A stretch of DNA of 64,000 nt from a virus, in IMG/VR virus record IMGVR_UViG_3300029891_000001, positions 32,001 through 96,000 of that record. One strand, written 5' to 3'. Positions 1-64,000 of the stretch are shown in pieces. Under the pieces are notes generated by a model. That model ran no database searches. It worked only from the letters and a program-made list of their open reading frames with translations, and was not told the origin of the DNA. How positions within the stretch are numbered: position 1 is the stretch's first letter; each line of letters begins with the position of its first letter. The position numbers and the translations under genes are program-made.

Positions 1-1
1 G

Positions 2-208
2 GATAAAGTAAAAATAATAAAAATAGATACTCAAGGAACAGAATTAGACATTTTATTAAAGATATATTCTAAAGCAAAGAATAATACCTTATTTATATGT
101 GAAGAAGACAAAAATTTAGAAGGAATATTACGAAATAATGAAGTAGAGTATAACAAAATAATGTATGACTTAATTTGGGTAAAAACAAAGGAGCTATATG
201 AAAGTTAA
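2..208 (+). CDS. 3' end of FkbM-family (Methyltransf_21-like) SAM methyltransferase, truncated by window edge
   Basis: Frame from base 2 reads DKVKIIKIDTQGTELDILL...YES*; KIDTQGTE matches the FkbM KID(V/T)(E/Q)G(A/x)E motif; TAA at 206-208. Confidence 0.55.
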   Translation, partial: DKVKIIKIDTQGTELDILLKIYSKAKNNTLFICEEDKNLEGILRNNEVEYNKIMYDLIWVKTKELYES

Positions 209-446
209 CTTAAAAGCTTGGGAAAGAAAGCCTATATTTACTCCCTTTAAAGATAATTGGAATAAATTTATTCCATTTATTAAAACATTTTGGAACAATA
301 AACATGTATCAAGTACAATATTTTGGGACGATGAACATATTCTTCCTCAATATTATGAAATGAATGTTGATACAAGTACTGCTACAAGTACTGCTACAAA
401 TGTTGCTATAAGCCATTATAATATACCAAATATATCGGGAGTATAA
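198..446 (+). CDS. Hypothetical protein, 82 aa, with TSTA repeat
   Basis: AAGGAG SD just upstream; start overlaps the end of the previous ORF; stop is 2 nt before the next ORF. Confidence 0.6.
   Translation: MKVNLKAWERKPIFTPFKDNWNKFIPFIKTFWNNKHVSSTIFWDDEHILPQYYEMNVDTSTATSTATNVAISHYNIPNISGV
371..406 (+). repeat. 12-bp tandem repeat x3 (TACAAGTACTGC x2, TACAAATGTTGC)
   Basis: Read directly from sequence; encodes TSTATSTATNVA. Confidence 0.85.
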
Positions 447-448
447 TA

Positions 449-1588
449 ATGTTATATTTAATAGATTTAGAGAGTTATAAAGAAAGATATACATATTGGT
501 GGAAAGATTACATTCCATCAGAATTTTTTAAATATAATCTTGAATTTGAAATTATAGAAGGAGGCCAATTAACTAAAACAGTTGATGTTGGTACAGTATT
601 AGATGCTGCTGGAACTAATTATTACAAATCTATCCAATTACAAAAAATATGCGAGTTATTTAAAGCGAATAGAATAAAAGACAATGATCATTTTCTTATA
701 GCTGATATATGGTTTCCTGGTATAGAGATGATAAGATATATGGCTAATTTATATCATAAAAAAGTATATATATGGGGTATATGGCACGCTGGTTCTATAA
801 CTATGGGTGATTTCGCACAAATTATGAATCCATGGTCTAAATATTTTGAATACGGATTTATTAATATGTGCGATGGAGTATTCGTAGGAAGCGAATATTC
901 TAAAAACTCTATATTAGAAAGATTAACTGTAGATTTCAAAATGACAGAAGAAGAATACAAATCATTATCTAAAAAAATACACGCATATGGTATGCCATTA
1001 GACTACAATTACTTGCAAAAATTTAATAATGTAGAAAAAGAAAATATTATTATCTTCCCACATAGACCAGACGAAGAAAAGGGAATAAATGAATTTTTAA
1101 ATTTAATTGAATATTTATTCATGAAGTGGGATAAAGTATTTGATTACACTTTTCTTTTCACTACTTCTAAATTAAAATATAAATCTCAATCAGAAATTAT
1201 AAACAATAGATTATCATTTTTACAATCTAATACCAATTTGAATAACAACATAATTATAAAAGAAAATCTTGATAAAGAAGAATATTATTCACTATTGGGC
1301 AAGTCTAAATTTATGATATCAACTTCTTTAGAAGAAAATTTTGGATATGTTGCAGTAGAAGCGTTAGCTCTTGGGTGCCATGTTTTAGTTCCCAATAATT
1401 TCTCATATCCAGAATTAGTAGAGGGAGATAAAAATTGTTTATATGATACTTTAGAAGAATTAGCTGATAAAATAAAACATTTTAATAAAAACGAGATAAT
1501 TAATAGAAACATTTTTCTTAATTATGCAGAACCATATAATAGAGTCGTGCATAAGTGGATAGGCATAATGATGGGGGTTATAACGTGA
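449..1588 (+). CDS. GT-B/GT4-like glycosyltransferase
   Basis: C-terminal FPHRPDEEKG and STSLEENFGYVAVEALALGC (E-x7-E) motifs, PNNFSYPELV. Confidence 0.85.
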   Translation: MLYLIDLESYKERYTYWWKDYIPSEFFKYNLEFEIIEGGQLTKTVDVGTVLDAAGTNYYKSIQLQKICELFKANRIKDNDHFLIADIWFPGIEMIRYMANLYHKKVYIWGIWHAGSITMGDFAQIMNPWSKYFEYGFINMCDGVFVGSEYSKNSILERLTVDFKMTEEEYKSLSKKIHAYGMPLDYNYLQKFNNVEKENIIIFPHRPDEEKGINEFLNLIEYLFMKWDKVFDYTFLFTTSKLKYKSQSEIINNRLSFLQSNTNLNNNIIIKENLDKEEYYSLLGKSKFMISTSLEENFGYVAVEALALGCHVLVPNNFSYPELVEGDKNCLYDTLEELADKIKHFNKNEIINRNIFLNYAEPYNRVVHKWIGIMMGVIT

Positions 1589-1779
1589 ATTTCATAGACT
1601 TAATAATAGGGATAATACTTACCACAATATTATTTATCTGTTGCACCGCATTAATAATATGGATGGTTAAATTTTCAAAAGAATTTAAGAAAGACATACT
1701 GAATGAAAACAATTTACATTCCAGCATTATTGACAGGGATAGAGAATCCGATAAAAAGATGTCTGATACCAGGGAATAA
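1585..1779 (+). CDS. Small single-TM membrane protein (likely GTG start at 1585; ORF track gives 1555)
   Basis: GGGGG SD then GTGA overlap with the upstream stop; hydrophobic LIIGIILTTILFICCTALIIWMV; overlaps the next gene by 77 nt. Confidence 0.45.
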   Translation: MNFIDLIIGIILTTILFICCTALIIWMVKFSKEFKKDILNENNLHSSIIDRDRESDKKMSDTRE

Positions 1780-2887
1780 ATTTGGTTTATGGAATGGATA
1801 TGATCCAGCTTGGTTTACTGATTTAAGTGTCTTCCAACATCCATACGTTTTAGTGTCTTATTATTATTCTGGGAAAATACCCAACTATAGAGAAAGATTA
1901 AGAATAAGACCAGAAGTAGAACTATGGGCAGATTCTGGGGGTTATTCTGTCTTTACTCAAGGAGCTAAAATAAATCCCATAGAAGTATTAAGATGGCAAG
2001 AAAAAAATTCTAATGTAGCATTTACATTAGACGTTCCCCCTGCATCTTCTGAAAATGTTGGAAGAGTATATCCAGGAAAAGTTCAATATCACGTGTTAGA
2101 TGAATTTGAAAAGTGTGCAGAACAAACAAGAAAAAATACTTTATTTTTTCAAGAAAATAGAAATTCTGATAAATTAAAGATATATAATATAGTTCAAGGA
2201 TATAATAAACAATCTCTAGAATTATGGTGGGATTATGTTACAAATGGAATAAAACTAGATGGATTTGGGACAGGGACTAAACCCACGAGTAACACTCTAA
2301 TGCAAGCCTTGTGCTTAATGTTCTTATATAGTAAGGGTGTAAGAGAGAATGTTCATTTATTGGGTGTAAGTGGGATTACTGTTATCCCATTGTTAGTTTG
2401 GGTATCTCAATATATCAAAAAAGTAACTTTTGACTCTACTAGTTATGGATATGGGTCTAGAACTAGAGCTTATATGTATCCAGATAAAATAAGAGAATAT
2501 ACTCATTTTGGGAAAAAATATAAGACTAAAATAAAACCCCTGACTAAGTTAAATTGCCCATGCCCGATATGCACTACTGTAAAAACTGTAGATTATTTTC
2601 TAGAAAATGATGTGACTTGGCCTGGATTGTTATTATCATTACATAACTTGTGGGTAACAAAAAAATATGTAGAAGATCTAGAAAGAGCTATATTAATAAG
2701 TAAAGAAGAATTTTTTAAGCTTTCTAAACAACATGTTGGGAATCATTATGAAAGTTTATTATTATCAATAAATTTTGTAGAAGAATGTATAAGTAAAGGA
2801 TTTGATGTAACTTATAATAAATACTTTGTAAATCATGAAGCAGAGAAGAGAAGATTTAAACAAAGGAAATTAACGTCATATGTCTAG
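1703..2887 (+). CDS. tRNA-guanine transglycosylase superfamily protein (archaeosine-TGT/DpdA-like), probable 7-deazaguanine insertion enzyme
   Basis: DSGGYS, TLDVPP, IVQG, HLLGV, FDSTSY (both catalytic Asp motifs present), Zn site CPCPIC...HNL. Confidence 0.8.
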   Translation: MKTIYIPALLTGIENPIKRCLIPGNKFGLWNGYDPAWFTDLSVFQHPYVLVSYYYSGKIPNYRERLRIRPEVELWADSGGYSVFTQGAKINPIEVLRWQEKNSNVAFTLDVPPASSENVGRVYPGKVQYHVLDEFEKCAEQTRKNTLFFQENRNSDKLKIYNIVQGYNKQSLELWWDYVTNGIKLDGFGTGTKPTSNTLMQALCLMFLYSKGVRENVHLLGVSGITVIPLLVWVSQYIKKVTFDSTSYGYGSRTRAYMYPDKIREYTHFGKKYKTKIKPLTKLNCPCPICTTVKTVDYFLENDVTWPGLLLSLHNLWVTKKYVEDLERAILISKEEFFKLSKQHVGNHYESLLLSINFVEECISKGFDVTYNKYFVNHEAEKRRFKQRKLTSYV

Positions 2888-3194
2888 AATATTTGCTCCA
2901 ACATTCCTTGGAAAACATACTTATCCCAATTATGATAAAATGATAGAAGAGATAGAAAATATCTTCAACGAAAATGATGATATTATTCTTGATTTAGAAT
3001 TTATATCTATTAAAGAAATAGACCCATATTTTACTTCTGTGTTAATAGAAATGTATAATAAAGATTTTACAGTAAGGACTAGAAGTAAAACTTACATTAA
3101 AAAATTACAAGATATTTTTAGAAGAAATGTTCTACAATATTCGCCAATTCTTATAAAAGAAGGATATTATCACATTAAAGTATATAAGGATTGA
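2880..3194 (+). CDS. Hypothetical protein (weak STAS-like resemblance)
   Basis: ORF coupled to the TGT gene; IILDLEFISIKEIDPYF segment loosely STAS-like. Confidence 0.5.
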   Translation: MSRIFAPTFLGKHTYPNYDKMIEEIENIFNENDDIILDLEFISIKEIDPYFTSVLIEMYNKDFTVRTRSKTYIKKLQDIFRRNVLQYSPILIKEGYYHIKVYKD

Positions 3195-3197
3195 ATT

Positions 3198-3398
3198 ATG
3201 GAAAATATAAAATATGGAATACAATGTAAGGAATGTAATGATAGAATTTTTTCTTTTTATCGTCATGATTTTAAGTGTTGTCAATGTAAATCTACATATA
3301 TAGATGGAGGAGATGACTATTTTAAAGTTAGTGGCGATCCAAATAATGTAGAAACAATTATATTTTGTGAAGAAATAGATATAATTAGAAAAAAATAA
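3198..3398 (+). CDS. Small Zn-ribbon protein common in phages
   Basis: IQCKECNDRIFSFYRHDFKCCQC...IDGG pattern. Confidence 0.7.
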   Translation: MENIKYGIQCKECNDRIFSFYRHDFKCCQCKSTYIDGGDDYFKVSGDPNNVETIIFCEEIDIIRKK

Positions 3399-3399
3399 A

Positions 3400-6300
3400 A
3401 TGGGTAACTTTTGTCATTTACATGGACATTCTGAATATTCTGCTTTAGATGGATTCAGTAAAATAATAGAAATACCAAAAAGAGCTAAAGAATTAAATCA
3501 AAATTCTATAGCATTAACAGATCATGGTTCTTTATCTGGAATTTACAAATTTTATAAAGCTTGTAAAGAAGAAAAAATAAAACCCATTCTAGGTATAGAA
3601 GGATATCTTTGTGATGATGTTAAGAAAAAGGGGGATATATATCATATAGTTTTATTATCAAAGAACGAAGAAGGATGGAGAAATATATTAAAATTGTTTA
3701 GAATATCTCATGAAAATATATATTATAAACCAAGAATAGATTTTGATATTTTAAATAAATATAAAAATGGAATAATTTGTTTAAGTGCTTGTTTACATGG
3801 GATTATAGCTAGACCAATATTGAAGGGAAATATGGAATTAGCTATAAAAAATACTGGAATAATGAAATCAATGTTTAAAGATGATTTTTATATAGAGATA
3901 ATGGATCATGGAATAGAAGAACAAAAATATATAAATGCTAATTTGAGAGAAATATCTAATAAATACGAAATCAAAAGAGTAGCTACAGTAGATTATCATT
4001 ATGTTTATAAAGAAGACGCCCCATTACAAGACATCCTTTTGTGCGACCAGATGAAAAGCACTATTGATAATCCAAAACGAATGAGAATGAAAACAGAAGA
4101 ATTCTATATTAAACACAGAGATGAAATTCCAGCAGAAAAAGAAGAATTAGACAATACTTTAGAAGTAGAAGAAAAATGTAATACTTCTATAAGAAAACAT
4201 AATTATCTATTGTTAAATATAGAAGATCATAATGATATGTTAATGAATGAAATTAATAATGGGCTAAAAGAAAGAAATTTAATAGAAAATGGTGAAATTA
4301 TCCCGATATATAAAGAAAGATTAAGAGAAGAATGGAAAGTAATTATAGAAAGTAATTTATCAACTTATTTATTGACTGTTTCTGATTATGTAAGATATGC
4401 TAAGAACAACAATATTCTAGTCGGGCCAGGAAGAGGAAGTGTAGGGGGATGTTTAATTGCGTATTTACTTGGGATTCATGATATAGATCCAATAAAACAC
4501 AAATTATTATTTAGTAGATTTTATAATCCAGGAAGAAAAAGTTCTCTCCCAGATATAGATATAGATTTTCCGTTAAATAAAATAGATCAAATTATTAAAT
4601 ATATAACTGATAAATATGAATATGAAAAAGTTTCTCATATTGGAACAAACACTTTTCTAGAAATGAAAGGAGCATTAAAACTCATATGCAGATGTCTTGG
4701 TGTTGGGTTTGATATTGCTAATCAATATAGTAAAATTTTAGATAGCCCAGAAGAAACTTTTATAAAAGAAAAAGAAGATTCTAATTTTAAATCATTATAT
4801 GACAAAGCTAAAAAATTCCATAAACTAGCGATGTATCAAAGCATCCATGCTGCCGGAATTATTATAAGTCCAATTAATTTAGAAAAATTAGTACCATTAA
4901 GATATAATAATGATAATTCTTTAGTGTCTTGTTGGGACATGAAAGATATAGAAGATATTGGGCTTATAAAATACGATATTTTACATCTTAATACGCTAGA
5001 TTCTATAGCAGAAACTATTGAAAAGATTGGGATAAAAATAAAAGATATTCCATTAGATGATCCTAAAACATTTCAATTAATAAATAATACTAACAATGTA
5101 GGTGTATTTCAGTTAAGTTCTGTGGGAATATCTAAATTAGCTAATCAATTAAAAGTAGAATCTATAGATGATATAGCTGTTGTTGTCGCTCTATATCGTC
5201 CTGGCCCACTTGCTTCTAATTTTCACAATATGTATATAAAAAGAAAATTTGGGGAAGAACCAGTAACTTATATTCATGAAAAACTAGAACCCATATTGAA
5301 AAGTACTTATGGGATATTAATCTATCAAGAACAAATTACAGCTATAGGCCAACATGTTGCTGGATTCTCTGAAACAGAAGCTGATAGTTTAAGAAAAGCA
5401 GTTGGTAAAAAAATACCAGAACTTATGAAAAAACAAGAAAAACCCTTTAAAGAGGGATGTCTTAATAATGGATTAGACAAAAAGAGTGTTGATACTTTAT
5501 GGGAGCAGATAAAAGAATTCGCTGAATATAGTTTTAATAGGAGCCATTCTGTGGCATACGCTTATATAACTTATTACACTGCTTATTTAAAAGCTCATTA
5601 CACAATAAACTTTATGTGTTCTTTATTAAATAATAATTTTAGAAAACCAGATAAATTATCTATATATTTAAAAGAATGTTCTAAACTTGATATTCAAGTA
5701 GTTACTCCTTCTGTAAATGGAGAATCAGATTTTTCTATTAAAAATAATAAAATTATATTCGGATTAAAGGGAGTAAAAGGATTAGGAGACAAAACGACAA
5801 ATGACATAGTAGAAATAAAAAACAGTAAAAAAAATAAATTATTTGAAGATTTCGATGATTTTTGTTTTTCTTGTCATCCTTCATCTGATATTCTAATTGA
5901 TCTTACAGAAGCCGGAGCTTTTGATGAATTCAAATATAATAGAAATGAAATTATAAGTTCTATTCAAATTATTTCAGAACAACTTAAAAAAGACAATAAA
6001 AAAAGTTCAAAAACTAAAAGCTTATTCAAAGTAAATAAAAATATAAATATTCAAAAATTAGAAGAATTACCAGAAGATATATTAGCAGATAAAGAATATG
6101 ACAGATTAGGTGTTTATATAAAATATAATCCATTAAACAAAAAAGACTTAGAAAATTATACCCCAGAAGAATTAACAGAATCTATCTCTATTGGGGGGTA
6201 TTTAAGAGAAATATCGAATAAATATACAAAAACAAATAAACTTATGGGAGTAGGAAATTTAGTAACTCTATATGGGGAAATAGAAGTTCTATTTTTCCCA

Positions 6301-6405
6301 AGTTTGTATGAAAAGAATAAGAATATTATAAGAAAAGGAAATTATATAGTAGTTGAAGGACAATACGACAATAAAATTTTAGCGAGAAAAGTATGGAGTA
6401 TATAA
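3400..6405 (+). CDS. dnaE: DNA polymerase III alpha subunit (family C)
   Basis: PHP domain HLHGHSEYSALDG/TDHG, GPGRGSVGG, catalytic LPDIDIDF, HAAG, VFQL, ALYRPGPL, YQEQ, FNRSHS, C-terminal OB fold; no intein seen. Confidence 0.95.
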   Translation: MGNFCHLHGHSEYSALDGFSKIIEIPKRAKELNQNSIALTDHGSLSGIYKFYKACKEEKIKPILGIEGYLCDDVKKKGDIYHIVLLSKNEEGWRNILKLFRISHENIYYKPRIDFDILNKYKNGIICLSACLHGIIARPILKGNMELAIKNTGIMKSMFKDDFYIEIMDHGIEEQKYINANLREISNKYEIKRVATVDYHYVYKEDAPLQDILLCDQMKSTIDNPKRMRMKTEEFYIKHRDEIPAEKEELDNTLEVEEKCNTSIRKHNYLLLNIEDHNDMLMNEINNGLKERNLIENGEIIPIYKERLREEWKVIIESNLSTYLLTVSDYVRYAKNNNILVGPGRGSVGGCLIAYLLGIHDIDPIKHKLLFSRFYNPGRKSSLPDIDIDFPLNKIDQIIKYITDKYEYEKVSHIGTNTFLEMKGALKLICRCLGVGFDIANQYSKILDSPEETFIKEKEDSNFKSLYDKAKKFHKLAMYQSIHAAGIIISPINLEKLVPLRYNNDNSLVSCWDMKDIEDIGLIKYDILHLNTLDSIAETIEKIGIKIKDIPLDDPKTFQLINNTNNVGVFQLSSVGISKLANQLKVESIDDIAVVVALYRPGPLASNFHNMYIKRKFGEEPVTYIHEKLEPILKSTYGILIYQEQITAIGQHVAGFSETEADSLRKAVGKKIPELMKKQEKPFKEGCLNNGLDKKSVDTLWEQIKEFAEYSFNRSHSVAYAYITYYTAYLKAHYTINFMCSLLNNNFRKPDKLSIYLKECSKLDIQVVTPSVNGESDFSIKNNKIIFGLKGVKGLGDKTTNDIVEIKNSKKNKLFEDFDDFCFSCHPSSDILIDLTEAGAFDEFKYNRNEIISSIQIISEQLKKDNKKSSKTKSLFKVNKNINIQKLEELPEDILADKEYDRLGVYIKYNPLNKKDLENYTPEELTESISIGGYLREISNKYTKTNKLMGVGNLVTLYGEIEVLFFPSLYEKNKNIIRKGNYIVVEGQYDNKILARKVWSI

Positions 6406-6662
6406 AAAACACAATTTTATATTTTATTTCTTATTTAGATATTTTAGCAAGTATCTTTCTACTAATAAGTTATAAAAAAATAGGGAATAAAGATGTAGAT
6501 GGATGGGGATATAATATAATCGGGTCATTCTTATTTGTCGTATGGGGTGTTACAATTCCATATCATGTGTCTAAAACTCCAGCTGTGGGGCTTATTATAT
6601 TAAATGCTATCTTTGTTGTCGTTGGGATATATAACTTATATAACTGGAAGAAAAATATATAA
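6393..6662 (+). CDS. Small three-TM membrane protein (PnuC/SemiSWEET-like size)
   Basis: Three hydrophobic segments; GWGYNIIG and GIYNLYNW. Confidence 0.6.
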   Translation: MEYIKNTILYFISYLDILASIFLLISYKKIGNKDVDGWGYNIIGSFLFVVWGVTIPYHVSKTPAVGLIILNAIFVVVGIYNLYNWKKNI

Positions 6663-6992
6663 ATGAGATTTATAAAATTAAACAAGCATTTTGGTATAGC
6701 CATTTGTCCGGGGTGTGGAAAGCCATCGGGAAGATCTCTGTTGAGCAATATGAATCAACAAGATAGGATGTGTTTTGCTTGTCGTGCCAAACAACCACAG
6801 GCCGAATCTGCCGAGAAAATAGACAAATTCATAAACGAATTTATAGTAACTTTTATTGAAGAAGTGCACGAATGGATAGGGCCTTCCATCGTAGAAAATT
6901 ATCCTGACCAGAGATATTCACATATCAAGCAAGCTCTAAAAAGAAAACTTATCGCATGGCTCGCGGCTCACGAAGCCAGAAAGAAGAATTAA
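6663..6992 (+). CDS. Hypothetical Zn-finger protein
   Basis: CPGC...CFAC; locally higher GC. Confidence 0.6.
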   Translation: MRFIKLNKHFGIAICPGCGKPSGRSLLSNMNQQDRMCFACRAKQPQAESAEKIDKFINEFIVTFIEEVHEWIGPSIVENYPDQRYSHIKQALKRKLIAWLAAHEARKKN

Positions 6993-6994
6993 CG

Positions 6995-7396
6995 ATGATT
7001 GAATCATTACAAAAATATTGGAAAGAAGCTGTTTGGATTTTTAGCGTTGTATTTATAGCATTTACTTTCTATTCATGGAAAGTTGAAGTAGAAGAAACTA
7101 AATAAAAAGTTGTTAAATTTGAAGAAACATTTCAAAATATAGCTCAAATAGCACAAAGACTTGAAAATCCTAATATATGGCTTAAAAATTATTTACTTTC
7201 TCATGGGGAAGACAGTTTATCAATAGAGGAATGGGTGTTTTATACAAGAAAAGTTCCACTAGATACACTAAAAAATCCAAGAAATAATGTTATTTTTTAT
7301 GATAGTACGATATTCCCAGAAGTAGGTGTTATTAATATGTATATATCTGGAGAATTAAAAACTTTAGACACATTGTGGGATTATAGAAGGAAATAA
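6995..7396 (+). pseudogene. 133-codon membrane-anchored protein ORF interrupted by one in-frame TAA (7103-7105)
   Basis: ATG 6995, TM segment AVWIFSVVFIAFTFYSW, TAA at codon 37, same frame then open to TAA 7394-7396; fills an otherwise empty gap. Confidence 0.6.
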
Positions 7397-7421
7397 TATA
7401 AATTATAAATAGGAATAAAAA

Positions 7422-7628
7422 ATGAGTATTAAAGTTCTTTTATATTCTCTGTTTCATACTCCTGTTAAATACGCAAAGTTATACGAATCAGAAGATAGTA
7501 AAAACATCTACAATACAACACAATGTGTATGGTCTACTGATAAAGTGTGGATTTATAAAGATGGAAAAATTATAGGCAAGAAACTAATGGATTTATGCAG
7601 AACCGAGATAATTAGGAAGGAATTATAA
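7422..7628 (+). CDS. Hypothetical protein
   Basis: AGGA SD upstream; stop/start overlap with the next gene. Confidence 0.6.
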   Translation: MSIKVLLYSLFHTPVKYAKLYESEDSKNIYNTTQCVWSTDKVWIYKDGKIIGKKLMDLCRTEIIRKEL

Positions 7629-8008
7629 TGACATTAAAAGAAAAAGTAAAATTATCCTATTCTTTATATCGTGAAGAATTGCAAAAATATGATTTTTTTA
7701 TATCTGGTAGTGTTGTTAATAATATTTTCAATGACAATACTAATATAGAAATAGTGATATATGACGAAGATGCTAGCAATGCTTATGATTACATAAGGAA
7801 TTTATATAATTCTAAAGAAATACAATTAGAGAGCGAAGAAACATTTATAGAAGAAGTAGAGATAAAACATAACAAAAAATTATATATTATTAATTTCAAA
7901 GATATTTATAAAACTAATCAAAGAGTATTCATATATATAACTAACAAAGAAAAAACAGAAAGAGATAAAACAAAAATTATAACTTTCGGGGAGTTTTTAC
8001 AATTATGA
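7628..8008 (+). CDS. Hypothetical protein, possibly degenerate nucleotidyltransferase fold
   Basis: FISGSV...NTNIEIVI resembles hGS-x10-DhDh with the first Asp lost. Confidence 0.5.
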   Translation: MTLKEKVKLSYSLYREELQKYDFFISGSVVNNIFNDNTNIEIVIYDEDASNAYDYIRNLYNSKEIQLESEETFIEEVEIKHNKKLYIINFKDIYKTNQRVFIYITNKEKTERDKTKIITFGEFLQL

Positions 8009-8886
8009 AATATATCTCAGCTTCACAAATAAACATATATTCTAATTGTTCTAGACAATATTATTTTCATTACATAGAAAAGATATTAAAACCAACATCT
8101 TCACCACACTTAGCGTTTGGATCTGCCTTACATGGTGCTTTAGAAAAATTAAATATCTCTATGGGAAGTGTGTTACTTACTTTAAGCGAAGTTTTTCAAG
8201 AATTTGATAAAATATGGAAAGAAAGCATAGAAAAAGAAGAGATTATTTTTAAAGGGAATATGCATGATGATCTATACGATATAGGACTAAAAAGTCTAGA
8301 ATTATATTATAAAGAATTCTTAAATTATGAGCCAATTATATATAAAAATATAGTGACAGGAGAAGTTAAATTCTCTGCTGAATGTGAATTCAAAGTACCC
8401 ATATACGATTTAGACGGAAACTACAATGAAAACTATGACTTATATGGGTTTATAGATTTAGTACTGAAAAAAGATAACAATATTTATATAGTAGATCATA
8501 AAACTGCGAAAGAAAAATACAAAGATTTCGATATAAATACTAGTATTCAATTATCGTTATACTCATACGCTTTTAGAGAAATGATAAAACAGGGATGTTT
8601 TCCAGATCTTAAAAGAAACAAAGAAGATTATGTAATGTATAACGTATTCGTAAAGAATTATAAGAATCATAAACCAGAAATTCAACAATGTAATAAAAAA
8701 ATTATGAAGAGAGATATTAACAATATTGTTTACATTATTAATAATTTTATAAAAGGAATAGAAAACGAAATATGGTTGCCAAATTTTGGTTCTCATTGTA
8801 ATTGGATGTGTGATTATAAAGAAGAATGCGAAAAATTCAAATTAAGCAGTAAAAAACTAAATCTAAAATCAAGAGAAATAATCTAA
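8005..8886 (+). CDS. PD-(D/E)XK exonuclease (Cas4/RecB-like, probable Fe-S)
   Basis: ISASQI..Y..C, FGSALH, GFIDLV, IVDHKT, QLSLY, C-terminal CNWMCDYKEEC. Confidence 0.85.
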   Translation: MKYISASQINIYSNCSRQYYFHYIEKILKPTSSPHLAFGSALHGALEKLNISMGSVLLTLSEVFQEFDKIWKESIEKEEIIFKGNMHDDLYDIGLKSLELYYKEFLNYEPIIYKNIVTGEVKFSAECEFKVPIYDLDGNYNENYDLYGFIDLVLKKDNNIYIVDHKTAKEKYKDFDINTSIQLSLYSYAFREMIKQGCFPDLKRNKEDYVMYNVFVKNYKNHKPEIQQCNKKIMKRDINNIVYIINNFIKGIENEIWLPNFGSHCNWMCDYKEECEKFKLSSKKLNLKSREII

Positions 8887-9431
8887 TGAACAATCTACTT
8901 CAAACTTACACGAACAAAATCATAGATGTAGTTAACCCAACAATAGATATGGTTGATATTATTGATATAGCTAGAGGGTTAGCATATACTTGTCGTTATG
9001 CTGGACAATGCCCCCATTATTATTCAGTAGCAGAACATAGTATTCATTGTTGCATTATGGCACAAAAATTACATTTAAGTTCTAATAGTATAAAATGGGC
9101 ATTATTACATGATGCTGCCGAAGCTTATATTGGAGATATAGCTAGACCGATAAAGTCAATAGTACCAGAATTTAAAAAAGTAGAAGATCATTTATTGGAA
9201 GTAATAGCATTAAAATTTAATTTAAAAACATATAAAATTCCAACGGAAGTTATAGAAATAGATAATAGAATGTTAACAACAGAAGCATATAATATGGGGA
9301 TGTCTTTACATTTATCCGAATTTTGGCATAAGGGTAAACCAAAATATCATGAATATACGATAAATTATTATGATCATGATGTAGCTGAAATAACCTTTTT
9401 AGAAATGGCCCATAAAATAGGTATAAGATAA
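8886..9431 (+). CDS. HD-domain phosphohydrolase (YfbR/YfdR-like deoxynucleotidase)
   Basis: CRYAGQ..YSVAEHS, ALLHDAAEAYIGDI. Confidence 0.85.
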   Translation: MNNLLQTYTNKIIDVVNPTIDMVDIIDIARGLAYTCRYAGQCPHYYSVAEHSIHCCIMAQKLHLSSNSIKWALLHDAAEAYIGDIARPIKSIVPEFKKVEDHLLEVIALKFNLKTYKIPTEVIEIDNRMLTTEAYNMGMSLHLSEFWHKGKPKYHEYTINYYDHDVAEITFLEMAHKIGIR

Positions 9432-9446
9432 AACACTGGTTATAGA

Positions 9447-9905
9447 ATGAAAGAAGCAATCTTCGCATCAGAATTTAAAAAATCTCTTTTTCGTTTGAAA
9501 GAAAAATATTGGTATTACAAAATACCAGATACTCATGGAGGATTAAGATTTACTCCGTTAAAGCCATTTGATGCTATATTAGTATATAATAGTATTCCAA
9601 TAGCTATAGAATTCAAACAAATTAAAACTGAATCTCCATTTCCACTAAGTAAACTCCCAGATCATCAAAGAGATAATCTATTGAAATTTGAAAAAAGCGG
9701 TGGGAAAGGGGTAGTTATAATAAATTATAGAATAGAAAGAATATATAATAAATGTTTTTGTTTACCAATATCAGACATTATTCAATTTGGAAAAGAAAGT
9801 AAAAGGAAATCTATACCATTAGAACAATTAAAAAAAGAATGGCTAATATTATCAAAAATCGACGGTAATTGGGACATTTATCCACTATTAACTTTACTGG
9901 GATAA
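9447..9905 (+). CDS. RecU-like Holliday junction resolvase
   Basis: KPFD, AIEFK, LPDHQ..L motifs of the RecU/PD-(D/E)XK family. Confidence 0.7.
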   Translation: MKEAIFASEFKKSLFRLKEKYWYYKIPDTHGGLRFTPLKPFDAILVYNSIPIAIEFKQIKTESPFPLSKLPDHQRDNLLKFEKSGGKGVVIINYRIERIYNKCFCLPISDIIQFGKESKRKSIPLEQLKKEWLILSKIDGNWDIYPLLTLLG

Positions 9906-9906
9906 T

Positions 9907-10926
9907 ATGAATTTATTAACTTTTGTATATCATCAGAATTTATTAAAATCAGAAAACAAAAGAATATTAAATTACATATATTCAAGAGGGATTTCACAAG
10001 AAACTATAAATCATTTTGAAATTGGATATTGTTGTAATGATATTGGAATAAAATATTATGAAAAAAACAATTTTATACAAAAATTTATAGAAGAATGTCC
10101 TTTATTCTTTAAAACGAACGATTATCATGATAAATACAACGGGTATATAACTATCCCAATAAAACATAAGAGTGAAACAGTAAATTTTACTGGAAGAAAA
10201 ATAATACAAAATGATAATTACCCAGATCATAAACATCTTGGGATTCCAATAACTTACGTATTTAATCACAATGCAGTATATAAATCTGATAAAATATTCG
10301 TTACAGAAGGGCCATTTGATTGTATGACTTTACATCAAAATGGATTTTCTGCTGTAGCTACATTGGGATGTTATAACTTATCTAGAAAACTAGTAGAAGA
10401 TTTATCTAACAAAACAGTCTTTATTGTTTTTGATAGCGATGAGAATGAAAGTGGCAAGAATGGAGCTATTAGACTAGCTACGCTATTAAATAAAAATAAT
10501 ATTAAATCTTATATAATATTTCTACCAAGAAAAAATAAAAGTAAAATAGATATAAATGATTATTTCAAAGAAAACAGTATATTCGATTTCGTAGATTTAG
10601 TAAAAAATGCTTTCCCAAGCAAAAAATTCATCAAAGAAGAAAAGAAAAAACTAAAAACACATTGTGAAATCATACAGAAACCCTCTATAATAGATATAGC
10701 ATCTAAATACTTAGATATTCAATATGTTGGGAACAGGGCAAAAGCTATCTGCCCGTTTCATAAAGAATCTAAACCCTCTATGATCTTATATGATACTACT
10801 GAAACATATTTTTGTTTTGGATGTGGGAGATGGGGTGATGCTTATACATTAATTCAAGAATTAGAAAAACAAAAGGGTAATAATCTTAATTTCTTTGAAA
10901 TAAAAAAAATTGTTGATTCTATTTAA
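9907..10926 (+). CDS. DnaG-type DNA primase with C-terminal CHC2 zinc finger
   Basis: Y..SRGI..ETI..FEIGY, FTGR, Toprim EGPFD and FDSD, KIDINDY; CPFHKESKPS...FCFGCG at the C-terminus. Confidence 0.85.
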   Translation: MNLLTFVYHQNLLKSENKRILNYIYSRGISQETINHFEIGYCCNDIGIKYYEKNNFIQKFIEECPLFFKTNDYHDKYNGYITIPIKHKSETVNFTGRKIIQNDNYPDHKHLGIPITYVFNHNAVYKSDKIFVTEGPFDCMTLHQNGFSAVATLGCYNLSRKLVEDLSNKTVFIVFDSDENESGKNGAIRLATLLNKNNIKSYIIFLPRKNKSKIDINDYFKENSIFDFVDLVKNAFPSKKFIKEEKKKLKTHCEIIQKPSIIDIASKYLDIQYVGNRAKAICPFHKESKPSMILYDTTETYFCFGCGRWGDAYTLIQELEKQKGNNLNFFEIKKIVDSI

Positions 10927-11284
10927 AAATTTCCCAATGAGGAAAATCTACGTTAAACCAATTTCCTCCCCATCTTACTTTGATTCCCATCTTAATAGCT
11001 TTCTCAAAAACAAAAGCAGCAAAACGATAAAACCTTTCTAAATCATCCCAATCTATAGGATATGGTACAACATCTACTGCATCAGAAGGTAATTTGTTAT
11101 GATTACTATTTGGCCATCTTAAATGACTTTTACCATTTTCAAACGCTTTATTCTGATCTTCTTCATTTCTAAACCCGCATAAAATAGAACAATCAAAAAT
11201 TTTAATAATTTCATTAAATAAATCTTGTAAATCTTGTGTGCAAGTAGATAAATTATCTTTAGATCTTTTACTAAAATTAGCCAC
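10919..11284 (-). CDS. M15-family peptidase endolysin (L-Ala-D-Glu type); likely GTG start at 11284 (ORF track 11338)
   Basis: FSKRS..NL, CGFR...Q, SNHN..PSDAVDVVPY, RWGGNW..DFPHWE; GGAGG SD before GTG. Confidence 0.9.
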   Translation of the reverse strand: MANFSKRSKDNLSTCTQDLQDLFNEIIKIFDCSILCGFRNEEDQNKAFENGKSHLRWPNSNHNKLPSDAVDVVPYPIDWDDLERFYRFAAFVFEKAIKMGIKVRWGGNWFNVDFPHWEIFK

Positions 11285-14200
11285 CGTAAACACCTCCATC
11301 AATTGATATCCAACGATATGCACCAACTGTTGCTCCATAGTCTATAATATCTAAAGGAGCAGAAGTAGAATAATAAAGACTATCAATAGATATACTATAA
11401 TTTCTAGATTGTTTATTAGAAGAAGCAAATTCCATATAAAATCCAAGGGATTTAGCGTTGTTAAAAAATAGATGATTAATATTCAAATTACAAGTATAAG
11501 TACCAATAATAGCATTCATATTGTATGATCCTAAAGAATTCCACTGTCCTCTGTCAGCAGGATCTCTTACAAAACTAGTAGAAGCTTCTGAAGTACAATA
11601 TAAAGAAAGAGAAACATAACGTCCAAATGAAGTACTATTAGTTACACTAACTTTTAATGTCCCAGAATTAGATAATGATTTCCAAGGCAAAACTGTAGCA
11701 CCTTTTTGTCTAGATATACTATTATAATCCATAAGAAGGCTATCATAATCTTCGACTTGCAATGGTGATGGATCATTAGAAGAATAATACATAGAAAGAG
11801 ATTTTAATGTACATCCACCTTCAGGGTTATCGTTATAAAGTTTAACTCCTATACTTCTAGCATTGTTCCAATCAGAATCAGTAAAATCTCCTATAAAATT
11901 ATAATAATAATCCGTAAGAGGAATACTAACGCTTTTTACTAAATTCCATTGACCTTTATATGGAAAACCAGTACTTGCTTGACTAGTAGCGTATAACTCA
12001 ACTAAAATATCATCTAAAAAATTACTAGTTAGAGAAAATTGCCACATTCCCCAGTCAGTTTTAGAAGAATTTGGCATAATATAACATCCCCAAGCTGTAT
12101 CTTGGCTAGGATCAATTAAGGCTATATATAAATTAGACGCAGAATAATATGGAAGAGGATTAGTGCTGTGCCATCTAAAAAAGTTAGCAACATTCTGCCA
12201 ATCATATTCATTCCATTGATCAGTAAATATTTTATCTATATAAAGATAATCATATGAAAGTGTACCAGATTTTACAATTTGAGCTTTAACGTTAAATCCT
12301 TCTGGGTCAACACTAGAAACTATCATTAAACTTTGAGAATCGGCACTATAAACACTATTATAAGTCTTTAGTTGTGTAGGTAAAATAACTACTAAAGGAG
12401 GAAGAGAATTACCATCCCAGTCTTTATATGGATAATCAAAGGAATTATATCTATTAAATTGAGATTCTCCAGATTCTACATGTTTAGTGAAGTTCCACCC
12501 TGAATTAATTGGTAAACCAGCTTGATGATACCTAAAATAATTCGGAGTCAACACAGCAAAAGAGCTATCTACGGTTTCTCTACCTATAACTAATTTTTTA
12601 CCGCTGCTAGTATTAGAATCTATTCTAATTTCTCCAGCATAAAAACGATTACAAAGTAAAGTATTATAAGTTATAGCAGAACCATCAATAGTACCAGGAG
12701 GAACATTCAAATTAGTAAAAAATTCATTCTCTACAAAATCACTTGCTGAATTCCCCTTTTCTAATTGCCAACAATCAGTAAAATATTTTTTAACAGGAGT
12801 AAAATTAAATAATTTTATATATTTAGTTTTTGCCCATTCGCTAGAACCCAATAAAGAACTTATAGTAGCACTAAATCTTATCCAAGAATTGCCATCTACA
12901 CCTGTTTCTTCTCCTAAATTTGAAAGAGACAAAGTACCATTTTTTAATTCTGAATAATCTTTATTGTATAAATAATATTTAGCATAATTACCATACCCAT
13001 TATCGACATTCGCAGTAGCGCAATAATATGAAAAACAATATTCAGAAGAACTAGAAGTATCATCTAACATAATATAATCTGTAATTACACTTCTTGGGCC
13101 AACACAATAAATAGAATTATTACCCTTAAATTTCTTAACAGAAGATACATGCCCGCCAATAGTATTGGGATTGGCTGAAGAAAAATAAAGAACTTTTCCA
13201 TAAGCAGTATGTTCAAAATTACAATTAAGAATATAATTTTTATTATTATTACGATTAACATTCCCAGTAACTATATACTTAGGTTCACTCATTTCTGATT
13301 CATTATGATTGACATCAAATAAAGTAAGACAATACTTATATCTAGTATTTTCATCTAACCCTGCTTTGTCAACAATCTCTATAGGCCCTTCTATGTCACT
13401 ATTCTGTTTATATTTATCACCGATATTTATGTATGTATCTTTAGTAAAAGATTCTGTAGTTGACATATAACTTTTAGTAGCTAAATAATCTTTATATACA
13501 TCTTCTGGAGTCCAAGTAGATTTTTCTATCCTAATTTGACTTATAGAACCGTTACATACGTCTCCAACTAAATGATTAGAACCAATATGTAATCTATCGG
13601 CTCTACAAGATACTCCAGTAGCAGTACCTTTTAATTCACCATTAATATACAAAGACATTTCAACTTCATTCCAAGCAGCACATAAATGAAACGGCTCTAA
13701 TGCAGAATAAGCAGTATAATGACGAACAGTCTTATCTCTCACACCTTGTTTACATCTTCTATAAGCAAAAGAAGTAGTAGATTGAAGATATGCTAAATAT
13801 TGAAATTGTAATTGACCAATACCAGAAGCAGAAGCATACCATATAACCCTATTGCTAGTCTCTTTCTCGTGAGAATCTTGTAATGGTGAATACCACAATC
13901 TTACAGTTCCAACAACAGAACTTATTATATCGTCTTCAACATCATAATATCTTATAGACTGTCTCGATCTTGGTAACGCACTAGGATAATATTCAAATTG
14001 AACAAAAGGAGTATAATTAGACGTTGATTCTAATTGAACTCCATCTATATAACATCTTCCATAATAACTGCTGTCAAATCCCAAATATACATCACAACTA
14101 GTCTGGGCATCGTTAGTAAATCTTATATTTCTATAATATCTTCTCCATTTATCAGTTAAATTAAATGATTCTGCAAAAGAAGTAATACCATCACTCAATA

Positions 14201-16259
14201 TAGTATTGATAACTTCATTCCCAGATTCTCCTCTAGCAAAGAAAGATAATCCCCAAGCAGTATCACCACCAGTTGTAAATATTGCATCTCCAGCTTTAGA
14301 AAAACTAGATTGCTTTATGTATTGTGAAGTGCTTATATCTAAACAATCTATTAAATAGACATATTTGTTATAAATAGCATCTGAAGTTTCTAAACAGCTC
14401 CAAGTACTTCCATATACTAATCCATTATCTATCCACCCAATATGAGGACTAGAAAAATCTCCCCATTGTAAATAATTTTTACCATAATCACAAATAGAAT
14501 ACCCTGAACTATATTTATTTAATTTATAATTAGTCGGTGTCGGTGTCCCAATCATTTCATCGGAATAAATATCTCCATAACTTTTTGAACTTCCATAAAA
14601 TTGAGCATCAAAAGTCGTATATGGTGTTATTTTTTTCATTGAAGAAGAAGTAGTAAGAACAACCAACTCTCTTGATGCAGAAGTATGAAACCAATCATAT
14701 TCCCTATATTTTCCAAAAGAAACACCATCTATAAAACGAGTAGTAGCTCTTTTATTATAGTAAGTAGCTTCTGAAGAACTACTTAAATAAAATCTAACTT
14801 TAAAACTACAAGCAGTATCTGGTAAATATGGGCCATAAGAAATAGCCGTATCCCAAAAAAATATCATAGTTTCTTTTTGCCAAGTTGGATAAACAGTAGA
14901 TTCTGGGTAATTTCCTTTAAATGTTTGTAATACATTGTCTGAAGTATCATAAAAAATAACTTCATATAAACCACTAGTAGCACCAGATATTTTTTTAGTA
15001 TAAAAGCTAAAAGCATATGCAGAAGAAGTAGATAAAGAATATTTTTTACTCTCAATATAGAAACTCTTAGGGGTACTGCTCTCTGCACATGTCATTTTTA
15101 ATGATTGCCCATTAAATAAAGAATCTCCTGCATATGGGTAAGCAGAACATTTATACCTCGTTGAATTTATATAATCTCCGCCAGCACTAGAAAGAACTGT
15201 CCAATCGCTTAAATTAGATCCACTATACCAACTAAAATCGCCATTATCTATCATATTACCAGGTAATATAAAAGATCCAGCTATACAATAATCTTTATCT
15301 GATCTTATCTTAGTCCCTGTTGGGAACAATCCCCTGCTTATATTATCAACGATAAAAGCATTATTAGCATGATAAGTATCTATAACACTCGTTACATTAG
15401 CATTAACAGATTCGGCAGTAGCTCTATAAATAGATATACCTCTCCAAGCTTCACTCTTGGGGAGATTTATATACAAATTGTTTTCTATATTTTTAGTAAC
15501 TTGGTTTATAGAAGTCGTAATTGGAGTACTGTACCATTGTGGTTTATCTAAAATTATTCCAGTCCAAGTTCTAGCATTCATATTTGTAGCAATTTTAGCA
15601 TATCCACCACTTTCTTGCCTATAAATCAATATATAAATTATTGCTCCATATTCAGATAATCTAGATGGAATATTCCATATCCCATCAAACGAAGTTTCTC
15701 CATTAGTCTGATATACTAAAGATGGAGTTTCAGATAATTGTATATTACCACTATCTATTATATTCCAATTTTTAGCCCATATTGCTAAACTACAATGTGA
15801 AGCTAACTCCAAATTAAAATCAAATCTAACACCTGGCTGATTCGGATTTATATTAATAACATAACAAACATTAGAAAAACTAGGCCAACCACCATCTAAT
15901 AATATCCCTGATTCATTACTATCTACAACGTAATGTTGAATACCAGAAGTACCCATAAAATCCCAAAAATAATTGGGGCTATTAATATCCATACTTAAAA
16001 CATAATATGGATATCCAACTGGGCCATTTTGTCTATGAAAAGTATAATTGTATTTATCCCAAGATATTTTATTGCCAACATTGGGAGTCTGCCCTGTTAT
16101 ATCAGCCCCACCAGTTCTTTTGTGTTGCTCATAATTGACAAAGCCTCCCATTCTGTTTATTTCTGCTAATTTGGGAGTACTTCTAGTTTGTTTGGATATT
16201 TGTTGTCTTATTTTATTATACATATATTTCTCACTATTAAGACGGATATCCCCCACCAA
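11277..16259 (-). CDS. Large tail-tip/receptor-binding protein with CBM-like, LamG/concanavalin-like and Fn3-like domains
   Basis: NMIDNGDFS, YIDGVQLE, WQLEKG motifs; LamG-like HLCAAWN..SLYINGEL..LHIGS; last gene of the tail module. Confidence 0.7.
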   Translation of the reverse strand: MVGDIRLNSEKYMYNKIRQQISKQTRSTPKLAEINRMGGFVNYEQHKRTGGADITGQTPNVGNKISWDKYNYTFHRQNGPVGYPYYVLSMDINSPNYFWDFMGTSGIQHYVVDSNESGILLDGGWPSFSNVCYVININPNQPGVRFDFNLELASHCSLAIWAKNWNIIDSGNIQLSETPSLVYQTNGETSFDGIWNIPSRLSEYGAIIYILIYRQESGGYAKIATNMNARTWTGIILDKPQWYSTPITTSINQVTKNIENNLYINLPKSEAWRGISIYRATAESVNANVTSVIDTYHANNAFIVDNISRGLFPTGTKIRSDKDYCIAGSFILPGNMIDNGDFSWYSGSNLSDWTVLSSAGGDYINSTRYKCSAYPYAGDSLFNGQSLKMTCAESSTPKSFYIESKKYSLSTSSAYAFSFYTKKISGATSGLYEVIFYDTSDNVLQTFKGNYPESTVYPTWQKETMIFFWDTAISYGPYLPDTACSFKVRFYLSSSSEATYYNKRATTRFIDGVSFGKYREYDWFHTSASRELVVLTTSSSMKKITPYTTFDAQFYGSSKSYGDIYSDEMIGTPTPTNYKLNKYSSGYSICDYGKNYLQWGDFSSPHIGWIDNGLVYGSTWSCLETSDAIYNKYVYLIDCLDISTSQYIKQSSFSKAGDAIFTTGGDTAWGLSFFARGESGNEVINTILSDGITSFAESFNLTDKWRRYYRNIRFTNDAQTSCDVYLGFDSSYYGRCYIDGVQLESTSNYTPFVQFEYYPSALPRSRQSIRYYDVEDDIISSVVGTVRLWYSPLQDSHEKETSNRVIWYASASGIGQLQFQYLAYLQSTTSFAYRRCKQGVRDKTVRHYTAYSALEPFHLCAAWNEVEMSLYINGELKGTATGVSCRADRLHIGSNHLVGDVCNGSISQIRIEKSTWTPEDVYKDYLATKSYMSTTESFTKDTYINIGDKYKQNSDIEGPIEIVDKAGLDENTRYKYCLTLFDVNHNESEMSEPKYIVTGNVNRNNNKNYILNCNFEHTAYGKVLYFSSANPNTIGGHVSSVKKFKGNNSIYCVGPRSVITDYIMLDDTSSSSEYCFSYYCATANVDNGYGNYAKYYLYNKDYSELKNGTLSLSNLGEETGVDGNSWIRFSATISSLLGSSEWAKTKYIKLFNFTPVKKYFTDCWQLEKGNSASDFVENEFFTNLNVPPGTIDGSAITYNTLLCNRFYAGEIRIDSNTSSGKKLVIGRETVDSSFAVLTPNYFRYHQAGLPINSGWNFTKHVESGESQFNRYNSFDYPYKDWDGNSLPPLVVILPTQLKTYNSVYSADSQSLMIVSSVDPEGFNVKAQIVKSGTLSYDYLYIDKIFTDQWNEYDWQNVANFFRWHSTNPLPYYSASNLYIALIDPSQDTAWGCYIMPNSSKTDWGMWQFSLTSNFLDDILVELYATSQASTGFPYKGQWNLVKSVSIPLTDYYYNFIGDFTDSDWNNARSIGVKLYNDNPEGGCTLKSLSMYYSSNDPSPLQVEDYDSLLMDYNSISRQKGATVLPWKSLSNSGTLKVSVTNSTSFGRYVSLSLYCTSEASTSFVRDPADRGQWNSLGSYNMNAIIGTYTCNLNINHLFFNNAKSLGFYMEFASSNKQSRNYSISIDSLYYSTSAPLDIIDYGATVGAYRWISIDGGVYGG

Positions 16260-19200
16260 AAATGAATAACATTCTTGGGAAAGAAGGATTACTTATTGTA
16301 AAAGTTTTAGTATTCCCATATTGTTTCTCCATTTCTAACCCCACTAAATGCCAATCCCAATTATTTCCTGGATAATAATCAATAGTTACATTTCCATATT
16401 TTGTTTTCCAAAGAGAGGGACGAGCTATATTACCAGAACCAACTACCATTTCATCCCACCAATGAACATAACATTTTCTAAAATCCATTTCTACTTGCAA
16501 ACTACCATCATCTGGTTTATTGGAATGTGTAAGCTCCCATCTACCAACTAATCTAATAACATTAGGATCTCCCTTTTTTTCTTGACCCTCCATCCATTCA
16601 TAAACACCATGATTTTCTGGACCAGTACCATAAACTTGACCATTTGGGATAGATTGTCCAAAAGCTGTTTTTCTTTTAAGATATTTGTTAGTTTGTGCCA
16701 TTGGTCTTCCACTTCTATCTACAAATTCACCACTAAACAATATTATGGGGCAAACTAATAATCTCCCGTTATTATTCGCACCACTACCATATTCTTCAAT
16801 CCAAGTTCTAAGGATATTTGATGGAACAAAATTAAGAATATTACCACCTTTTCTAGTCGCTTTTAAATTAAAATAAAAACTCTTTGGATTTTTGAAATTC
16901 ATATACGAATTTTCTAAATTAGCGAATAACCAATCATTATTGTCATATATTTCTACATATTTAACTACGTTATTTTTATTTACAATCCCAGCATAAGTTA
17001 AAATATGATATTTAATATTGGGAGCTACATATCTGTATAAATCGCCATCTTGTGTACTTCCAACAGTATTATCTTTTATCCAAAATTTAAGTCCTTGATA
17101 ATTATTAGCACTATTATGAATATAAGAAGGGTTATAATACATAAGATTTCTACTAACACCATCTTGTATGACAATACCACGTGCTGTATCTGCTGGATAA
17201 GTAGTTGCTCCAGTTACAGTAGAAGTAAAAGTAGCCCATCTTTTCATCCCAGCAGTATCTAACCAAAAATCAATTTCACTTACAGGCCCTCTTCTAGTAT
17301 AAATATATTTTTCATGTGGATAGGCTAAACTATATGGTTGATCAGATCTATAAGTAAAATCTATTTTTGGACTAATAACATCAATTTCTACATAAAACTT
17401 ACCAAATTCTAAACTTCTATTAGAATTAGTCTCATTTAATTTCATATTCTCTACAACATAATTTCCACCCATAATATCAAAATTAGAAACATAATTATTA
17501 TATGCTCCAATTTGATCAAAAGCTCCCCAAGTATATCTTTTACCAGCTCCCCAAGTCATTTTGTCAAATCCCCAATCAGGATATCCATCTTTGCTTATTC
17601 CAGTTAAAGTATCTACATGCATCGACCCTAACAACTTAACACCGCTACTGTCATTTTCTGATTTAACAGAAAATATTCTTATTTGAATATCACCACTTAC
17701 AAGACAATCAAATTCTATTACAGGAGAAACATTCATAGATTCTTGAGTATATGGATCATAAGCTAAATTAACTAATTCATTAAAATACGCTTCTGTAGTA
17801 TGTGAAGTATAAATACCTCTAATTAAATCAGCCACATACCAACCAGCTGCAGAAGAATATTTTATTATTTCCCCATTTATCATTTTCAAATATCCCTTAG
17901 GTGGAATATGATAAGATAAATTATCTCTAAAAGTAATATTATTAGTTTCTGTTTTAGATAAATCCAATGATAAACTAGTAATCGCTCCGTTATAATATAA
18001 CTTAAAATTCTGAATTGGATGATTATCATATTCACTTAAATCAGGGCTTGGCTTCTTCCAAAAAGCATTTACTGGTTTTACTGGAGAAGTAGATATTTTA
18101 CTTATAAAATTTTTACTGTCGAAAGTATTCGTAATATCAGTAATCCATACATAATTAGTTGTATTTACAACATTTTTAGCATCATCATTAACAGAAATAC
18201 AATCGTCAATTTCTATTTTTGGATGTCCAGCAATAGAGAAATCTAAACTTTTATTTGGATTATTATATTCGCTTATAACATTGTAAGAAACAAAATCTGC
18301 ATGTTCTTGAGAGTTTATAGATGGATCAAATATCAAAGTCATTCTTGGGTGACCAATATAATTAATAGAAGTTGGCTTATAAACACTATTCAAATCTCTA
18401 GAAGAAGATTGAATATATTGATATATAGGGTTATTGGGATTAACAACATCTTTTTGATAAGCTTCTCCCCTTCCCATTTTAGTCCCAGTTCTAGACCCTA
18501 AAACTACACAATCGCTTCTTTGATCGTCTATTTGTAAACCAACTTGCAAATCTAAAATGCTACCAGAAGTATGAACATCGCCAGTATAAAAAGACTCTGA
18601 AGGATGTGAATAATCTTCATCATAAACGATAACTCCGTCTAATGCAATCGGATAATTATAATTAACAGTTCTAATTCTCAATCTATAATCGTCATATCTT
18701 AATCCATATAAAGTTATAACACTTGGGTTTAAATTTATAGAAGGATCTATTCCTTTATAATAAGACCAAGTAGTACTATTATATAAAGAATAATCACCAT
18801 AATTAAATTCTACATCATTATGTCTTAAACTTATATTAACAGTCTCAGTGCCATCTGAACTCCCATATACTGGCCCTACTCTAAATAAAATATCCATCTT
18901 TTTACCAGTTACATCAGCAGAAGCCAAACACAACCCTCCAGCAGGAGCTAAATTATAAGTACCAACAAAACAATGAATATTAGTTTTTTTATCCCAAGCT
19001 CCAGAAGCACAAGCAGTATCGAAATCCCTGTCATTTACATAGGAATATGGGACATCAATTCCATATAGAAATGGATGCGCATTTTCATCAAATCCCCACT
19101 TATAATACCAAGATTTCATTAAATTATCTATTGCATCTTTGTAATATTCCCCAGTATCTATTTTGTATAAATATTCATCATCTGCTTTAGCTTCATCTCC

Positions 19201-20478
19201 CAAAATAATATTTGGATTACCATAATAGTCTTTAGTATCTAACCAATCATCTACAAAAGAATTTATATTTTCAATTTTATAATTTCCAATTATTTTATCA
19301 TAATGATACCCGCTATGAATTTTCCTCTGATAAAAAGTGAATGGATCAATAAAAGAATTTGTCAATAATACTAAATAAGCTTTATATAATTCCCAACCAT
19401 CAAAAGCTCTTGGTTTACTTACTCCATTAACTCTATATTTTACTTCTGTTAAATATCCAGCTTGAATATAATCTAGCGGAGTTGGAGAAACTAAATTAAT
19501 AGAGTCTTTAGTAAAAACACTATAATCTACACAAGTAATCTGTAATATATCTTTTCCGTCTTTAGAATACTTTATATTAAAATCTCTAATTTGCCCAGTA
19601 AATCTTTTTATATATTGATATACACCAGAAGAATTTTTATAACCTTCAGAATATTCTATCATACGATATTTTTTAATTTGCATATCATTAGAAATATTCT
19701 GAAATAGTTCGTTATTTTCATCATAAAAATATCCATTATATGAATAAGGATCACTAGAACTAACTAATGGAACTTCAAAAGTAAATGTAGATTCATAATT
19801 AGAATTAATACTTAATTGTGTTTTTCCAATTCCCAGAACAGTAGATAAAGAAATTGGTAAATTACCATTTCCAGGATTCCCTGTAGATAAAACTGCTGCT
19901 GAAAGAGGAATCTTTTCTGGGGTTACATTCATATCATCAGTTTGCCAAAAAGATATTATCCCTGAATTATATCCATTTAATTGTCTAGATTTATATTTTA
20001 ATTCAAATGAATACCAATTACCACTAGTAAAAGCTATACCAGAATAAGAAGAAGCATAATCAGTATCACTAAGACTAAGATATTTTTCGCTAGTTAAAAA
20101 AGATACACCATTAATCTTAAACTCTGAAACAATTCCCTCTCCCCCGAAATAGAAATCGTATTTAGAAGTATAAGGAGCTCTAAAAAATCCACTAAATTTA
20201 ACTCCCCAATCTTCTACTGCATTTTCGCTAACAAAAGTATCTGGTACACCTTCTCCATACCAGAACTTTATTATCGGGACAACTCCCTCATAAGCAGTAT
20301 CAATCCAGTTTTCAGAATCTACATACCAAGTAGCATTACATCCATTACTTAAAACATTTGTTACTGTATCTGCATATTTTACACAAACAGTCGGAGTAGG
20401 ATATTTATAAAAATACGGTTGTCTTCCCTCTACTGTCGCAAAAAGGGCTTGGTCTGGTACGCTTAATCTTTCTATCAT
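16237..20478 (-). CDS. Tail hub/central tail protein with N-terminal PA14-like domain
   Basis: WGVKFSGFFRAPYTSKYDFYF (PA14-like); hub-like FTGQIRD..ITCVD and AGHPKIEIDDCISV; position after distal tail genes. Confidence 0.65.
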   Translation of the reverse strand: MIERLSVPDQALFATVEGRQPYFYKYPTPTVCVKYADTVTNVLSNGCNATWYVDSENWIDTAYEGVVPIIKFWYGEGVPDTFVSENAVEDWGVKFSGFFRAPYTSKYDFYFGGEGIVSEFKINGVSFLTSEKYLSLSDTDYASSYSGIAFTSGNWYSFELKYKSRQLNGYNSGIISFWQTDDMNVTPEKIPLSAAVLSTGNPGNGNLPISLSTVLGIGKTQLSINSNYESTFTFEVPLVSSSDPYSYNGYFYDENNELFQNISNDMQIKKYRMIEYSEGYKNSSGVYQYIKRFTGQIRDFNIKYSKDGKDILQITCVDYSVFTKDSINLVSPTPLDYIQAGYLTEVKYRVNGVSKPRAFDGWELYKAYLVLLTNSFIDPFTFYQRKIHSGYHYDKIIGNYKIENINSFVDDWLDTKDYYGNPNIILGDEAKADDEYLYKIDTGEYYKDAIDNLMKSWYYKWGFDENAHPFLYGIDVPYSYVNDRDFDTACASGAWDKKTNIHCFVGTYNLAPAGGLCLASADVTGKKMDILFRVGPVYGSSDGTETVNISLRHNDVEFNYGDYSLYNSTTWSYYKGIDPSINLNPSVITLYGLRYDDYRLRIRTVNYNYPIALDGVIVYDEDYSHPSESFYTGDVHTSGSILDLQVGLQIDDQRSDCVVLGSRTGTKMGRGEAYQKDVVNPNNPIYQYIQSSSRDLNSVYKPTSINYIGHPRMTLIFDPSINSQEHADFVSYNVISEYNNPNKSLDFSIAGHPKIEIDDCISVNDDAKNVVNTTNYVWITDITNTFDSKNFISKISTSPVKPVNAFWKKPSPDLSEYDNHPIQNFKLYYNGAITSLSLDLSKTETNNITFRDNLSYHIPPKGYLKMINGEIIKYSSAAGWYVADLIRGIYTSHTTEAYFNELVNLAYDPYTQESMNVSPVIEFDCLVSGDIQIRIFSVKSENDSSGVKLLGSMHVDTLTGISKDGYPDWGFDKMTWGAGKRYTWGAFDQIGAYNNYVSNFDIMGGNYVVENMKLNETNSNRSLEFGKFYVEIDVISPKIDFTYRSDQPYSLAYPHEKYIYTRRGPVSEIDFWLDTAGMKRWATFTSTVTGATTYPADTARGIVIQDGVSRNLMYYNPSYIHNSANNYQGLKFWIKDNTVGSTQDGDLYRYVAPNIKYHILTYAGIVNKNNVVKYVEIYDNNDWLFANLENSYMNFKNPKSFYFNLKATRKGGNILNFVPSNILRTWIEEYGSGANNNGRLLVCPIILFSGEFVDRSGRPMAQTNKYLKRKTAFGQSIPNGQVYGTGPENHGVYEWMEGQEKKGDPNVIRLVGRWELTHSNKPDDGSLQVEMDFRKCYVHWWDEMVVGSGNIARPSLWKTKYGNVTIDYYPGNNWDWHLVGLEMEKQYGNTKTFTISNPSFPRMLFIFGGGYPS

Positions 20479-21000
20479 TTAAACCCTTTCTGGTTGCAAC
20501 TTGACCGAAAAAGAATCATATCTTAATTGACCTCCACTTTTATAATTAGCTTCAAAAGAGATAATTCTTGCCAATTTATATGTTTCTCCAGATATCGAAG
20601 TAGAAGCTTCATAATCCCATCTATCGAATAGATTACCAATATTATTAAATAAAATATACTGTTTTTCACCTTCATGATTTCTCAAATAAGAAACAACGCT
20701 AGAAACTAAAGTATTTTCTAAAGTAAAACTATCCCATTGTAAAATTCTTATTCTAGAATCGAATCCTGCGCTATACCAAATATTGGGGGAGTTAATACAC
20801 TCAAAATTAGTTAAATTTCTAGAATCTTGAGGGTCACAATATACCGGATTTACAGGAAATGTGATGCCATCGCTTCCATCTAAACATCTAAAATACATTC
20901 TCCCACTCGCAGTATCAGTTTCTGACTTTATAGTAAATTTAGCATAGAATTTATCAGAATACTCCGGTGTAGCTTTTCCTCTAAATTTTCCGAATACCAT
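20479..21000 (-). CDS. Distal-tail-like protein, paralog B
   Basis: Clear paralog of 25850-26281 (NP..DPQD, IRIL.WD.F, HEGEKQYI.FN, EASTS, RIISFEA.Y, K.QPE). Confidence 0.6.
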   Translation of the reverse strand: MVFGKFRGKATPEYSDKFYAKFTIKSETDTASGRMYFRCLDGSDGITFPVNPVYCDPQDSRNLTNFECINSPNIWYSAGFDSRIRILQWDSFTLENTLVSSVVSYLRNHEGEKQYILFNNIGNLFDRWDYEASTSISGETYKLARIISFEANYKSGGQLRYDSFSVKLQPERV

Positions 21001-21011
21001 AAAAATTCCTA

Positions 21012-22016
21012 TTAAAACTGTTGAAATAACTGTCTATTAAGAACGGTATCTTGATAAGCAGTGAAGGTAATCTTAGCTATTCTTCCAGTTGGAGGAGTCC
21101 CAGTGTATATTACTACACTATCTTTAGGCCATTCATTTTCTGGATAAAAAACTTGAGTTACATTATTAAAACCACCAGTATAATAAGCGATAGCTTTAAT
21201 TAAAGGAGAAAAATTCTTCAAACTGTCTCTGGCTTCTCCAAGGGCTCTATCAAGAAAATATTGATAAACAGAATCAGAAAGTTTTGGATAAAAAGCGTCA
21301 GCAAATTTTTCAGCACTTAAAGTATTATCTTGAATTTTATCAATTGTAATCGCTGCAGTACCGATTTCTGAGCTAGTAATACAACTTGCCGCCAGTTCCG
21401 AAGCACTTATAGCATTTGCCGCAATCTTGGCTGCAGTAATGGCGTCCGTACCTATCTCCGCCGCATCTAACGTGCCATTAACATTCGATAAATCGATACC
21501 CGCCTCGCCCGTAGTAGTCACATCGAGCGTCCGACTTGCCACAGTCGGTCTCAAGGCTAGCATAGTTGATTGATCTACAATCAGAGAATCGTTGTCGGTT
21601 ATCGGGTTCCATGCGTCAATATTCGCGACTTCGGCATAGATTGCCGAATCAATCAGGCCGACGGTATAATTAAAATAATGAGTCGTATATAATGTCGCTG
21701 CAAAGTCATAAGCGGAAACGATTATCATGTATTGACCATCACCGCCAGCACCGTCAATGTCCTGAAACTGGTCATGGAAAATAAGAAAAGTTCCCGATGC
21801 TGAACATTCAGCATCCCCTGAATTGTACCATGCCGAGAATAATGACGTACCTTCTTTATAAGTAACAACCTGCATTGAATCAGGCAATGCGAGAGTTCCA
21901 TCGAGATTCACAGTTTGTACTATGAAAGTCACATCGGTTGTCGGATATATATTATCAGCCTGAACAGCCAGACTACATAATATTAGAATAGCAAATAAAA
22001 TGAATAATTTTCGCAT
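21012..22016 (-). CDS. Signal-peptide protein with phage fibre-type AIT(A/S)xKI repeats (likely ATG at 22016; ORF track 22028)
   Basis: MRKLFILFAILILCSLAVQA signal peptide; GGAG SD; TLDVTTTGEAGID and AITAAKIAANAISASELAASCITSSEIGTAAITIDKI repeats. Confidence 0.7.
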   Translation of the reverse strand: MRKLFILFAILILCSLAVQADNIYPTTDVTFIVQTVNLDGTLALPDSMQVVTYKEGTSLFSAWYNSGDAECSASGTFLIFHDQFQDIDGAGGDGQYMIIVSAYDFAATLYTTHYFNYTVGLIDSAIYAEVANIDAWNPITDNDSLIVDQSTMLALRPTVASRTLDVTTTGEAGIDLSNVNGTLDAAEIGTDAITAAKIAANAISASELAASCITSSEIGTAAITIDKIQDNTLSAEKFADAFYPKLSDSVYQYFLDRALGEARDSLKNFSPLIKAIAYYTGGFNNVTQVFYPENEWPKDSVVIYTGTPPTGRIAKITFTAYQDTVLNRQLFQQF

Positions 22017-25000
22017 ATTAATCTCCAATATAAAAACTTCTTATTTTTCGAGCGCACTTTGCCGAACTGCTAGTCGGAATCCACAAAGATATTTCGTCTA
22101 TCTTAACATTTCCCTTGTAATCATCCGAATGGGGTTCACCAATGTATAAATATTCGAGTGTGTCACTTTCACCATACATTCCAAATATATTTCCAACCCA
22201 AACCGGATCGGGTGAAACTAATGGCGTTCCCGCATCGTTATAGAATATCAATGTCATAGTATCATTACGTTTTTGCATTTCGGCATAATACCATAAAGTC
22301 GTATCGTAAGTATAAGCCACATTCCAATTCCAATCAGTCGAATCCCAGACCACCCCGTCCCAAGTTCTCAGATAATTCCCGGCCTCTGGAGTCGGAACAG
22401 TATCGGGATCCATATATACCATAAAGACGGGATGAACCACATCCGGCCCGCCACCATAAGCTCTGTGGTTGTCAACATCAATGACCATCTTCCTGTGGTA
22501 ATGCCACCAGTATTCAGCACACTCAGCCCCGGAACAGGTGTCATCTGTAATGGTCAGAAAATAGACACCATTCTCAAAATAGCCACCATGAGTATCAAAA
22601 TCGGAATCGAGAGTATCTCCGGCGTCATAATTTTCAAGATCAAAATTAATACATCCCACCCGCATCCTGATCTTGTATTCATCCGGCAAGGTATCGGTTG
22701 ACCTAATGAGCGCAACCGCGCTGAATGGTGTCGAGGTTAGAAACAAATTCCCATCTGCGGCTGAAACCTCACCATTACCGAATAGTCTATAAGTCAACCA
22801 ACCGTCCGTTCCGAAAGTGTCATTAGTTGTTGTGAAATAGGTTGTATCGAAGATTTCAGAATAGAGAAGCGTCCAACCATCATCATCGAATTGAGCCGAG
22901 GCCGGTTCTTCACAAGCGGATTCCTGCGCTACGGGCCAATAGATTTGTGTCAGCCAACTAGCAACGGAGTCCTTGAACTCTAAATACCACATTGCGTTGG
23001 GGTGAAGAGCATCATTATCATATTTACTTAACCTATATCCAAACGAATCATTTTGCGGGTCTGGATTTACCGTCGCATTAAAGAAATCCCATACATAAAA
23101 ATTAGGATAATTATCGGGATCGGGCAAAGTGTCTGTCATCCAAGCAATAAAATCCAACATCCGATCAAATTCATCGGCATCCATGCATGTCTGATAGAAA
23201 CTGCCATACATTACCGGAACCATTGTAAAATAAACGAACTTCTTTTCTGGATAATTAGCGGCAGAATCTCTCATTGTCAAGTACATCGCTTTATAATCGG
23301 CTAAAAGTTGATCGGTCAATCCTCCTATGCAATTAGGCGAACTTCCACGATCAGTAAGAACGAATGGATTTCCAGCAAACATAACCATATCGAAACTGGT
23401 TATATCAACAATGCTGTCGGGGTCTGCATTGGCATCGAACACCGTATCTAATAATAATGTCCCGCCCTTTATGCTGTCTTTAGACATAGAACCCTGCCAA
23501 TAAGACAATAAACTTTCCGGCGGCATCGCATGTGCAGACCAATGGTAATAATCATTATATGGCTGGGGTAACATCCACCCTGCATTGGTTCCGTTAAGAC
23601 TGTCGAATCTGGCGGTTCGCCATCCGGCATAAGCCGCCGAGGGAATAGTATTGCATCTATAATCCCACATCCATATTGTCGTATCATGGGCTTTGCCGAC
23701 ACTATCAAGAACCGACTTTAGGCCCCTACTATAAGGATATGGTGCAAGCAGAAGTGCCCCACCAATACTCATGTGCATATACATAATGGAAATATCCGTA
23801 TCCGGCGGGCCGCCGGTATTTTGTAAAACCAGAGTATCGAACCGAAGATTATTGATAAAAGACATCGTATCGATCGTAGTATCTCCATAGAGAGAAGCAA
23901 TTAGACTACATGGGAAAAATGCCGCACTGTCCGTCTCCGTCCGCGATTCATAATAGGCAGTCATTAATCCTGTTGCCCATCCATCACCATCTGTTGTCGT
24001 ATTTATAATAACTTGACCATAGGCGTTTTTAACATAAACGGAAGCACCGGGCTGAGAATTCATGTCCGCCTTCAATACCAGCACATTCAAGTTTTTCTTC
24101 ACCTTAATATCAGTCTGTCCATAAAGTGAGCTTCGCCATCTGAATCTGTCCCATGCTGTATCCGGGTCAAAATAACAATCAGTAAAGACATGACCACCAA
24201 AAGAACCACTTAAATCACCGGGCCAGGATACATACGAGACTCTGTTATGGTAGCCATTCAGCGTATCAAAGGAGATTATAGTATCCTCATAAATATCATA
24301 ATTTCTTCCACCGGGGTCATAATCTCCAAAGCCATAGGCCGCGAAATTATGCCTTATTACATTATATCTTATATGATATTGGTCTATATTTTCGTCATTG
24401 AGTAATACAAATCCGACACAATGGGTGCTGTCCCAGGTAGTAGTGGTATGCTTGATGGTGTCAATTACGATGGCCGTTATTGTGTTATGCTCAAATATTA
24501 CATTTGAATCAGGGCGGTCAAAGTGTGGAAGGATAAAGAAGCCTCCACCATTACGCCCATAAGCCTTATAATTTATCGTATCATTCACAACAAGAACGGT
24601 AATATCGTTATCGTGAACATAGACATGCTTATTGGGGAACAAATCTCCAAACTCATCGCCCCGTCTGTTCTTCATACCTTTTGCGGAGACATTAAAACCG
24701 TAATAAACGTCCCATCCGCGGTGAGAAACGATTGTATTATTACAAATTTCTACCGGATAATCGGGGTGACCCTGATTTCCCTCAAACTCGATACCCCCAT
24801 CCATTCCATAAAAATCTTCTCCGGCATGTAAATAATTATTATATATTTTTGACCCTGCGCCCCAATGGTTGGCTTGCGGGTCGCCCCCTACCATCAGTCG
24901 TGACAATAATGCAAATGAATTGGCCTGACTCTTACAAAAATTATCAGTTGGGAATGTATACATAAAATTACGGCAGTCAACCTCTACATCATTATCAAAA

Positions 25001-25750
25001 ACAAAAACCTTACCATAAAATACAATTCCCTGGCCAGGAGCGTTTACGACAGTTGTACTGCAAACCTTGAAGGCATAAGAACCAGTATCCGACATTGATA
25101 AGTATGTCGTATCCACGGAAGACAAGTGAATGACTGCGGCATCATAAGTGCATCGGTTCGTATATCCCCAAACATTACTCGTATATGTTCCCCCGTTGAT
25201 TACAATATGATTATTGTTGGTAGCATAGAATGATTTGGGTGTCGTATTCGTAAAAGTTACATCCGCCAGAGTGCTCCAGCAAGGTGCTCGTATTGCCTTA
25301 CCGTTAGAACCATATATGTAGGCAGACATATTTTCAATATAAACGCCCTCGCATCCATTAATGGCTATGCAACGGTTTGCGTTTGACAACGAATCCCCGA
25401 CATGCCTTACAAGACCATTCTTTACAATGATATTCGACATGACATTATTTTTGGGATATTTTTCACCAATCAATATTCCAAAATTACTATTCCCATTACC
25501 AGCACCGAAATCAAGCGTGTCCCCATCAAAGTCGATAAGAACATTCGAGGCATTTTTTGCGACAGCTATACCATTCGTATTAGAAACAATGCGCGAAGAA
25601 CTAAAGGTCACCGTATCTCCAGACACAAGATAATAGGGCAAATCGGCAGACCCGATCACTCTTTGAGTCGCCCCCGCCTGTCCCGCGAATATCAGTATCA
25701 GTAACACGCATAGTATATATTTAAATCTTAACATTATCACTTCCTTCGTC
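21350..25750. other. GC-richer, CpG-rich horizontally acquired cassette within the tail module
   Basis: Spot counts of 60-nt lines reach 28-34 G+C inside (variable, one line 16) versus 17 in the line just left of ~21350; frequent CCG/CGG/TCG, which are rare elsewhere. Confidence 0.75.
22018..25734 (-). CDS. Large secreted multidomain protein: parallel beta-helix-like N-terminal region, SGNH-like middle, beta-sandwich C-terminal region (likely ATG at 25734; ORF track 25752)
   Basis: MLRFKYILCVLLILIFAGQAGA signal peptide; Asn-ladder repeats (IYNNYL, ICNNTI, VHDNDI, FEHNTI); VWDFF...DALHPN resembles the SGNH DxxHPN motif. Confidence 0.65.
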   Translation of the reverse strand: MLRFKYILCVLLILIFAGQAGATQRVIGSADLPYYLVSGDTVTFSSSRIVSNTNGIAVAKNASNVLIDFDGDTLDFGAGNGNSNFGILIGEKYPKNNVMSNIIVKNGLVRHVGDSLSNANRCIAINGCEGVYIENMSAYIYGSNGKAIRAPCWSTLADVTFTNTTPKSFYATNNNHIVINGGTYTSNVWGYTNRCTYDAAVIHLSSVDTTYLSMSDTGSYAFKVCSTTVVNAPGQGIVFYGKVFVFDNDVEVDCRNFMYTFPTDNFCKSQANSFALLSRLMVGGDPQANHWGAGSKIYNNYLHAGEDFYGMDGGIEFEGNQGHPDYPVEICNNTIVSHRGWDVYYGFNVSAKGMKNRRGDEFGDLFPNKHVYVHDNDITVLVVNDTINYKAYGRNGGGFFILPHFDRPDSNVIFEHNTITAIVIDTIKHTTTTWDSTHCVGFVLLNDENIDQYHIRYNVIRHNFAAYGFGDYDPGGRNYDIYEDTIISFDTLNGYHNRVSYVSWPGDLSGSFGGHVFTDCYFDPDTAWDRFRWRSSLYGQTDIKVKKNLNVLVLKADMNSQPGASVYVKNAYGQVIINTTTDGDGWATGLMTAYYESRTETDSAAFFPCSLIASLYGDTTIDTMSFINNLRFDTLVLQNTGGPPDTDISIMYMHMSIGGALLLAPYPYSRGLKSVLDSVGKAHDTTIWMWDYRCNTIPSAAYAGWRTARFDSLNGTNAGWMLPQPYNDYYHWSAHAMPPESLLSYWQGSMSKDSIKGGTLLLDTVFDANADPDSIVDITSFDMVMFAGNPFVLTDRGSSPNCIGGLTDQLLADYKAMYLTMRDSAANYPEKKFVYFTMVPVMYGSFYQTCMDADEFDRMLDFIAWMTDTLPDPDNYPNFYVWDFFNATVNPDPQNDSFGYRLSKYDNDALHPNAMWYLEFKDSVASWLTQIYWPVAQESACEEPASAQFDDDGWTLLYSEIFDTTYFTTTNDTFGTDGWLTYRLFGNGEVSAADGNLFLTSTPFSAVALIRSTDTLPDEYKIRMRVGCINFDLENYDAGDTLDSDFDTHGGYFENGVYFLTITDDTCSGAECAEYWWHYHRKMVIDVDNHRAYGGGPDVVHPVFMVYMDPDTVPTPEAGNYLRTWDGVVWDSTDWNWNVAYTYDTTLWYYAEMQKRNDTMTLIFYNDAGTPLVSPDPVWVGNIFGMYGESDTLEYLYIGEPHSDDYKGNVKIDEISLWIPTSSSAKCARKIRSFYIGD

Positions 25751-25849
25751 AAAAGTCACTATCTCAGCATTACAAGTTTATACATTAACATTACGAACTA
25801 AGATAAAAAGAATTAAAATAATTAAATATATGAATAATTTTAATTTCAT

Positions 25850-26281
25850 TTATGGTTCCTCTGGCTGTATTTTAACAGCAAAATAATCATATTTTAAAGA
25901 ACTTCCTCTAGCATATTTGGCTTCAAAAGATATAATTCTACCAACACTATATGTAACCCCTCCAGCAGAAGTAGAAGCTTCTGACGGCCATCTACTATTT
26001 ATATCTTCTAAAGTATTAAATTTAATATACTGTTTTTCTCCCTCATGTTCTCTAAAATATCCCTCCATTTGTTTCATATAATTATCTGTTATATCAAACT
26101 TATCCCATACTAAAATTCTGATAGCATCATCAAAAATCTTTTTCTGCCATATAGAAGAACCATGTAAAACTCCTAATTCATTTATTTTAGCATAATCTTG
26201 TGGGTCATAAGTAAGTGGGTTAATTGGACAAGATAAAGAACTAGCTCCATCTGGACTTCTAAAATATACTCTAATAGACAT
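25850..26281 (-). CDS. Distal-tail-like protein, paralog A
   Basis: Immediately downstream of the tape measure; paralog of 20479-21000. Confidence 0.6.
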   Translation of the reverse strand: MSIRVYFRSPDGASSLSCPINPLTYDPQDYAKINELGVLHGSSIWQKKIFDDAIRILVWDKFDITDNYMKQMEGYFREHEGEKQYIKFNTLEDINSRWPSEASTSAGGVTYSVGRIISFEAKYARGSSLKYDYFAVKIQPEEP

Positions 26282-26289
26282 ATAAATTC

Positions 26290-29200
26290 CTATATAACAT
26301 TATATCCTCTAGTCCTTCCAACAGCTAATCCGAAATTAATATTATTTTCTATAGTTTTGATAACTGCAGTGGCTATTTCATCTGGGTTAGAATTATTCCC
26401 ATTAATAGTAATATTAACCTGATTCCCTGTCCCAAATTGACCAGAAAAAGCAGGGATGTTATATCTAGTAGGAGCATTAAATATCGCCTGATCTAATTGT
26501 TCTAAAGCTAAAGTATTTCTTTCTATAGCTCTAGTATTCTCATCTAAAGAGATAGATGATGGTTTCTCTGGTTCTTTACCCTTCCCAAATAAAGAACCGA
26601 ATAACCCGCCTATAAGACTTCCACCCAATATTCCTAAAGGCCCACCAAATATTCCCAATGATTCGAATAATGATTTACCCAAAGTAGCTTCTAATCCTGC
26701 AGGCCCAAACATTCCCCCAAAACTAGCACCTTTAAGAGCAGAAGTATTCCCTTCAAATAATCCAGCAGTTATAGCTTGCCCAAGACTGGCTGCAGCAATC
26801 GCTAAACCACTTCTTAAAGCTTTAGCACCCTCACTTAATTCTGTCTTTACTTTTTCAAAACCCTCTTCTACTTTTTCAGCAGAAGATCCTACAACACTAT
26901 CTAAATCACTAAAAGTATCCATAAGAGACATAGCATAACTAGACATTTGTCTTGATGGTACATCTGACATTTGTTTTTCTAATGATTCCATAATAGCTTT
27001 AACATATTCTTGCGTTTCTTTAAACGGTGGAATCCCTCCATATTCATCTACTCTACCAGGGCCAGCGTTATAAGCAGCTAAAGCTAATTCTAAATTTTTA
27101 TATTTGTCATATTGTTCTTTAAAATATTTAGTCCCACCCATAATATTTTGATATGGATCAAGTCTATTATCAACTCCCAAATCTACTGCTGTTTTAGGCA
27201 TTAATTGCATTAAACCTCGTGCACCTACACTAGATCCTGCTCTTGGGTCGAAATTAGATTCTCTTTTTATAATACCTTTTATTATCGCTTCTGGAACATC
27301 ATATGTTTTAGAAGCTTCTTTTATTATATCATCAAATTCGCTAGTAATTTCTTTACCAATATATTTATAGCCTAACCCAGAAGCATCTTCTTGTTTACGG
27401 GCCATCATTATTTCTCTTTGAGTAGTTAAAAAATCATTAAGCATACGCCAATATTCTGTTAAAAATCTGACATGTTCTGCCTTAAGAGCTTCTGTATAAT
27501 CCCCTATAAAACCACCAGTAGATTTTTCAAATATTTGTGCGAATTCTTGACCTAAAGTAGAAGTACCAATAGAAATATTAGATAAAGATTCTGCGAATCT
27601 AGAAGCTAATTTATCCCAATAAGCTTTTCCAACGCTATCAAACAACTTATTGAATATTTGTTTTATTTCATATATCCCTGCTTTATAATAATTTAATTCA
27701 TTTCTAACAACTTTAAGCCTATATTCAGCATCTTGTATGGCATTTCTATCTCCATCTCTTCTGGCTTCTTGTAGTTCTTTTTCTGCATCTGCTAAATCTC
27801 TATTTAATTCATATCTTTTTTCGCTACCAGTTTCTATATTCTCTGGAATAGAAGAAATAACATCTTTAACAGATTTTCTAAAAGTGTCTATACCATAATT
27901 CATAGAATCGAATATTTTAGATAATCTTATATTAGACATTTTTTCAAGAAGTTTAACCATAGATTTAAATTTGCTCTCATTGGCCTTTAAAACAGCTTGA
28001 AACTTTTCAGTAGCATCCATTTGATTCGCTAGAGAAGTCTCCATATCATATTGGGTATTGATTAATTCTTTTTCTAACTTTTCTCTAACAGAAGCTTTTC
28101 TACTTAATTTCTCATATATATTAGAAGTAAATTCTAATCCCCTCAATACAATATATTCAAGACCAGAAATATTCTGTGTTTCTAAAAATCTCTCTTTCAA
28201 TAAGTTATTTCTTTTTTTCTCTTCCTGAGTCAAATTATAAGTCAAATTAGCTAATTCTTTAATAATTTTTCTTTCGCTACTTAAAGCCTGTAAACTAGAT
28301 TGAATAATTATTAATTCCCTATCTAATGAATCAATACTATTTTCTCTATCTGTAGCAATCTTCTCATATAACTCTGGATAATCTAAAAGAAATTTTTTCA
28401 TTTCTTCATCAGAGGTATCGTCTTTTAATTTAGTTATAGTTTCATTATAAAGAGATTGTTTTTTAGTAAGATCATCAATAGTATTCCCAATTTCTATTTG
28501 TATCTCAAGAGCAGTTTTTAATTGATCTATAGATTCTTTACCAAAAAATTCTAATTGATCTGCAACCCCCGTCCCGAACGGAGAAGTTTTTTGTAATTTA
28601 ATAAATTGATTATATAAATCTTTTGCACTTTCTTTAAGTCCTTTAATTTTATCTTGAATTGCTATTATTTCTTTAGATGGAGCTTGGCCAATTTTCCATT
28701 CTTTATCACCTAGTGGTTCAATTTCAAAAAGGCTAACAATTTCGTCTTGTAACTTCGTTATGTCACTTCGTATTTCAGTATCTTTTAACGTAATCTTCCC
28801 AAAAATACCAGCAATGGAATTTCTAACATTTAATGCAGCTTCATTAACCATCTTAGTTGTAAATTCTACAAACATACTAGGAATTTTACTTTTATCTGGT
28901 TCTTTTTCTAAAACCATTAAAAGATCAATATAAGTATTTATAACTGCATTTAATTTACCTGTAATTTTTTCTGAATCTATAAAACCTAAAAATTCTTCTT
29001 TCTGTTCTTTGGTTATTTGCTTTTCGTCTTCCATCTTATCAAACATTTTTTCTATTTCTTCTATAACTAAATTCGATTTCATTTTAATAGAAGACAAATT
29101 AAGTTGAAATTTAGTTAATATATCCATACTGTCTTCGCCAAATAAATCTGTAAAAGATCTTTTAGATTTTTTTAAACTATAAGTATATTCTCCAATTTTA

Positions 29201-31911
29201 GAAGTATTTAATCCTCCAAAAGTAGCCTTAGCTAAATCTCTCCAATTTTTAGAACTAGAGAGTGCATCCTCAGAGAACTTTTCCATAGTTTTATTAAATG
29301 CTTTATAGGATTCGTTAGCTTCTAAAATATTTTTTATATTAGCTACAACTCCCTTCTCAGTTTCAAGATCAGCTATTCTGGATTTCAAAACCATTTCATA
29401 TGCCTTTTTTCTTTCTTCAGTAGCTTCTTTGAGAACTTTAAGTTCTTCTTTATTACTTTCTATAGTTTTTCTTACAGCTGTATCTAAAATATCATAAGCA
29501 TTTGCCTGATTAATAATTGCTTTTCTTGTTTCTGAAACTGCTTCGTTTAATTCAATAGATTGACCAGTATATACATCTAAAACCGTATTAACCTTTTTCA
29601 AAGTATCATTATAATCTTTTGTACCAATACCCAAATCATTGAGTTGTTTAATATAATCCTTAACAATAGATAAATTTTTATCATAAATATCATTTTGACT
29701 TTCTAAACTTTTTACTTCTCTTTCTGTAGTCAATAATCTTTCTTTGGCACTTTCCCCGATTTCATTGTAATCAGTTATTTGTCTTCTAGATTTTTTGCCA
29801 AATAATGCCCAAAGACCAACAAGAACACCAACTGCTAAAGCAACTCCACTTAAAATTCCAGCATAAGTAGCCATAGATGCTGACAACCCCGTTAAAGTAG
29901 CCCCCTGTTTAGAAAGAAAAGAATTAGTAATAGCCACAGAAGAAGCTAAGGATTTTTGTGAAGCAGCCGCCCCCAAAGAACTGAAAGTCATATTAGTAAG
30001 AGCTTTTCCAATAATCTTTAATAAAAATTCTAATGAAATAAAAACTCCTTTAACAACTAAAAAAACACCAAGAAAAGTAGCGAATGCACCTACTATACCA
30101 CCAAAAATAGTTTTTAGCGGTTTAAGAAAATTCAAAAATTTATTAAAAATACTTACCATATTAGTTATTGGAACAAGTAAGGTACTACCAATTCTTTCTC
30201 CAAATTCTGATATAACTACTTTAAAACTTTCCCAAGATTTAGCAATAGTTTCTACTTCTAATTGATTAGCCCTTAATGCTTCTGTAGAAGCTTTTTGTGC
30301 CGTTATAACAGATTTTTGTTTAACTGCATAATTATCCATTAAAGCAACAAAATCAGAATATCTTCTTATTCCTCCTAAAGTAACAGCAATATTAGCTTTT
30401 GTAACATCATCTAAAGTTCCCCATTTCACAGATAAATCATCTAATATATCATCTAAATCTCTGAAAGTATAAGCATTTTGTAACACAGCTATATTAATAC
30501 CTTCAAATACGTCTATAACTTCTTTTCTTGGTAACCTGGCGAACATAGTCTTTAATGACTGTCCAATAGCAGTACCACTTTTTCTAGTTACAGCATTGAT
30601 AGCGGAAACATAACCAGTTAAATCATCAATATCGACACCAACAACTCTAGCTGCTGCACCAACAATCTTCATAGCATTGGCTAAATCTTTGGCTTCTACT
30701 GGAAAAGCAGCTTGTACTGCCATCCATTTAGCAATAACTTGTGTAGATTCTTCTATAGCTACACCATAAGTAAAAATCGCAGAAGTAAGAGCTTCTGTAA
30801 CTTCTTTTGCATCCATTTCAATCGCGTTAACACCCAACAAAGTAGCTTTAGTAGTTTCTAAGGTTTGAGATACATTAAGTCCCATCTGTGCCCATACTTG
30901 CATTGATCTGCCAACTTCTAGAGCAGATACAGAATATTGATACCCAAGTTCATAAGCACTATCTTTAAGTTCTTTGTTGGCATCTACTGTTTCTGGCAAA
31001 ACCTTATTAAGTCTTGCCATAACCAATTCCATATCAGTAAATACTTTCATAGAATCACGAAGAGCTTCGATAGCACCACGCATAGCATAAAAAGCTACAC
31101 GATATCTAATAAGTTTAGATATGGCAATTCCAATTCTATCATTTATTTGTTCTTGTTCTTTTGCAAGCTTTTCTTTTTCTACTCTAGCTTCTTTTTCTCG
31201 TTTGGTAGTATCTATAATACTGTCACGATAATTATTTACAGAATTAAAAGCTATATCCCATTCTTTATAAATACCCTCTCCAGCCGCCGTAGAACGAAGT
31301 TTCATATTGCCTTGGTCTTGTTGTATCCCACTTATTGTAATATAATTATTAATATCTTTTTGTACTTGTCTGATCCTATCAACAATTTTTAATCTTTCTT
31401 GATCTGTTTTAACGTTTTTATATAAAACTTGAGCATAATCTTTTGTAGCATTGAGAATTTGAGTAGCCATTACTAATTGATTACGATAAAGAGTCTGCGA
31501 TTGCATTAATCTGTCTATAATACTTTTAGGGAATATTCTGTCTCCACCAGTATCGGCAGACATTTTCATATATTCTCTAAGTTCTTTTGCTTTATCTACT
31601 ATTTCAGAAATAGTCTTTTTATCTAATTGTTCCGAAAATGTTGATCTGGCACCATGAATAGCAGCAGTGGCTTCTTTCTTGGGCATAGATCTTTCCCAAT
31701 CGCCAAAATAATTCTTTATTCGTGTACCAAAATTTTGAGCAACATCTCCAGTCTGAATCATTTTATTTATAACATTGTCAAAAGATTTTCTAGTATCTTT
31801 GTCCATCTCAGAAATAGCTTCTCTGACAATATTACAAGAACGAGTTGGCTTATCGCTATTAATAGCATCCCAAATTAAATTTATACCAACATCAAATGAT
31901 TCTGCTGCCAT
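26290..31911 (-). CDS. Tape measure protein (TP901-type core) with lytic transglycosylase (SLT) domain
   Basis: 1873 aa, mostly helical; TP901-like TRKSGTAIGQSLKTMFARL; SLT motifs KRESNF, GARGLMQLMP, AAYNAGPG, ETQEYV. Confidence 0.92.
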   Translation of the reverse strand: MAAESFDVGINLIWDAINSDKPTRSCNIVREAISEMDKDTRKSFDNVINKMIQTGDVAQNFGTRIKNYFGDWERSMPKKEATAAIHGARSTFSEQLDKKTISEIVDKAKELREYMKMSADTGGDRIFPKSIIDRLMQSQTLYRNQLVMATQILNATKDYAQVLYKNVKTDQERLKIVDRIRQVQKDINNYITISGIQQDQGNMKLRSTAAGEGIYKEWDIAFNSVNNYRDSIIDTTKREKEARVEKEKLAKEQEQINDRIGIAISKLIRYRVAFYAMRGAIEALRDSMKVFTDMELVMARLNKVLPETVDANKELKDSAYELGYQYSVSALEVGRSMQVWAQMGLNVSQTLETTKATLLGVNAIEMDAKEVTEALTSAIFTYGVAIEESTQVIAKWMAVQAAFPVEAKDLANAMKIVGAAARVVGVDIDDLTGYVSAINAVTRKSGTAIGQSLKTMFARLPRKEVIDVFEGINIAVLQNAYTFRDLDDILDDLSVKWGTLDDVTKANIAVTLGGIRRYSDFVALMDNYAVKQKSVITAQKASTEALRANQLEVETIAKSWESFKVVISEFGERIGSTLLVPITNMVSIFNKFLNFLKPLKTIFGGIVGAFATFLGVFLVVKGVFISLEFLLKIIGKALTNMTFSSLGAAASQKSLASSVAITNSFLSKQGATLTGLSASMATYAGILSGVALAVGVLVGLWALFGKKSRRQITDYNEIGESAKERLLTTEREVKSLESQNDIYDKNLSIVKDYIKQLNDLGIGTKDYNDTLKKVNTVLDVYTGQSIELNEAVSETRKAIINQANAYDILDTAVRKTIESNKEELKVLKEATEERKKAYEMVLKSRIADLETEKGVVANIKNILEANESYKAFNKTMEKFSEDALSSSKNWRDLAKATFGGLNTSKIGEYTYSLKKSKRSFTDLFGEDSMDILTKFQLNLSSIKMKSNLVIEEIEKMFDKMEDEKQITKEQKEEFLGFIDSEKITGKLNAVINTYIDLLMVLEKEPDKSKIPSMFVEFTTKMVNEAALNVRNSIAGIFGKITLKDTEIRSDITKLQDEIVSLFEIEPLGDKEWKIGQAPSKEIIAIQDKIKGLKESAKDLYNQFIKLQKTSPFGTGVADQLEFFGKESIDQLKTALEIQIEIGNTIDDLTKKQSLYNETITKLKDDTSDEEMKKFLLDYPELYEKIATDRENSIDSLDRELIIIQSSLQALSSERKIIKELANLTYNLTQEEKKRNNLLKERFLETQNISGLEYIVLRGLEFTSNIYEKLSRKASVREKLEKELINTQYDMETSLANQMDATEKFQAVLKANESKFKSMVKLLEKMSNIRLSKIFDSMNYGIDTFRKSVKDVISSIPENIETGSEKRYELNRDLADAEKELQEARRDGDRNAIQDAEYRLKVVRNELNYYKAGIYEIKQIFNKLFDSVGKAYWDKLASRFAESLSNISIGTSTLGQEFAQIFEKSTGGFIGDYTEALKAEHVRFLTEYWRMLNDFLTTQREIMMARKQEDASGLGYKYIGKEITSEFDDIIKEASKTYDVPEAIIKGIIKRESNFDPRAGSSVGARGLMQLMPKTAVDLGVDNRLDPYQNIMGGTKYFKEQYDKYKNLELALAAYNAGPGRVDEYGGIPPFKETQEYVKAIMESLEKQMSDVPSRQMSSYAMSLMDTFSDLDSVVGSSAEKVEEGFEKVKTELSEGAKALRSGLAIAAASLGQAITAGLFEGNTSALKGASFGGMFGPAGLEATLGKSLFESLGIFGGPLGILGGSLIGGLFGSLFGKGKEPEKPSSISLDENTRAIERNTLALEQLDQAIFNAPTRYNIPAFSGQFGTGNQVNITINGNNSNPDEIATAVIKTIENNINFGLAVGRTRGYNVI

Positions 31912-31919
31912 CTTAACTC

Positions 31920-32183
31920 CTAATTAACATTATAGACTTCTTTAGATCCATGTTTACGTTCTTTGTCTTTTTGTTTTTCTTTAAAAACTTTTCTCTCAAC
32001 AAATTCATCCATTAATGGGTTATATTTTATAATATGTTTGGCTGGTCTTTCTTCTTCGTCTAAAGAATAAACATTATGGTTATAAAATTTAATCCAATAT
32101 ATAAAATTCTTTTCATTCGTACCATATTCAATAGCTGCCTTATCAAATATCGGTACATGCATATCTAAAGAAATTATATACAT
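31920..32183 (-). CDS. Tail assembly chaperone, downstream (T-like) part; frame open from 32252, probably expressed by -1 frameshift
   Basis: Located between chaperone and tape measure; frame overlaps the upstream gene end in -1 and reads KEIRELAKDIEYQRMY... Confidence 0.6.
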   Translation of the reverse strand: MYIISLDMHVPIFDKAAIEYGTNEKNFIYWIKFYNHNVYSLDEEERPAKHIIKYNPLMDEFVERKVFKEKQKDKERKHGSKEVYNVN

Positions 32184-32206
32184 TCTTTGATACTCGATAT
32201 CTTTAG

Positions 32207-32974
32207 CTAACTCTCTAATTTCTTTACCTCCCCAACAAGTTGAAAAATCTTGTTAGGGAGGTCGTGAATTATCTCCTGTGATAAACCCATCCAATATGAA
32301 ATAGCAGAGTTCAATATAATGCGAACGTTGTTAAGATCTTTTTCTTCTAAAAAAGAATCATAACTTTCCCAAACTCTACTCTCATCGGTGAATTTAACAC
32401 AAAGAGACAATTTCATTCTTAATTGTTCCTCTTCTGCTTTACTTTCTATGGTATTGGTTAATAAACTTTCTCTCTTACTGATTTTATCTCTTATCTTTTT
32501 TTCTATAGTGTACCAATCATCTTTTAATTTATTAAATAAAGTAATATTTTTACTTTTAAGTTGTTCGGCTAATTTAAGATTCTTATTCTCTTTAGCAATA
32601 TCTACATTACTTTTTAATTTAGCTACAGAAAATTCAACTTCTTTTCTTTCTTCTTGTAAATTATCTAATTCGTCTTCATCTTTCTGAGACCAAACTCCCC
32701 TTTCTGATAACTTCTGAAGCATTTCTTCTCTTAACAAAAACCCCTTATTAAAATACTCATTGAACTTATTAGAATAAAAATCAGTATAAATAGCTTCTTC
32801 TTTAACAGATGGATTAAAAATATGAATTTCTACATCCTCTTTTTCTTTAAATTTCTTTAATTTTAAAACCCTATACCCAGATTTCAATTCAGCTTCAGCT
32901 TGTTTAACCCAACTGTCTGGAATAGGGTCACTAAGTTTGGGATTTACTTCTTCAATCTTTCTATCTTCTGCCAT
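32207..32974 (-). CDS. Tail assembly chaperone (G-like)
   Basis: Position between tail tube and tape measure; charged helical protein; AAAGGA SD. Confidence 0.65.
   Translation of the reverse strand: MAEDRKIEEVNPKLSDPIPDSWVKQAEAELKSGYRVLKLKKFKEKEDVEIHIFNPSVKEEAIYTDFYSNKFNEYFNKGFLLREEMLQKLSERGVWSQKDEDELDNLQEERKEVEFSVAKLKSNVDIAKENKNLKLAEQLKSKNITLFNKLKDDWYTIEKKIRDKISKRESLLTNTIESKAEEEQLRMKLSLCVKFTDESRVWESYDSFLEEKDLNNVRIILNSAISYWMGLSQEIIHDLPNKIFQLVGEVKKLES
32226..32262 (-). promoter_or_regulatory. 14-bp mRNA hairpin at the chaperone gene end, containing an SD-like GGGGAGGU
   Basis: ACCUCCCUAACAAG-AUUUUUCAA-CUUGUUGGGGAGGU, one G-U pair. Confidence 0.7.
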
Positions 32975-32993
32975 TTTCTTTCCTTTCTATGTA

Positions 32994-33020
32994 TGAAAAT
33001 GGGAGGCAAGCCCCCCATTT
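32994..33020 (-). terminator. Probable intrinsic terminator/attenuator after the tail tube gene
   Basis: AAAUGGGGGG-CUUG-CCUCCCAUUUUCA: GC-rich stem, CUUG tetraloop, short U run. Confidence 0.6.
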
Positions 33021-33057
33021 ATTAAATAGCCCTTGCCCACTATCTCTTTTATTATGG

Positions 33058-33077
33058 AGCGAGGATTTCTCCTCGCT
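33058..33077 (-). promoter_or_regulatory. GNRA-capped hairpin after the tail tube stop
   Basis: AGCGAGGA-GAAA-UCCUCGCU, perfect 8-bp stem, no U tract. Confidence 0.65.
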
Positions 33078-33099
33078 TAAAGCATTATTGCTTAATCAC

Positions 33100-34545
33100 T
33101 TACAACGCACCAAACCAGCCTCCGGTTACGTTCACGCCACTTCCATAAATATTAACATTGTCTGCTAAAAATGATATTTCATGAGTAGCATTAGCCCCAA
33201 CATTAACGCTAAAGTTTTCACTTTGGACTGACATTTTATTAATATCAATAGTCTTCAATAATGTAGCTTGAGTCTTATCAGCATATACCATCAACTTTAA
33301 AGAATTATAATCATTAAAATCATTAAGAGTAATTTCTTTTTCAGTAGCTTCTGAAGTAGAACCTAACATAGCAAAATACTGCAAATCAGAATCAGTAAAA
33401 CTGCAATTAACAGTAACGGGAACCGGGGTATTTTTAGAAATCCCATAAAACCCATGTTTCCCAAGTTCAAATAACTGTTCTTCTGACAAAGCGACATCAA
33501 TAGAAACACTCTGTAATCTTAAAGCTTTTCCTGAAGAAGTATAAGTAGTTCTACCAGCAGGCCCCTGAGTATTCCAAAGATAAGCAACAACTTGACCCCT
33601 TCTAACAACACCAATAGCACCAGAAGTAGATTCTAACTCATATCCAGGATTCCAATTGCTAACAGCAGTAGCTTCCCAAGTAGCCGCATAAGTTATAGGA
33701 GCGTATATAATAGTTGCCCTATCTAAACTATTAGAAGCAGTAGAAACAAAAGGAGTTGACAAGGGGGGAGTACCTCTATAATAAAGAGAAAATGAGCTAG
33801 CAGCTTGACCATCACTAACTGCTGGATTATCTGAAGTACATTCCCACATAGTGTTGCTCATATAAGCAATTTCGCTATTAAAAGCAACTGCAACTACAGT
33901 AGAACCAGAAGGAATAGAAGACCCAAGATTAATAAAAGCTATACTAGTAGCTTCATAAGTCCTTCTAATTTGAGAAGTCTCACATTTATAAGCTCTTACA
34001 TCTTTATACTGATTAGCATACCAAGTTTTATTGTCTGCAACTAAAGTATAATTTTCTGCAGCATTACCATTAACATCATAAGATAATGAGAATCCAGTTA
34101 CAGCACAATGATTTAACCACATCGTTCTTGCAGCAGCAGTGCCGTCTTGATTAATAGTAACTAACAAACTAGAATAACCATTAAGTAAATCTAGTTCATC
34201 GATATTTCTATAAGCAGCATTAGAAGAAGCAGCTCTAATATAATATTTCATACCATAATCAGCATGATTCCTAGGGCCAGCTTCTGGACTTTTTCCAGAA
34301 ACATAAGTAAACATTTTATCAGTAAGTAAAGCTAAGGTATCAGTAGATCCAACGTCATTAGTATCTAATGTAACATTAACAGTTGGAGTACCATCAATCC
34401 ATTCGACAGCCCCAGAATTAGCTAATTCTAAAGACTGTTCTTTTGGAGTGTCTGTATTAACAGTAACAGTTTGAATCCTCTTTGTTACGATACCATCTAT
34501 GGCTACAGATACATGACTATATCTAATTTTTTCCGGTTTAGACAC
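33100..34545 (-). CDS. Major tail tube protein
   Basis: GTG start with AAGGAGG SD; duplicated tube-like motifs (RIQTVTVN..ELAN / RLQSVSID..FELG); upstream of chaperones and tape measure. Confidence 0.75.
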   Translation of the reverse strand: MSKPEKIRYSHVSVAIDGIVTKRIQTVTVNTDTPKEQSLELANSGAVEWIDGTPTVNVTLDTNDVGSTDTLALLTDKMFTYVSGKSPEAGPRNHADYGMKYYIRAASSNAAYRNIDELDLLNGYSSLLVTINQDGTAAARTMWLNHCAVTGFSLSYDVNGNAAENYTLVADNKTWYANQYKDVRAYKCETSQIRRTYEATSIAFINLGSSIPSGSTVVAVAFNSEIAYMSNTMWECTSDNPAVSDGQAASSFSLYYRGTPPLSTPFVSTASNSLDRATIIYAPITYAATWEATAVSNWNPGYELESTSGAIGVVRRGQVVAYLWNTQGPAGRTTYTSSGKALRLQSVSIDVALSEEQLFELGKHGFYGISKNTPVPVTVNCSFTDSDLQYFAMLGSTSEATEKEITLNDFNDYNSLKLMVYADKTQATLLKTIDINKMSVQSENFSVNVGANATHEISFLADNVNIYGSGVNVTGGWFGAL

Positions 34546-34557
34546 AATTAACCTCCT

Positions 34558-35052
34558 TTATAAATTAGGTAAATTTAATATCCCATCAATTAAAGTGTGA
34601 TACTTTTCACCCTTAATATTCGTATTCTCTGGAGGGGCTATTAATTGAACGCTTATTCCCTCGCAGTACATCTCACCTATTCTAGTTATTCCTCTATAAT
34701 CACCGATAGACGCTGGAAATCCTTCATTGAAATCATATAGCGGAATAATTTTTTCATTTAACGCTTCATATAAAACATAACTTAAACTATCTCTTTGCAC
34801 TTTAGAATTTGCAAAAAGATCACAAAATATACTTGCTATGGGCCATTCCCCACTTCCTATTTCTACTGGAACACCTGAAAAATTATCAACTTCTACAGAA
34901 AGCGTAGGCCAAGAATCAGTATTATTTCTATCAATCATATCGCTAGGATAAGCATCAATAACATTAGCTGAACTTAATCCATTATTTACAAAAATTTCTT
35001 TCAAATAATAAGTCAAATTATCTGCCGCTAATCTGAATAATTTCATCTCCAT
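34558..35052 (-). CDS. Tail terminator/completion protein
   Basis: PTLSVE..G.PVEIGS..DLFANSKVQRDSL pattern; immediately upstream of the tail tube. Confidence 0.6.
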   Translation of the reverse strand: MEMKLFRLAADNLTYYLKEIFVNNGLSSANVIDAYPSDMIDRNNTDSWPTLSVEVDNFSGVPVEIGSGEWPIASIFCDLFANSKVQRDSLSYVLYEALNEKIIPLYDFNEGFPASIGDYRGITRIGEMYCEGISVQLIAPPENTNIKGEKYHTLIDGILNLPNL

Positions 35053-35810
35053 TATTTAGCTGCCTGTCTATATGGTCTTAAACTTTCTCTTAATCTTTGC
35101 TTTAATATAATCATCCCTTGTTTTCTGAGCCAATGCAATCCATAAGCGATAAATCTTCTACCTCTCCAAGCTCCATGATATATATCTAATTCATATAATT
35201 CAGCTGCTTTTTTATTTTCAGTATTTCTATTTTTCAAAAATCTATTATAAGCAGAACTATATGAACCAATTCTTTGTTGTCTTTCATTATAGTTTCCTCT
35301 AGAACGATCTCTTTTTCTAATTGGAGTCAAAGACCCCCTTATCCCATAACTGTTTAAAAATCTACCTTTAGGGTTATATTTCCAAACATAATTTTGAACA
35401 AAACTAAAACTATTATATCCCCATTCTTGAGATCTCCAATATGAATATCCTCTTTTAGAAACAACTTGATCTAATATAGTTTCATCTAAAATTTTAATCC
35501 TAAAAGAATCTTTGCCAACTGGTATTAATATAATAGACTGTTTTGCTATGGCAGATTCTAATCTCCCTGTTCCTCTGCTACTACTTCTACTGCTTTGCCT
35601 TTTTTTTGTAGCATTTCTTTTATTATATGCCCGATATCTAGCTAACATATTGTCTTTTGCTTGTGTAGCTAACTGCATAGCTAAATATTTTACACTACTT
35701 TTGCTGTCTCCCCTAATAACTTCCTGAAGTTGATTACTATATCCTTGTAAATCAGATAAATTATAGGTTAAACCTATCTTTCTTATAGTTTTACGTACTC
35801 TTATCGGCAT
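35052..35810 (-). CDS. Basic neck/tail-completion protein (HK97 gp10-like position)
   Basis: Arg/Lys-rich; RGTGRLESAI, YWRSQEWG, HGAWRGRRFI. Confidence 0.5.
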   Translation of the reverse strand: MPIRVRKTIRKIGLTYNLSDLQGYSNQLQEVIRGDSKSSVKYLAMQLATQAKDNMLARYRAYNKRNATKKRQSSRSSSRGTGRLESAIAKQSIILIPVGKDSFRIKILDETILDQVVSKRGYSYWRSQEWGYNSFSFVQNYVWKYNPKGRFLNSYGIRGSLTPIRKRDRSRGNYNERQQRIGSYSSAYNRFLKNRNTENKKAAELYELDIYHGAWRGRRFIAYGLHWLRKQGMIILKQRLRESLRPYRQAAK

Positions 35811-36063
35811 CTTGTATATTCGTTATAACCTTACAAACAGTTAAATAAAAATCATTATACCCACTTAATATAGCTCTTCTAATTTTCTTTCTCTCTTTTT
35901 CGTCACTAACATAAGCGTCTAAAACTTCTAAAGTCCTTTTTATATTTTTATTTAAGTCTTTTAATAAATAATCGGTTATTGGAACGCTAAAAGTTATTTC
36001 TTCAATATAATTATTTTTATAAGTTTTTATCTTAACTAATTTTGTTTCAACATCTTTTTCCAT
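35791..36063 (-). CDS. Hypothetical protein (likely ATG at 36063; ORF track 36096)
   Basis: ATG overlaps the upstream stop; neck region. Confidence 0.55.
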   Translation of the reverse strand: MEKDVETKLVKIKTYKNNYIEEITFSVPITDYLLKDLNKNIKRTLEVLDAYVSDEKERKKIRRAILSGYNDFYLTVCKVITNIQDADKST

Positions 36064-36536
36064 TATCTCTTTATTTCCTCTAAGTTTATGACACATATTT
36101 TTAAGGCTTCTATTCCTGTTCTAAATGTGTTTTTAACACCATAATGTTTACCATCGATATAAACATCATCAGTTTTGTCAAAATAAGAAACACCGCTAGG
36201 AGAAGAAGAATCCAATAATACATCTGGCAACCAACAAGTTAAACGAGCATCTCCTTCTGGGTAAAAATTTATCTTCCGTTGACTAAAATCTAAAAATCCC
36301 TGATTACCTAAAAATGTTTTTATAACACCTTTACAAGGATAAGCCGTATTAGTATAATAAAAAAATGCTCCATTACAAGTAGAACAATTAGAATTAGTAG
36401 ATTCTTTAGTAATTGGATTATATCCACAAGAAGAACAATTGGCAGTAGAATTATAATAAATAGTTACATTCCTACCCCATTCATGAATGGTATTTTTTAG
36501 TTGAGTTTCATAAACTCTCACTATTCTTTTTCTCAT
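36063..36536 (-). CDS. Head-closure/stopper-like protein with CxxC..CxxC insert
   Basis: WGRNVTIY, CSSC..CSTC, IDGKHY; follows the adaptor. Confidence 0.55.
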   Translation of the reverse strand: MRKRIVRVYETQLKNTIHEWGRNVTIYYNSTANCSSCGYNPITKESTNSNCSTCNGAFFYYTNTAYPCKGVIKTFLGNQGFLDFSQRKINFYPEGDARLTCWLPDVLLDSSSPSGVSYFDKTDDVYIDGKHYGVKNTFRTGIEALKICVINLEEIKR

Positions 36537-36537
36537 T

Positions 36538-37044
36538 TTAGTACCTGCTATAAGGACTGTCTAAATCAACATCTGGATTAACTTCACTAGTCCCAATGCT
36601 ATTTCTTATAAGCCCATCTACATATGTATCTATTTCATAGCCTATTGATATATTCATTTTAACGTCATATATTAAATTATTCATTTCTTCTTTTAGCTGT
36701 TTTATATCATCTCTTCTTAATCTTAATATACCAGTTACATCAACCTTTATATCTCCAACAGATACCATTCCACCATCATATATAGCATCCATCATAGAAG
36801 ATTCTTTTAAAAATATAATAGTTTGCAATTTATATAAAGCTAATTCTGCATCGGATGGTGTTCTGGCTATAGCAACAGAATTAGTCGTTATAGCAATAAC
36901 ATTATTAAAATATATTTTTCCATTAACAAATTCAACAGCATCTTTAAAATAAAACGCTAAATCTTGATCGCTATAAATATACCTATCAATATCAGTATCG
37001 CCTATCAGTCTTCTTATAGATCTAATGTAATCCCTGGCATCCAT
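36538..37044 (-). CDS. Head-tail adaptor protein
   Basis: IRRLIGDTD..YIYSDQDL pattern; AGGAG SD; neck position. Confidence 0.6.
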   Translation of the reverse strand: MDARDYIRSIRRLIGDTDIDRYIYSDQDLAFYFKDAVEFVNGKIYFNNVIAITTNSVAIARTPSDAELALYKLQTIIFLKESSMMDAIYDGGMVSVGDIKVDVTGILRLRRDDIKQLKEEMNNLIYDVKMNISIGYEIDTYVDGLIRNSIGTSEVNPDVDLDSPYSRY

Positions 37045-37054
37045 AATCTCCTCT

Positions 37055-37429
37055 TTATGTAATATATCTTAAATTAACTACTTGAATAAGAAAACTTTCA
37101 TTTAATTTCATCACTCCCCTAACAGTATTGATAGAAACAGAAACATCTGCAATATGCATTTCATGACTAGGAAATTCTTCAGAAATAATAGCATTTTGAG
37201 TACCAGTTAAAAAATGAGAACAATATCCAGTAGCGTTAAAACTATCTAAAATAGAAGAAGCAGTAGAAATTAAATTACCATCAAATTGATTCCACAATCT
37301 CAAAATAGCAGTAGTTATGTTTGATTTAGAAATAGCGGCTCCAGATGTATCTGTTAATTGAAATTCTAATAAACAAGTACTTCCCTCATTAACTTTTTGT
37401 GATAAATATATTGGCATAATATTATCCAA
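37055..37429 (-). CDS. Beta-rich structural protein (BppU/Ig-like)
   Basis: VNEGSTCLLEFQLTDTSGAAI; all-beta character. Confidence 0.45.
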   Translation of the reverse strand: MDNIMPIYLSQKVNEGSTCLLEFQLTDTSGAAISKSNITTAILRLWNQFDGNLISTASSILDSFNATGYCSHFLTGTQNAIISEEFPSHEMHIADVSVSINTVRGVMKLNESFLIQVVNLRYIT

Positions 37430-37991
37430 TTAAATATTTTTTTATTTCTGCATTATTTGGTAAAATAGAAGAATCTGCAATGCCCTTCCTAAAAACATCG
37501 TTTCTTAAAGATATTTCTTCTGGCGATAAAGATTCTTCTTCAATACTAATATATATCCTTTTAAAAGAATTTTTTCTTATTTTCTTTTTTAATTCTTCAC
37601 TTTTTTCGTCTATTTCTTTGTATAATTGAGAAAGTTTGTCTTTTAAAATACTGGAACTTTTATTTATTTCTTTATTAAGTTCTATTTTAAGAGATTTAGA
37701 AATATCATCAATAGCTTTTAACCATCTAGAAACATCTTTCTTTCCATAACAACTTTGAGAACAAACTTTTTGTGAACCGGAACTTGTTATGCCATCTAAA
37801 TTTTGTTCTACAACAAACTTACCATCATACATAACAGCATACTCTTCAAATCCAGACAATGTTTTATAGATACCCCCACCAGAAGTTAAAGAAACAGATA
37901 TAATTTTTTCATTTTTTGGAACACTATCCCAATTTTCTACGTGTTTACCTTCTATGAGAGTTTCTCCATTCTCTAAAGATACAATAAACAT
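37422..37991 (-). CDS. Hypothetical protein
   Basis: GAGG SD; WDSVP motif plus coiled coil. Confidence 0.6.
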   Translation of the reverse strand: MFIVSLENGETLIEGKHVENWDSVPKNEKIISVSLTSGGGIYKTLSGFEEYAVMYDGKFVVEQNLDGITSSGSQKVCSQSCYGKKDVSRWLKAIDDISKSLKIELNKEINKSSSILKDKLSQLYKEIDEKSEELKKKIRKNSFKRIYISIEEESLSPEEISLRNDVFRKGIADSSILPNNAEIKKYLIG

Positions 37992-38011
37992 TTTAACCTC
38001 TCTTGAAAATA

Positions 38012-38671
38012 TTAACTACCATCTGCTTTACATATCCAAGCTTCCGCAGTTTTCTCTACACCAGAAACAGGGATATTCGCATATAAATCATTAGGAGGAG
38101 TAGAATTAGCCCTACAATGTTTAATACCTCTTGTAATAGAAGCTTCTCCACCTGCAGCACCAGTGACAGTAGACCATTTTGGGACTGCAATTGCTTGAGG
38201 TGTACAGTTATACATAAAGGCAATATTCGGGGCAGTTCCAGTATAGCTATATTCTACTTCTAAATTAAACTTCATATTATAAGAAGTTTCTACGTCACTT
38301 GGAACATCAATTACCATATTAAAAGGTGAATACTGTCCTGCTGTCATGGGAGGTCGAGCTTCAAGAACATAATAAGTAACACCAGCAATTCTATTGCTAT
38401 GGGCAGTTGAAGAAGCCCTACCGGCATTAGATAACCAATTATCTCCAGGTCTAACAGAAGCAGAAATTAAACCAACCATAGATTCCCAACTATTACCAAC
38501 AGTTCCCTTCAAAACTGGATTAGTTGTAGTGGTTAAACTATCAGTTGTAGGAAAAGTTGAGTTATTGTCATATGCTCTCCATTTCAATCTACTAGATAAA
38601 TTTTGATCTGTATAAATTGCGAATACAGAACAAAAATTTATATTTCCATAACCGCTTGCACTATCAGCCAT
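38012..38671 (-). CDS. Putative virion structural protein
   Basis: AAGGAG SD; S/T/A/G-rich beta protein in the head-neck region. Confidence 0.55.
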   Translation of the reverse strand: MADSASGYGNINFCSVFAIYTDQNLSSRLKWRAYDNNSTFPTTDSLTTTTNPVLKGTVGNSWESMVGLISASVRPGDNWLSNAGRASSTAHSNRIAGVTYYVLEARPPMTAGQYSPFNMVIDVPSDVETSYNMKFNLEVEYSYTGTAPNIAFMYNCTPQAIAVPKWSTVTGAAGGEASITRGIKHCRANSTPPNDLYANIPVSGVEKTAEAWICKADGS

Positions 38672-38682
38672 CTTTTAACTCC

Positions 38683-41600
38683 TTATTTTAAAATCTCATC
38701 TTTATTATCTATATTTCTTATTTTATAGTTATTAAAAGAAAAAGTTTTTAAAGAATAATTTTCCAATCTAAGTCTTTTAATAACTTCTTTTTCAACATTT
38801 AACTTCTTCAAATCACTATATTTAGCTCCAATTGTTCTAATGATAGCTTGCTTTATTATTGGGCTATAAAAATCAGCTAAAAAGAAAGCAGCGACATTAG
38901 ATATACTAATTATTACTTTCTTATATCCACTTAAATCACTGGCTAATCTTGCTATCTGTAAATAAGATACGGATAAAATATTGTTTAACCTTATAAAAAA
39001 CTCCTTATTAACCTCTAAAATCTGGCTGATTCTATCTGAACCAGTAGCTTCTAATATAATGTCATTTGATAATTTAATTAACAAAGATTTGTCTGAATTA
39101 GAAGACATTGCGATTCTAGAAGAAACTATTTTAGAAATTGGAATAAAGTTTGGCAATCTTATATTGGTAATTTTATTCAAACTTAAATCTTCAGAAAGTC
39201 TAATTGTTTGACTTCCTTGAAAATCTATAATATTGCTAACTAATTCTGTTTCTTTTTTATCTAATTCTAATAAAGAACAAATTCTATAAAAATCATTAGA
39301 AATCAAAGAAGACCAACAAGATAGTCTTTCTGAATATATTTTATCTAAATTTAAGCCCTCAGCAATTTTAGAATATAATGTTTTTTCTGTAGATATTTCA
39401 TGATTTAATCTTATATTTAATGATTTATCGCTCAATATTATTTGAGCCATTTTTTCATAATTTGTAGCTTCTAAATTAAGAATATCAGACAATCTAATTG
39501 ATAAGAATTTATCTATTTCTAAATAATTAGCTAATCTATGAAAATCTTCTTTTTCTAATGGAACTTCTCCAATAATTCTAGTAATATCATATTTATTAAC
39601 ATCTAAAATATTGTGAAGTCTTTCTAATGGATTCCCTTCTAAGGGAATAATTCCAACTATTCTTTCTATTTCATGAATATCTTTATTCAAATCGTGGGCT
39701 ATTTTCATAAGCCCAATTTTGCTTAAAACTAAACTCTGAGCTAATTTTATATATATTATCTTACTAGATTTAATCATATGAGATAAAGTATTCGTAAGAA
39801 TCTTATTACCATTAATATCAGATACTATTTTTTCTGCTTCAATTTTATCTTTCTCTATAATAGAAGCTAGCCTTTGCTTCATAATTTTATCAATAAATAA
39901 AGCTTGACTAAATCTAATTCTTGTAATTTTGTTCTTGCTTATCTCATGCAAAAGTCTAACAACAGAGTATTTATCAGATACAAGGCCATTAGAAACAAAT
40001 CTCTCCAATAAAATTTTATCCCCAGATATTTCTTCAACTATTCTATCTGTCTCTGTTTTGTCTATATTTAGAATTGAAGATATCTTCTCTGTAAGTTTTT
40101 TATCACTAGCAAGATATTCAGCTAATTTTATAACATCTATTTTATCTAATGGAATTGTAGAACCAAGTCTATCTAAATCAATTTTGTCTCCATTTATTAA
40201 CATGGACAATCTATCAAAAGTAACATTGGCAGTAGGAATAGCATTATGAATTCTAGATATCATTTCTTTATTAGATGTTAAATCATGGCATACAAGAACG
40301 ACTCTTTGGAAAGATGTTTCAGCTTCATTGGCTATAGAATAAATATCTTTTTTATCTAAAACGGCCATCATTAAAAGTCTGATCAAAATAAATTTATCTA
40401 CATTTAATTCTTGAGCAACTCTAGATATTTCTGTATCTTCTAGGGATAAATTATTTACAATCTTTTCTTTTAATATTTTATTGTTATCTAATGCAGAAAC
40501 TATTCTTTCATATTCATAAACATCTGAAGATAAAGAACCCGCTAATCTCTCTATAGAATATTTATCTGCTACAATAGCTCCAACAATAGTAGCTGTTATA
40601 AACTTGTCAGACAATAAAGTATTAACTAATAGTGTTTTAGAATATTTATTAGATACAATGGCATTATATAATCTTGTAACAACTTCTTTATCTGAACTTA
40701 TTTTATGCAAAAGTCTAACAACAGAGTATTTATCAGAAATAAGATCGTTAGAAATAAACCTCTCCAATAAAATTTTATCAACTAAAATTTCTTCAGCTAT
40801 TCTATTTATTTCTGTTTTATCGGCATCTAAAATCGAAGATATATTCTCTATGAGAATTTTGTCTCCATTAATATCAGATACTATTTTTTCTATTTTAATT
40901 TTATCTTTTTCAATGATGGAAGTTAATCTTTGTTTCAAAGTCTTATCAATAGATAAAATTTGGCTGAATCTATCTCTTATAATTTTATTAGCCACTATAT
41001 CATTAACTATCTTTGTAGCTTCTATTTTGTCTCCAACAATAGCAAAAACAAGTCTCTCTAGTCTTATCTTTTTATTTTCTGTATCATGTACTATTCTTTC
41101 TTGAGAATACTTGTCAGAAACTATTTCTGTACTTAAACGAGAATGTCTTAAATAATGAGTTTGCAAATCATCAACAATTCTACTTAAAACAATTTTATCA
41201 GCACTTAACATTAGAGAAAGAATTCTTTCTACTGTCGTTTTGTTTCCAGATACTTCACTAGATATTCTTTCTCCCCTATGAATATCTGCAATAATTTCTT
41301 CAGCTATTTTAACAGCACCTAATTTATTTTTATTTATATCTTGAGCAATTCGAATATCTCTATGATATCTTATAGACGCCATATTAGATAAATGAGCAAA
41401 CCCTACTGCGGCCTCACCTTCTTCTTCATCAGTATTCGCTAAAAATACTTTACCATATGGGAAACTTTGTCCTAATGGCTCTTCGTTCCCACTATCGTTC
41501 CAAACAACAAAAGTATCATAACAATAATTTGGGCCATTTTGATTAGCTACATATCTAATGGTATCAAATTGGTACATACCACTATCTCTGTTAACCCCAA

Positions 41601-44600
41601 GAGCTGAATTATCAACCCAACAAGAAACTCCATTATTATTAACTCTTATTAAAAGATCATGATATTGACCACTTATATTGCGATAAACATCTCCCCACCA
41701 AGCTTCTGCAGTGGACATTTGAAATCTTGTTGAATAAGCTCTTACTCTTACAAATTTTTTGCTATCAGCACTATCAAACAATTCTATATAAAATATACCA
41801 GCCCCTTCTTTCCATATTTTACAATTAAACCAAGCATTAACAAATGGAATATCAAACTCTCTGTATAAAGTATTCCCAGTTACAACAAATCCATCTGTTC
41901 TTAGAAAACTATCTCCAGACCACAACTTATTAGTATGGGCACTTGTCCATGCAGCCATATCATTCGCATTAATAACTTTAAATTTACTAGCAGTTCCCTT
42001 CCATCCAGAATCAGCAGAAGCAGTAATATAACTATTACTTACATAAGATTCAAAATTTTCATAATATGGAATTACGCTAGACACATCTCTTTTTGGGTTA
42101 GTAGCTGCTCCATTACCATAATAAATATAATAAACATGATGAGCATTAGAAGAAGCATTGGTAGGAATATAAGTATCTATCGGAAAAATAATATTAGTAT
42201 CTTCACCTTGAAATCTATCTGGTAATCTGTTTAATTCGTGGAAAGAATATTCTCCATTATATAAACTATGTCTTACAATTCTTACATCATCTCCATCATT
42301 TTGAACAAATGGATAATATTTATCATTATAAATATACATTTTTCTGCCACGACATAAAAATATCAATCTACCCTGTGGACAAGCTGTTGGAAGTACAGAC
42401 ATCATTCCAGCACCAAATCCAGTATTTTTAGTCATATAACCATAAGTCCATTCTTCTCCAAGATTATTTCCTACATATCTGTACATTTCTCCACCAAAAT
42501 ATTCTTCAGAATCTACATTTTCTGGTTTTGCGAAAAAATAAACATAAGTTTTATTTTCATCAAGATATAAATGACTTCCTTGTCTATATCTAAACATTTG
42601 AGGCCCACCAATATCCTTTTGCAAATTTAGATCTATCCAATCAGTCCCATTCCATTTAGCGTAATGTAAATCACACATTTCACCAATATAATTATACCAT
42701 TCTTGATATAAAAAGTGAGGTCTATTATTTTGATCAATAGCAAGAGCTTCTGTATTAGTATGTTTATAAGGACCTTGATTTGGGAAATTTCCAAAACTAG
42801 AAGTAGCAACAAATTGGTCTGCTTCCTCAACAGCTTTATAAGTTAAAGCACTAGCAGTAGTACAAGCTAATGTCCCATCGGCATAATACCAACTATTAAA
42901 ATCGTCGCTATATATATAACTAATAGCTCTTCCTTTATTGGCAGATTGATAATAATCCCAAAAAGTATTTACTAAATGCATTCTATTATTTATATAAACA
43001 GCTCCACCACAATACATAGATCCAGACCCACCATAGTTATCAGCATAATCTATAATCACATCTGGAGTAGAGACAAAAGAAAATCCATCTGGAGAGTAAT
43101 ATTGTGCATATTGAGCTGGTTCTCCCAAAATATCGTGCTTTCTAGCGAATAACCAATATGCCCCGCTGCTATCTTCAATAAGTCTTGGATAAGTCAATTC
43201 TCCACCAACATTAACTGGCGCTTTCCATGTATCAATAATTCCAGGAGTATTACTCACAAACATTCTAAATACACTACCATGATTGCCTACTACAACGCGA
43301 ACATATCCATCACTTCCAATATGAATATATGGATAATGATGTGAATCATAAGAAGTTAAAGAATTTGCTATATCATATGTTACATCCCATGTAGCAGAAT
43401 CATAACTATATCTACTTACATATATATGATAATTAGCTCCAGCACTATACCCCAACCAAGCAACATAAGCACTATTATTATGAAAAGCTATTTGTCTGCT
43501 AGAATGTTCTATCCCCTCATTCAAAACACAATTAGCTGTAGGAACAGTAATTTCGTACCCAGTAAATAGTTGTGTTCTCGCTATATCTCCTGGCTTAAAT
43601 AATTTATGATCTTCTGTAAAATTTATCTGTCTTCTTTTATACCAATTTTCGTCCCACCAAACAGAATCGCTATAATCGAAATCTTCAAAGCCTATTTTAT
43701 TTGAAATATTGTCGTATCTAAAATACCTCGGATTAGCTTCTTCTGAAACTTTATTAATTTCGAATTTTTGAACATCTAATGTATCAGAAATAATTTCAGT
43801 TCCATGATATCTGACTAGACTATCATGAACGATTCTTTCTTGGACATTTTTATACCCACTTAATTTATGAGATAATCTTCTAAAATATTTACCATTATCA
43901 GAAATTTCTATACACATACCATAGATATAAAAATAACTATAAGCAACTACGTGAGAATAAATTACAAGACTAAAATATATATTTTTTAACTGTGTTATAC
44001 TCATTCCAGTACAATCTATTATTCCAATAACTTCACCAGCTGTAGTCGGAGAACTAATTAAAGAAGACCACCCAGTAAATACACCACTACTTACCTTAAA
44101 ACGAAACAATAAATTACTTCCAACTGGAGTTTTAATAGTAGCTTTAAATTTTATAAATCTATTCGGAGCTATATATTTTTCACTCATTTCATCATTTAAT
44201 ATTCTAAAAATAATTGAAGCACCAGCTCTATTGGGGCTAAGATAAATTCTAACCCAATCATTAATAGTATCGGTAACTGGATAATCATCTAAATGCTCCC
44301 AATAATCGTCGGTAGTGCTTTTTGTCCAATTATTATAATAAGAATCAGTATCAAAGAAAATTGATTTATCTAAATAAAACCCATCAACATTATTACTTAG
44401 TCTCTTTCCATATCCCTTATGTTTATTTAAATCATGACTTAATCTTATATTCTCTTTCGCAATTAAATCTGTCTCATGAGATAATCTAATTTTAGTCGCA
44501 GCAACAGTATCATAATCAATTACTAATCTTAAAGCAGTAACCCTTTCAAAATCTAACTTACCACCACCATTAAGGGCTATTAAACCTCCGTAAAAATTAG

Positions 44601-45006
44601 CAGCAAAATCAATCGGACCGACAATAGTTTCCCAAGATTCTCCAGATGGGTTAAGAATTGGTAAAGTAGTTGTTGCATAAGTAGTTATAGCAGCTGCAGA
44701 AGAACCATATCCAGTTTGTCCAGATAGATTTTTTAATAATGGTTGAATTCTAAGACCACTAAGAGTACTAGTTTGTCTATGTCTAACTGTAGCCTTTACA
44801 GAAACAATCTTCTTACCAGAAGGGATAGTAAAAGATTCAAATTTAAACCAATCTATATTAACACTGCCTTTATCTTCTATATAAGTAGTATCGTCGTCAG
44901 CAGCACCAAAATTCCAATCATCTATCTTGTCATAATGGCTATCTCCTAATGGATTTAACCATGAGAGGGAAGAATCAGCAATTGGATCTATATATAAAAT
45001 AGTCAT
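38683..45006 (-). CDS. Giant (2107 aa) virion appendage protein: beta domains, DUF2341-like domain with inserted BNR/sialidase-like propeller, ~60 x 14-aa repeat stalk
   Basis: WWDENWYKRRQI...DGDDVRIV...YYIYYGN (DUF2341-like); DSHHYP..DGY..GNHGS, LTYPRL, YSPDG, YSDDFNSW (BNR-like); R-h-x3-h-x2-D-K repeats. Confidence 0.65.
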   Translation of the reverse strand: MTILYIDPIADSSLSWLNPLGDSHYDKIDDWNFGAADDDTTYIEDKGSVNIDWFKFESFTIPSGKKIVSVKATVRHRQTSTLSGLRIQPLLKNLSGQTGYGSSAAAITTYATTTLPILNPSGESWETIVGPIDFAANFYGGLIALNGGGKLDFERVTALRLVIDYDTVAATKIRLSHETDLIAKENIRLSHDLNKHKGYGKRLSNNVDGFYLDKSIFFDTDSYYNNWTKSTTDDYWEHLDDYPVTDTINDWVRIYLSPNRAGASIIFRILNDEMSEKYIAPNRFIKFKATIKTPVGSNLLFRFKVSSGVFTGWSSLISSPTTAGEVIGIIDCTGMSITQLKNIYFSLVIYSHVVAYSYFYIYGMCIEISDNGKYFRRLSHKLSGYKNVQERIVHDSLVRYHGTEIISDTLDVQKFEINKVSEEANPRYFRYDNISNKIGFEDFDYSDSVWWDENWYKRRQINFTEDHKLFKPGDIARTQLFTGYEITVPTANCVLNEGIEHSSRQIAFHNNSAYVAWLGYSAGANYHIYVSRYSYDSATWDVTYDIANSLTSYDSHHYPYIHIGSDGYVRVVVGNHGSVFRMFVSNTPGIIDTWKAPVNVGGELTYPRLIEDSSGAYWLFARKHDILGEPAQYAQYYSPDGFSFVSTPDVIIDYADNYGGSGSMYCGGAVYINNRMHLVNTFWDYYQSANKGRAISYIYSDDFNSWYYADGTLACTTASALTYKAVEEADQFVATSSFGNFPNQGPYKHTNTEALAIDQNNRPHFLYQEWYNYIGEMCDLHYAKWNGTDWIDLNLQKDIGGPQMFRYRQGSHLYLDENKTYVYFFAKPENVDSEEYFGGEMYRYVGNNLGEEWTYGYMTKNTGFGAGMMSVLPTACPQGRLIFLCRGRKMYIYNDKYYPFVQNDGDDVRIVRHSLYNGEYSFHELNRLPDRFQGEDTNIIFPIDTYIPTNASSNAHHVYYIYYGNGAATNPKRDVSSVIPYYENFESYVSNSYITASADSGWKGTASKFKVINANDMAAWTSAHTNKLWSGDSFLRTDGFVVTGNTLYREFDIPFVNAWFNCKIWKEGAGIFYIELFDSADSKKFVRVRAYSTRFQMSTAEAWWGDVYRNISGQYHDLLIRVNNNGVSCWVDNSALGVNRDSGMYQFDTIRYVANQNGPNYCYDTFVVWNDSGNEEPLGQSFPYGKVFLANTDEEEGEAAVGFAHLSNMASIRYHRDIRIAQDINKNKLGAVKIAEEIIADIHRGERISSEVSGNKTTVERILSLMLSADKIVLSRIVDDLQTHYLRHSRLSTEIVSDKYSQERIVHDTENKKIRLERLVFAIVGDKIEATKIVNDIVANKIIRDRFSQILSIDKTLKQRLTSIIEKDKIKIEKIVSDINGDKILIENISSILDADKTEINRIAEEILVDKILLERFISNDLISDKYSVVRLLHKISSDKEVVTRLYNAIVSNKYSKTLLVNTLLSDKFITATIVGAIVADKYSIERLAGSLSSDVYEYERIVSALDNNKILKEKIVNNLSLEDTEISRVAQELNVDKFILIRLLMMAVLDKKDIYSIANEAETSFQRVVLVCHDLTSNKEMISRIHNAIPTANVTFDRLSMLINGDKIDLDRLGSTIPLDKIDVIKLAEYLASDKKLTEKISSILNIDKTETDRIVEEISGDKILLERFVSNGLVSDKYSVVRLLHEISKNKITRIRFSQALFIDKIMKQRLASIIEKDKIEAEKIVSDINGNKILTNTLSHMIKSSKIIYIKLAQSLVLSKIGLMKIAHDLNKDIHEIERIVGIIPLEGNPLERLHNILDVNKYDITRIIGEVPLEKEDFHRLANYLEIDKFLSIRLSDILNLEATNYEKMAQIILSDKSLNIRLNHEISTEKTLYSKIAEGLNLDKIYSERLSCWSSLISNDFYRICSLLELDKKETELVSNIIDFQGSQTIRLSEDLSLNKITNIRLPNFIPISKIVSSRIAMSSNSDKSLLIKLSNDIILEATGSDRISQILEVNKEFFIRLNNILSVSYLQIARLASDLSGYKKVIISISNVAAFFLADFYSPIIKQAIIRTIGAKYSDLKKLNVEKEVIKRLRLENYSLKTFSFNNYKIRNIDNKDEILK
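38900..41375 (-). repeat. Degenerate 42-bp (14-aa) coding repeat array
   Basis: e.g. RFSQILSIDKTLKQ/RLTSIIEKDKIKIE/KIVSDINGDKILIE; 33-nt exact duplicate at 39946-39978 and 40705-40737. Confidence 0.8.
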
Positions 45007-45384
45007 TTATTTCCACGTTAAAAAATTAACTTTAAGTTCTTTCGTATTCAAGTCAATACAATAAACGGTTTTTATTTTGTCTAAAGTAACAACTACTACT
45101 TCTATTTTTTCATATATTATTAGCCGTTTTATAGAAGCGTCTTTATTAGAATCCCACATATCCTCATATGGTATAGACCAAATTTGTTTATGCAATATTC
45201 TCATATTTGGCTTATTTACAATAGAAAAAGCCGGCAAACTATGATCTGTTACCGGCTTAAACAATATTTTATAAATGTCTTCTTCTAAATTTATTTCACT
45301 AATGTCTTTGTTTCCATAAGAAACTTTATTAAATTGATTTCTATTATATTTAAAAATAGTCCATTCATATTGAAAAACGGACAT
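45007..45384 (-). CDS. Hypothetical protein
   Basis: Tightly coupled ORF in the structural operon. Confidence 0.6.
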   Translation of the reverse strand: MSVFQYEWTIFKYNRNQFNKVSYGNKDISEINLEEDIYKILFKPVTDHSLPAFSIVNKPNMRILHKQIWSIPYEDMWDSNKDASIKRLIIYEKIEVVVVTLDKIKTVYCIDLNTKELKVNFLTWK

Positions 45385-45953
45385 TATATACCACTTGGAA
45401 CCTTAGAAATTGGCTCTTTAAACCCTTCTAAATATTCTTCTTCTAATTCAATAATTTTACTGTCACAATAAGAAGATAAAGTAGCAGAATAGTCATTATC
45501 TACAATATATTTTTTAATTCTTCTAACAGCGAAAAGACTATCCATATTAATAATATATTTTTTTAAATAGTCAATATCTTTACCATGTTCTTGAAAAAGC
45601 CTTTTTAGTTTATAATCACTTAAAGAGTTAAGATTAGATTCTTCTTCAGCTGTTTCTTCTTCTGTCTCTTCAACAATTTGCCCAATTTTAAAAGAAGTAG
45701 ATTTTAATAGCATCTTTCTTTCTTTAACTGTAATGTTATCTAAAATCCCTTCTCCAACAATTTTGCCATCAGAACCATCTTCTCTAATAAAATAGAAAGC
45801 ACCTGGCAAAAGATTTCTAAAAATAAAATATTCTTTTTGTTCTACTAAAACAACATGTTTTTCGCCATCAGAGTCTTGAAAAACTTTAGCAGACATGTCT
45901 GGATTTTTTACAACAGACTTAATTTTAGTCTGTTTATTCTTTTTTTCTTTCAT
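45384..45953 (-). CDS. Hypothetical protein downstream of the capsid gene
   Basis: AAAGGT SD; typical post-capsid position. Confidence 0.65.
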   Translation of the reverse strand: MKEKKNKQTKIKSVVKNPDMSAKVFQDSDGEKHVVLVEQKEYFIFRNLLPGAFYFIREDGSDGKIVGEGILDNITVKERKMLLKSTSFKIGQIVEETEEETAEEESNLNSLSDYKLKRLFQEHGKDIDYLKKYIINMDSLFAVRRIKKYIVDNDYSATLSSYCDSKIIELEEEYLEGFKEPISKVPSGI

Positions 45954-45968
45954 TTCTTACCTTTCTGG

Positions 45969-45987
45969 TGTGGGCATAAAGCCCACA
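45969..45987 (-). promoter_or_regulatory. Hairpin just after the major capsid stop (mRNA stabiliser or weak terminator)
   Basis: TGTGGGC-5 nt-GCCCACA perfect inverted repeat, no U tract. Confidence 0.55.
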
Positions 45988-45996
45988 TTATATAGT

Positions 45997-46911
45997 TTAA
46001 GGAAGAATACGAATTCGGAACATTCTCTCAGGAAAGAAAACACCGACACCCATTTTCATATAAAGATGAATGTGCCAAATAAGATTATCAACATCAATCG
46101 TTTGCTGTGAACGCAACTCTTGGCTTACAACATAGCGACCAACATCTTTACCGATAATCATGACATTTCCTTCGTCAATAGTAACTTTACCAAATCCGTC
46201 TCGCCACTGTGTTAAACCAATAACAGGAATTCCACGATAGCTAGGAATTTTACCACCCTTAAGAACATTGTCTTTCATAGTATCAGAAAAGACTCCAGTA
46301 TCAGCAGTGCCCGAAGTCCCGAAATCTAACATTCTATATAAAACATTTCTACGTCCTACAATAGCTACAGCTCCACCAACTTGGTCTTCAACCCAGTTAA
46401 TACCATCATTCAAAGAACTCATAGTTAAAGCTCCACTAGAAGTAGTGTAGTTTCTAGCTGTAGGAGAAACAGACCCAATAATAGTATTCCAAACACGAGC
46501 ATTTATAGCCCCCTGAATAGCTTCTTGAGCTGCAGTTATCTGAGTCTGCATACTTCCGTATCTACCAGACTCAAGCTGTCCCAGTTCATATTCAGGATGC
46601 GCAGATAACATACTCGTCGGAATAGTGAACACACGATTGACCATCTGGGTTCTAGGAGCATAAGAACCAGGTTCATGCCAGTAAGCTTTAAGTTTACCAG
46701 GAAGAGAATATTCAGCAGTCTGCCCGATAGGAATAAACTCTTTAGGTAAAATCAGCGAAGCAATATCCTGGAGAGCTATAGCATCACTAATAAACTTAAC
46801 AATCTTAACAGCCATCTCTCGCCTAGTCTCTTCTGCCGCTAGCCCATATTGCATAGCTTTAGAGAAAGCTTGGGTCAATTCTTGTTCAGTCATTTTTGTT
46901 TTTTCACCCAT
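45997..46911 (-). CDS. Major capsid protein (HK97 fold)
   Basis: 304 aa; GGAGGT SD; follows protease/scaffold and decoration genes; G.IPSYRGIPVI, NVMIIG, MGVGVFFP patterns; codon usage suggests high expression. Confidence 0.8.
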   Translation of the reverse strand: MGEKTKMTEQELTQAFSKAMQYGLAAEETRREMAVKIVKFISDAIALQDIASLILPKEFIPIGQTAEYSLPGKLKAYWHEPGSYAPRTQMVNRVFTIPTSMLSAHPEYELGQLESGRYGSMQTQITAAQEAIQGAINARVWNTIIGSVSPTARNYTTSSGALTMSSLNDGINWVEDQVGGAVAIVGRRNVLYRMLDFGTSGTADTGVFSDTMKDNVLKGGKIPSYRGIPVIGLTQWRDGFGKVTIDEGNVMIIGKDVGRYVVSQELRSQQTIDVDNLIWHIHLYMKMGVGVFFPERMFRIRILP

Positions 46912-46948
46912 TATTAATTGACCTCCAAAAATATTAAAAAATTAACAA

Positions 46949-47614
46949 TTACGGCAACGCAGGAATGTCAGTACCGCCCCAAGCAGCACGACCTATTTTA
47001 CTATAAGGAATTCTAAATCTAATACGAGCATCAGCACTGGAACTACCGTGAATAGCAACGATGTCAGCTACCCAACCATTATCTGCTTGATAAGTACCCA
47101 AACTAAATCCAGCCGCTGAAGCAAATCCAACTAATTGACCCTGTTTAGAACCAAGAGAATACCTAGCAGATCCAGGAGCATGAGTAAGAACAGCAGAAAC
47201 ATATCCTTTTCGAACTCCCAATGTCGATAAAGTAGTAGAAGTACCAGGAATATTAATAGCACTACCATACGAAGAAGAATAATTTTCTAAAGTAGCCCAA
47301 TAAGCACAAGTTAACCCAAACGCAGAAGGATACCACTGATCAGTTTCATATTCTCCACCTTCATAATAAATACAACCACTACCAGAAGGGATTTTATCGA
47401 TTGCAGCTGAAGTATCTCCATAATCAGCAGGATAGTAAAGTTTATTAACGGGATAAACAGCACCCCAAGCTTGAGGGGAACTATAAGGAACTCTTAAAAT
47501 AGCTTCACCAGTTGAATTAATAGCAGAGATATAACAAAACATACCCCTGTAAACAGTACTTCCAGCAATAACACCCTGACCTTGTCTAATTCCAGGGATT
47601 AATATTTCTAACAT
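46949..47614 (-). CDS. Capsid decoration/cement protein
   Basis: Between scaffold and capsid genes; IPSGSGCIYYEGGEYETDQW; G/S/A-rich. Confidence 0.6.
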   Translation of the reverse strand: MLEILIPGIRQGQGVIAGSTVYRGMFCYISAINSTGEAILRVPYSSPQAWGAVYPVNKLYYPADYGDTSAAIDKIPSGSGCIYYEGGEYETDQWYPSAFGLTCAYWATLENYSSSYGSAINIPGTSTTLSTLGVRKGYVSAVLTHAPGSARYSLGSKQGQLVGFASAAGFSLGTYQADNGWVADIVAIHGSSSADARIRFRIPYSKIGRAAWGGTDIPALP

Positions 47615-47634
47615 AATAAATTTCCTCCTAATTC

Positions 47635-48234
47635 TTACTTACTTAAAATAGTATCTATAATAGCAAACTTGTCTTCTGTTTCTTCATTTTCTATTAAATT
47701 AGCAACAGCTTCATTATCTTTCTTAGATTCGTCAACAATATCAGCCTTCGAATCATCTTTCTTATCTACTTTCTTGTCTGTAGATTTTTTCTTGTCTTCA
47801 GCAAGTTTCTTTTTCTCTTCTTCTTTCTTTATTTCTTCTTTAGAAAGAAACTTAGCTTCACCGATTTCTTTAGCCTTAACTAAAACGCTCTTAAAGCTAG
47901 CAAAAGCCTCATCTGACATTTCTTTAATGGTCTGCTTAATCTTGATCAATTCATCTCCATCAAAAGTCAAACCAGCATTAGAAAGCTCTGAATATCTAGC
48001 TTCAGCATTTTTTTCTGCTTCAATATTTTTCTTATAATCTTCAAGCTCTTTAGCTACTGCTTCTTTTTCTTTAGAAATTTTAGTATTATCTTCTTTAATG
48101 TTCTTAATCTCTTCTTTTAAAGAAGCAATAGTAGTTTCAGATTCTTTGATCTTATCACCATTCTTAACTTTATCTATTTCAGTAGCTAAAGCCTTATCGA
48201 ACTCTTCTTTAGTCTTATAGACTTCTTGTGTCAT
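47635..48234 (-). CDS. Nested in-frame scaffold protein (internal start Met414, 199 aa)
   Basis: AAAGGAG SD then 8 nt to an in-frame ATG (EEKGEET-MTQE), exactly where the coiled coil starts. Confidence 0.6.
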   Translation of the reverse strand: MTQEVYKTKEEFDKALATEIDKVKNGDKIKESETTIASLKEEIKNIKEDNTKISKEKEAVAKELEDYKKNIEAEKNAEARYSELSNAGLTFDGDELIKIKQTIKEMSDEAFASFKSVLVKAKEIGEAKFLSKEEIKKEEEKKKLAEDKKKSTDKKVDKKDDSKADIVDESKKDNEAVANLIENEETEDKFAIIDTILSK

Positions 48235-49473
48235 TGTTTCTTCTCCTTTTTCTTCAATATAATCATTCAAATTAATTTCATATTTTGCAGCCGCTTCTGA
48301 AAGTCGTTGCAAGATATATACTTGTTCTGATTTAGAGTATTCTTTTAGTTCTTCATTAAAAACTATTTTAGCACTATCAATTAAATTAACTTCATTATTT
48401 ATCGGAAAACCCCTATTAACATCATCAGCAAATTCTTCATTAGGAATAACATCAGATTCAGAAGTTCCACATATTTCGTCCCTATATCTAATAGGAATGT
48501 CTATTTTTTGCATACTAAATTCTCCCGCAGAAGCTACAAATAACTTATAGTCTTCTATTTTAATATAATACGGTAAAAGTATTACAAAACTTTGGTTTTT
48601 TGCAATTGCTAATCCTTTTGCGCTAGGATCTGCCGGTTTCTTAACTTTAGCAGCCCCAATAAAATTGCTTCCTATAAATTCTCTAAACGTACCATAATAT
48701 TCGCTTCCAACTTGTCTTCGTTCTAATAAATGATCACAATATTCGAATGAAGTGTTAAAAATTTCATTACAATTAGAACATCGAGATTGTTTAAATTGAT
48801 TCTCCATAGAAAAAGACAAAATACCTTCTTCATATTCTTTTCTAATTTCTCTCGCTTCTTTGGGATGTTTTTCTTGCCAGATAACCCCTTTACATATTAT
48901 AAAATTCTTTTCTAAAGTTTCCCCGAAACTTTTATAAAAATCTTTTTCTTCATCTTTCAAAGAAGCAACTTCTACATATTTACTGTCATAAATAACACCT
49001 ATATTTTTTATAGTATGTTCCATATTAATCGGTTTATTAATAGCAGTATTGGCATTTTCTTTTATTTCTTTATCAGTAAAATAATCATAATTTTTATTTC
49101 CACCTTCATGACACAATATAAAATCTACATACATTAAATCAGAATTAGAATGTTCTCTAGCAATAGCTCTTCCTTTTTCATTATCTGGAGAATCATATAA
49201 TTTTATAGATGCTACTTCAATAAATTCCCCTCTACCACCATTAAGTTTAGCATGATATTTTCTATGGCAGCTGCGACACACTACTTTCAAACCCTTACCA
49301 GATCTTAAATCTTTTCTATTATTAGAAGTATGATGAAGATCAAAAGGGCCTTTAGTTGAGCCACAAACTGAACATTTTTTGGGCAACTTTTTATATTTTT
49401 TATTGCCGGAATATTTAGAATCAAGCGAGTGCCGGTTATGGTAGGTATCACCAGATATAGATAAATTTCCCAT
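47635..49473 (-). CDS. HNH-like domain + prohead protease + scaffold fusion
   Basis: N-terminal CSVC..DLHH..CRSCH..H; protease-like NKNYDYF, KPINMEH, IGVI, FSME, FIGAA.V..PADP; C-terminal charged coiled coil. Confidence 0.75.
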   Translation of the reverse strand: MGNLSISGDTYHNRHSLDSKYSGNKKYKKLPKKCSVCGSTKGPFDLHHTSNNRKDLRSGKGLKVVCRSCHRKYHAKLNGGRGEFIEVASIKLYDSPDNEKGRAIAREHSNSDLMYVDFILCHEGGNKNYDYFTDKEIKENANTAINKPINMEHTIKNIGVIYDSKYVEVASLKDEEKDFYKSFGETLEKNFIICKGVIWQEKHPKEAREIRKEYEEGILSFSMENQFKQSRCSNCNEIFNTSFEYCDHLLERRQVGSEYYGTFREFIGSNFIGAAKVKKPADPSAKGLAIAKNQSFVILLPYYIKIEDYKLFVASAGEFSMQKIDIPIRYRDEICGTSESDVIPNEEFADDVNRGFPINNEVNLIDSAKIVFNEELKEYSKSEQVYILQRLSEAAAKYEINLNDYIEEKGEETMTQEVYKTKEEFDKALATEIDKVKNGDKIKESETTIASLKEEIKNIKEDNTKISKEKEAVAKELEDYKKNIEAEKNAEARYSELSNAGLTFDGDELIKIKQTIKEMSDEAFASFKSVLVKAKEIGEAKFLSKEEIKKEEEKKKLAEDKKKSTDKKVDKKDDSKADIVDESKKDNEAVANLIENEETEDKFAIIDTILSK

Positions 49474-49486
49474 TATATTTCCTTAT

Positions 49487-49774
49487 CTATTTAATTCCAA
49501 AATATTTCTTCAACCACTTTAAAGCAGATAATTTATCATATTTTGATTTATCAAACATATATACACTATAAGATATATATGTACTTTGTTCTTGAGAAAA
49601 ACTTTTTGATACTATACCCTCTTCAAGAGAATTAACATTAGATGAATTTCTAATATTAGAACTCTTATTTGGTGAAAAAGCTTTTATATAAACAAAATTA
49701 TCATCTTCTTCAGTCTCAAATGTTGGAACAGAAGAAGTAGATAAATTAAAAGCACTAGCCAATGATTTATTCAT
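49487..49774 (-). CDS. Hypothetical head-module protein
   Basis: GGAG SD; FDKSKY...ALKWLKKY. Confidence 0.6.
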   Translation of the reverse strand: MNKSLASAFNLSTSSVPTFETEEDDNFVYIKAFSPNKSSNIRNSSNVNSLEEGIVSKSFSQEQSTYISYSVYMFDKSKYDKLSALKWLKKYFGIK

Positions 49775-49785
49775 ATAATCTCCAA

Positions 49786-50175
49786 TTAATATTCTATATG
49801 TTGTTCTAACGAAACTTTAAGATCACTAATTCCACCACAACTAGCTACACGATAAGTAATACTGGTATAATTTGGGAAAGCTGTTTGATATATTAGATCA
49901 TTATAAGAAGTAGAATATCTAAGTTTTTGTTTATCATACCAATGATCTCCATCATAAGATCCTAATATATCAATTTCTACTACAGCCCCAGTTATCGCAG
50001 TAGAAAAATGCCCAACATCTATATACCAATACCCATCTTTAACTATTGAAGTATTCCAACTATTACCTCTAACATCTGCCGCCGCAACACTATCAATTCT
50101 TCCTGTACCTTGATGGGTAATCGTAATATCGCTATGTGGAATTAAAGCATTATATATTTCTTTGCCATATCCCAT
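49786..50175 (-). CDS. Hypothetical beta-sandwich virion protein
   Basis: GAGG SD; IDILGSYDGDHWY. Confidence 0.6.
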   Translation of the reverse strand: MGYGKEIYNALIPHSDITITHQGTGRIDSVAAADVRGNSWNTSIVKDGYWYIDVGHFSTAITGAVVEIDILGSYDGDHWYDKQKLRYSTSYNDLIYQTAFPNYTSITYRVASCGGISDLKVSLEQHIEY

Positions 50176-50183
50176 AATATCCT

Positions 50184-50594
50184 CTATTTCTTATTTTTAT
50201 TGCCATATATAAAACCAACACCTAAACCACCAAACAAACAAGACAAAGCAGATCCTAATAAAGCAAATAGTATTTTGTCTAATGTACTTCTTAAATATTC
50301 GACACTTTTAATTAGAGAATCAATAGACTTAGTATTTTCAGCTATTTTAACACAAAGATCTTCTTTGTCTTTAAGTATCTCATCAATATATGCTTTTAGT
50401 TCTTTTCTTTCTTCTTTGGTGTCATTTTTATAATTTACAAATTCATCTTTAGTAATTATATCTTTTACTGATACCTCAGAAATTGTTTTCTGATCTTCAA
50501 ATTGGCTTATAATATGTTGCGAATAAATAGGAAAAGCAAATAAACCTAAAGATATAAAAAAATAACTAATATAAAAAGTAATTTTATTCATCAT
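50184..50594 (-). CDS. Membrane protein: signal peptide/TM + coiled coil + C-terminal TM (holin/spanin-like candidate)
   Basis: Hydrophobic N-terminus ending PIYSQ; coiled coil; ILFALLGSALSCLFGGLGVGFIY; basic tail. Confidence 0.55.
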   Translation of the reverse strand: MMNKITFYISYFFISLGLFAFPIYSQHIISQFEDQKTISEVSVKDIITKDEFVNYKNDTKEERKELKAYIDEILKDKEDLCVKIAENTKSIDSLIKSVEYLRSTLDKILFALLGSALSCLFGGLGVGFIYGNKNKK

Positions 50595-50856
50595 CTTCCT
50601 TTTCTAAATTCCATTGATTATGATTCTCTAAACTACCGAATATCTCAATCTGTTCATTAAGAATTTGAGTTTCAGTTTCATCTAAATCTATTTCTTTAAT
50701 ATCGGCATGTTCAACTGGTTTACCATGTTTCTTGTAATACCAAATAGAAGCCATTTTTTTACATTCTGCTATTTCTTTTTCAGATATTTCACCACTATTT
50801 TTTTTCTTTTTTCTATTAATACAGCTATCTCTAACTGCTAAATAATCTGCTGGCAT
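50584..50856 (-). CDS. Small hypothetical protein after the portal gene
   Basis: MPADY..RDSC...ECKKMASIWY; starts 2 nt after the portal stop. Confidence 0.6.
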   Translation of the reverse strand: MPADYLAVRDSCINRKKKKNSGEISEKEIAECKKMASIWYYKKHGKPVEHADIKEIDLDETETQILNEQIEIFGSLENHNQWNLEKEDDE

Positions 50857-50858
50857 TT

Positions 50859-52490
50859 TTAACCCTCTGGCTTTTTAGGTTCAACTGGTCTTTTCTTCTT
50901 CTCTTCTTTAAGATTAACGGTTTTTACTGGTTTATCTTGAGATTTTTTTATATTATTTTTTGTCATTTTAGGATCTTCATCAGAAGGACGATTTTTATCA
51001 GTTTCTTGGTTGTTCCCACTAAATGGTAAATTGGGAGGAAAAAACAAATCAGAAATTTCTTTTTCTTTTTCTTTTTTAGAAATTTCACCTTCAAGATTAT
51101 ACCCAGATTCATTTAACGCAGTTCCAATAGATATAAGACCCCTATCATAAAAAGCTAATATTAAATTCTTAATAGAACTTTCTTCTTTAAGATTCATTCT
51201 GTCCCATTTAATTTTTATTCTTTTATTAGAAAACCCATTATTCTCAGCTATTTGTTTGCAAATCTTTTCTAACCATATAGAAGTTATTTGTCTCCAGTTA
51301 GATAATCTTTCTATCAAAGAGAGAATAGAAACCCAAGCATCACCTTGCTGATTTAAAGAAATCAAAACAGGAGGGAGACCTAACCCTATGATTAAATCTT
51401 CTTTAGCTTGCTTATACTTATCTTTATATTGTAATACTTTCCCGTCTGGGCCGACTTGAAGAACATCTACATCATGTGCCCAAACTAAAGTTGTAGTAGC
51501 TTTAGGGTTTCTTATTAAATTAGCAAATGCTGTAAGTCTTTGTTTATTAGCTGGATGCTCTTCAGTTCCAACCCTAAAAATAGTAATTAAATTCAATAAA
51601 CCACTGCTGATAGATTCATCTACTTGTCTTAATCTCTCTAATAAAGCAGAAGACCCTAAACATCTCGCTAAATATGGAATACCCCAAGCATGATATCCTT
51701 TAACTTTTCTTTTCAAATGAGATATAAATTTAGGATTTAATCTAATACCACTATTCCAATTATAGTTTCTTTTTTTAATAGCTTCCATGAACCCACGAGG
51801 AATAGCTTTTTTTAATAATGCTGCTTCTGGGTCTGATCTACCATCAGTTTGTAATTTGCTCAATAAAGTAGCATCTGGCCTCAAATAAATAACTTCTTGG
51901 CCGAAAGCAATTGGTTCAGTTGGTATCTCAATACTTTGTGGATTAATCAAATTAATAGAAACAGGCATTTTCCAACTTCCATCTAATTTACCAACTTCTA
52001 TTTCTTCCCATTTCACATATGGGAAAGAATTACCAGAAGTAAACCATTCTAAAGCCAATTCTTGCATTAATGGATAAACACCAGGAACAGTATTGGAATT
52101 GTCTTTATTTAAATTGACAAAAAACCATTCTAATAAATTGTTAAGTTTTTCATCTCCAGTATCTTCAGCCCTCAAACTAGTAACTGCAAAATCGACCAAG
52201 ACATCAACAGCACTCCCAACAATAGGATTAAATTTGTATAATTTCCAACATACTTTCATTTGAGAATATATGTTGTTATACATATCGTCATATTCTCTTA
52301 AACTATCAATATAACTAAGTGGAATTTTAATACTAGTTGGGACTTTAACCCCTATGCCAAGATTCTTGCCGCCGATATTTATTTCTTCAAGTTCGTTATC
52401 TTCTTCACTAAAAATATCATCGCTATCTTCTGACGCCATTCCATCAGACATAACAATTATCTGACCATTAGACTTAGTTTCTTCTGACAT
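50859..52490 (-). CDS. Portal protein
   Basis: Directly after the large terminase; YKFNPIVGSAVD, EWFTSGN, LINPQSIEI, HLKRK...WGIP, TIFRVG. Confidence 0.85.
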   Translation of the reverse strand: MSEETKSNGQIIVMSDGMASEDSDDIFSEEDNELEEINIGGKNLGIGVKVPTSIKIPLSYIDSLREYDDMYNNIYSQMKVCWKLYKFNPIVGSAVDVLVDFAVTSLRAEDTGDEKLNNLLEWFFVNLNKDNSNTVPGVYPLMQELALEWFTSGNSFPYVKWEEIEVGKLDGSWKMPVSINLINPQSIEIPTEPIAFGQEVIYLRPDATLLSKLQTDGRSDPEAALLKKAIPRGFMEAIKKRNYNWNSGIRLNPKFISHLKRKVKGYHAWGIPYLARCLGSSALLERLRQVDESISSGLLNLITIFRVGTEEHPANKQRLTAFANLIRNPKATTTLVWAHDVDVLQVGPDGKVLQYKDKYKQAKEDLIIGLGLPPVLISLNQQGDAWVSILSLIERLSNWRQITSIWLEKICKQIAENNGFSNKRIKIKWDRMNLKEESSIKNLILAFYDRGLISIGTALNESGYNLEGEISKKEKEKEISDLFFPPNLPFSGNNQETDKNRPSDEDPKMTKNNIKKSQDKPVKTVNLKEEKKKRPVEPKKPEG

Positions 52491-52502
52491 TTTATACCTC
52501 TT

Positions 52503-54068
52503 TTATACCCAAAAGCCAATACCAAGATTACTAGAAAAAGTTTTAGTTTCTCCAGTAACGAATTCATTCGCTGCTTGATTAGCTAAAGCTAAAGAAGTAG
52601 CTCTATCTTTTTTAAATTGTGCAGGAACATCGAAATGATAATGATTTCCCTTTTTCTCTGCTTGTAATACTAACAATTCTCTTTTTGTTTGAATTATCTC
52701 TTGCCCTGATTTTTCTAATTCTTTATCACTACTTCTTCTTAAATCAATAGGCAATAATAAATTAGTTTGCTGAAAATCAGCTTTTAATCTCATATATAAA
52801 TCATTAACTACTGGAGCCGTAAATTTAATTAATTTCAAAATTGGAATAGCTCCCACTGGTATCTCTTTTTCTTCCATATCATAAATGGGGGGATAAATAT
52901 GGCCTTCTCTATCTTGATATTTTTCAGCAAGTAAATCTTTTAATGTCATTCCACCACCACCAGCATCTATGTTTATCTGAACTATTTTTTTATATCTTTT
53001 CAATGTTTCTCTAATTAAACGAATCATTTTTTGATATGAAGCACCATTTAAAGTCAAATTATTAACAAATCTCTTTTTATTACCATCTATTTTAATAACT
53101 GACAAAGAAAAATTATCCCCTCCAGCTACCCTGGCAGCATCAATCCCAATTGTATAAATAGATCCTTCTTCTCCATATACTTCTATAGGAGAGTCAGTCT
53201 GTGTTTCATTATTTCTAGGAGTACATCTATCTAAAAGTTGTGCGCTAAAAAATCCAACATTTTCTAATGGAAATACTCCCTTATTCTCCATTAGATAAAG
53301 TTCTTCAGTTGTATCCATTCGCATCATTTCATATATTTCTTTATCTAATTCAAATGGAGGATCTTTAACTATTAAAACATCTTCGTCTATATATTCATGA
53401 ACTGCATAAAGATCTGGTTTTCTTTTCATCATATAATGATATAAAACATATTGAGTATAAAAATGATTCCAAGTATAATAAGCAGTAGAAGACATAATAT
53501 ATTTATTTTCAAATCCAGCTCTTTTTATATTCATCATGGGACGAACTACTGTCTTAATGATTATTTCATCTACTACTGCATATTCATCTACCCAAATAAT
53601 ATGATATCTTCTTCCTCTTATTTTCTGCCCAGTTCCAAGAGGTAAACCCTCTATAAAACTTCCATTTTTGAATTTTAAAGCAGCTTTAAATGTAGCTCTA
53701 AATGGTTTTTTAACACATGCAGCTCTCATATATGGAGAACTTTCATATAGTTCGTCTATTTTATCAAAAAAGAATTCTGTCTGTTTGAAAGACGGAGTAA
53801 TAATACCTATAGCTACACCTGGATATAATAATGCATATAAAACACAAAAAAGACTTCCCATCCAAGTTTTACCTATCCCTCTTCCCAATAATAAAAGAAT
53901 ATATTTATGTTTAAATAGAGATCTTAATATAATTCTCTGAAACCAAATTAGATCTATATTAAATAACTCCTTAACAGCAATAACTGGATATCTTCTATAA
54001 AATAATATTAGCTTTTCTGACAAATTAAGAGTAGATTTTTCTTTTTTAGTTAATCTAATTTTAACCAT
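52503..54068 (-). CDS. Terminase large subunit
   Basis: Walker A GRGIGKT, IRGRR, Walker B IIWVDE, SSTA, RNase H-like GIDAAR, IDAGGGG, KKDRATS. Confidence 0.92.
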   Translation of the reverse strand: MVKIRLTKKEKSTLNLSEKLILFYRRYPVIAVKELFNIDLIWFQRIILRSLFKHKYILLLLGRGIGKTWMGSLFCVLYALLYPGVAIGIITPSFKQTEFFFDKIDELYESSPYMRAACVKKPFRATFKAALKFKNGSFIEGLPLGTGQKIRGRRYHIIWVDEYAVVDEIIIKTVVRPMMNIKRAGFENKYIMSSTAYYTWNHFYTQYVLYHYMMKRKPDLYAVHEYIDEDVLIVKDPPFELDKEIYEMMRMDTTEELYLMENKGVFPLENVGFFSAQLLDRCTPRNNETQTDSPIEVYGEEGSIYTIGIDAARVAGGDNFSLSVIKIDGNKKRFVNNLTLNGASYQKMIRLIRETLKRYKKIVQINIDAGGGGMTLKDLLAEKYQDREGHIYPPIYDMEEKEIPVGAIPILKLIKFTAPVVNDLYMRLKADFQQTNLLLPIDLRRSSDKELEKSGQEIIQTKRELLVLQAEKKGNHYHFDVPAQFKKDRATSLALANQAANEFVTGETKTFSSNLGIGFWV

Positions 54069-54940
54069 TATATTGATTCTCCAACTGGGAATTCTTTCTT
54101 CTTATTAAGCAATCTTTTTTGTTCTTTAGCAACTTCTTCTACTTTTGTTTTTTCTTCTGGCGCATCTGTACTATATACTATACCCTCTCCACTTTTAACC
54201 ATAGCTTCTACTTTGTCTTCTGGTGGGAGAATATTGTAAGGTGGTTTCTGTGCTTTTAAATTTGAATATAATAATTCTTCAGATTCGTTAATATTTTCTA
54301 TGTCTTTTATATTTTTAAGTTTTTCATCTAAACTAATAGATAAAGTAGCTATATTCCCATCCATCTTATCTATTATATCAGCTCTTTGTTCTCTAGTAAT
54401 CCCAAGTTTAATCTGAAGCTGTGATAGTCTTTCTAAACTTTTACTTAATTGAATATTATAATCTCTTGAAGGATTTTGAAGTTGATTTTTAAACAATCTT
54501 CTTTGCAAAAGTTCTTCAAATAATAGTTGATTTAATAATGGAATATCTGAACTTTCGTTAAAATCAAATTCACTTCTATATATTTTTTCTCTTCCTTTCC
54601 ACCAGTTTTTTTCATATTTTCTAAGATATCTAAATATAAAACCTTCGCCTATTTCTGTTTCTTCGTCTTCTTCTTTAACTTTTAAAAATTTATCTGGAAC
54701 TGTTTTAATCTTTGGTTTTAAGTTTTCATGTGATTTCCATTGAAACCCAGATTTTATTCTTATTCTAGTATCTAAAGAAATTGGGGCATTAACCCACCCC
54801 TGTTGAGATTCTAAAAATACTTCTTCTATCTTGTCTTTAGCTTCTTCTTCTGTAAGTTCTTTACTTTCAATAAAATACTTAAATAAAGGAGAATAGTATT
54901 TTTCTCTATCTTTTGGAGTCATTATAATCTTTTTAACCAT
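54068..54940 (-). CDS. Putative terminase small subunit
   Basis: Directly upstream of and coupled to the large terminase; helical with LGITREQR. Confidence 0.45.
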   Translation of the reverse strand: MVKKIIMTPKDREKYYSPLFKYFIESKELTEEEAKDKIEEVFLESQQGWVNAPISLDTRIRIKSGFQWKSHENLKPKIKTVPDKFLKVKEEDEETEIGEGFIFRYLRKYEKNWWKGREKIYRSEFDFNESSDIPLLNQLLFEELLQRRLFKNQLQNPSRDYNIQLSKSLERLSQLQIKLGITREQRADIIDKMDGNIATLSISLDEKLKNIKDIENINESEELLYSNLKAQKPPYNILPPEDKVEAMVKSGEGIVYSTDAPEEKTKVEEVAKEQKRLLNKKKEFPVGESI

Positions 54941-55003
54941 TAAAAAATACCACCTTTCTGTAACAAAAGACGGTATTTATATAAAAAAATGTTTAAATTT
55001 ACA

Positions 55004-55513
55004 TCAATTTGTATCTTTTAAGGTAATATTGTCAATTATGAATCTAATATCTTTAAGATTTTTCAAAAAAGTAGCATATTTCATACCAACAATATTAGCG
55101 ATATTCTTATAATTATTTAAATGCCCCAGATATAGAATAGAATAAAATACTACTTTCTGCTTTATACTCAAATTATAAACAATTTTTTCTATTAAAGAAT
55201 CCATATTGTCTTTATAGTAAATATTTCTTATCCAAGAAAAATCAGAAACACAAACCATAGATCTTTCAAACTGCTCTTGTTTCTTCGTATCGAAAATAGC
55301 CCTTCTAAATCCAGCCTTTAAGATAGTCTTTATAAATAAATCTATATCAATACTACCATCGTATTTTTTAAGATATGAGTATAAAAAAATTCTAACTTCT
55401 TGAGCTATGTCTTCAGCATAGTCTCTATTAATCATTTTAGCCCGGTAGTTTATCCAATTATCATATCTCTTATATATATCTTTATAAAATTTTTCATCTT
55501 TAATAATTTCCAT
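55004..55513 (-). CDS. Sigma-70/ECF-like phage sigma factor
   Basis: AEDIAQEV..L...KKYD (region 2); LSIKQKVVF...YKNIANIVGM (region 4 HTH). Confidence 0.7.
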   Translation of the reverse strand: MEIIKDEKFYKDIYKRYDNWINYRAKMINRDYAEDIAQEVRIFLYSYLKKYDGSIDIDLFIKTILKAGFRRAIFDTKKQEQFERSMVCVSDFSWIRNIYYKDNMDSLIEKIVYNLSIKQKVVFYSILYLGHLNNYKNIANIVGMKYATFLKNLKDIRFIIDNITLKDTN

Positions 55514-56610
55514 TATTCTTCTAAACCGAAAAAGAATTGTACAACATTCGCATCAACAATATATTGGATATCTTCAGAATTATTTGTCATCCAACGAACT
55601 TCACCAACAGAATAATTTATGGCTTCTCTGAGATTCTTAGCATCAACGAATAAAGAAATAGAATCTTTAATCCCAGTAGGTTCTATATAAATAGATTCTT
55701 CTCCAATATTATTGCCATTAACTTCCATAGAAACAACTCTGTCTCCAAAAATTATCTTCACAGAGTTAGTATCTTTATCTGTCAAATACAGAATTCTGCT
55801 AAGAGATTCTAAAAACATTTCTTGATTTAAGTTAATATTAATATTAAATTTATCTTTTTTATAATTCTCAAAAATATTTTTTACATCATCGAATGGGTAT
55901 TTCAACTTAGACAAAGAAGATGCAAACATAAAATTGTTAGTTTTCCCGAATAGAATATCATTATAAACAATAAATCTAATCTCATTAGAATCTTCTATGT
56001 TCATAATACATTGATATATATTTTTGTGAATAAGACATTCTCCAATATTCTTAGAATCATATTCTATAACTGCTCCCCTGACACCATCGCAAGCGACAAT
56101 CAAATCATCTTTAAAACAAAGATGTTTTAATTCCGGCTCAAAATCATTGTTAGACAAACAATGAATAACACTCTGCATCTTATTCTTTAACTCTGATAAA
56201 TTAACAATATTACTATGTTTTACTTCATAATATCCTTCTATATCCTGAACAGAGTCTTCAAATGTCTTTCTGTCTAAAACATTTATTTTGTATTTAGATC
56301 TAGAATTTTTAATAACAAAACTATCTTCATTTAATGTTATCTTTACAACCCCGTTAAAAGATTTAATCAAATCAAAAAACATTTTAGCATACACATAACA
56401 ATAATCTCCATCTTTACTTTCTTCTATATTCGCTGTCCCAATAAAAGAAGAAGCAAAAATATTATCATTATATCCTTTAATTTCTATTCTATTATCATTT
56501 TTACATATTTTAATATATCTCAAAGGCAACTGGGCACTATTTAAATTAACAATAGGAGAAATCAAAGATATAGCCTTTTTTATTTCTCTCACATCAACTT
56601 CAAACGTCAT
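55513..56610 (-). CDS. dnaN: DNA polymerase III beta sliding clamp
   Basis: 365 aa; IVACDGVRGA (VATDGHRLA-like), KYPF, LSRI, DAKNLREAI; DnaE in the same genome. Confidence 0.8.
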   Translation of the reverse strand: MTFEVDVREIKKAISLISPIVNLNSAQLPLRYIKICKNDNRIEIKGYNDNIFASSFIGTANIEESKDGDYCYVYAKMFFDLIKSFNGVVKITLNEDSFVIKNSRSKYKINVLDRKTFEDSVQDIEGYYEVKHSNIVNLSELKNKMQSVIHCLSNNDFEPELKHLCFKDDLIVACDGVRGAVIEYDSKNIGECLIHKNIYQCIMNIEDSNEIRFIVYNDILFGKTNNFMFASSLSKLKYPFDDVKNIFENYKKDKFNININLNQEMFLESLSRILYLTDKDTNSVKIIFGDRVVSMEVNGNNIGEESIYIEPTGIKDSISLFVDAKNLREAINYSVGEVRWMTNNSEDIQYIVDANVVQFFFGLEE

Positions 56611-56941
56611 TTTCTATCTCCTCTATAAATTTATGCCATCTAAAATTTTTCATATTTTGAATTTTTCTTATATTTGTATATAAATAATATTCCCCACTTA
56701 TCCAAGTATTATTTATTTTTATTCCATCATGAACTTTTCTGTGGCAATTAAAACATAAAGTAATTAAATTTTCTAAATGATCATCTCTCCCATTAGAACC
56801 CACTAAATTAATATGATGCGTAATTAAATTTTCAATATCACCACACAAAACACATTTATAATCGTCTAATTTCTTAGCCAATTTTAAATTCTTTGGACAT
56901 ACAAAGTCCTTATCTTTAGGAAACATTATACAAAACATCAA
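56600..56941 (-). CDS. HNH endonuclease
   Basis: CVLCG..THHI..ENLITLCFNCHRKVH. Confidence 0.85.
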   Translation of the reverse strand: MMFCIMFPKDKDFVCPKNLKLAKKLDDYKCVLCGDIENLITHHINLVGSNGRDDHLENLITLCFNCHRKVHDGIKINNTWISGEYYLYTNIRKIQNMKNFRWHKFIEEIENDV

Positions 56942-57234
56942 TATAATTTTCCATGTTTCTCTGATCTTCCCCAGTTAATGGCCATTTTGTCAGATATTTC
57001 TTTTTCTAAATCAATGTCAACAGACCCAGCAATGTCAAATAGTCTAATAAAAGTATCAGCTATCTCTTCATTAAAATTCTTTCTATCCCCATTTCTGTGC
57101 GCCTCACAAGCTTCTGCTAATTCAGTAACTACTAACATAAGCTTAATTGGCATATTGTCCCAATTTGTTTCAAACTTCTTAGATTTACGCCATTTTACTA
57201 CTTCATCACAAATAGTTTTAACCCTCATTAACAA
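56938..57234 (-). CDS. MazG-like nucleotide pyrophosphohydrolase
   Basis: LMLVVTELAEACEAHR, EEIADTFIRLFD, KMAINWGR. Confidence 0.85.
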   Translation of the reverse strand: MLMRVKTICDEVVKWRKSKKFETNWDNMPIKLMLVVTELAEACEAHRNGDRKNFNEEIADTFIRLFDIAGSVDIDLEKEISDKMAINWGRSEKHGKLY

Positions 57235-57868
57235 TATCTCCTATAAACTTATCTAAATGAATTTTCAATTCTTCTAAGTTGCATGGAGGAATAACTAAAT
57301 CAAAATTATTATAATCATCTAACGCTACTTCTGATTCATGATCTAAATTAATAGTCGCCTTATTATCTGTTGGCCTACTTAATTGCTGTTCTCTATTAAC
57401 TTCTAATCTAACAACTTTAAATCCCTGTTCTTTTAATTTATCTACTTCGTTTGGAAATCTAATACCACTACAAAAAATTCCCCCCAAATATTTATGCTGG
57501 TTATAAAAATCTATTACTAAATTATCAAAACAATCTTTTAATATAATATTTTCAATTCTATTTAGATATAAATTAATCCAAAAATCAGAATGACCAAAAT
57601 ATTTATTACACCCATTTCTAACTATATCAGTACCAAAATGTTGTAAGGTTTCTCTATTTTTATTTCCAAATCCTTTCATACATAAGTCTTTTAAATCATC
57701 TGCTAGGTTCTCATGGATAAAAAAGTTACGTGAAAAACTTTTTTCTAGTCTAGAAATACAATACTTAACAGACCAATCTTTTCCACTTCTCATTTTCCCA
57801 GAAAAAGCTATTTTTACTATTTTTTTAATTGGCTTTATGATCTCATTTGTATCTTTTCCATTTTTCAT
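57218..57868 (-). CDS. Deoxynucleoside monophosphate kinase
   Basis: FSGKMRSGKD P-loop, LADDLK, RETLQHFGT, IRFPNE, HESE. Confidence 0.85.
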   Translation of the reverse strand: MKNGKDTNEIIKPIKKIVKIAFSGKMRSGKDWSVKYCISRLEKSFSRNFFIHENLADDLKDLCMKGFGNKNRETLQHFGTDIVRNGCNKYFGHSDFWINLYLNRIENIILKDCFDNLVIDFYNQHKYLGGIFCSGIRFPNEVDKLKEQGFKVVRLEVNREQQLSRPTDNKATINLDHESEVALDDYNNFDLVIPPCNLEELKIHLDKFIGDIVNEG

Positions 57869-58593
57869 AAATCATCCTTCTTTGTATTTCTAAAATAACT
57901 CGTATCGTTTAAAAAATAAATTACTTTCTTTCTTAATTCTTCTATTGGTTTTAAATATTCTTCATACCCATTCTCTGATCTTTTATCATAATACGCAAAA
58001 TCAATAATCTTCATCACATAATTAGGATGACACTTATTTATAAAAGAAATAATAGCCTCATCTTTCCAATTGGGCTGTCTTTGATAATCTAAGGGTAGCA
58101 TATGAAATTTAATTATAATAGAAATTTCTTCAGCATTTTGAATATTAAATCTATCTAAAATTCTATTAGACTTAATATAACTAAATTGAGAATGCTGTAA
58201 AAAATTCTTATATAGCATATAAGTATCATATTTTCCAATATCGTGTAACAATGCTGCCCACCTTAAAACAATATCATCATATGGAACTTCTTTCAAAACA
58301 TTAAGAGTATGGATAAATACGTTGTCTGATCTAGATTTATTTTGTGGTACATTTTTTAATATACCAATTTCTGGTAAAAATATATCTAATATTTTCAAAT
58401 TATCAAAAACATTTAATATTTTATTAGCATTGGGGTCTTTCAAAATATAATTGAAAAGACCCCCAATAGCATATCCGTCATAAGAAGAACAAGACTCATA
58501 AACCTTCCCAACTATATGATATGGAATTTCTTTATCTCTATTAATATAATCAATTATATCAAAAAAAATATTATCAATATATCTTTCGCTCAT
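57865..58593 (-). CDS. Stand-alone RNA-binding + HD domain of CCA-adding enzyme type
   Basis: LDIFLPEI..VPQ..VFIHTL, LRWAALLHDIGK, FLQHS, KFHM, YYD; no nucleotidyltransferase head. Confidence 0.75.
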   Translation of the reverse strand: MSERYIDNIFFDIIDYINRDKEIPYHIVGKVYESCSSYDGYAIGGLFNYILKDPNANKILNVFDNLKILDIFLPEIGILKNVPQNKSRSDNVFIHTLNVLKEVPYDDIVLRWAALLHDIGKYDTYMLYKNFLQHSQFSYIKSNRILDRFNIQNAEEISIIIKFHMLPLDYQRQPNWKDEAIISFINKCHPNYVMKIIDFAYYDKRSENGYEEYLKPIEELRKKVIYFLNDTSYFRNTKKDDL

Positions 58594-59069
58594 TATTGCA
58601 ACCTATCTAATTCTGTTTTATCCCAAGACAACATACTTCTACCCAGATCTAAAAGGGCCATCATCTCTCTAATCTTGAATTTCCCTCTATTGTCTAGATA
58701 TTTATATTTAGCTACTCTTTTTTGTTCTTTAATAATATTTGTTTTTTCTCCTTCGTATTCTATCATAATATCTCTAACTTTTATCTTTTTTTGTGAAACA
58801 CTCATAGATTTAAGTGATTCTGCTCTTTCTAATTCTGCCCACGCTAAAGATTCTACTGCTTCTTTTCTGGCTTCTGCTTCGTCTAATAAATAAGAAGAAT
58901 AGGCTGCCATATTATTTAATCTTCCATATAAATTATAGGCTTTTGCTAAATCATCACGAATGGCATGACCAGCACTCTGTAAATCAATATTTAATGGAAA
59001 CTCTTTATCGAAAATAGTAACTGGCAAATTATCAAGCTTTTCATCAAATGACATCTTTCCTCCTAACAC
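58593..59069 (-). CDS. Coiled-coil protein (UvsY-like candidate)
   Basis: All-helical; ends RSMLSWDKTEL; probable start at MSFDEK after GGAGG. Confidence 0.45.
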   Translation of the reverse strand: MLGGKMSFDEKLDNLPVTIFDKEFPLNIDLQSAGHAIRDDLAKAYNLYGRLNNMAAYSSYLLDEAEARKEAVESLAWAELERAESLKSMSVSQKKIKVRDIMIEYEGEKTNIIKEQKRVAKYKYLDNRGKFKIREMMALLDLGRSMLSWDKTELDRLQ

Positions 59070-61189
59070 TTAGAAAATCCGCAAATACACTTCAAACATC
59101 CCTCTTGTCTTAAAAGGGGTTTGCCACAAGAGGGGCATAAAGAATTTAACCCGTTATTTTCATCTTGTGGTTTATTCTTAATTAATCTAAATAATTCTTT
59201 ACCGATTAAATCTGGGATAGATTTATATGTAATTTGCCTATGACCATCAAAAGTAGTATTTTCTGTAGTCTCTATCCCTATAAGTGCTTGTGCTAATGAT
59301 TTTGCTGAAACTTTGTATTTCAAACCGATTGATATAAGTCTTCCTATTGATTCTAAAAATGATTGTGTAACAGAACCAGTTTTACCTAAATTCAAAATAA
59401 CTTCAATAGGATCTTCATCTTCTTCTTTGTTTTTATTCACTGTAAAATATAAATTGCCTAATGGTGTTTTATATTTTTCTGTTGTCCCAATAGTAGTTCT
59501 AGTTCTATATCTCATTTTAGAATCGTCTTTTTTAGAGGATAAAACTTGATTTGGCCTAGATCCATCTCTATATACAGTAATTCCCTTACATCCAAGATCA
59601 TAAGCTAAAAGATAAGCTTTTCTAACATCTGCTTTTGTCACATCCTTAGACATATTAATAGTTTTAGAAACTCCGCCATCTACATATTTTTGGAAAGAAG
59701 ATTGCATATAAACATGATCTTCTGGAGATACATCAAATGAAGTTTTACATATTTCTTTTATCTCTTTTGGAATTTCTTCTATATCTTTTAAACTGTTGCT
59801 ATTTAATAATTTATTTTTTAATTTCTCGTCTAACCCTATATCATAATTTTCTAATAATTTCAAAAAATATTTATTAATAACTTCTAATTTAATATTGTTC
59901 ATGCACAATCTTTCATATGCTATAGAAAAAAGAGGTTCACACCCAGAAGAAGCATTTGCTATAATAGAGATAGTCCCAGTAGGGGCGATAATAGTAGTCC
60001 ACAGATTCCTTCTATCAATCCCAATTTCTTTACATGCTTCGCAAATACCCTTTTCTTCACCCAAATTTTTACTTTCATCTTTACTTGTATTGTTGATAAA
60101 TTCCATTATATTTTCAGCTATTTTTCTAGCTTTTTTAGAATCATAAGCTATTCCCATTAATATCAACAAATCTGCGAAACCCATAACCCCTAATCCAATT
60201 TTTCTAGTTTTTAAAGATGCTTCTTTTATTTCTGGAATTGGGTAAAAATTCTTATTTATAATAGAATCTAATAATCTTATAGATAATCTAATGTCTTTTT
60301 CAAATATTTCATAGTTTATATTATTACTTTCTTTTTCATAATATTTAGCTAAATTTAAAGAACCCAAATTACAAGATTCATAATATAATAATGGTGATTC
60401 ACCACATGGATTAACAGCATAAACAGTCCCATATTGGTTAGATTTATTCACTGTATCTACAAAAAATAGTCCAGGTTCTCCTGTAGAATGTGCATTTTCA
60501 ATAATCTTTTCAAATAATTCTACAGCAGAAACAGATTTAACAACTTTTTTAGAATGAGGATCTATCAAGTCTATTTGTTTGTCTTTCTTAACTGCTGTCA
60601 TAAATTCATCTGTAATAGAAACAGAAATATTAAAATTATTAATAAGATTAATATCATTCTTACATTTAATAAAATCTTCTATATCGGGGTGATTACAAGC
60701 CAACAACCCCATATTCGCACCACGTCTAGTCCCACCTTGTTTAATTTGTTCTGTAATATCATTACCCATTTTCATAAAAGAAATTGGACCAGAAGCAACT
60801 CCACTAGTAGATCCGACTACAGAATTAGCACTTCTTAGATTAGAAAAAGAATACCCAGTTCCCCCTCCAGCTTTATTAACTAACGCCCCATAAGCGAATG
60901 CTCTCATTATGTCTGATAAATTATCGTTTATCGGAAGAACAAAACAGGCGGACATCATGGCTTCTTTTTTTCCTGCATTCATTAAAGCAGGACTATTGGG
61001 TAAAAATCTCAAATTATACATTATATCATAATAAGAATCGGCCCATTTCTCAATATTCTCTTTTTCATCAGAAGCTATATAATTTGCTACTCTTCTACAT
61101 AGCCCACTCCAATCTTCTACTATTTTACCTTCATTGTCTTTCCAAAAATATCTTTTATTTAAAATCTCAATAGCATTATCTTCAATCAT
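59063..61189 (-). CDS. nrdJ: Class II (B12-dependent) ribonucleotide reductase with C-terminal TSCPD/Zn-ribbon
   Basis: NSPALMNAG, SACFV, QGGTRRGANM, NPCGE, CNLGSLNL, IAPTGTIS, YRDGSR, CPSCG..EGC..C.CGFSKC. Confidence 0.92.
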   Translation of the reverse strand: MIEDNAIEILNKRYFWKDNEGKIVEDWSGLCRRVANYIASDEKENIEKWADSYYDIMYNLRFLPNSPALMNAGKKEAMMSACFVLPINDNLSDIMRAFAYGALVNKAGGGTGYSFSNLRSANSVVGSTSGVASGPISFMKMGNDITEQIKQGGTRRGANMGLLACNHPDIEDFIKCKNDINLINNFNISVSITDEFMTAVKKDKQIDLIDPHSKKVVKSVSAVELFEKIIENAHSTGEPGLFFVDTVNKSNQYGTVYAVNPCGESPLLYYESCNLGSLNLAKYYEKESNNINYEIFEKDIRLSIRLLDSIINKNFYPIPEIKEASLKTRKIGLGVMGFADLLILMGIAYDSKKARKIAENIMEFINNTSKDESKNLGEEKGICEACKEIGIDRRNLWTTIIAPTGTISIIANASSGCEPLFSIAYERLCMNNIKLEVINKYFLKLLENYDIGLDEKLKNKLLNSNSLKDIEEIPKEIKEICKTSFDVSPEDHVYMQSSFQKYVDGGVSKTINMSKDVTKADVRKAYLLAYDLGCKGITVYRDGSRPNQVLSSKKDDSKMRYRTRTTIGTTEKYKTPLGNLYFTVNKNKEEDEDPIEVILNLGKTGSVTQSFLESIGRLISIGLKYKVSAKSLAQALIGIETTENTTFDGHRQITYKSIPDLIGKELFRLIKNKPQDENNGLNSLCPSCGKPLLRQEGCLKCICGFSKC

Positions 61190-61907
61190 TTGATTCCCTC
61201 TTGTGTCTATTTAAACTAACATCGAATCTAACTCCTTCTGCTCTCCATTCCTTGTCTGGCTCTATAATAAGATATCCTTCTGTTGCTTTAGGTAAACTTA
61301 TAACATTTTTACCAGGCATAGGGGCTAAACCCCACCAATCATTAATCCCTATCAAACAATATAAACATTGAGTTTTTATAAACATATTCAAAGTTTCTTC
61401 AGAAAATTCAATTTTCTTTTTAGTAACTCCACCTATCAAATCATAAACTAAAAGAATATCAATAATTTTGTCTGTTAAAGAATTTACTTCTTTTTCGTTA
61501 AAATGCTTCTTTTGATATCCAATAAGATTTTCTTTCTTATAATATAAAGGAGAATAAGTTCCTCCATATCCACCTATAGCTATGTTATTATATTTAACAA
61601 CAGTGCCATCTTCAATAATTCTAAAATTATGAATATTAATATCTCTTTCTATAAGTTTCTTTACTAAATAAAAATCATCATATATCCCTCTTATAGAAAA
61701 TACTGGTTTGATAAATAATTGCTTGCCTTCTAAGTATTCGTAAAAATTGTTTTTCTCATTAAAAGATTTTGGCAAATACTTATTTTTATTCCTCCCACAA
61801 ATACTTATATTCCCACAAATTAAAGCAAAATCAGCTTTAGACCTGTATAAATATTCATTAATTAAATGAACATTTCCATATATGTTACCAAGACAGATTA
61901 TTCTCAT
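61182..61907 (-). CDS. Calcineurin-like metallophosphoesterase fold with degenerate metal ligands
   Basis: Motif spacing retained but altered: GNIYG, CGN, RGIYDD, LLVYD, IGIND. Confidence 0.7.
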   Translation of the reverse strand: MRIICLGNIYGNVHLINEYLYRSKADFALICGNISICGRNKNKYLPKSFNEKNNFYEYLEGKQLFIKPVFSIRGIYDDFYLVKKLIERDINIHNFRIIEDGTVVKYNNIAIGGYGGTYSPLYYKKENLIGYQKKHFNEKEVNSLTDKIIDILLVYDLIGGVTKKKIEFSEETLNMFIKTQCLYCLIGINDWWGLAPMPGKNVISLPKATEGYLIIEPDKEWRAEGVRFDVSLNRHKRESND

Positions 61908-62872
61908 AACAACTCGCTTAATGTTTCTTTTATTTCCTTCATTTGTTTGTCTAAAGAAAAATTATTTTCAACATATTTTCTGTGGTATTTTCTAATATTC
62001 CCAATATTTTCAGATGATTCAATTTTTTTAATAAAATCTATTAAATCATTACTTCTATAAAATATATTTTCTGTTGGGTATAACAACTCACTTCCTATCC
62101 ATCCATGAACTAAAGGAATAACACCCAAAGCCATGCCTTCCATTAAAGAATAATGAAAAGATTCAAATAAAGAAGTTGACATTATATAGTCTTTATCTGA
62201 CAAGTATTCTGGGACATTTTTCTGCCATCCATCAAATATAACTTTAAATGGCAAATGAGGGATTATAGTATTCATATATAACCCAATTCTTTCATCTTGA
62301 AATTGGCCTGCAATATGAAATGTAAAATTATGATCATAATTCCATATTTCATTGCAAAAATGTAAAAACAATTCTGGTGCTTTCTTATAATTTAAATACC
62401 CCAAATAACAAATCTTTTTATTATACTTCTTATTTTCATTAAAATCAAACTTTTCTAAATTAATACCATTATTAATAACTTTAAATATATCTTTTCTAAT
62501 ATGAAATTTTTGATCAAGTAAATTCTTCATTGTTTCACTAACTACAATAAGTTTATCAACTTTATTCCAATCTACTTGTGATGGCATAGGGGTAAACATT
62601 TCATAGCTATGCAATCTAACAATATGCTTACATTGTTTGGGACTTGATAAAGCTTTTATAACTAATTCATTACACCATTCAAACCAAGCAATATCACTAT
62701 CATAATATAGTTGATAAAATTCTTGTGTACCAGATCCATCGCTATAAAATTCTCTCTCTCTGTCTTTAACATTAAAATATTTTATATCATAATCATTTCT
62801 TAAATTGATTATAATATCTTTTAAAAATGAATCTTCTCCATGTAGAAAAAATGTAAGTCTAGGCTTCTTCAT
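61904..62872 (-). CDS. GT4-like glycosyltransferase
   Basis: WFEWC, VRLHSYE, VINNGINL, YKKAP, STSLFESFHYSLMEGMALG. Confidence 0.85.
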   Translation of the reverse strand: MKKPRLTFFLHGEDSFLKDIIINLRNDYDIKYFNVKDREREFYSDGSGTQEFYQLYYDSDIAWFEWCNELVIKALSSPKQCKHIVRLHSYEMFTPMPSQVDWNKVDKLIVVSETMKNLLDQKFHIRKDIFKVINNGINLEKFDFNENKKYNKKICYLGYLNYKKAPELFLHFCNEIWNYDHNFTFHIAGQFQDERIGLYMNTIIPHLPFKVIFDGWQKNVPEYLSDKDYIMSTSLFESFHYSLMEGMALGVIPLVHGWIGSELLYPTENIFYRSNDLIDFIKKIESSENIGNIRKYHRKYVENNFSLDKQMKEIKETLSELL

Positions 62873-62891
62873 ATAAATACCTTTCTTATTT

Positions 62892-64000
62892 TTATTTTGT
62901 AACTTCAGTATCTACGAAAGATTTTAAAGTTTCAATAATATAATTCATATGTTCTTTGTCTAAATTTTGATGACATCCAATTATAAATCCATTATCATTA
63001 ACATATTCTGAATTTTTATAACTCATAGAAAGTATTCCCATGTGTTTTACTGGTTCTTGATTAGTTAAAGACATTAAAACTCTAGAATCAATTTCTTTCT
63101 CGTATAAATATTGTAATAATTTTTCTCTATCTATATGTTTTTTGCATAATATCGGAAAAAACTGAAAAACACATTCATCCCAATAATCCCAAGATGGAAA
63201 AGTAAAATTATCTTGCAACATTTTATTTTCATAATAACTATTTATTAATAATCCTGCATTCATTTTTCTTTTGGCGATAATGTTATCAATTCTTTTGCTC
63301 TGAGAAAGACCTAATGCTGCAGACAAATTATCTGAACGATAAGAAGCCCCAACTTTATCAAACTTAAAACGATCTTCCCAACCATCTTCGCAATTAATAA
63401 AATCACCACCTAACTTTCTACCATGTGAAATAAAACTCTCTATAAAATCTATATATTCAGAATTCTCATGACAAATCATACCACCAGAACCAGTAGTAAT
63501 AATACGTGAAACATAAAAACTTAAACAAATAATATTTCCATAATTACAAGATTCATTGCCAACAGCCTCACATGCATCTTCAATAATAAAAAATCTATCC
63601 ATTATGGGTTGTGGTATATTGGCTTTTTTCCCACATAAATCTACAGATAATATTACATCTATTTCCCAATATTTAGAAAGTTCTACATCTTTTTCAGTAA
63701 ACTTTATATTATAATCTTCTCCAATATCATGAAAAACTGGAATACATCCAGTTCTAATTATCGCCCATAAAGTAGCAGCATAAGTATTAGCCGGTAACAT
63801 AACTCTTAACGAAGGTTTTTGTAATTTTAATTTAGCTACTTCTAATGCAACCTCTAAAGCAGATTGCCCAGAATTTACCATACGCCCAAAACTTTTACCA
63901 TGTTTACTACTCATAAATTCTTCAAAATAATTCATTTCTGAACCAACAGATAAATATCCAGACCTAATTGCATTGCCCACATATCTAATATCTTCTTCGT
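62892..64000 (-). CDS. DegT/DnrJ/EryC1/StrS PLP-dependent NDP-sugar enzyme, 5' end outside window
   Basis: VNSGQSAL, PANTYAAT, IIEDACEA, SFYVSRIITTGSGGM, IGCHQ; frame open to the window edge (EEDIRYVGNAI). Confidence 0.85.
   Translation of the reverse strand, partial: EEDIRYVGNAIRSGYLSVGSEMNYFEEFMSSKHGKSFGRMVNSGQSALEVALEVAKLKLQKPSLRVMLPANTYAATLWAIIRTGCIPVFHDIGEDYNIKFTEKDVELSKYWEIDVILSVDLCGKKANIPQPIMDRFFIIEDACEAVGNESCNYGNIICLSFYVSRIITTGSGGMICHENSEYIDFIESFISHGRKLGGDFINCEDGWEDRFKFDKVGASYRSDNLSAALGLSQSKRIDNIIAKRKMNAGLLINSYYENKMLQDNFTFPSWDYWDECVFQFFPILCKKHIDREKLLQYLYEKEIDSRVLMSLTNQEPVKHMGILSMSYKNSEYVNDNGFIIGCHQNLDKEHMNYIIETLKSFVDTEVTK

Follow-up and report, generated by a model that had tools for sequence, protein, structure and literature searches.

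To our knowledge, the cytoplasm is considered the sole site of particle assembly in tailed phages, and phage depolymerases are considered to carry no modification. Tailed-phage proteins that use the Sec route include SAR endolysins, the Rz/Rz1 spanins, Lom and Bor of phage lambda and Llp of T5, and the lambda Lom gene also sits among tail genes. As far as we know, all of these are small lysis or exclusion proteins, none of them fibre- or spike-like and none known to be glycosylated. No paper on tailed-phage fibres that are exported by Sec or O-glycosylated came up in our literature searches, and a paper on crassvirus structure makes no mention of signal peptides or glycosylation.

In Bacteroidota, the motif of the general O-glycosylation system is D-(S/T)-(A/I/L/V/M/T), hereafter the sequon (PMC12871550). 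About half of the non-cytoplasmic proteins have it, and site occupancy is nearly full. Motifs engineered on exported proteins become glycosylated as well and glycosylation operates across species; the O-oligosaccharyltransferase of this system is not yet discovered (PMC12871550).

Here we describe a pair of phage genes lying in the window (the whole stretch of 64,000 nucleotides analysed), whose products display both predicted export signals and a marked excess of this sequon. The reading we favour, with a probability of roughly 60%, is that of a mobile cassette for polysaccharide degradation outside the cytoplasm, its products being exported by Sec and O-glycosylated by the host.

A recently imported gene pair between tail genes

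Both open reading frames reported by the initial annotation are present on the minus strand, at 22018-25752 and 21012-22028. The large gene (P0003, 1238 aa; 22018..25734 (-), stop included) has its probable start at ATG 25734, with AAGGAAG upstream. For the small gene, which encodes a fibre-like protein (P0006, 334 aa; 21012..22016 (-), stop included), the probable start is ATG 22016, 1 nt past the large-gene stop. An AGGA/GGAG motif lies 7-8 nt upstream of both starts.

The pair is bordered by two paralogous tail genes: upstream, a gene for a 143-aa protein (25850..26281 (-)) that is 46% identical to the 173-aa protein encoded downstream (20479..21000 (-)). Further upstream is the gene of the tape measure protein with a lytic transglycosylase domain (26290..31911 (-); Pfam PhageMin_Tail and SLT, phrog_4211), and downstream are those of two large tail proteins of 1413 and 1660 aa (11277..20478 (-)), without signal peptides and conserved in the related phage G001. 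In G001 the flanking tail gene exists as one copy, after the tape measure gene. GC3 of the cassette is 0.40 vs 0.15, and the gene pair is a recently imported mobile cassette. Its first description as lying inside the tail operon is right as to its position between tail genes, but the pair is a recent foreign insert and not a fixed part of the operon. The foreign composition would suit a phage moron, an accessory gene with its own expression, but neither a promoter nor a terminator could be recognized with confidence at the cassette ends; TAnnTTTG, the -7 motif of Bacteroidota, was found 87 times vs 98 expected, and the scan gave no sign of separate expression.

Predicted export signals

Each N-terminus displays an n-region with K/R, then a hydrophobic core of 12-15 residues, then a small-x-small site, the sequence features on which our heuristic calls of signal peptides and cleavage sites are based. 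The predicted cuts fall between AGA and TQ after residue 22 of P0003 (signal peptide residues 1-22, 25669..25734 (-)) and between VQA and DN after residue 20 of P0006 (residues 1-20, 21957..22016 (-)). In the closest homologues, P0004 and P0007, the mature N-terminus is conserved and the hydrophobic core divergent. Thus P0007 differs from P0006 in the core and has an identical mature start, while P0004 and L035 keep a signal peptide of other sequence than that of P0003. The classical signal peptides first noted on both proteins hold up in this comparison as a predicted feature conserved in homologues, and we infer that both are cleaved.

P0003 contains 20 cysteines, 7 of which do not vary among close homologues; a C-x4-C pair in its C-terminal module C belongs to these seven. 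The cysteines fit oxidative folding. Lipoprotein signals were considered for both proteins and rejected, as the Cys in each core is not conserved in P0004/P0007 and the residue preceding it is atypical.

Alternatively, the N-termini could remain uncleaved and hold the proteins in the inner membrane on its periplasmic side, where they would remodel or mask the envelope and never be soluble outside the cell. Hydrophobic cores of this length could indeed serve as anchors, and anchor topologies are used by phage exclusion proteins (P22 SieA) and by SAR endolysins; esterase and glycanase domains would also suit modification of surface sugars. The outcome of such anchoring would be superinfection exclusion or receptor destruction from within. 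We regard this as unlikely, since both N-termini obey the small-x-small rule, the conserved mature start next to a drifting core resembles cleaved signal peptides, and a late-operon place is odd for an exclusion role.

Predicted folds of the two proteins

Pfam searches gave no match for P0003, including each of its modules, or for P0006, and a PDB sequence search with the cassette proteins gave none either. Structure prediction divides the mature large protein into four parts. Module A (about residues 23-540; 24115..25668 (-)) is a right-handed beta-helix according to AlphaFold2 and Foldseek (pLDDT 84, pTM 0.86), matching the HK620, Sf6 and Det7 tailspikes, fucoidan and alginate lyases and also viral depolymerases. 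In the model, the helix begins directly after the signal peptide and the N-terminal particle-binding domain is absent. The strand pattern of the model then suggests a beta-sandwich linker domain (about residues 541-640; 23815..24114 (-)).

Module B (about residues 641-935; 22930..23814 (-)) is a candidate SGNH-like alpha/beta esterase on the basis of motifs, Foldseek and standalone homologues. Its model is poor (pLDDT 30-70), with an alternating beta/alpha pattern, and the single Foldseek esterase match of this low-pLDDT model is the carbohydrate esterase of phage phi24B (6yp6). Its counterparts of the SGNH/GDSL block I serine and block V D-x-x-H, expected on a flavodoxin-like fold, would be HMSIG (654) and DALHPN (908); all five sequences compared keep H-x-S-x-G and H-P-N, whereas the Asp varies. 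This module also occurs by itself, in signal-peptide proteins about 300 aa long.

Module C (about residues 936-1238; 22021..22929 (-)) is a concanavalin-like jelly roll by model, Foldseek and homologues (pLDDT >90), matching GH16 laminarinases/agarases at E 4e-8 and also an alginate lyase. It is without the conserved catalytic strand of GH16, E-x-D-x-x-E: the sole match, ESDTLE at 1189, varies among homologues and coincides in part with a gained sequon, and the invariant E, H, R, K and D residues of the family lie away from it. The beta-helix and esterase-like folds initially proposed are thus recovered in these models, the esterase-like module at low pLDDT, together with the jelly roll. P0003 would combine a beta-helix of tailspike type with a probable esterase acting on sugars and a glycanase or lyase of jelly-roll fold, activity and substrate being predicted from these folds.

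In P0006, the signal peptide is followed by an N-domain (residues 21-150; 21567..21956 (-)) that BLASTP finds only in proteins starting with a signal peptide. The fibre-type repeats come next (residues 151-245; 21282..21566 (-)), common by BLASTP to many tail-fibre-like proteins without signal peptide; a match of residues 182-244 to tail-fibre PHROGs (phrog_892, E 1.9e-9) agrees with their original description. GC3 drops from 0.28-0.52 to 0.14 near codon 200. The sequon-rich C-terminal part (21015..21416 (-)), recognized by this drop and by its sequon count, is resident, not imported, and BLASTP found no homologue of it among the fetched proteins.

A sequon excess tied to export

P0003 carries 31 D-[ST]-[AILVMT] tripeptides vs 6.0±2.3 expected in shuffles (z 10.8, about five times chance) and P0006 carries 7 vs 2.0 (z 3.7), which reproduces the counts of the initial annotation as well as its expectation of about 6 for the large protein. 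None of the other 47 ORFs of the window is above z 2.2. The comparison with shuffled controls and other ORFs, suggested at that stage, thus confines the excess to the exported pair, and in the whole 111-kb phage genome only the cassette ORFs combine an export signal with a sequon excess. A composition or GC artefact was also considered and rejected, as the shuffles preserve composition and control tripeptides are flat.

All three positions of the motif contribute in P0003. With E, N, Q, G, K, S, T, A or P instead of D at the first position, z ranges from -1.2 to 1.8. The second position favours S (z 4.2) and T (z 10.3) alone; at the third, the increase is significant for each of I, L, M, T and V (z 2.5-7.5) and only a trend for A (3 vs 1.16, z 1.6). 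The controls, D[ST] followed by any other residue (8 vs 11.3) and the reversed motif (6 vs 6.1), show no such rise. Every part of the protein is concerned: module A (10 vs 1.9 expected), the beta-sandwich domain (4 vs 0.74), module B (9 vs 1.56) and module C (8 vs 1.82). In P0006, the resident C-terminal third holds 4 sequons vs 0.53 (z 4.9); the imported fibre part holds 3 vs 1.75 and is not where the excess of the small protein is located.

Homologues display the same association. In P0003, 21 of the 31 sequons share their alignment columns with sequons of a homologue of 49% identity. Pooled over the homologues of the small protein, the observed/expected ratio is 1.80 in the 25 with a signal peptide vs 0.62 in the 60 without (P 5e-5). 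This tie to signal peptides, and the position-by-position match (position-3 A as a trend only), bear out the initial equation of the excess with the published Bacteroidota sequon. For the jelly-roll domain, phage-lineage copies hold 8-9 sequons, whereas 28 bacterial homologues hold 0.82 on average (maximum 2) and have non-sequon tripeptides at the corresponding columns; the alignment indicates that, compared with the bacterial homologues, the phage-associated lineage has acquired its sequons. Homologues with a type IX sorting domain have a mean z of 2.0 and reach z ≥5 in 1 of 31 cases, those without in 24 of 84.

Could the excess be unrelated to periplasmic O-glycosylation, the tripeptide being a structural motif or a target of cytoplasmic glycosyltransferases of the phage? 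The phage does encode many glycosyltransferases. A glycosyltransferase/amino-sugar cluster starts within the window (61904..64000 (-)) and extends past it; its Pfam matches comprise GT1/GT4-type glycosyltransferases, two DegT aminotransferases and a PglD-like acetyltransferase, and PF00534 has four matches in the phage above the cut-off and one below. This cluster is possibly linked to the cassette. Bacterial beta-helix homologues are also mildly enriched (mean z 2.2), in part owing to a conserved D-T-L close to the N-terminus. On the other hand, the excess is common to four unrelated folds, bacterial versions of the same folds are without it, it tracks the signal peptide and not the fold, cytoplasmic particle proteins of the same phage do not show it, and the published sequon is followed at all three positions, with the reservation already made for A. 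Of the readings we considered, this one appears the least probable. That both proteins mature and are glycosylated outside the cytoplasm is, judging from their sequences, very probable.

Bacterial homologues and the probable host

The FCB-group-like diderm host suggested at the outset is consistent with the nearest bacterial homologues, which are FCB-group bacteria of the Zixibacteria. Module C is 50-55% identical to secreted Zixibacteria proteins, its closest bacterial homologues, and the beta-helix family is present in 88 of the 285 genomes of the Zixibacteria phylum set. In three Zixibacteria genomes, signal-peptide ORFs show motif observed/expected ratios of 1.73, 1.77 and 2.21, control motifs being flat, whereas signal-peptide ORFs of two other phyla are without this excess. 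The host is more likely a member of Zixibacteria than of Bacteroidota proper. A related prophage, sought by its sheath-like gene, was found in none of the 285 genomes, and homologues of a phage DegT aminotransferase are taxonomically uninformative for the host. The Zixibacteria jelly-roll homologues are themselves sequon-poor, which counts against our favoured explanation.

The Zixibacteria motif excess would extend a glycosylation system beyond Bacteroidota, to which its description has so far been limited, and would offer a handle on phages of an uncultured phylum. Combined with signal peptides, the motif could mark the hosts of FCB phages in prediction.

Each of the three modules is frequent among the secreted proteins of Zixibacteria, and the cassette is mobile and compositionally foreign. 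It might thus be host-benefit cargo, an acquired bacterial secreted glycanase that feeds the infected cell on external polysaccharide and plays no role in infection. We find this very improbable. The phage copies have lost the type IX sorting domain required to get outside: an HMM built from the sorting domains of homologues misses P0003, P0004, P0005, P0250, P0006, P0007 and P0196, while the positive controls P0097 and P0099 match at E 1e-27. They have moreover gained about ten times the sequon density of the bacterial copies, are recurrently paired with a fibre-like protein and are located in a late structural operon. A phage glycanase and its partner selected for export signals and for such a density argue that host glycosylation is functional. 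The glycan might confer protease resistance, protect the proteins from their own enzyme activity, or provide camouflage with host glycan.

Related phages and the final location of the proteins

G001 and the viral contig L134 likewise encode, in structural modules, beta-helix proteins of their own with export signals and dense sequons, and L001 encodes exported sequon-rich proteins of fibre/glycanase fold in its structural module, as does L134. One metagenome scan returned a single 4.3-kb contig. tblastn against 50,697 deposited phage genomes found none for P0003, P0006 or P0012, and IMG/VR scans with P0003, P0096, the jelly-roll alignment and P0119 gave no match.

Under our favoured explanation, both proteins would be synthesized late in infection with cleavable Sec signal peptides and pass through the inner membrane of a diderm host from the FCB group, most likely one of the Zixibacteria. 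In the periplasm, the general O-glycosylation machinery of the host would modify most of the D-(S/T)-(A/I/L/V/M/T) sites, about 31 in P0003 and about 7 in P0006, its fibre-like partner. As the type IX sorting domain is absent in both, they should wait in the periplasm until lysis. Most likely, they would then be released as a glycan-coated, protease-resistant depolymerase complex that strips or de-esterifies host surface polysaccharide, which would liberate the progeny, eliminate the receptors on debris and make nearby cells accessible to infection. P0006 may also dock the complex onto particles. The routing of both proteins through host secretion and glycosylation, already proposed from the first annotation, is supported by the signal peptides and the specific sequon excess, and their final location would lie outside the cytoplasm.

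The two proteins might instead be parts of the particle, a receptor-binding fibre and a tailspike folded and glycosylated in the periplasm, joining fibre-less particles at holin opening or in the lysate. This departs from the favoured explanation only in end location and essentiality. A late tail operon position, fibre repeats and recombination within repeats fit a particle part and a free enzyme equally. The absence of terminator or promoter signals at the ends of a cassette within this operon, the tailspike-like beta-helix and the fibre-built P0006 family (conserved N-domain, fibre repeats, variable C-terminus) speak for such parts, as does a cassette junction falling in the repeats, like in fibre mosaics. 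In L134, all four fibre-/spike-like genes adjoining the internal virion protein gene encode signal peptides and dense sequons, and both related phages keep at least one exported, sequon-dense pair. Moreover, P22 tailspikes and T4 fibres can join particles in vitro. However, virion spikes and fibres are expected to assemble in the cytoplasm without export signals and both cassette proteins have them, P0003 has no N-terminal particle-binding domain, and the cassette site varies in the two related phages, being empty in G001. The 1413- and 1660-aa tail proteins could be in charge of host recognition, and our literature searches found no paper on such a route. We thus hold particle parts to be possible but doubtful. 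If the proteins do end on particles, this would be a new assembly route, and a glycan specific to the host would add a new level of control over host range. In the same tentative vein, FCB phages, here probably those of Zixibacteria, may build part of their host-recognition apparatus in the periplasm: fibres and depolymerases would pass through Sec, acquire host O-glycans at dozens of selected sequons and attach only at lysis to particles made in the cytoplasm. The motif-directed O-glycosylation system, considered unique to Bacteroidota, would in that case also be active in Zixibacteria.

Comparison with known systems

The novelty of the cassette is the combination of export, sequon density and fibre/glycanase folds, export alone being known. 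Like the Sec-exported phage proteins described so far (textbook examples), P0003 and P0006 would use the host Sec route; no other relation to them, in sequence or in fold, is known. P0003 resembles the tailspike depolymerases of HK620, Sf6, Det7 and Acinetobacter APK14 (gp49) by a right-handed beta-helix of similar size, a location in a tail module and a likely polysaccharide substrate, a likeness of fold only (9-12% identity, TM about 0.3). Unlike them, it has a signal peptide, no N-terminal particle-binding domain, and added esterase and jelly-roll modules. Secreted multi-domain proteins of Zixibacteria and other FCB bacteria (P0097, P0099, loci L002-L028 and L039-L071) are true homologues with the same modules, all of them bearing signal peptides; they differ from the phage copies by type IX sorting domains or dockerin-like tails and by few sequons. 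With Bacteroidota O-glycosylation substrates, finally, both cassette proteins share an export signal and the exact three-residue motif. They are distinguished by being phage-encoded, in a host probably outside Bacteroidota, and their glycosylation is predicted, at a motif density in P0003 of about 5 times chance vs about 1.7-2.2 times in the sampled Zixibacteria signal-peptide proteins.

Export signals and sequon excess

The two proteins of the cassette, P0003 (1238 aa, gene 22018..25734, minus strand; the large protein) and P0006 (334 aa, gene 21012..22016, minus strand; the small protein), both begin with a basic n-region, a hydrophobic core of 12-15 residues and a small-x-small site (AGA/TQ in the large and VQA/DN in the small protein, the slash marking the predicted cut). 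In their nearest homologues the mature N-terminus is kept while the hydrophobic core has drifted, which is the behaviour of cleaved signal peptides. In our judgement, both proteins thus probably start with cleavable signal peptides, as the initial annotation had claimed; here and in the genome samples discussed below, signal peptides were called by a heuristic from sequence features.

The motif D-[ST]-[AILVMT], sequon of the Bacteroidota general O-glycosylation system, occurs 31 times in the large protein against 6.0±2.3 in shuffles that preserve composition (z 10.8), and the small one has 7 against 2.0 (z 3.7), bearing out the earlier hand counts (about 31 against about 6, and 7). A comparison with the other ORFs had been proposed together with the shuffles: none of those in the window exceeds z 2.2, and in no other ORF of the phage genome were an export signal and a sequon excess found together. 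The excess is present separately in all four domains of the large protein and is located in the C-terminal third of the small one. At position 1 of the motif D alone is raised, nine other residues lying between z -1.2 and 1.8; at position 2 the increase is confined to S (z 4.2) and T (z 10.3); at position 3 I, L, M, T and V individually show a significant increase (z 2.5-7.5), A being just a trend (3 against 1.16, z 1.6). Two control motifs, D-[ST] followed by another residue (8 against 11.3) and the reversed motif (6 against 6.1), display no excess. This agrees with the published pattern of the Bacteroidota sequon (PMC12871550).

Domain anatomy

In the large protein an exhaustive profile search resolves three modules, all of them also found singly or in different combinations, almost always after a signal peptide. 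Module A is modelled as a right-handed beta-helix followed by a beta-sandwich (pLDDT 84), and its closest structures are the tailspikes of HK620, Sf6 and Det7, fucoidan and alginate lyases and viral EPS depolymerases, the likeness being in fold only. Module B gave a poor model; its beta and alpha elements alternate, it has H-x-S-x-G as an invariant motif and D-x-x-H-P-N on the C-terminal side, and its single fold match is the carbohydrate esterase of phage phi24B, making it a candidate SGNH-like domain rather than a proven one. Module C is a confident jelly roll, closest to GH16 enzymes and an alginate lyase; it lacks the conserved GH16 catalytic strand and carries invariant E, H, R, K and D residues of its own together with a conserved C-x4-C pair.

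In the small protein, the signal peptide is followed by an N-domain found only in proteins with an N-terminal signal peptide, then by the fibre-type repeats already noticed at first reading, which match a tail-fibre family (phrog_892, E 1.9e-9) and are common to many tail-fibre-like proteins without signal peptide. Its C-terminal part has no relative among the fetched proteins.

A mobile cassette in a novel tailed phage

The phage record comprises 111,438 bp (GC 0.296), of which the window covers bases 32001-96000, with a completeness of about 70% as estimated by CheckV. It is a novel tailed phage, the best deposited match of its large terminase being just 30% identical. The terminase, portal and major head genes lie on the minus strand, as does the gene of the tape measure protein (1873 aa, with a lytic transglycosylase domain), 3' of which follow in order, on the same strand, a 143-aa gene, the cassette pair, a 173-aa gene and two large tail genes of 1413 and 1660 aa. 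The 143-aa and 173-aa genes bordering the cassette are paralogues (46% identical). The large and small genes probably start at ATG 25734 and ATG 22016, both with AGGA/GGAG 7-8 nt upstream, and a single nucleotide separates the stop of the first from the start of the second.

The third-position GC content (GC3) is 0.14-0.16 in the resident structural genes, 0.40 throughout the large gene and over about 200 codons at the start of the small one, and 0.14 thereafter. This drop inside the small gene places one recombination junction in the fibre repeats; the second falls within the spacer that precedes the large gene. Sequons abound, too, in the resident C-terminal part of the small protein, from which we conclude that an exported protein was present at the site before the swap. 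The closest full-length homologue of the large protein is encoded on a 4.3-kb metagenome contig (GC 0.43), where the overlapping next ORF also has a signal peptide and begins with sequons; we conclude that the pair travels as a unit.

The combination of export signal and sequon excess was also found in G001, a 117-kb IMG/VR phage, and in L134, an IMG/VR contig of 46,154 bp. G001 is related to our phage, with which it has the sheath-like, neck, tape measure and large tail genes in common; at the cassette site it has one copy of the 143/173-aa-type small gene and lacks the cassette. An exported, sequon-dense pair of its own (1157 aa, z 9.1, and 691 aa, z 5.4, both with signal peptide) occupies a different site, L001:10001-15558, in the structural module between its counterparts of the 2107-aa gene and of the neck genes, and the 691-aa protein carries a disaggregatase-type beta-helix repeat. 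The 2107-aa structural gene (38683-45006 in the window) corresponds in G001 to a pair of neighbouring genes (1038 and 228 aa). L134 encodes at 355-15124 four signal-peptide proteins of 426, 893, 734 and 968 aa (sequon z 7.3, 7.4, 7.4 and 10.9, with 37 sites in the 968-aa one), which surround a gene matching 'internal virion protein with endolysin domain'; one of the four matches a tail-fibre PHROG.

Origin of the domains and gain of sequons

The taxonomy of best matches, one of the checks initially suggested, places module C closest to proteins that Zixibacteria and allied FCB lineages secrete (50-55% identity), and the beta-helix family is present in 88 of the 285 genomes of the Zixibacteria phylum set. 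Bacterial copies end in type IX sorting domains or dockerin-like tails; the sorting domain is absent from phage copies. Bacterial jelly rolls contain on average 0.82 sequons (maximum 2, n 28) against 8-9 in three phage-lineage copies, phage-borne status being putative for the homologues P0004 and P0005, and show non-sequon tripeptides in the columns where the latter have sequons. Beta-helix homologues of Zixibacteria genomes reach a mean sequon z of 2.2, and z 5 is attained by 1/31 homologues with a sorting domain against 24/84 without. For the small protein, 85 homologues were compared: the pooled observed/expected ratio is 1.80 in the 25 with a signal peptide and 0.62 in the 60 without (P 5e-5). 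Together, these differences between bacterial and phage copies, and with sorting domain and signal peptide, indicate that selection drove a gain of sequons in those copies that are exported and phage-associated.

Other features of these families were observed. In the 60 fibre-like proteins without signal peptide (within P0007-P0095) the sequon is depleted, 137 against 220 expected. Several phage-lineage homologues (P0005, P0196, P0250, L035:90-4157) have at their C-terminus a short tail of basic and hydrophobic residues (...GRIIK, ...VMIKK, ...LKLKK, ...GGIIK) reminiscent of the last strand of type IX sorting domains; instead, the large protein ends in ...IGD and P0004 in ...GGD. Many homologues (P0004, P0097, L002, L011, L017, L026 and others), Zixibacteria ones among them, have Gln directly after the predicted cut (...A/Q...), the pattern known for Bacteroidetes signal peptidase I substrates as the Q-rule.

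Zixibacteria as candidate host

All three modules belong to a gene pool that points to Zixibacteria, which we favour as candidate host. In parts of three Zixibacteria genomes (L072-L091 of G006, L114-L123 of G172 and L124-L133 of G041), signal-peptide ORFs display sequon observed/expected ratios of 1.73 (228 against 131.9), 1.77 and 2.21, respectively (P 2e-14, 3e-5 and 5e-12), four control tripeptides giving 0.57-1.08 and ORFs without signal peptide 1.06-1.11. The excess is absent from small samples of a Pirellulales genome (0.67), a Krumholzibacteriia genome (0.86) and 50 kb of E. coli (0.81). These ratios suggest that the Bacteroidota-type sequon is also in use in Zixibacteria; a 2025 review mentions Bacteroidota alone for this system (PMC12871550). 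A Shine-Dalgarno core motif precedes 39% of the ORFs of our phage and 69% in G001, against a background of 5%, with a G peak at -11 to -8 (G000; L001, L038). Strong Shine-Dalgarno use fits poorly with Bacteroidia or Flavobacteriia hosts. A search of the Zixibacteria phylum set (285 genomes) for related prophages gave none.

Proposed mechanism and relation to known systems

From the computed or observed export signals, motif statistics, folds and cassette history, we infer the following mechanism. Late in infection, both proteins would be exported by Sec and fold in the periplasm with disulfides (the large protein has 20 cysteines, seven of them invariant in close homologues), where host O-glycans would be added at most sequons. 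In the published system sequon occupancy is near-full and engineered motifs are glycosylated (PMC12871550). Having no type IX sorting domain, both proteins would be held in the periplasm until lysis, after which the glycan-coated enzyme complex would attack host surface polysaccharide.

We lean slightly towards a complex that is free or loosely attached rather than part of the particle, because the cassette is accessory and variable in position, the large protein has no particle-binding domain and the other tail proteins are conserved. Docking on phage particles is nevertheless a strong alternative, since the small-protein family has the build of a fibre and every fibre-like gene of L134 carries a signal peptide; there is also a precedent, as P22 spikes can join finished particles outside cells. 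The phage also encodes a large glycosyltransferase and amino-sugar cluster, on the structural-operon strand and running from 61904-64000 of the window to about genome position 102,800 (L032:905-9765). It contains 5-6 GT1/GT4-type glycosyltransferases, two DegT-family aminotransferases (perosamine-synthetase-like) and one PglD-like hexapeptide acetyltransferase, and could have a role in the modification of DNA, of particles or of lipid-linked glycans; that its enzymes alter the lipid-linked glycan which the host transfers onto sequon-rich proteins is pure conjecture.

Our literature search found no paper on export or O-glycosylation of fibre or depolymerase proteins in tailed phages, and we consider it rather unlikely that the cassette represents a new assembly route. 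Its ingredients are each known: the sequon system, the tailspike folds and Sec-exported phage proteins, the last being exemplified by SAR endolysins, spanins and Lom.
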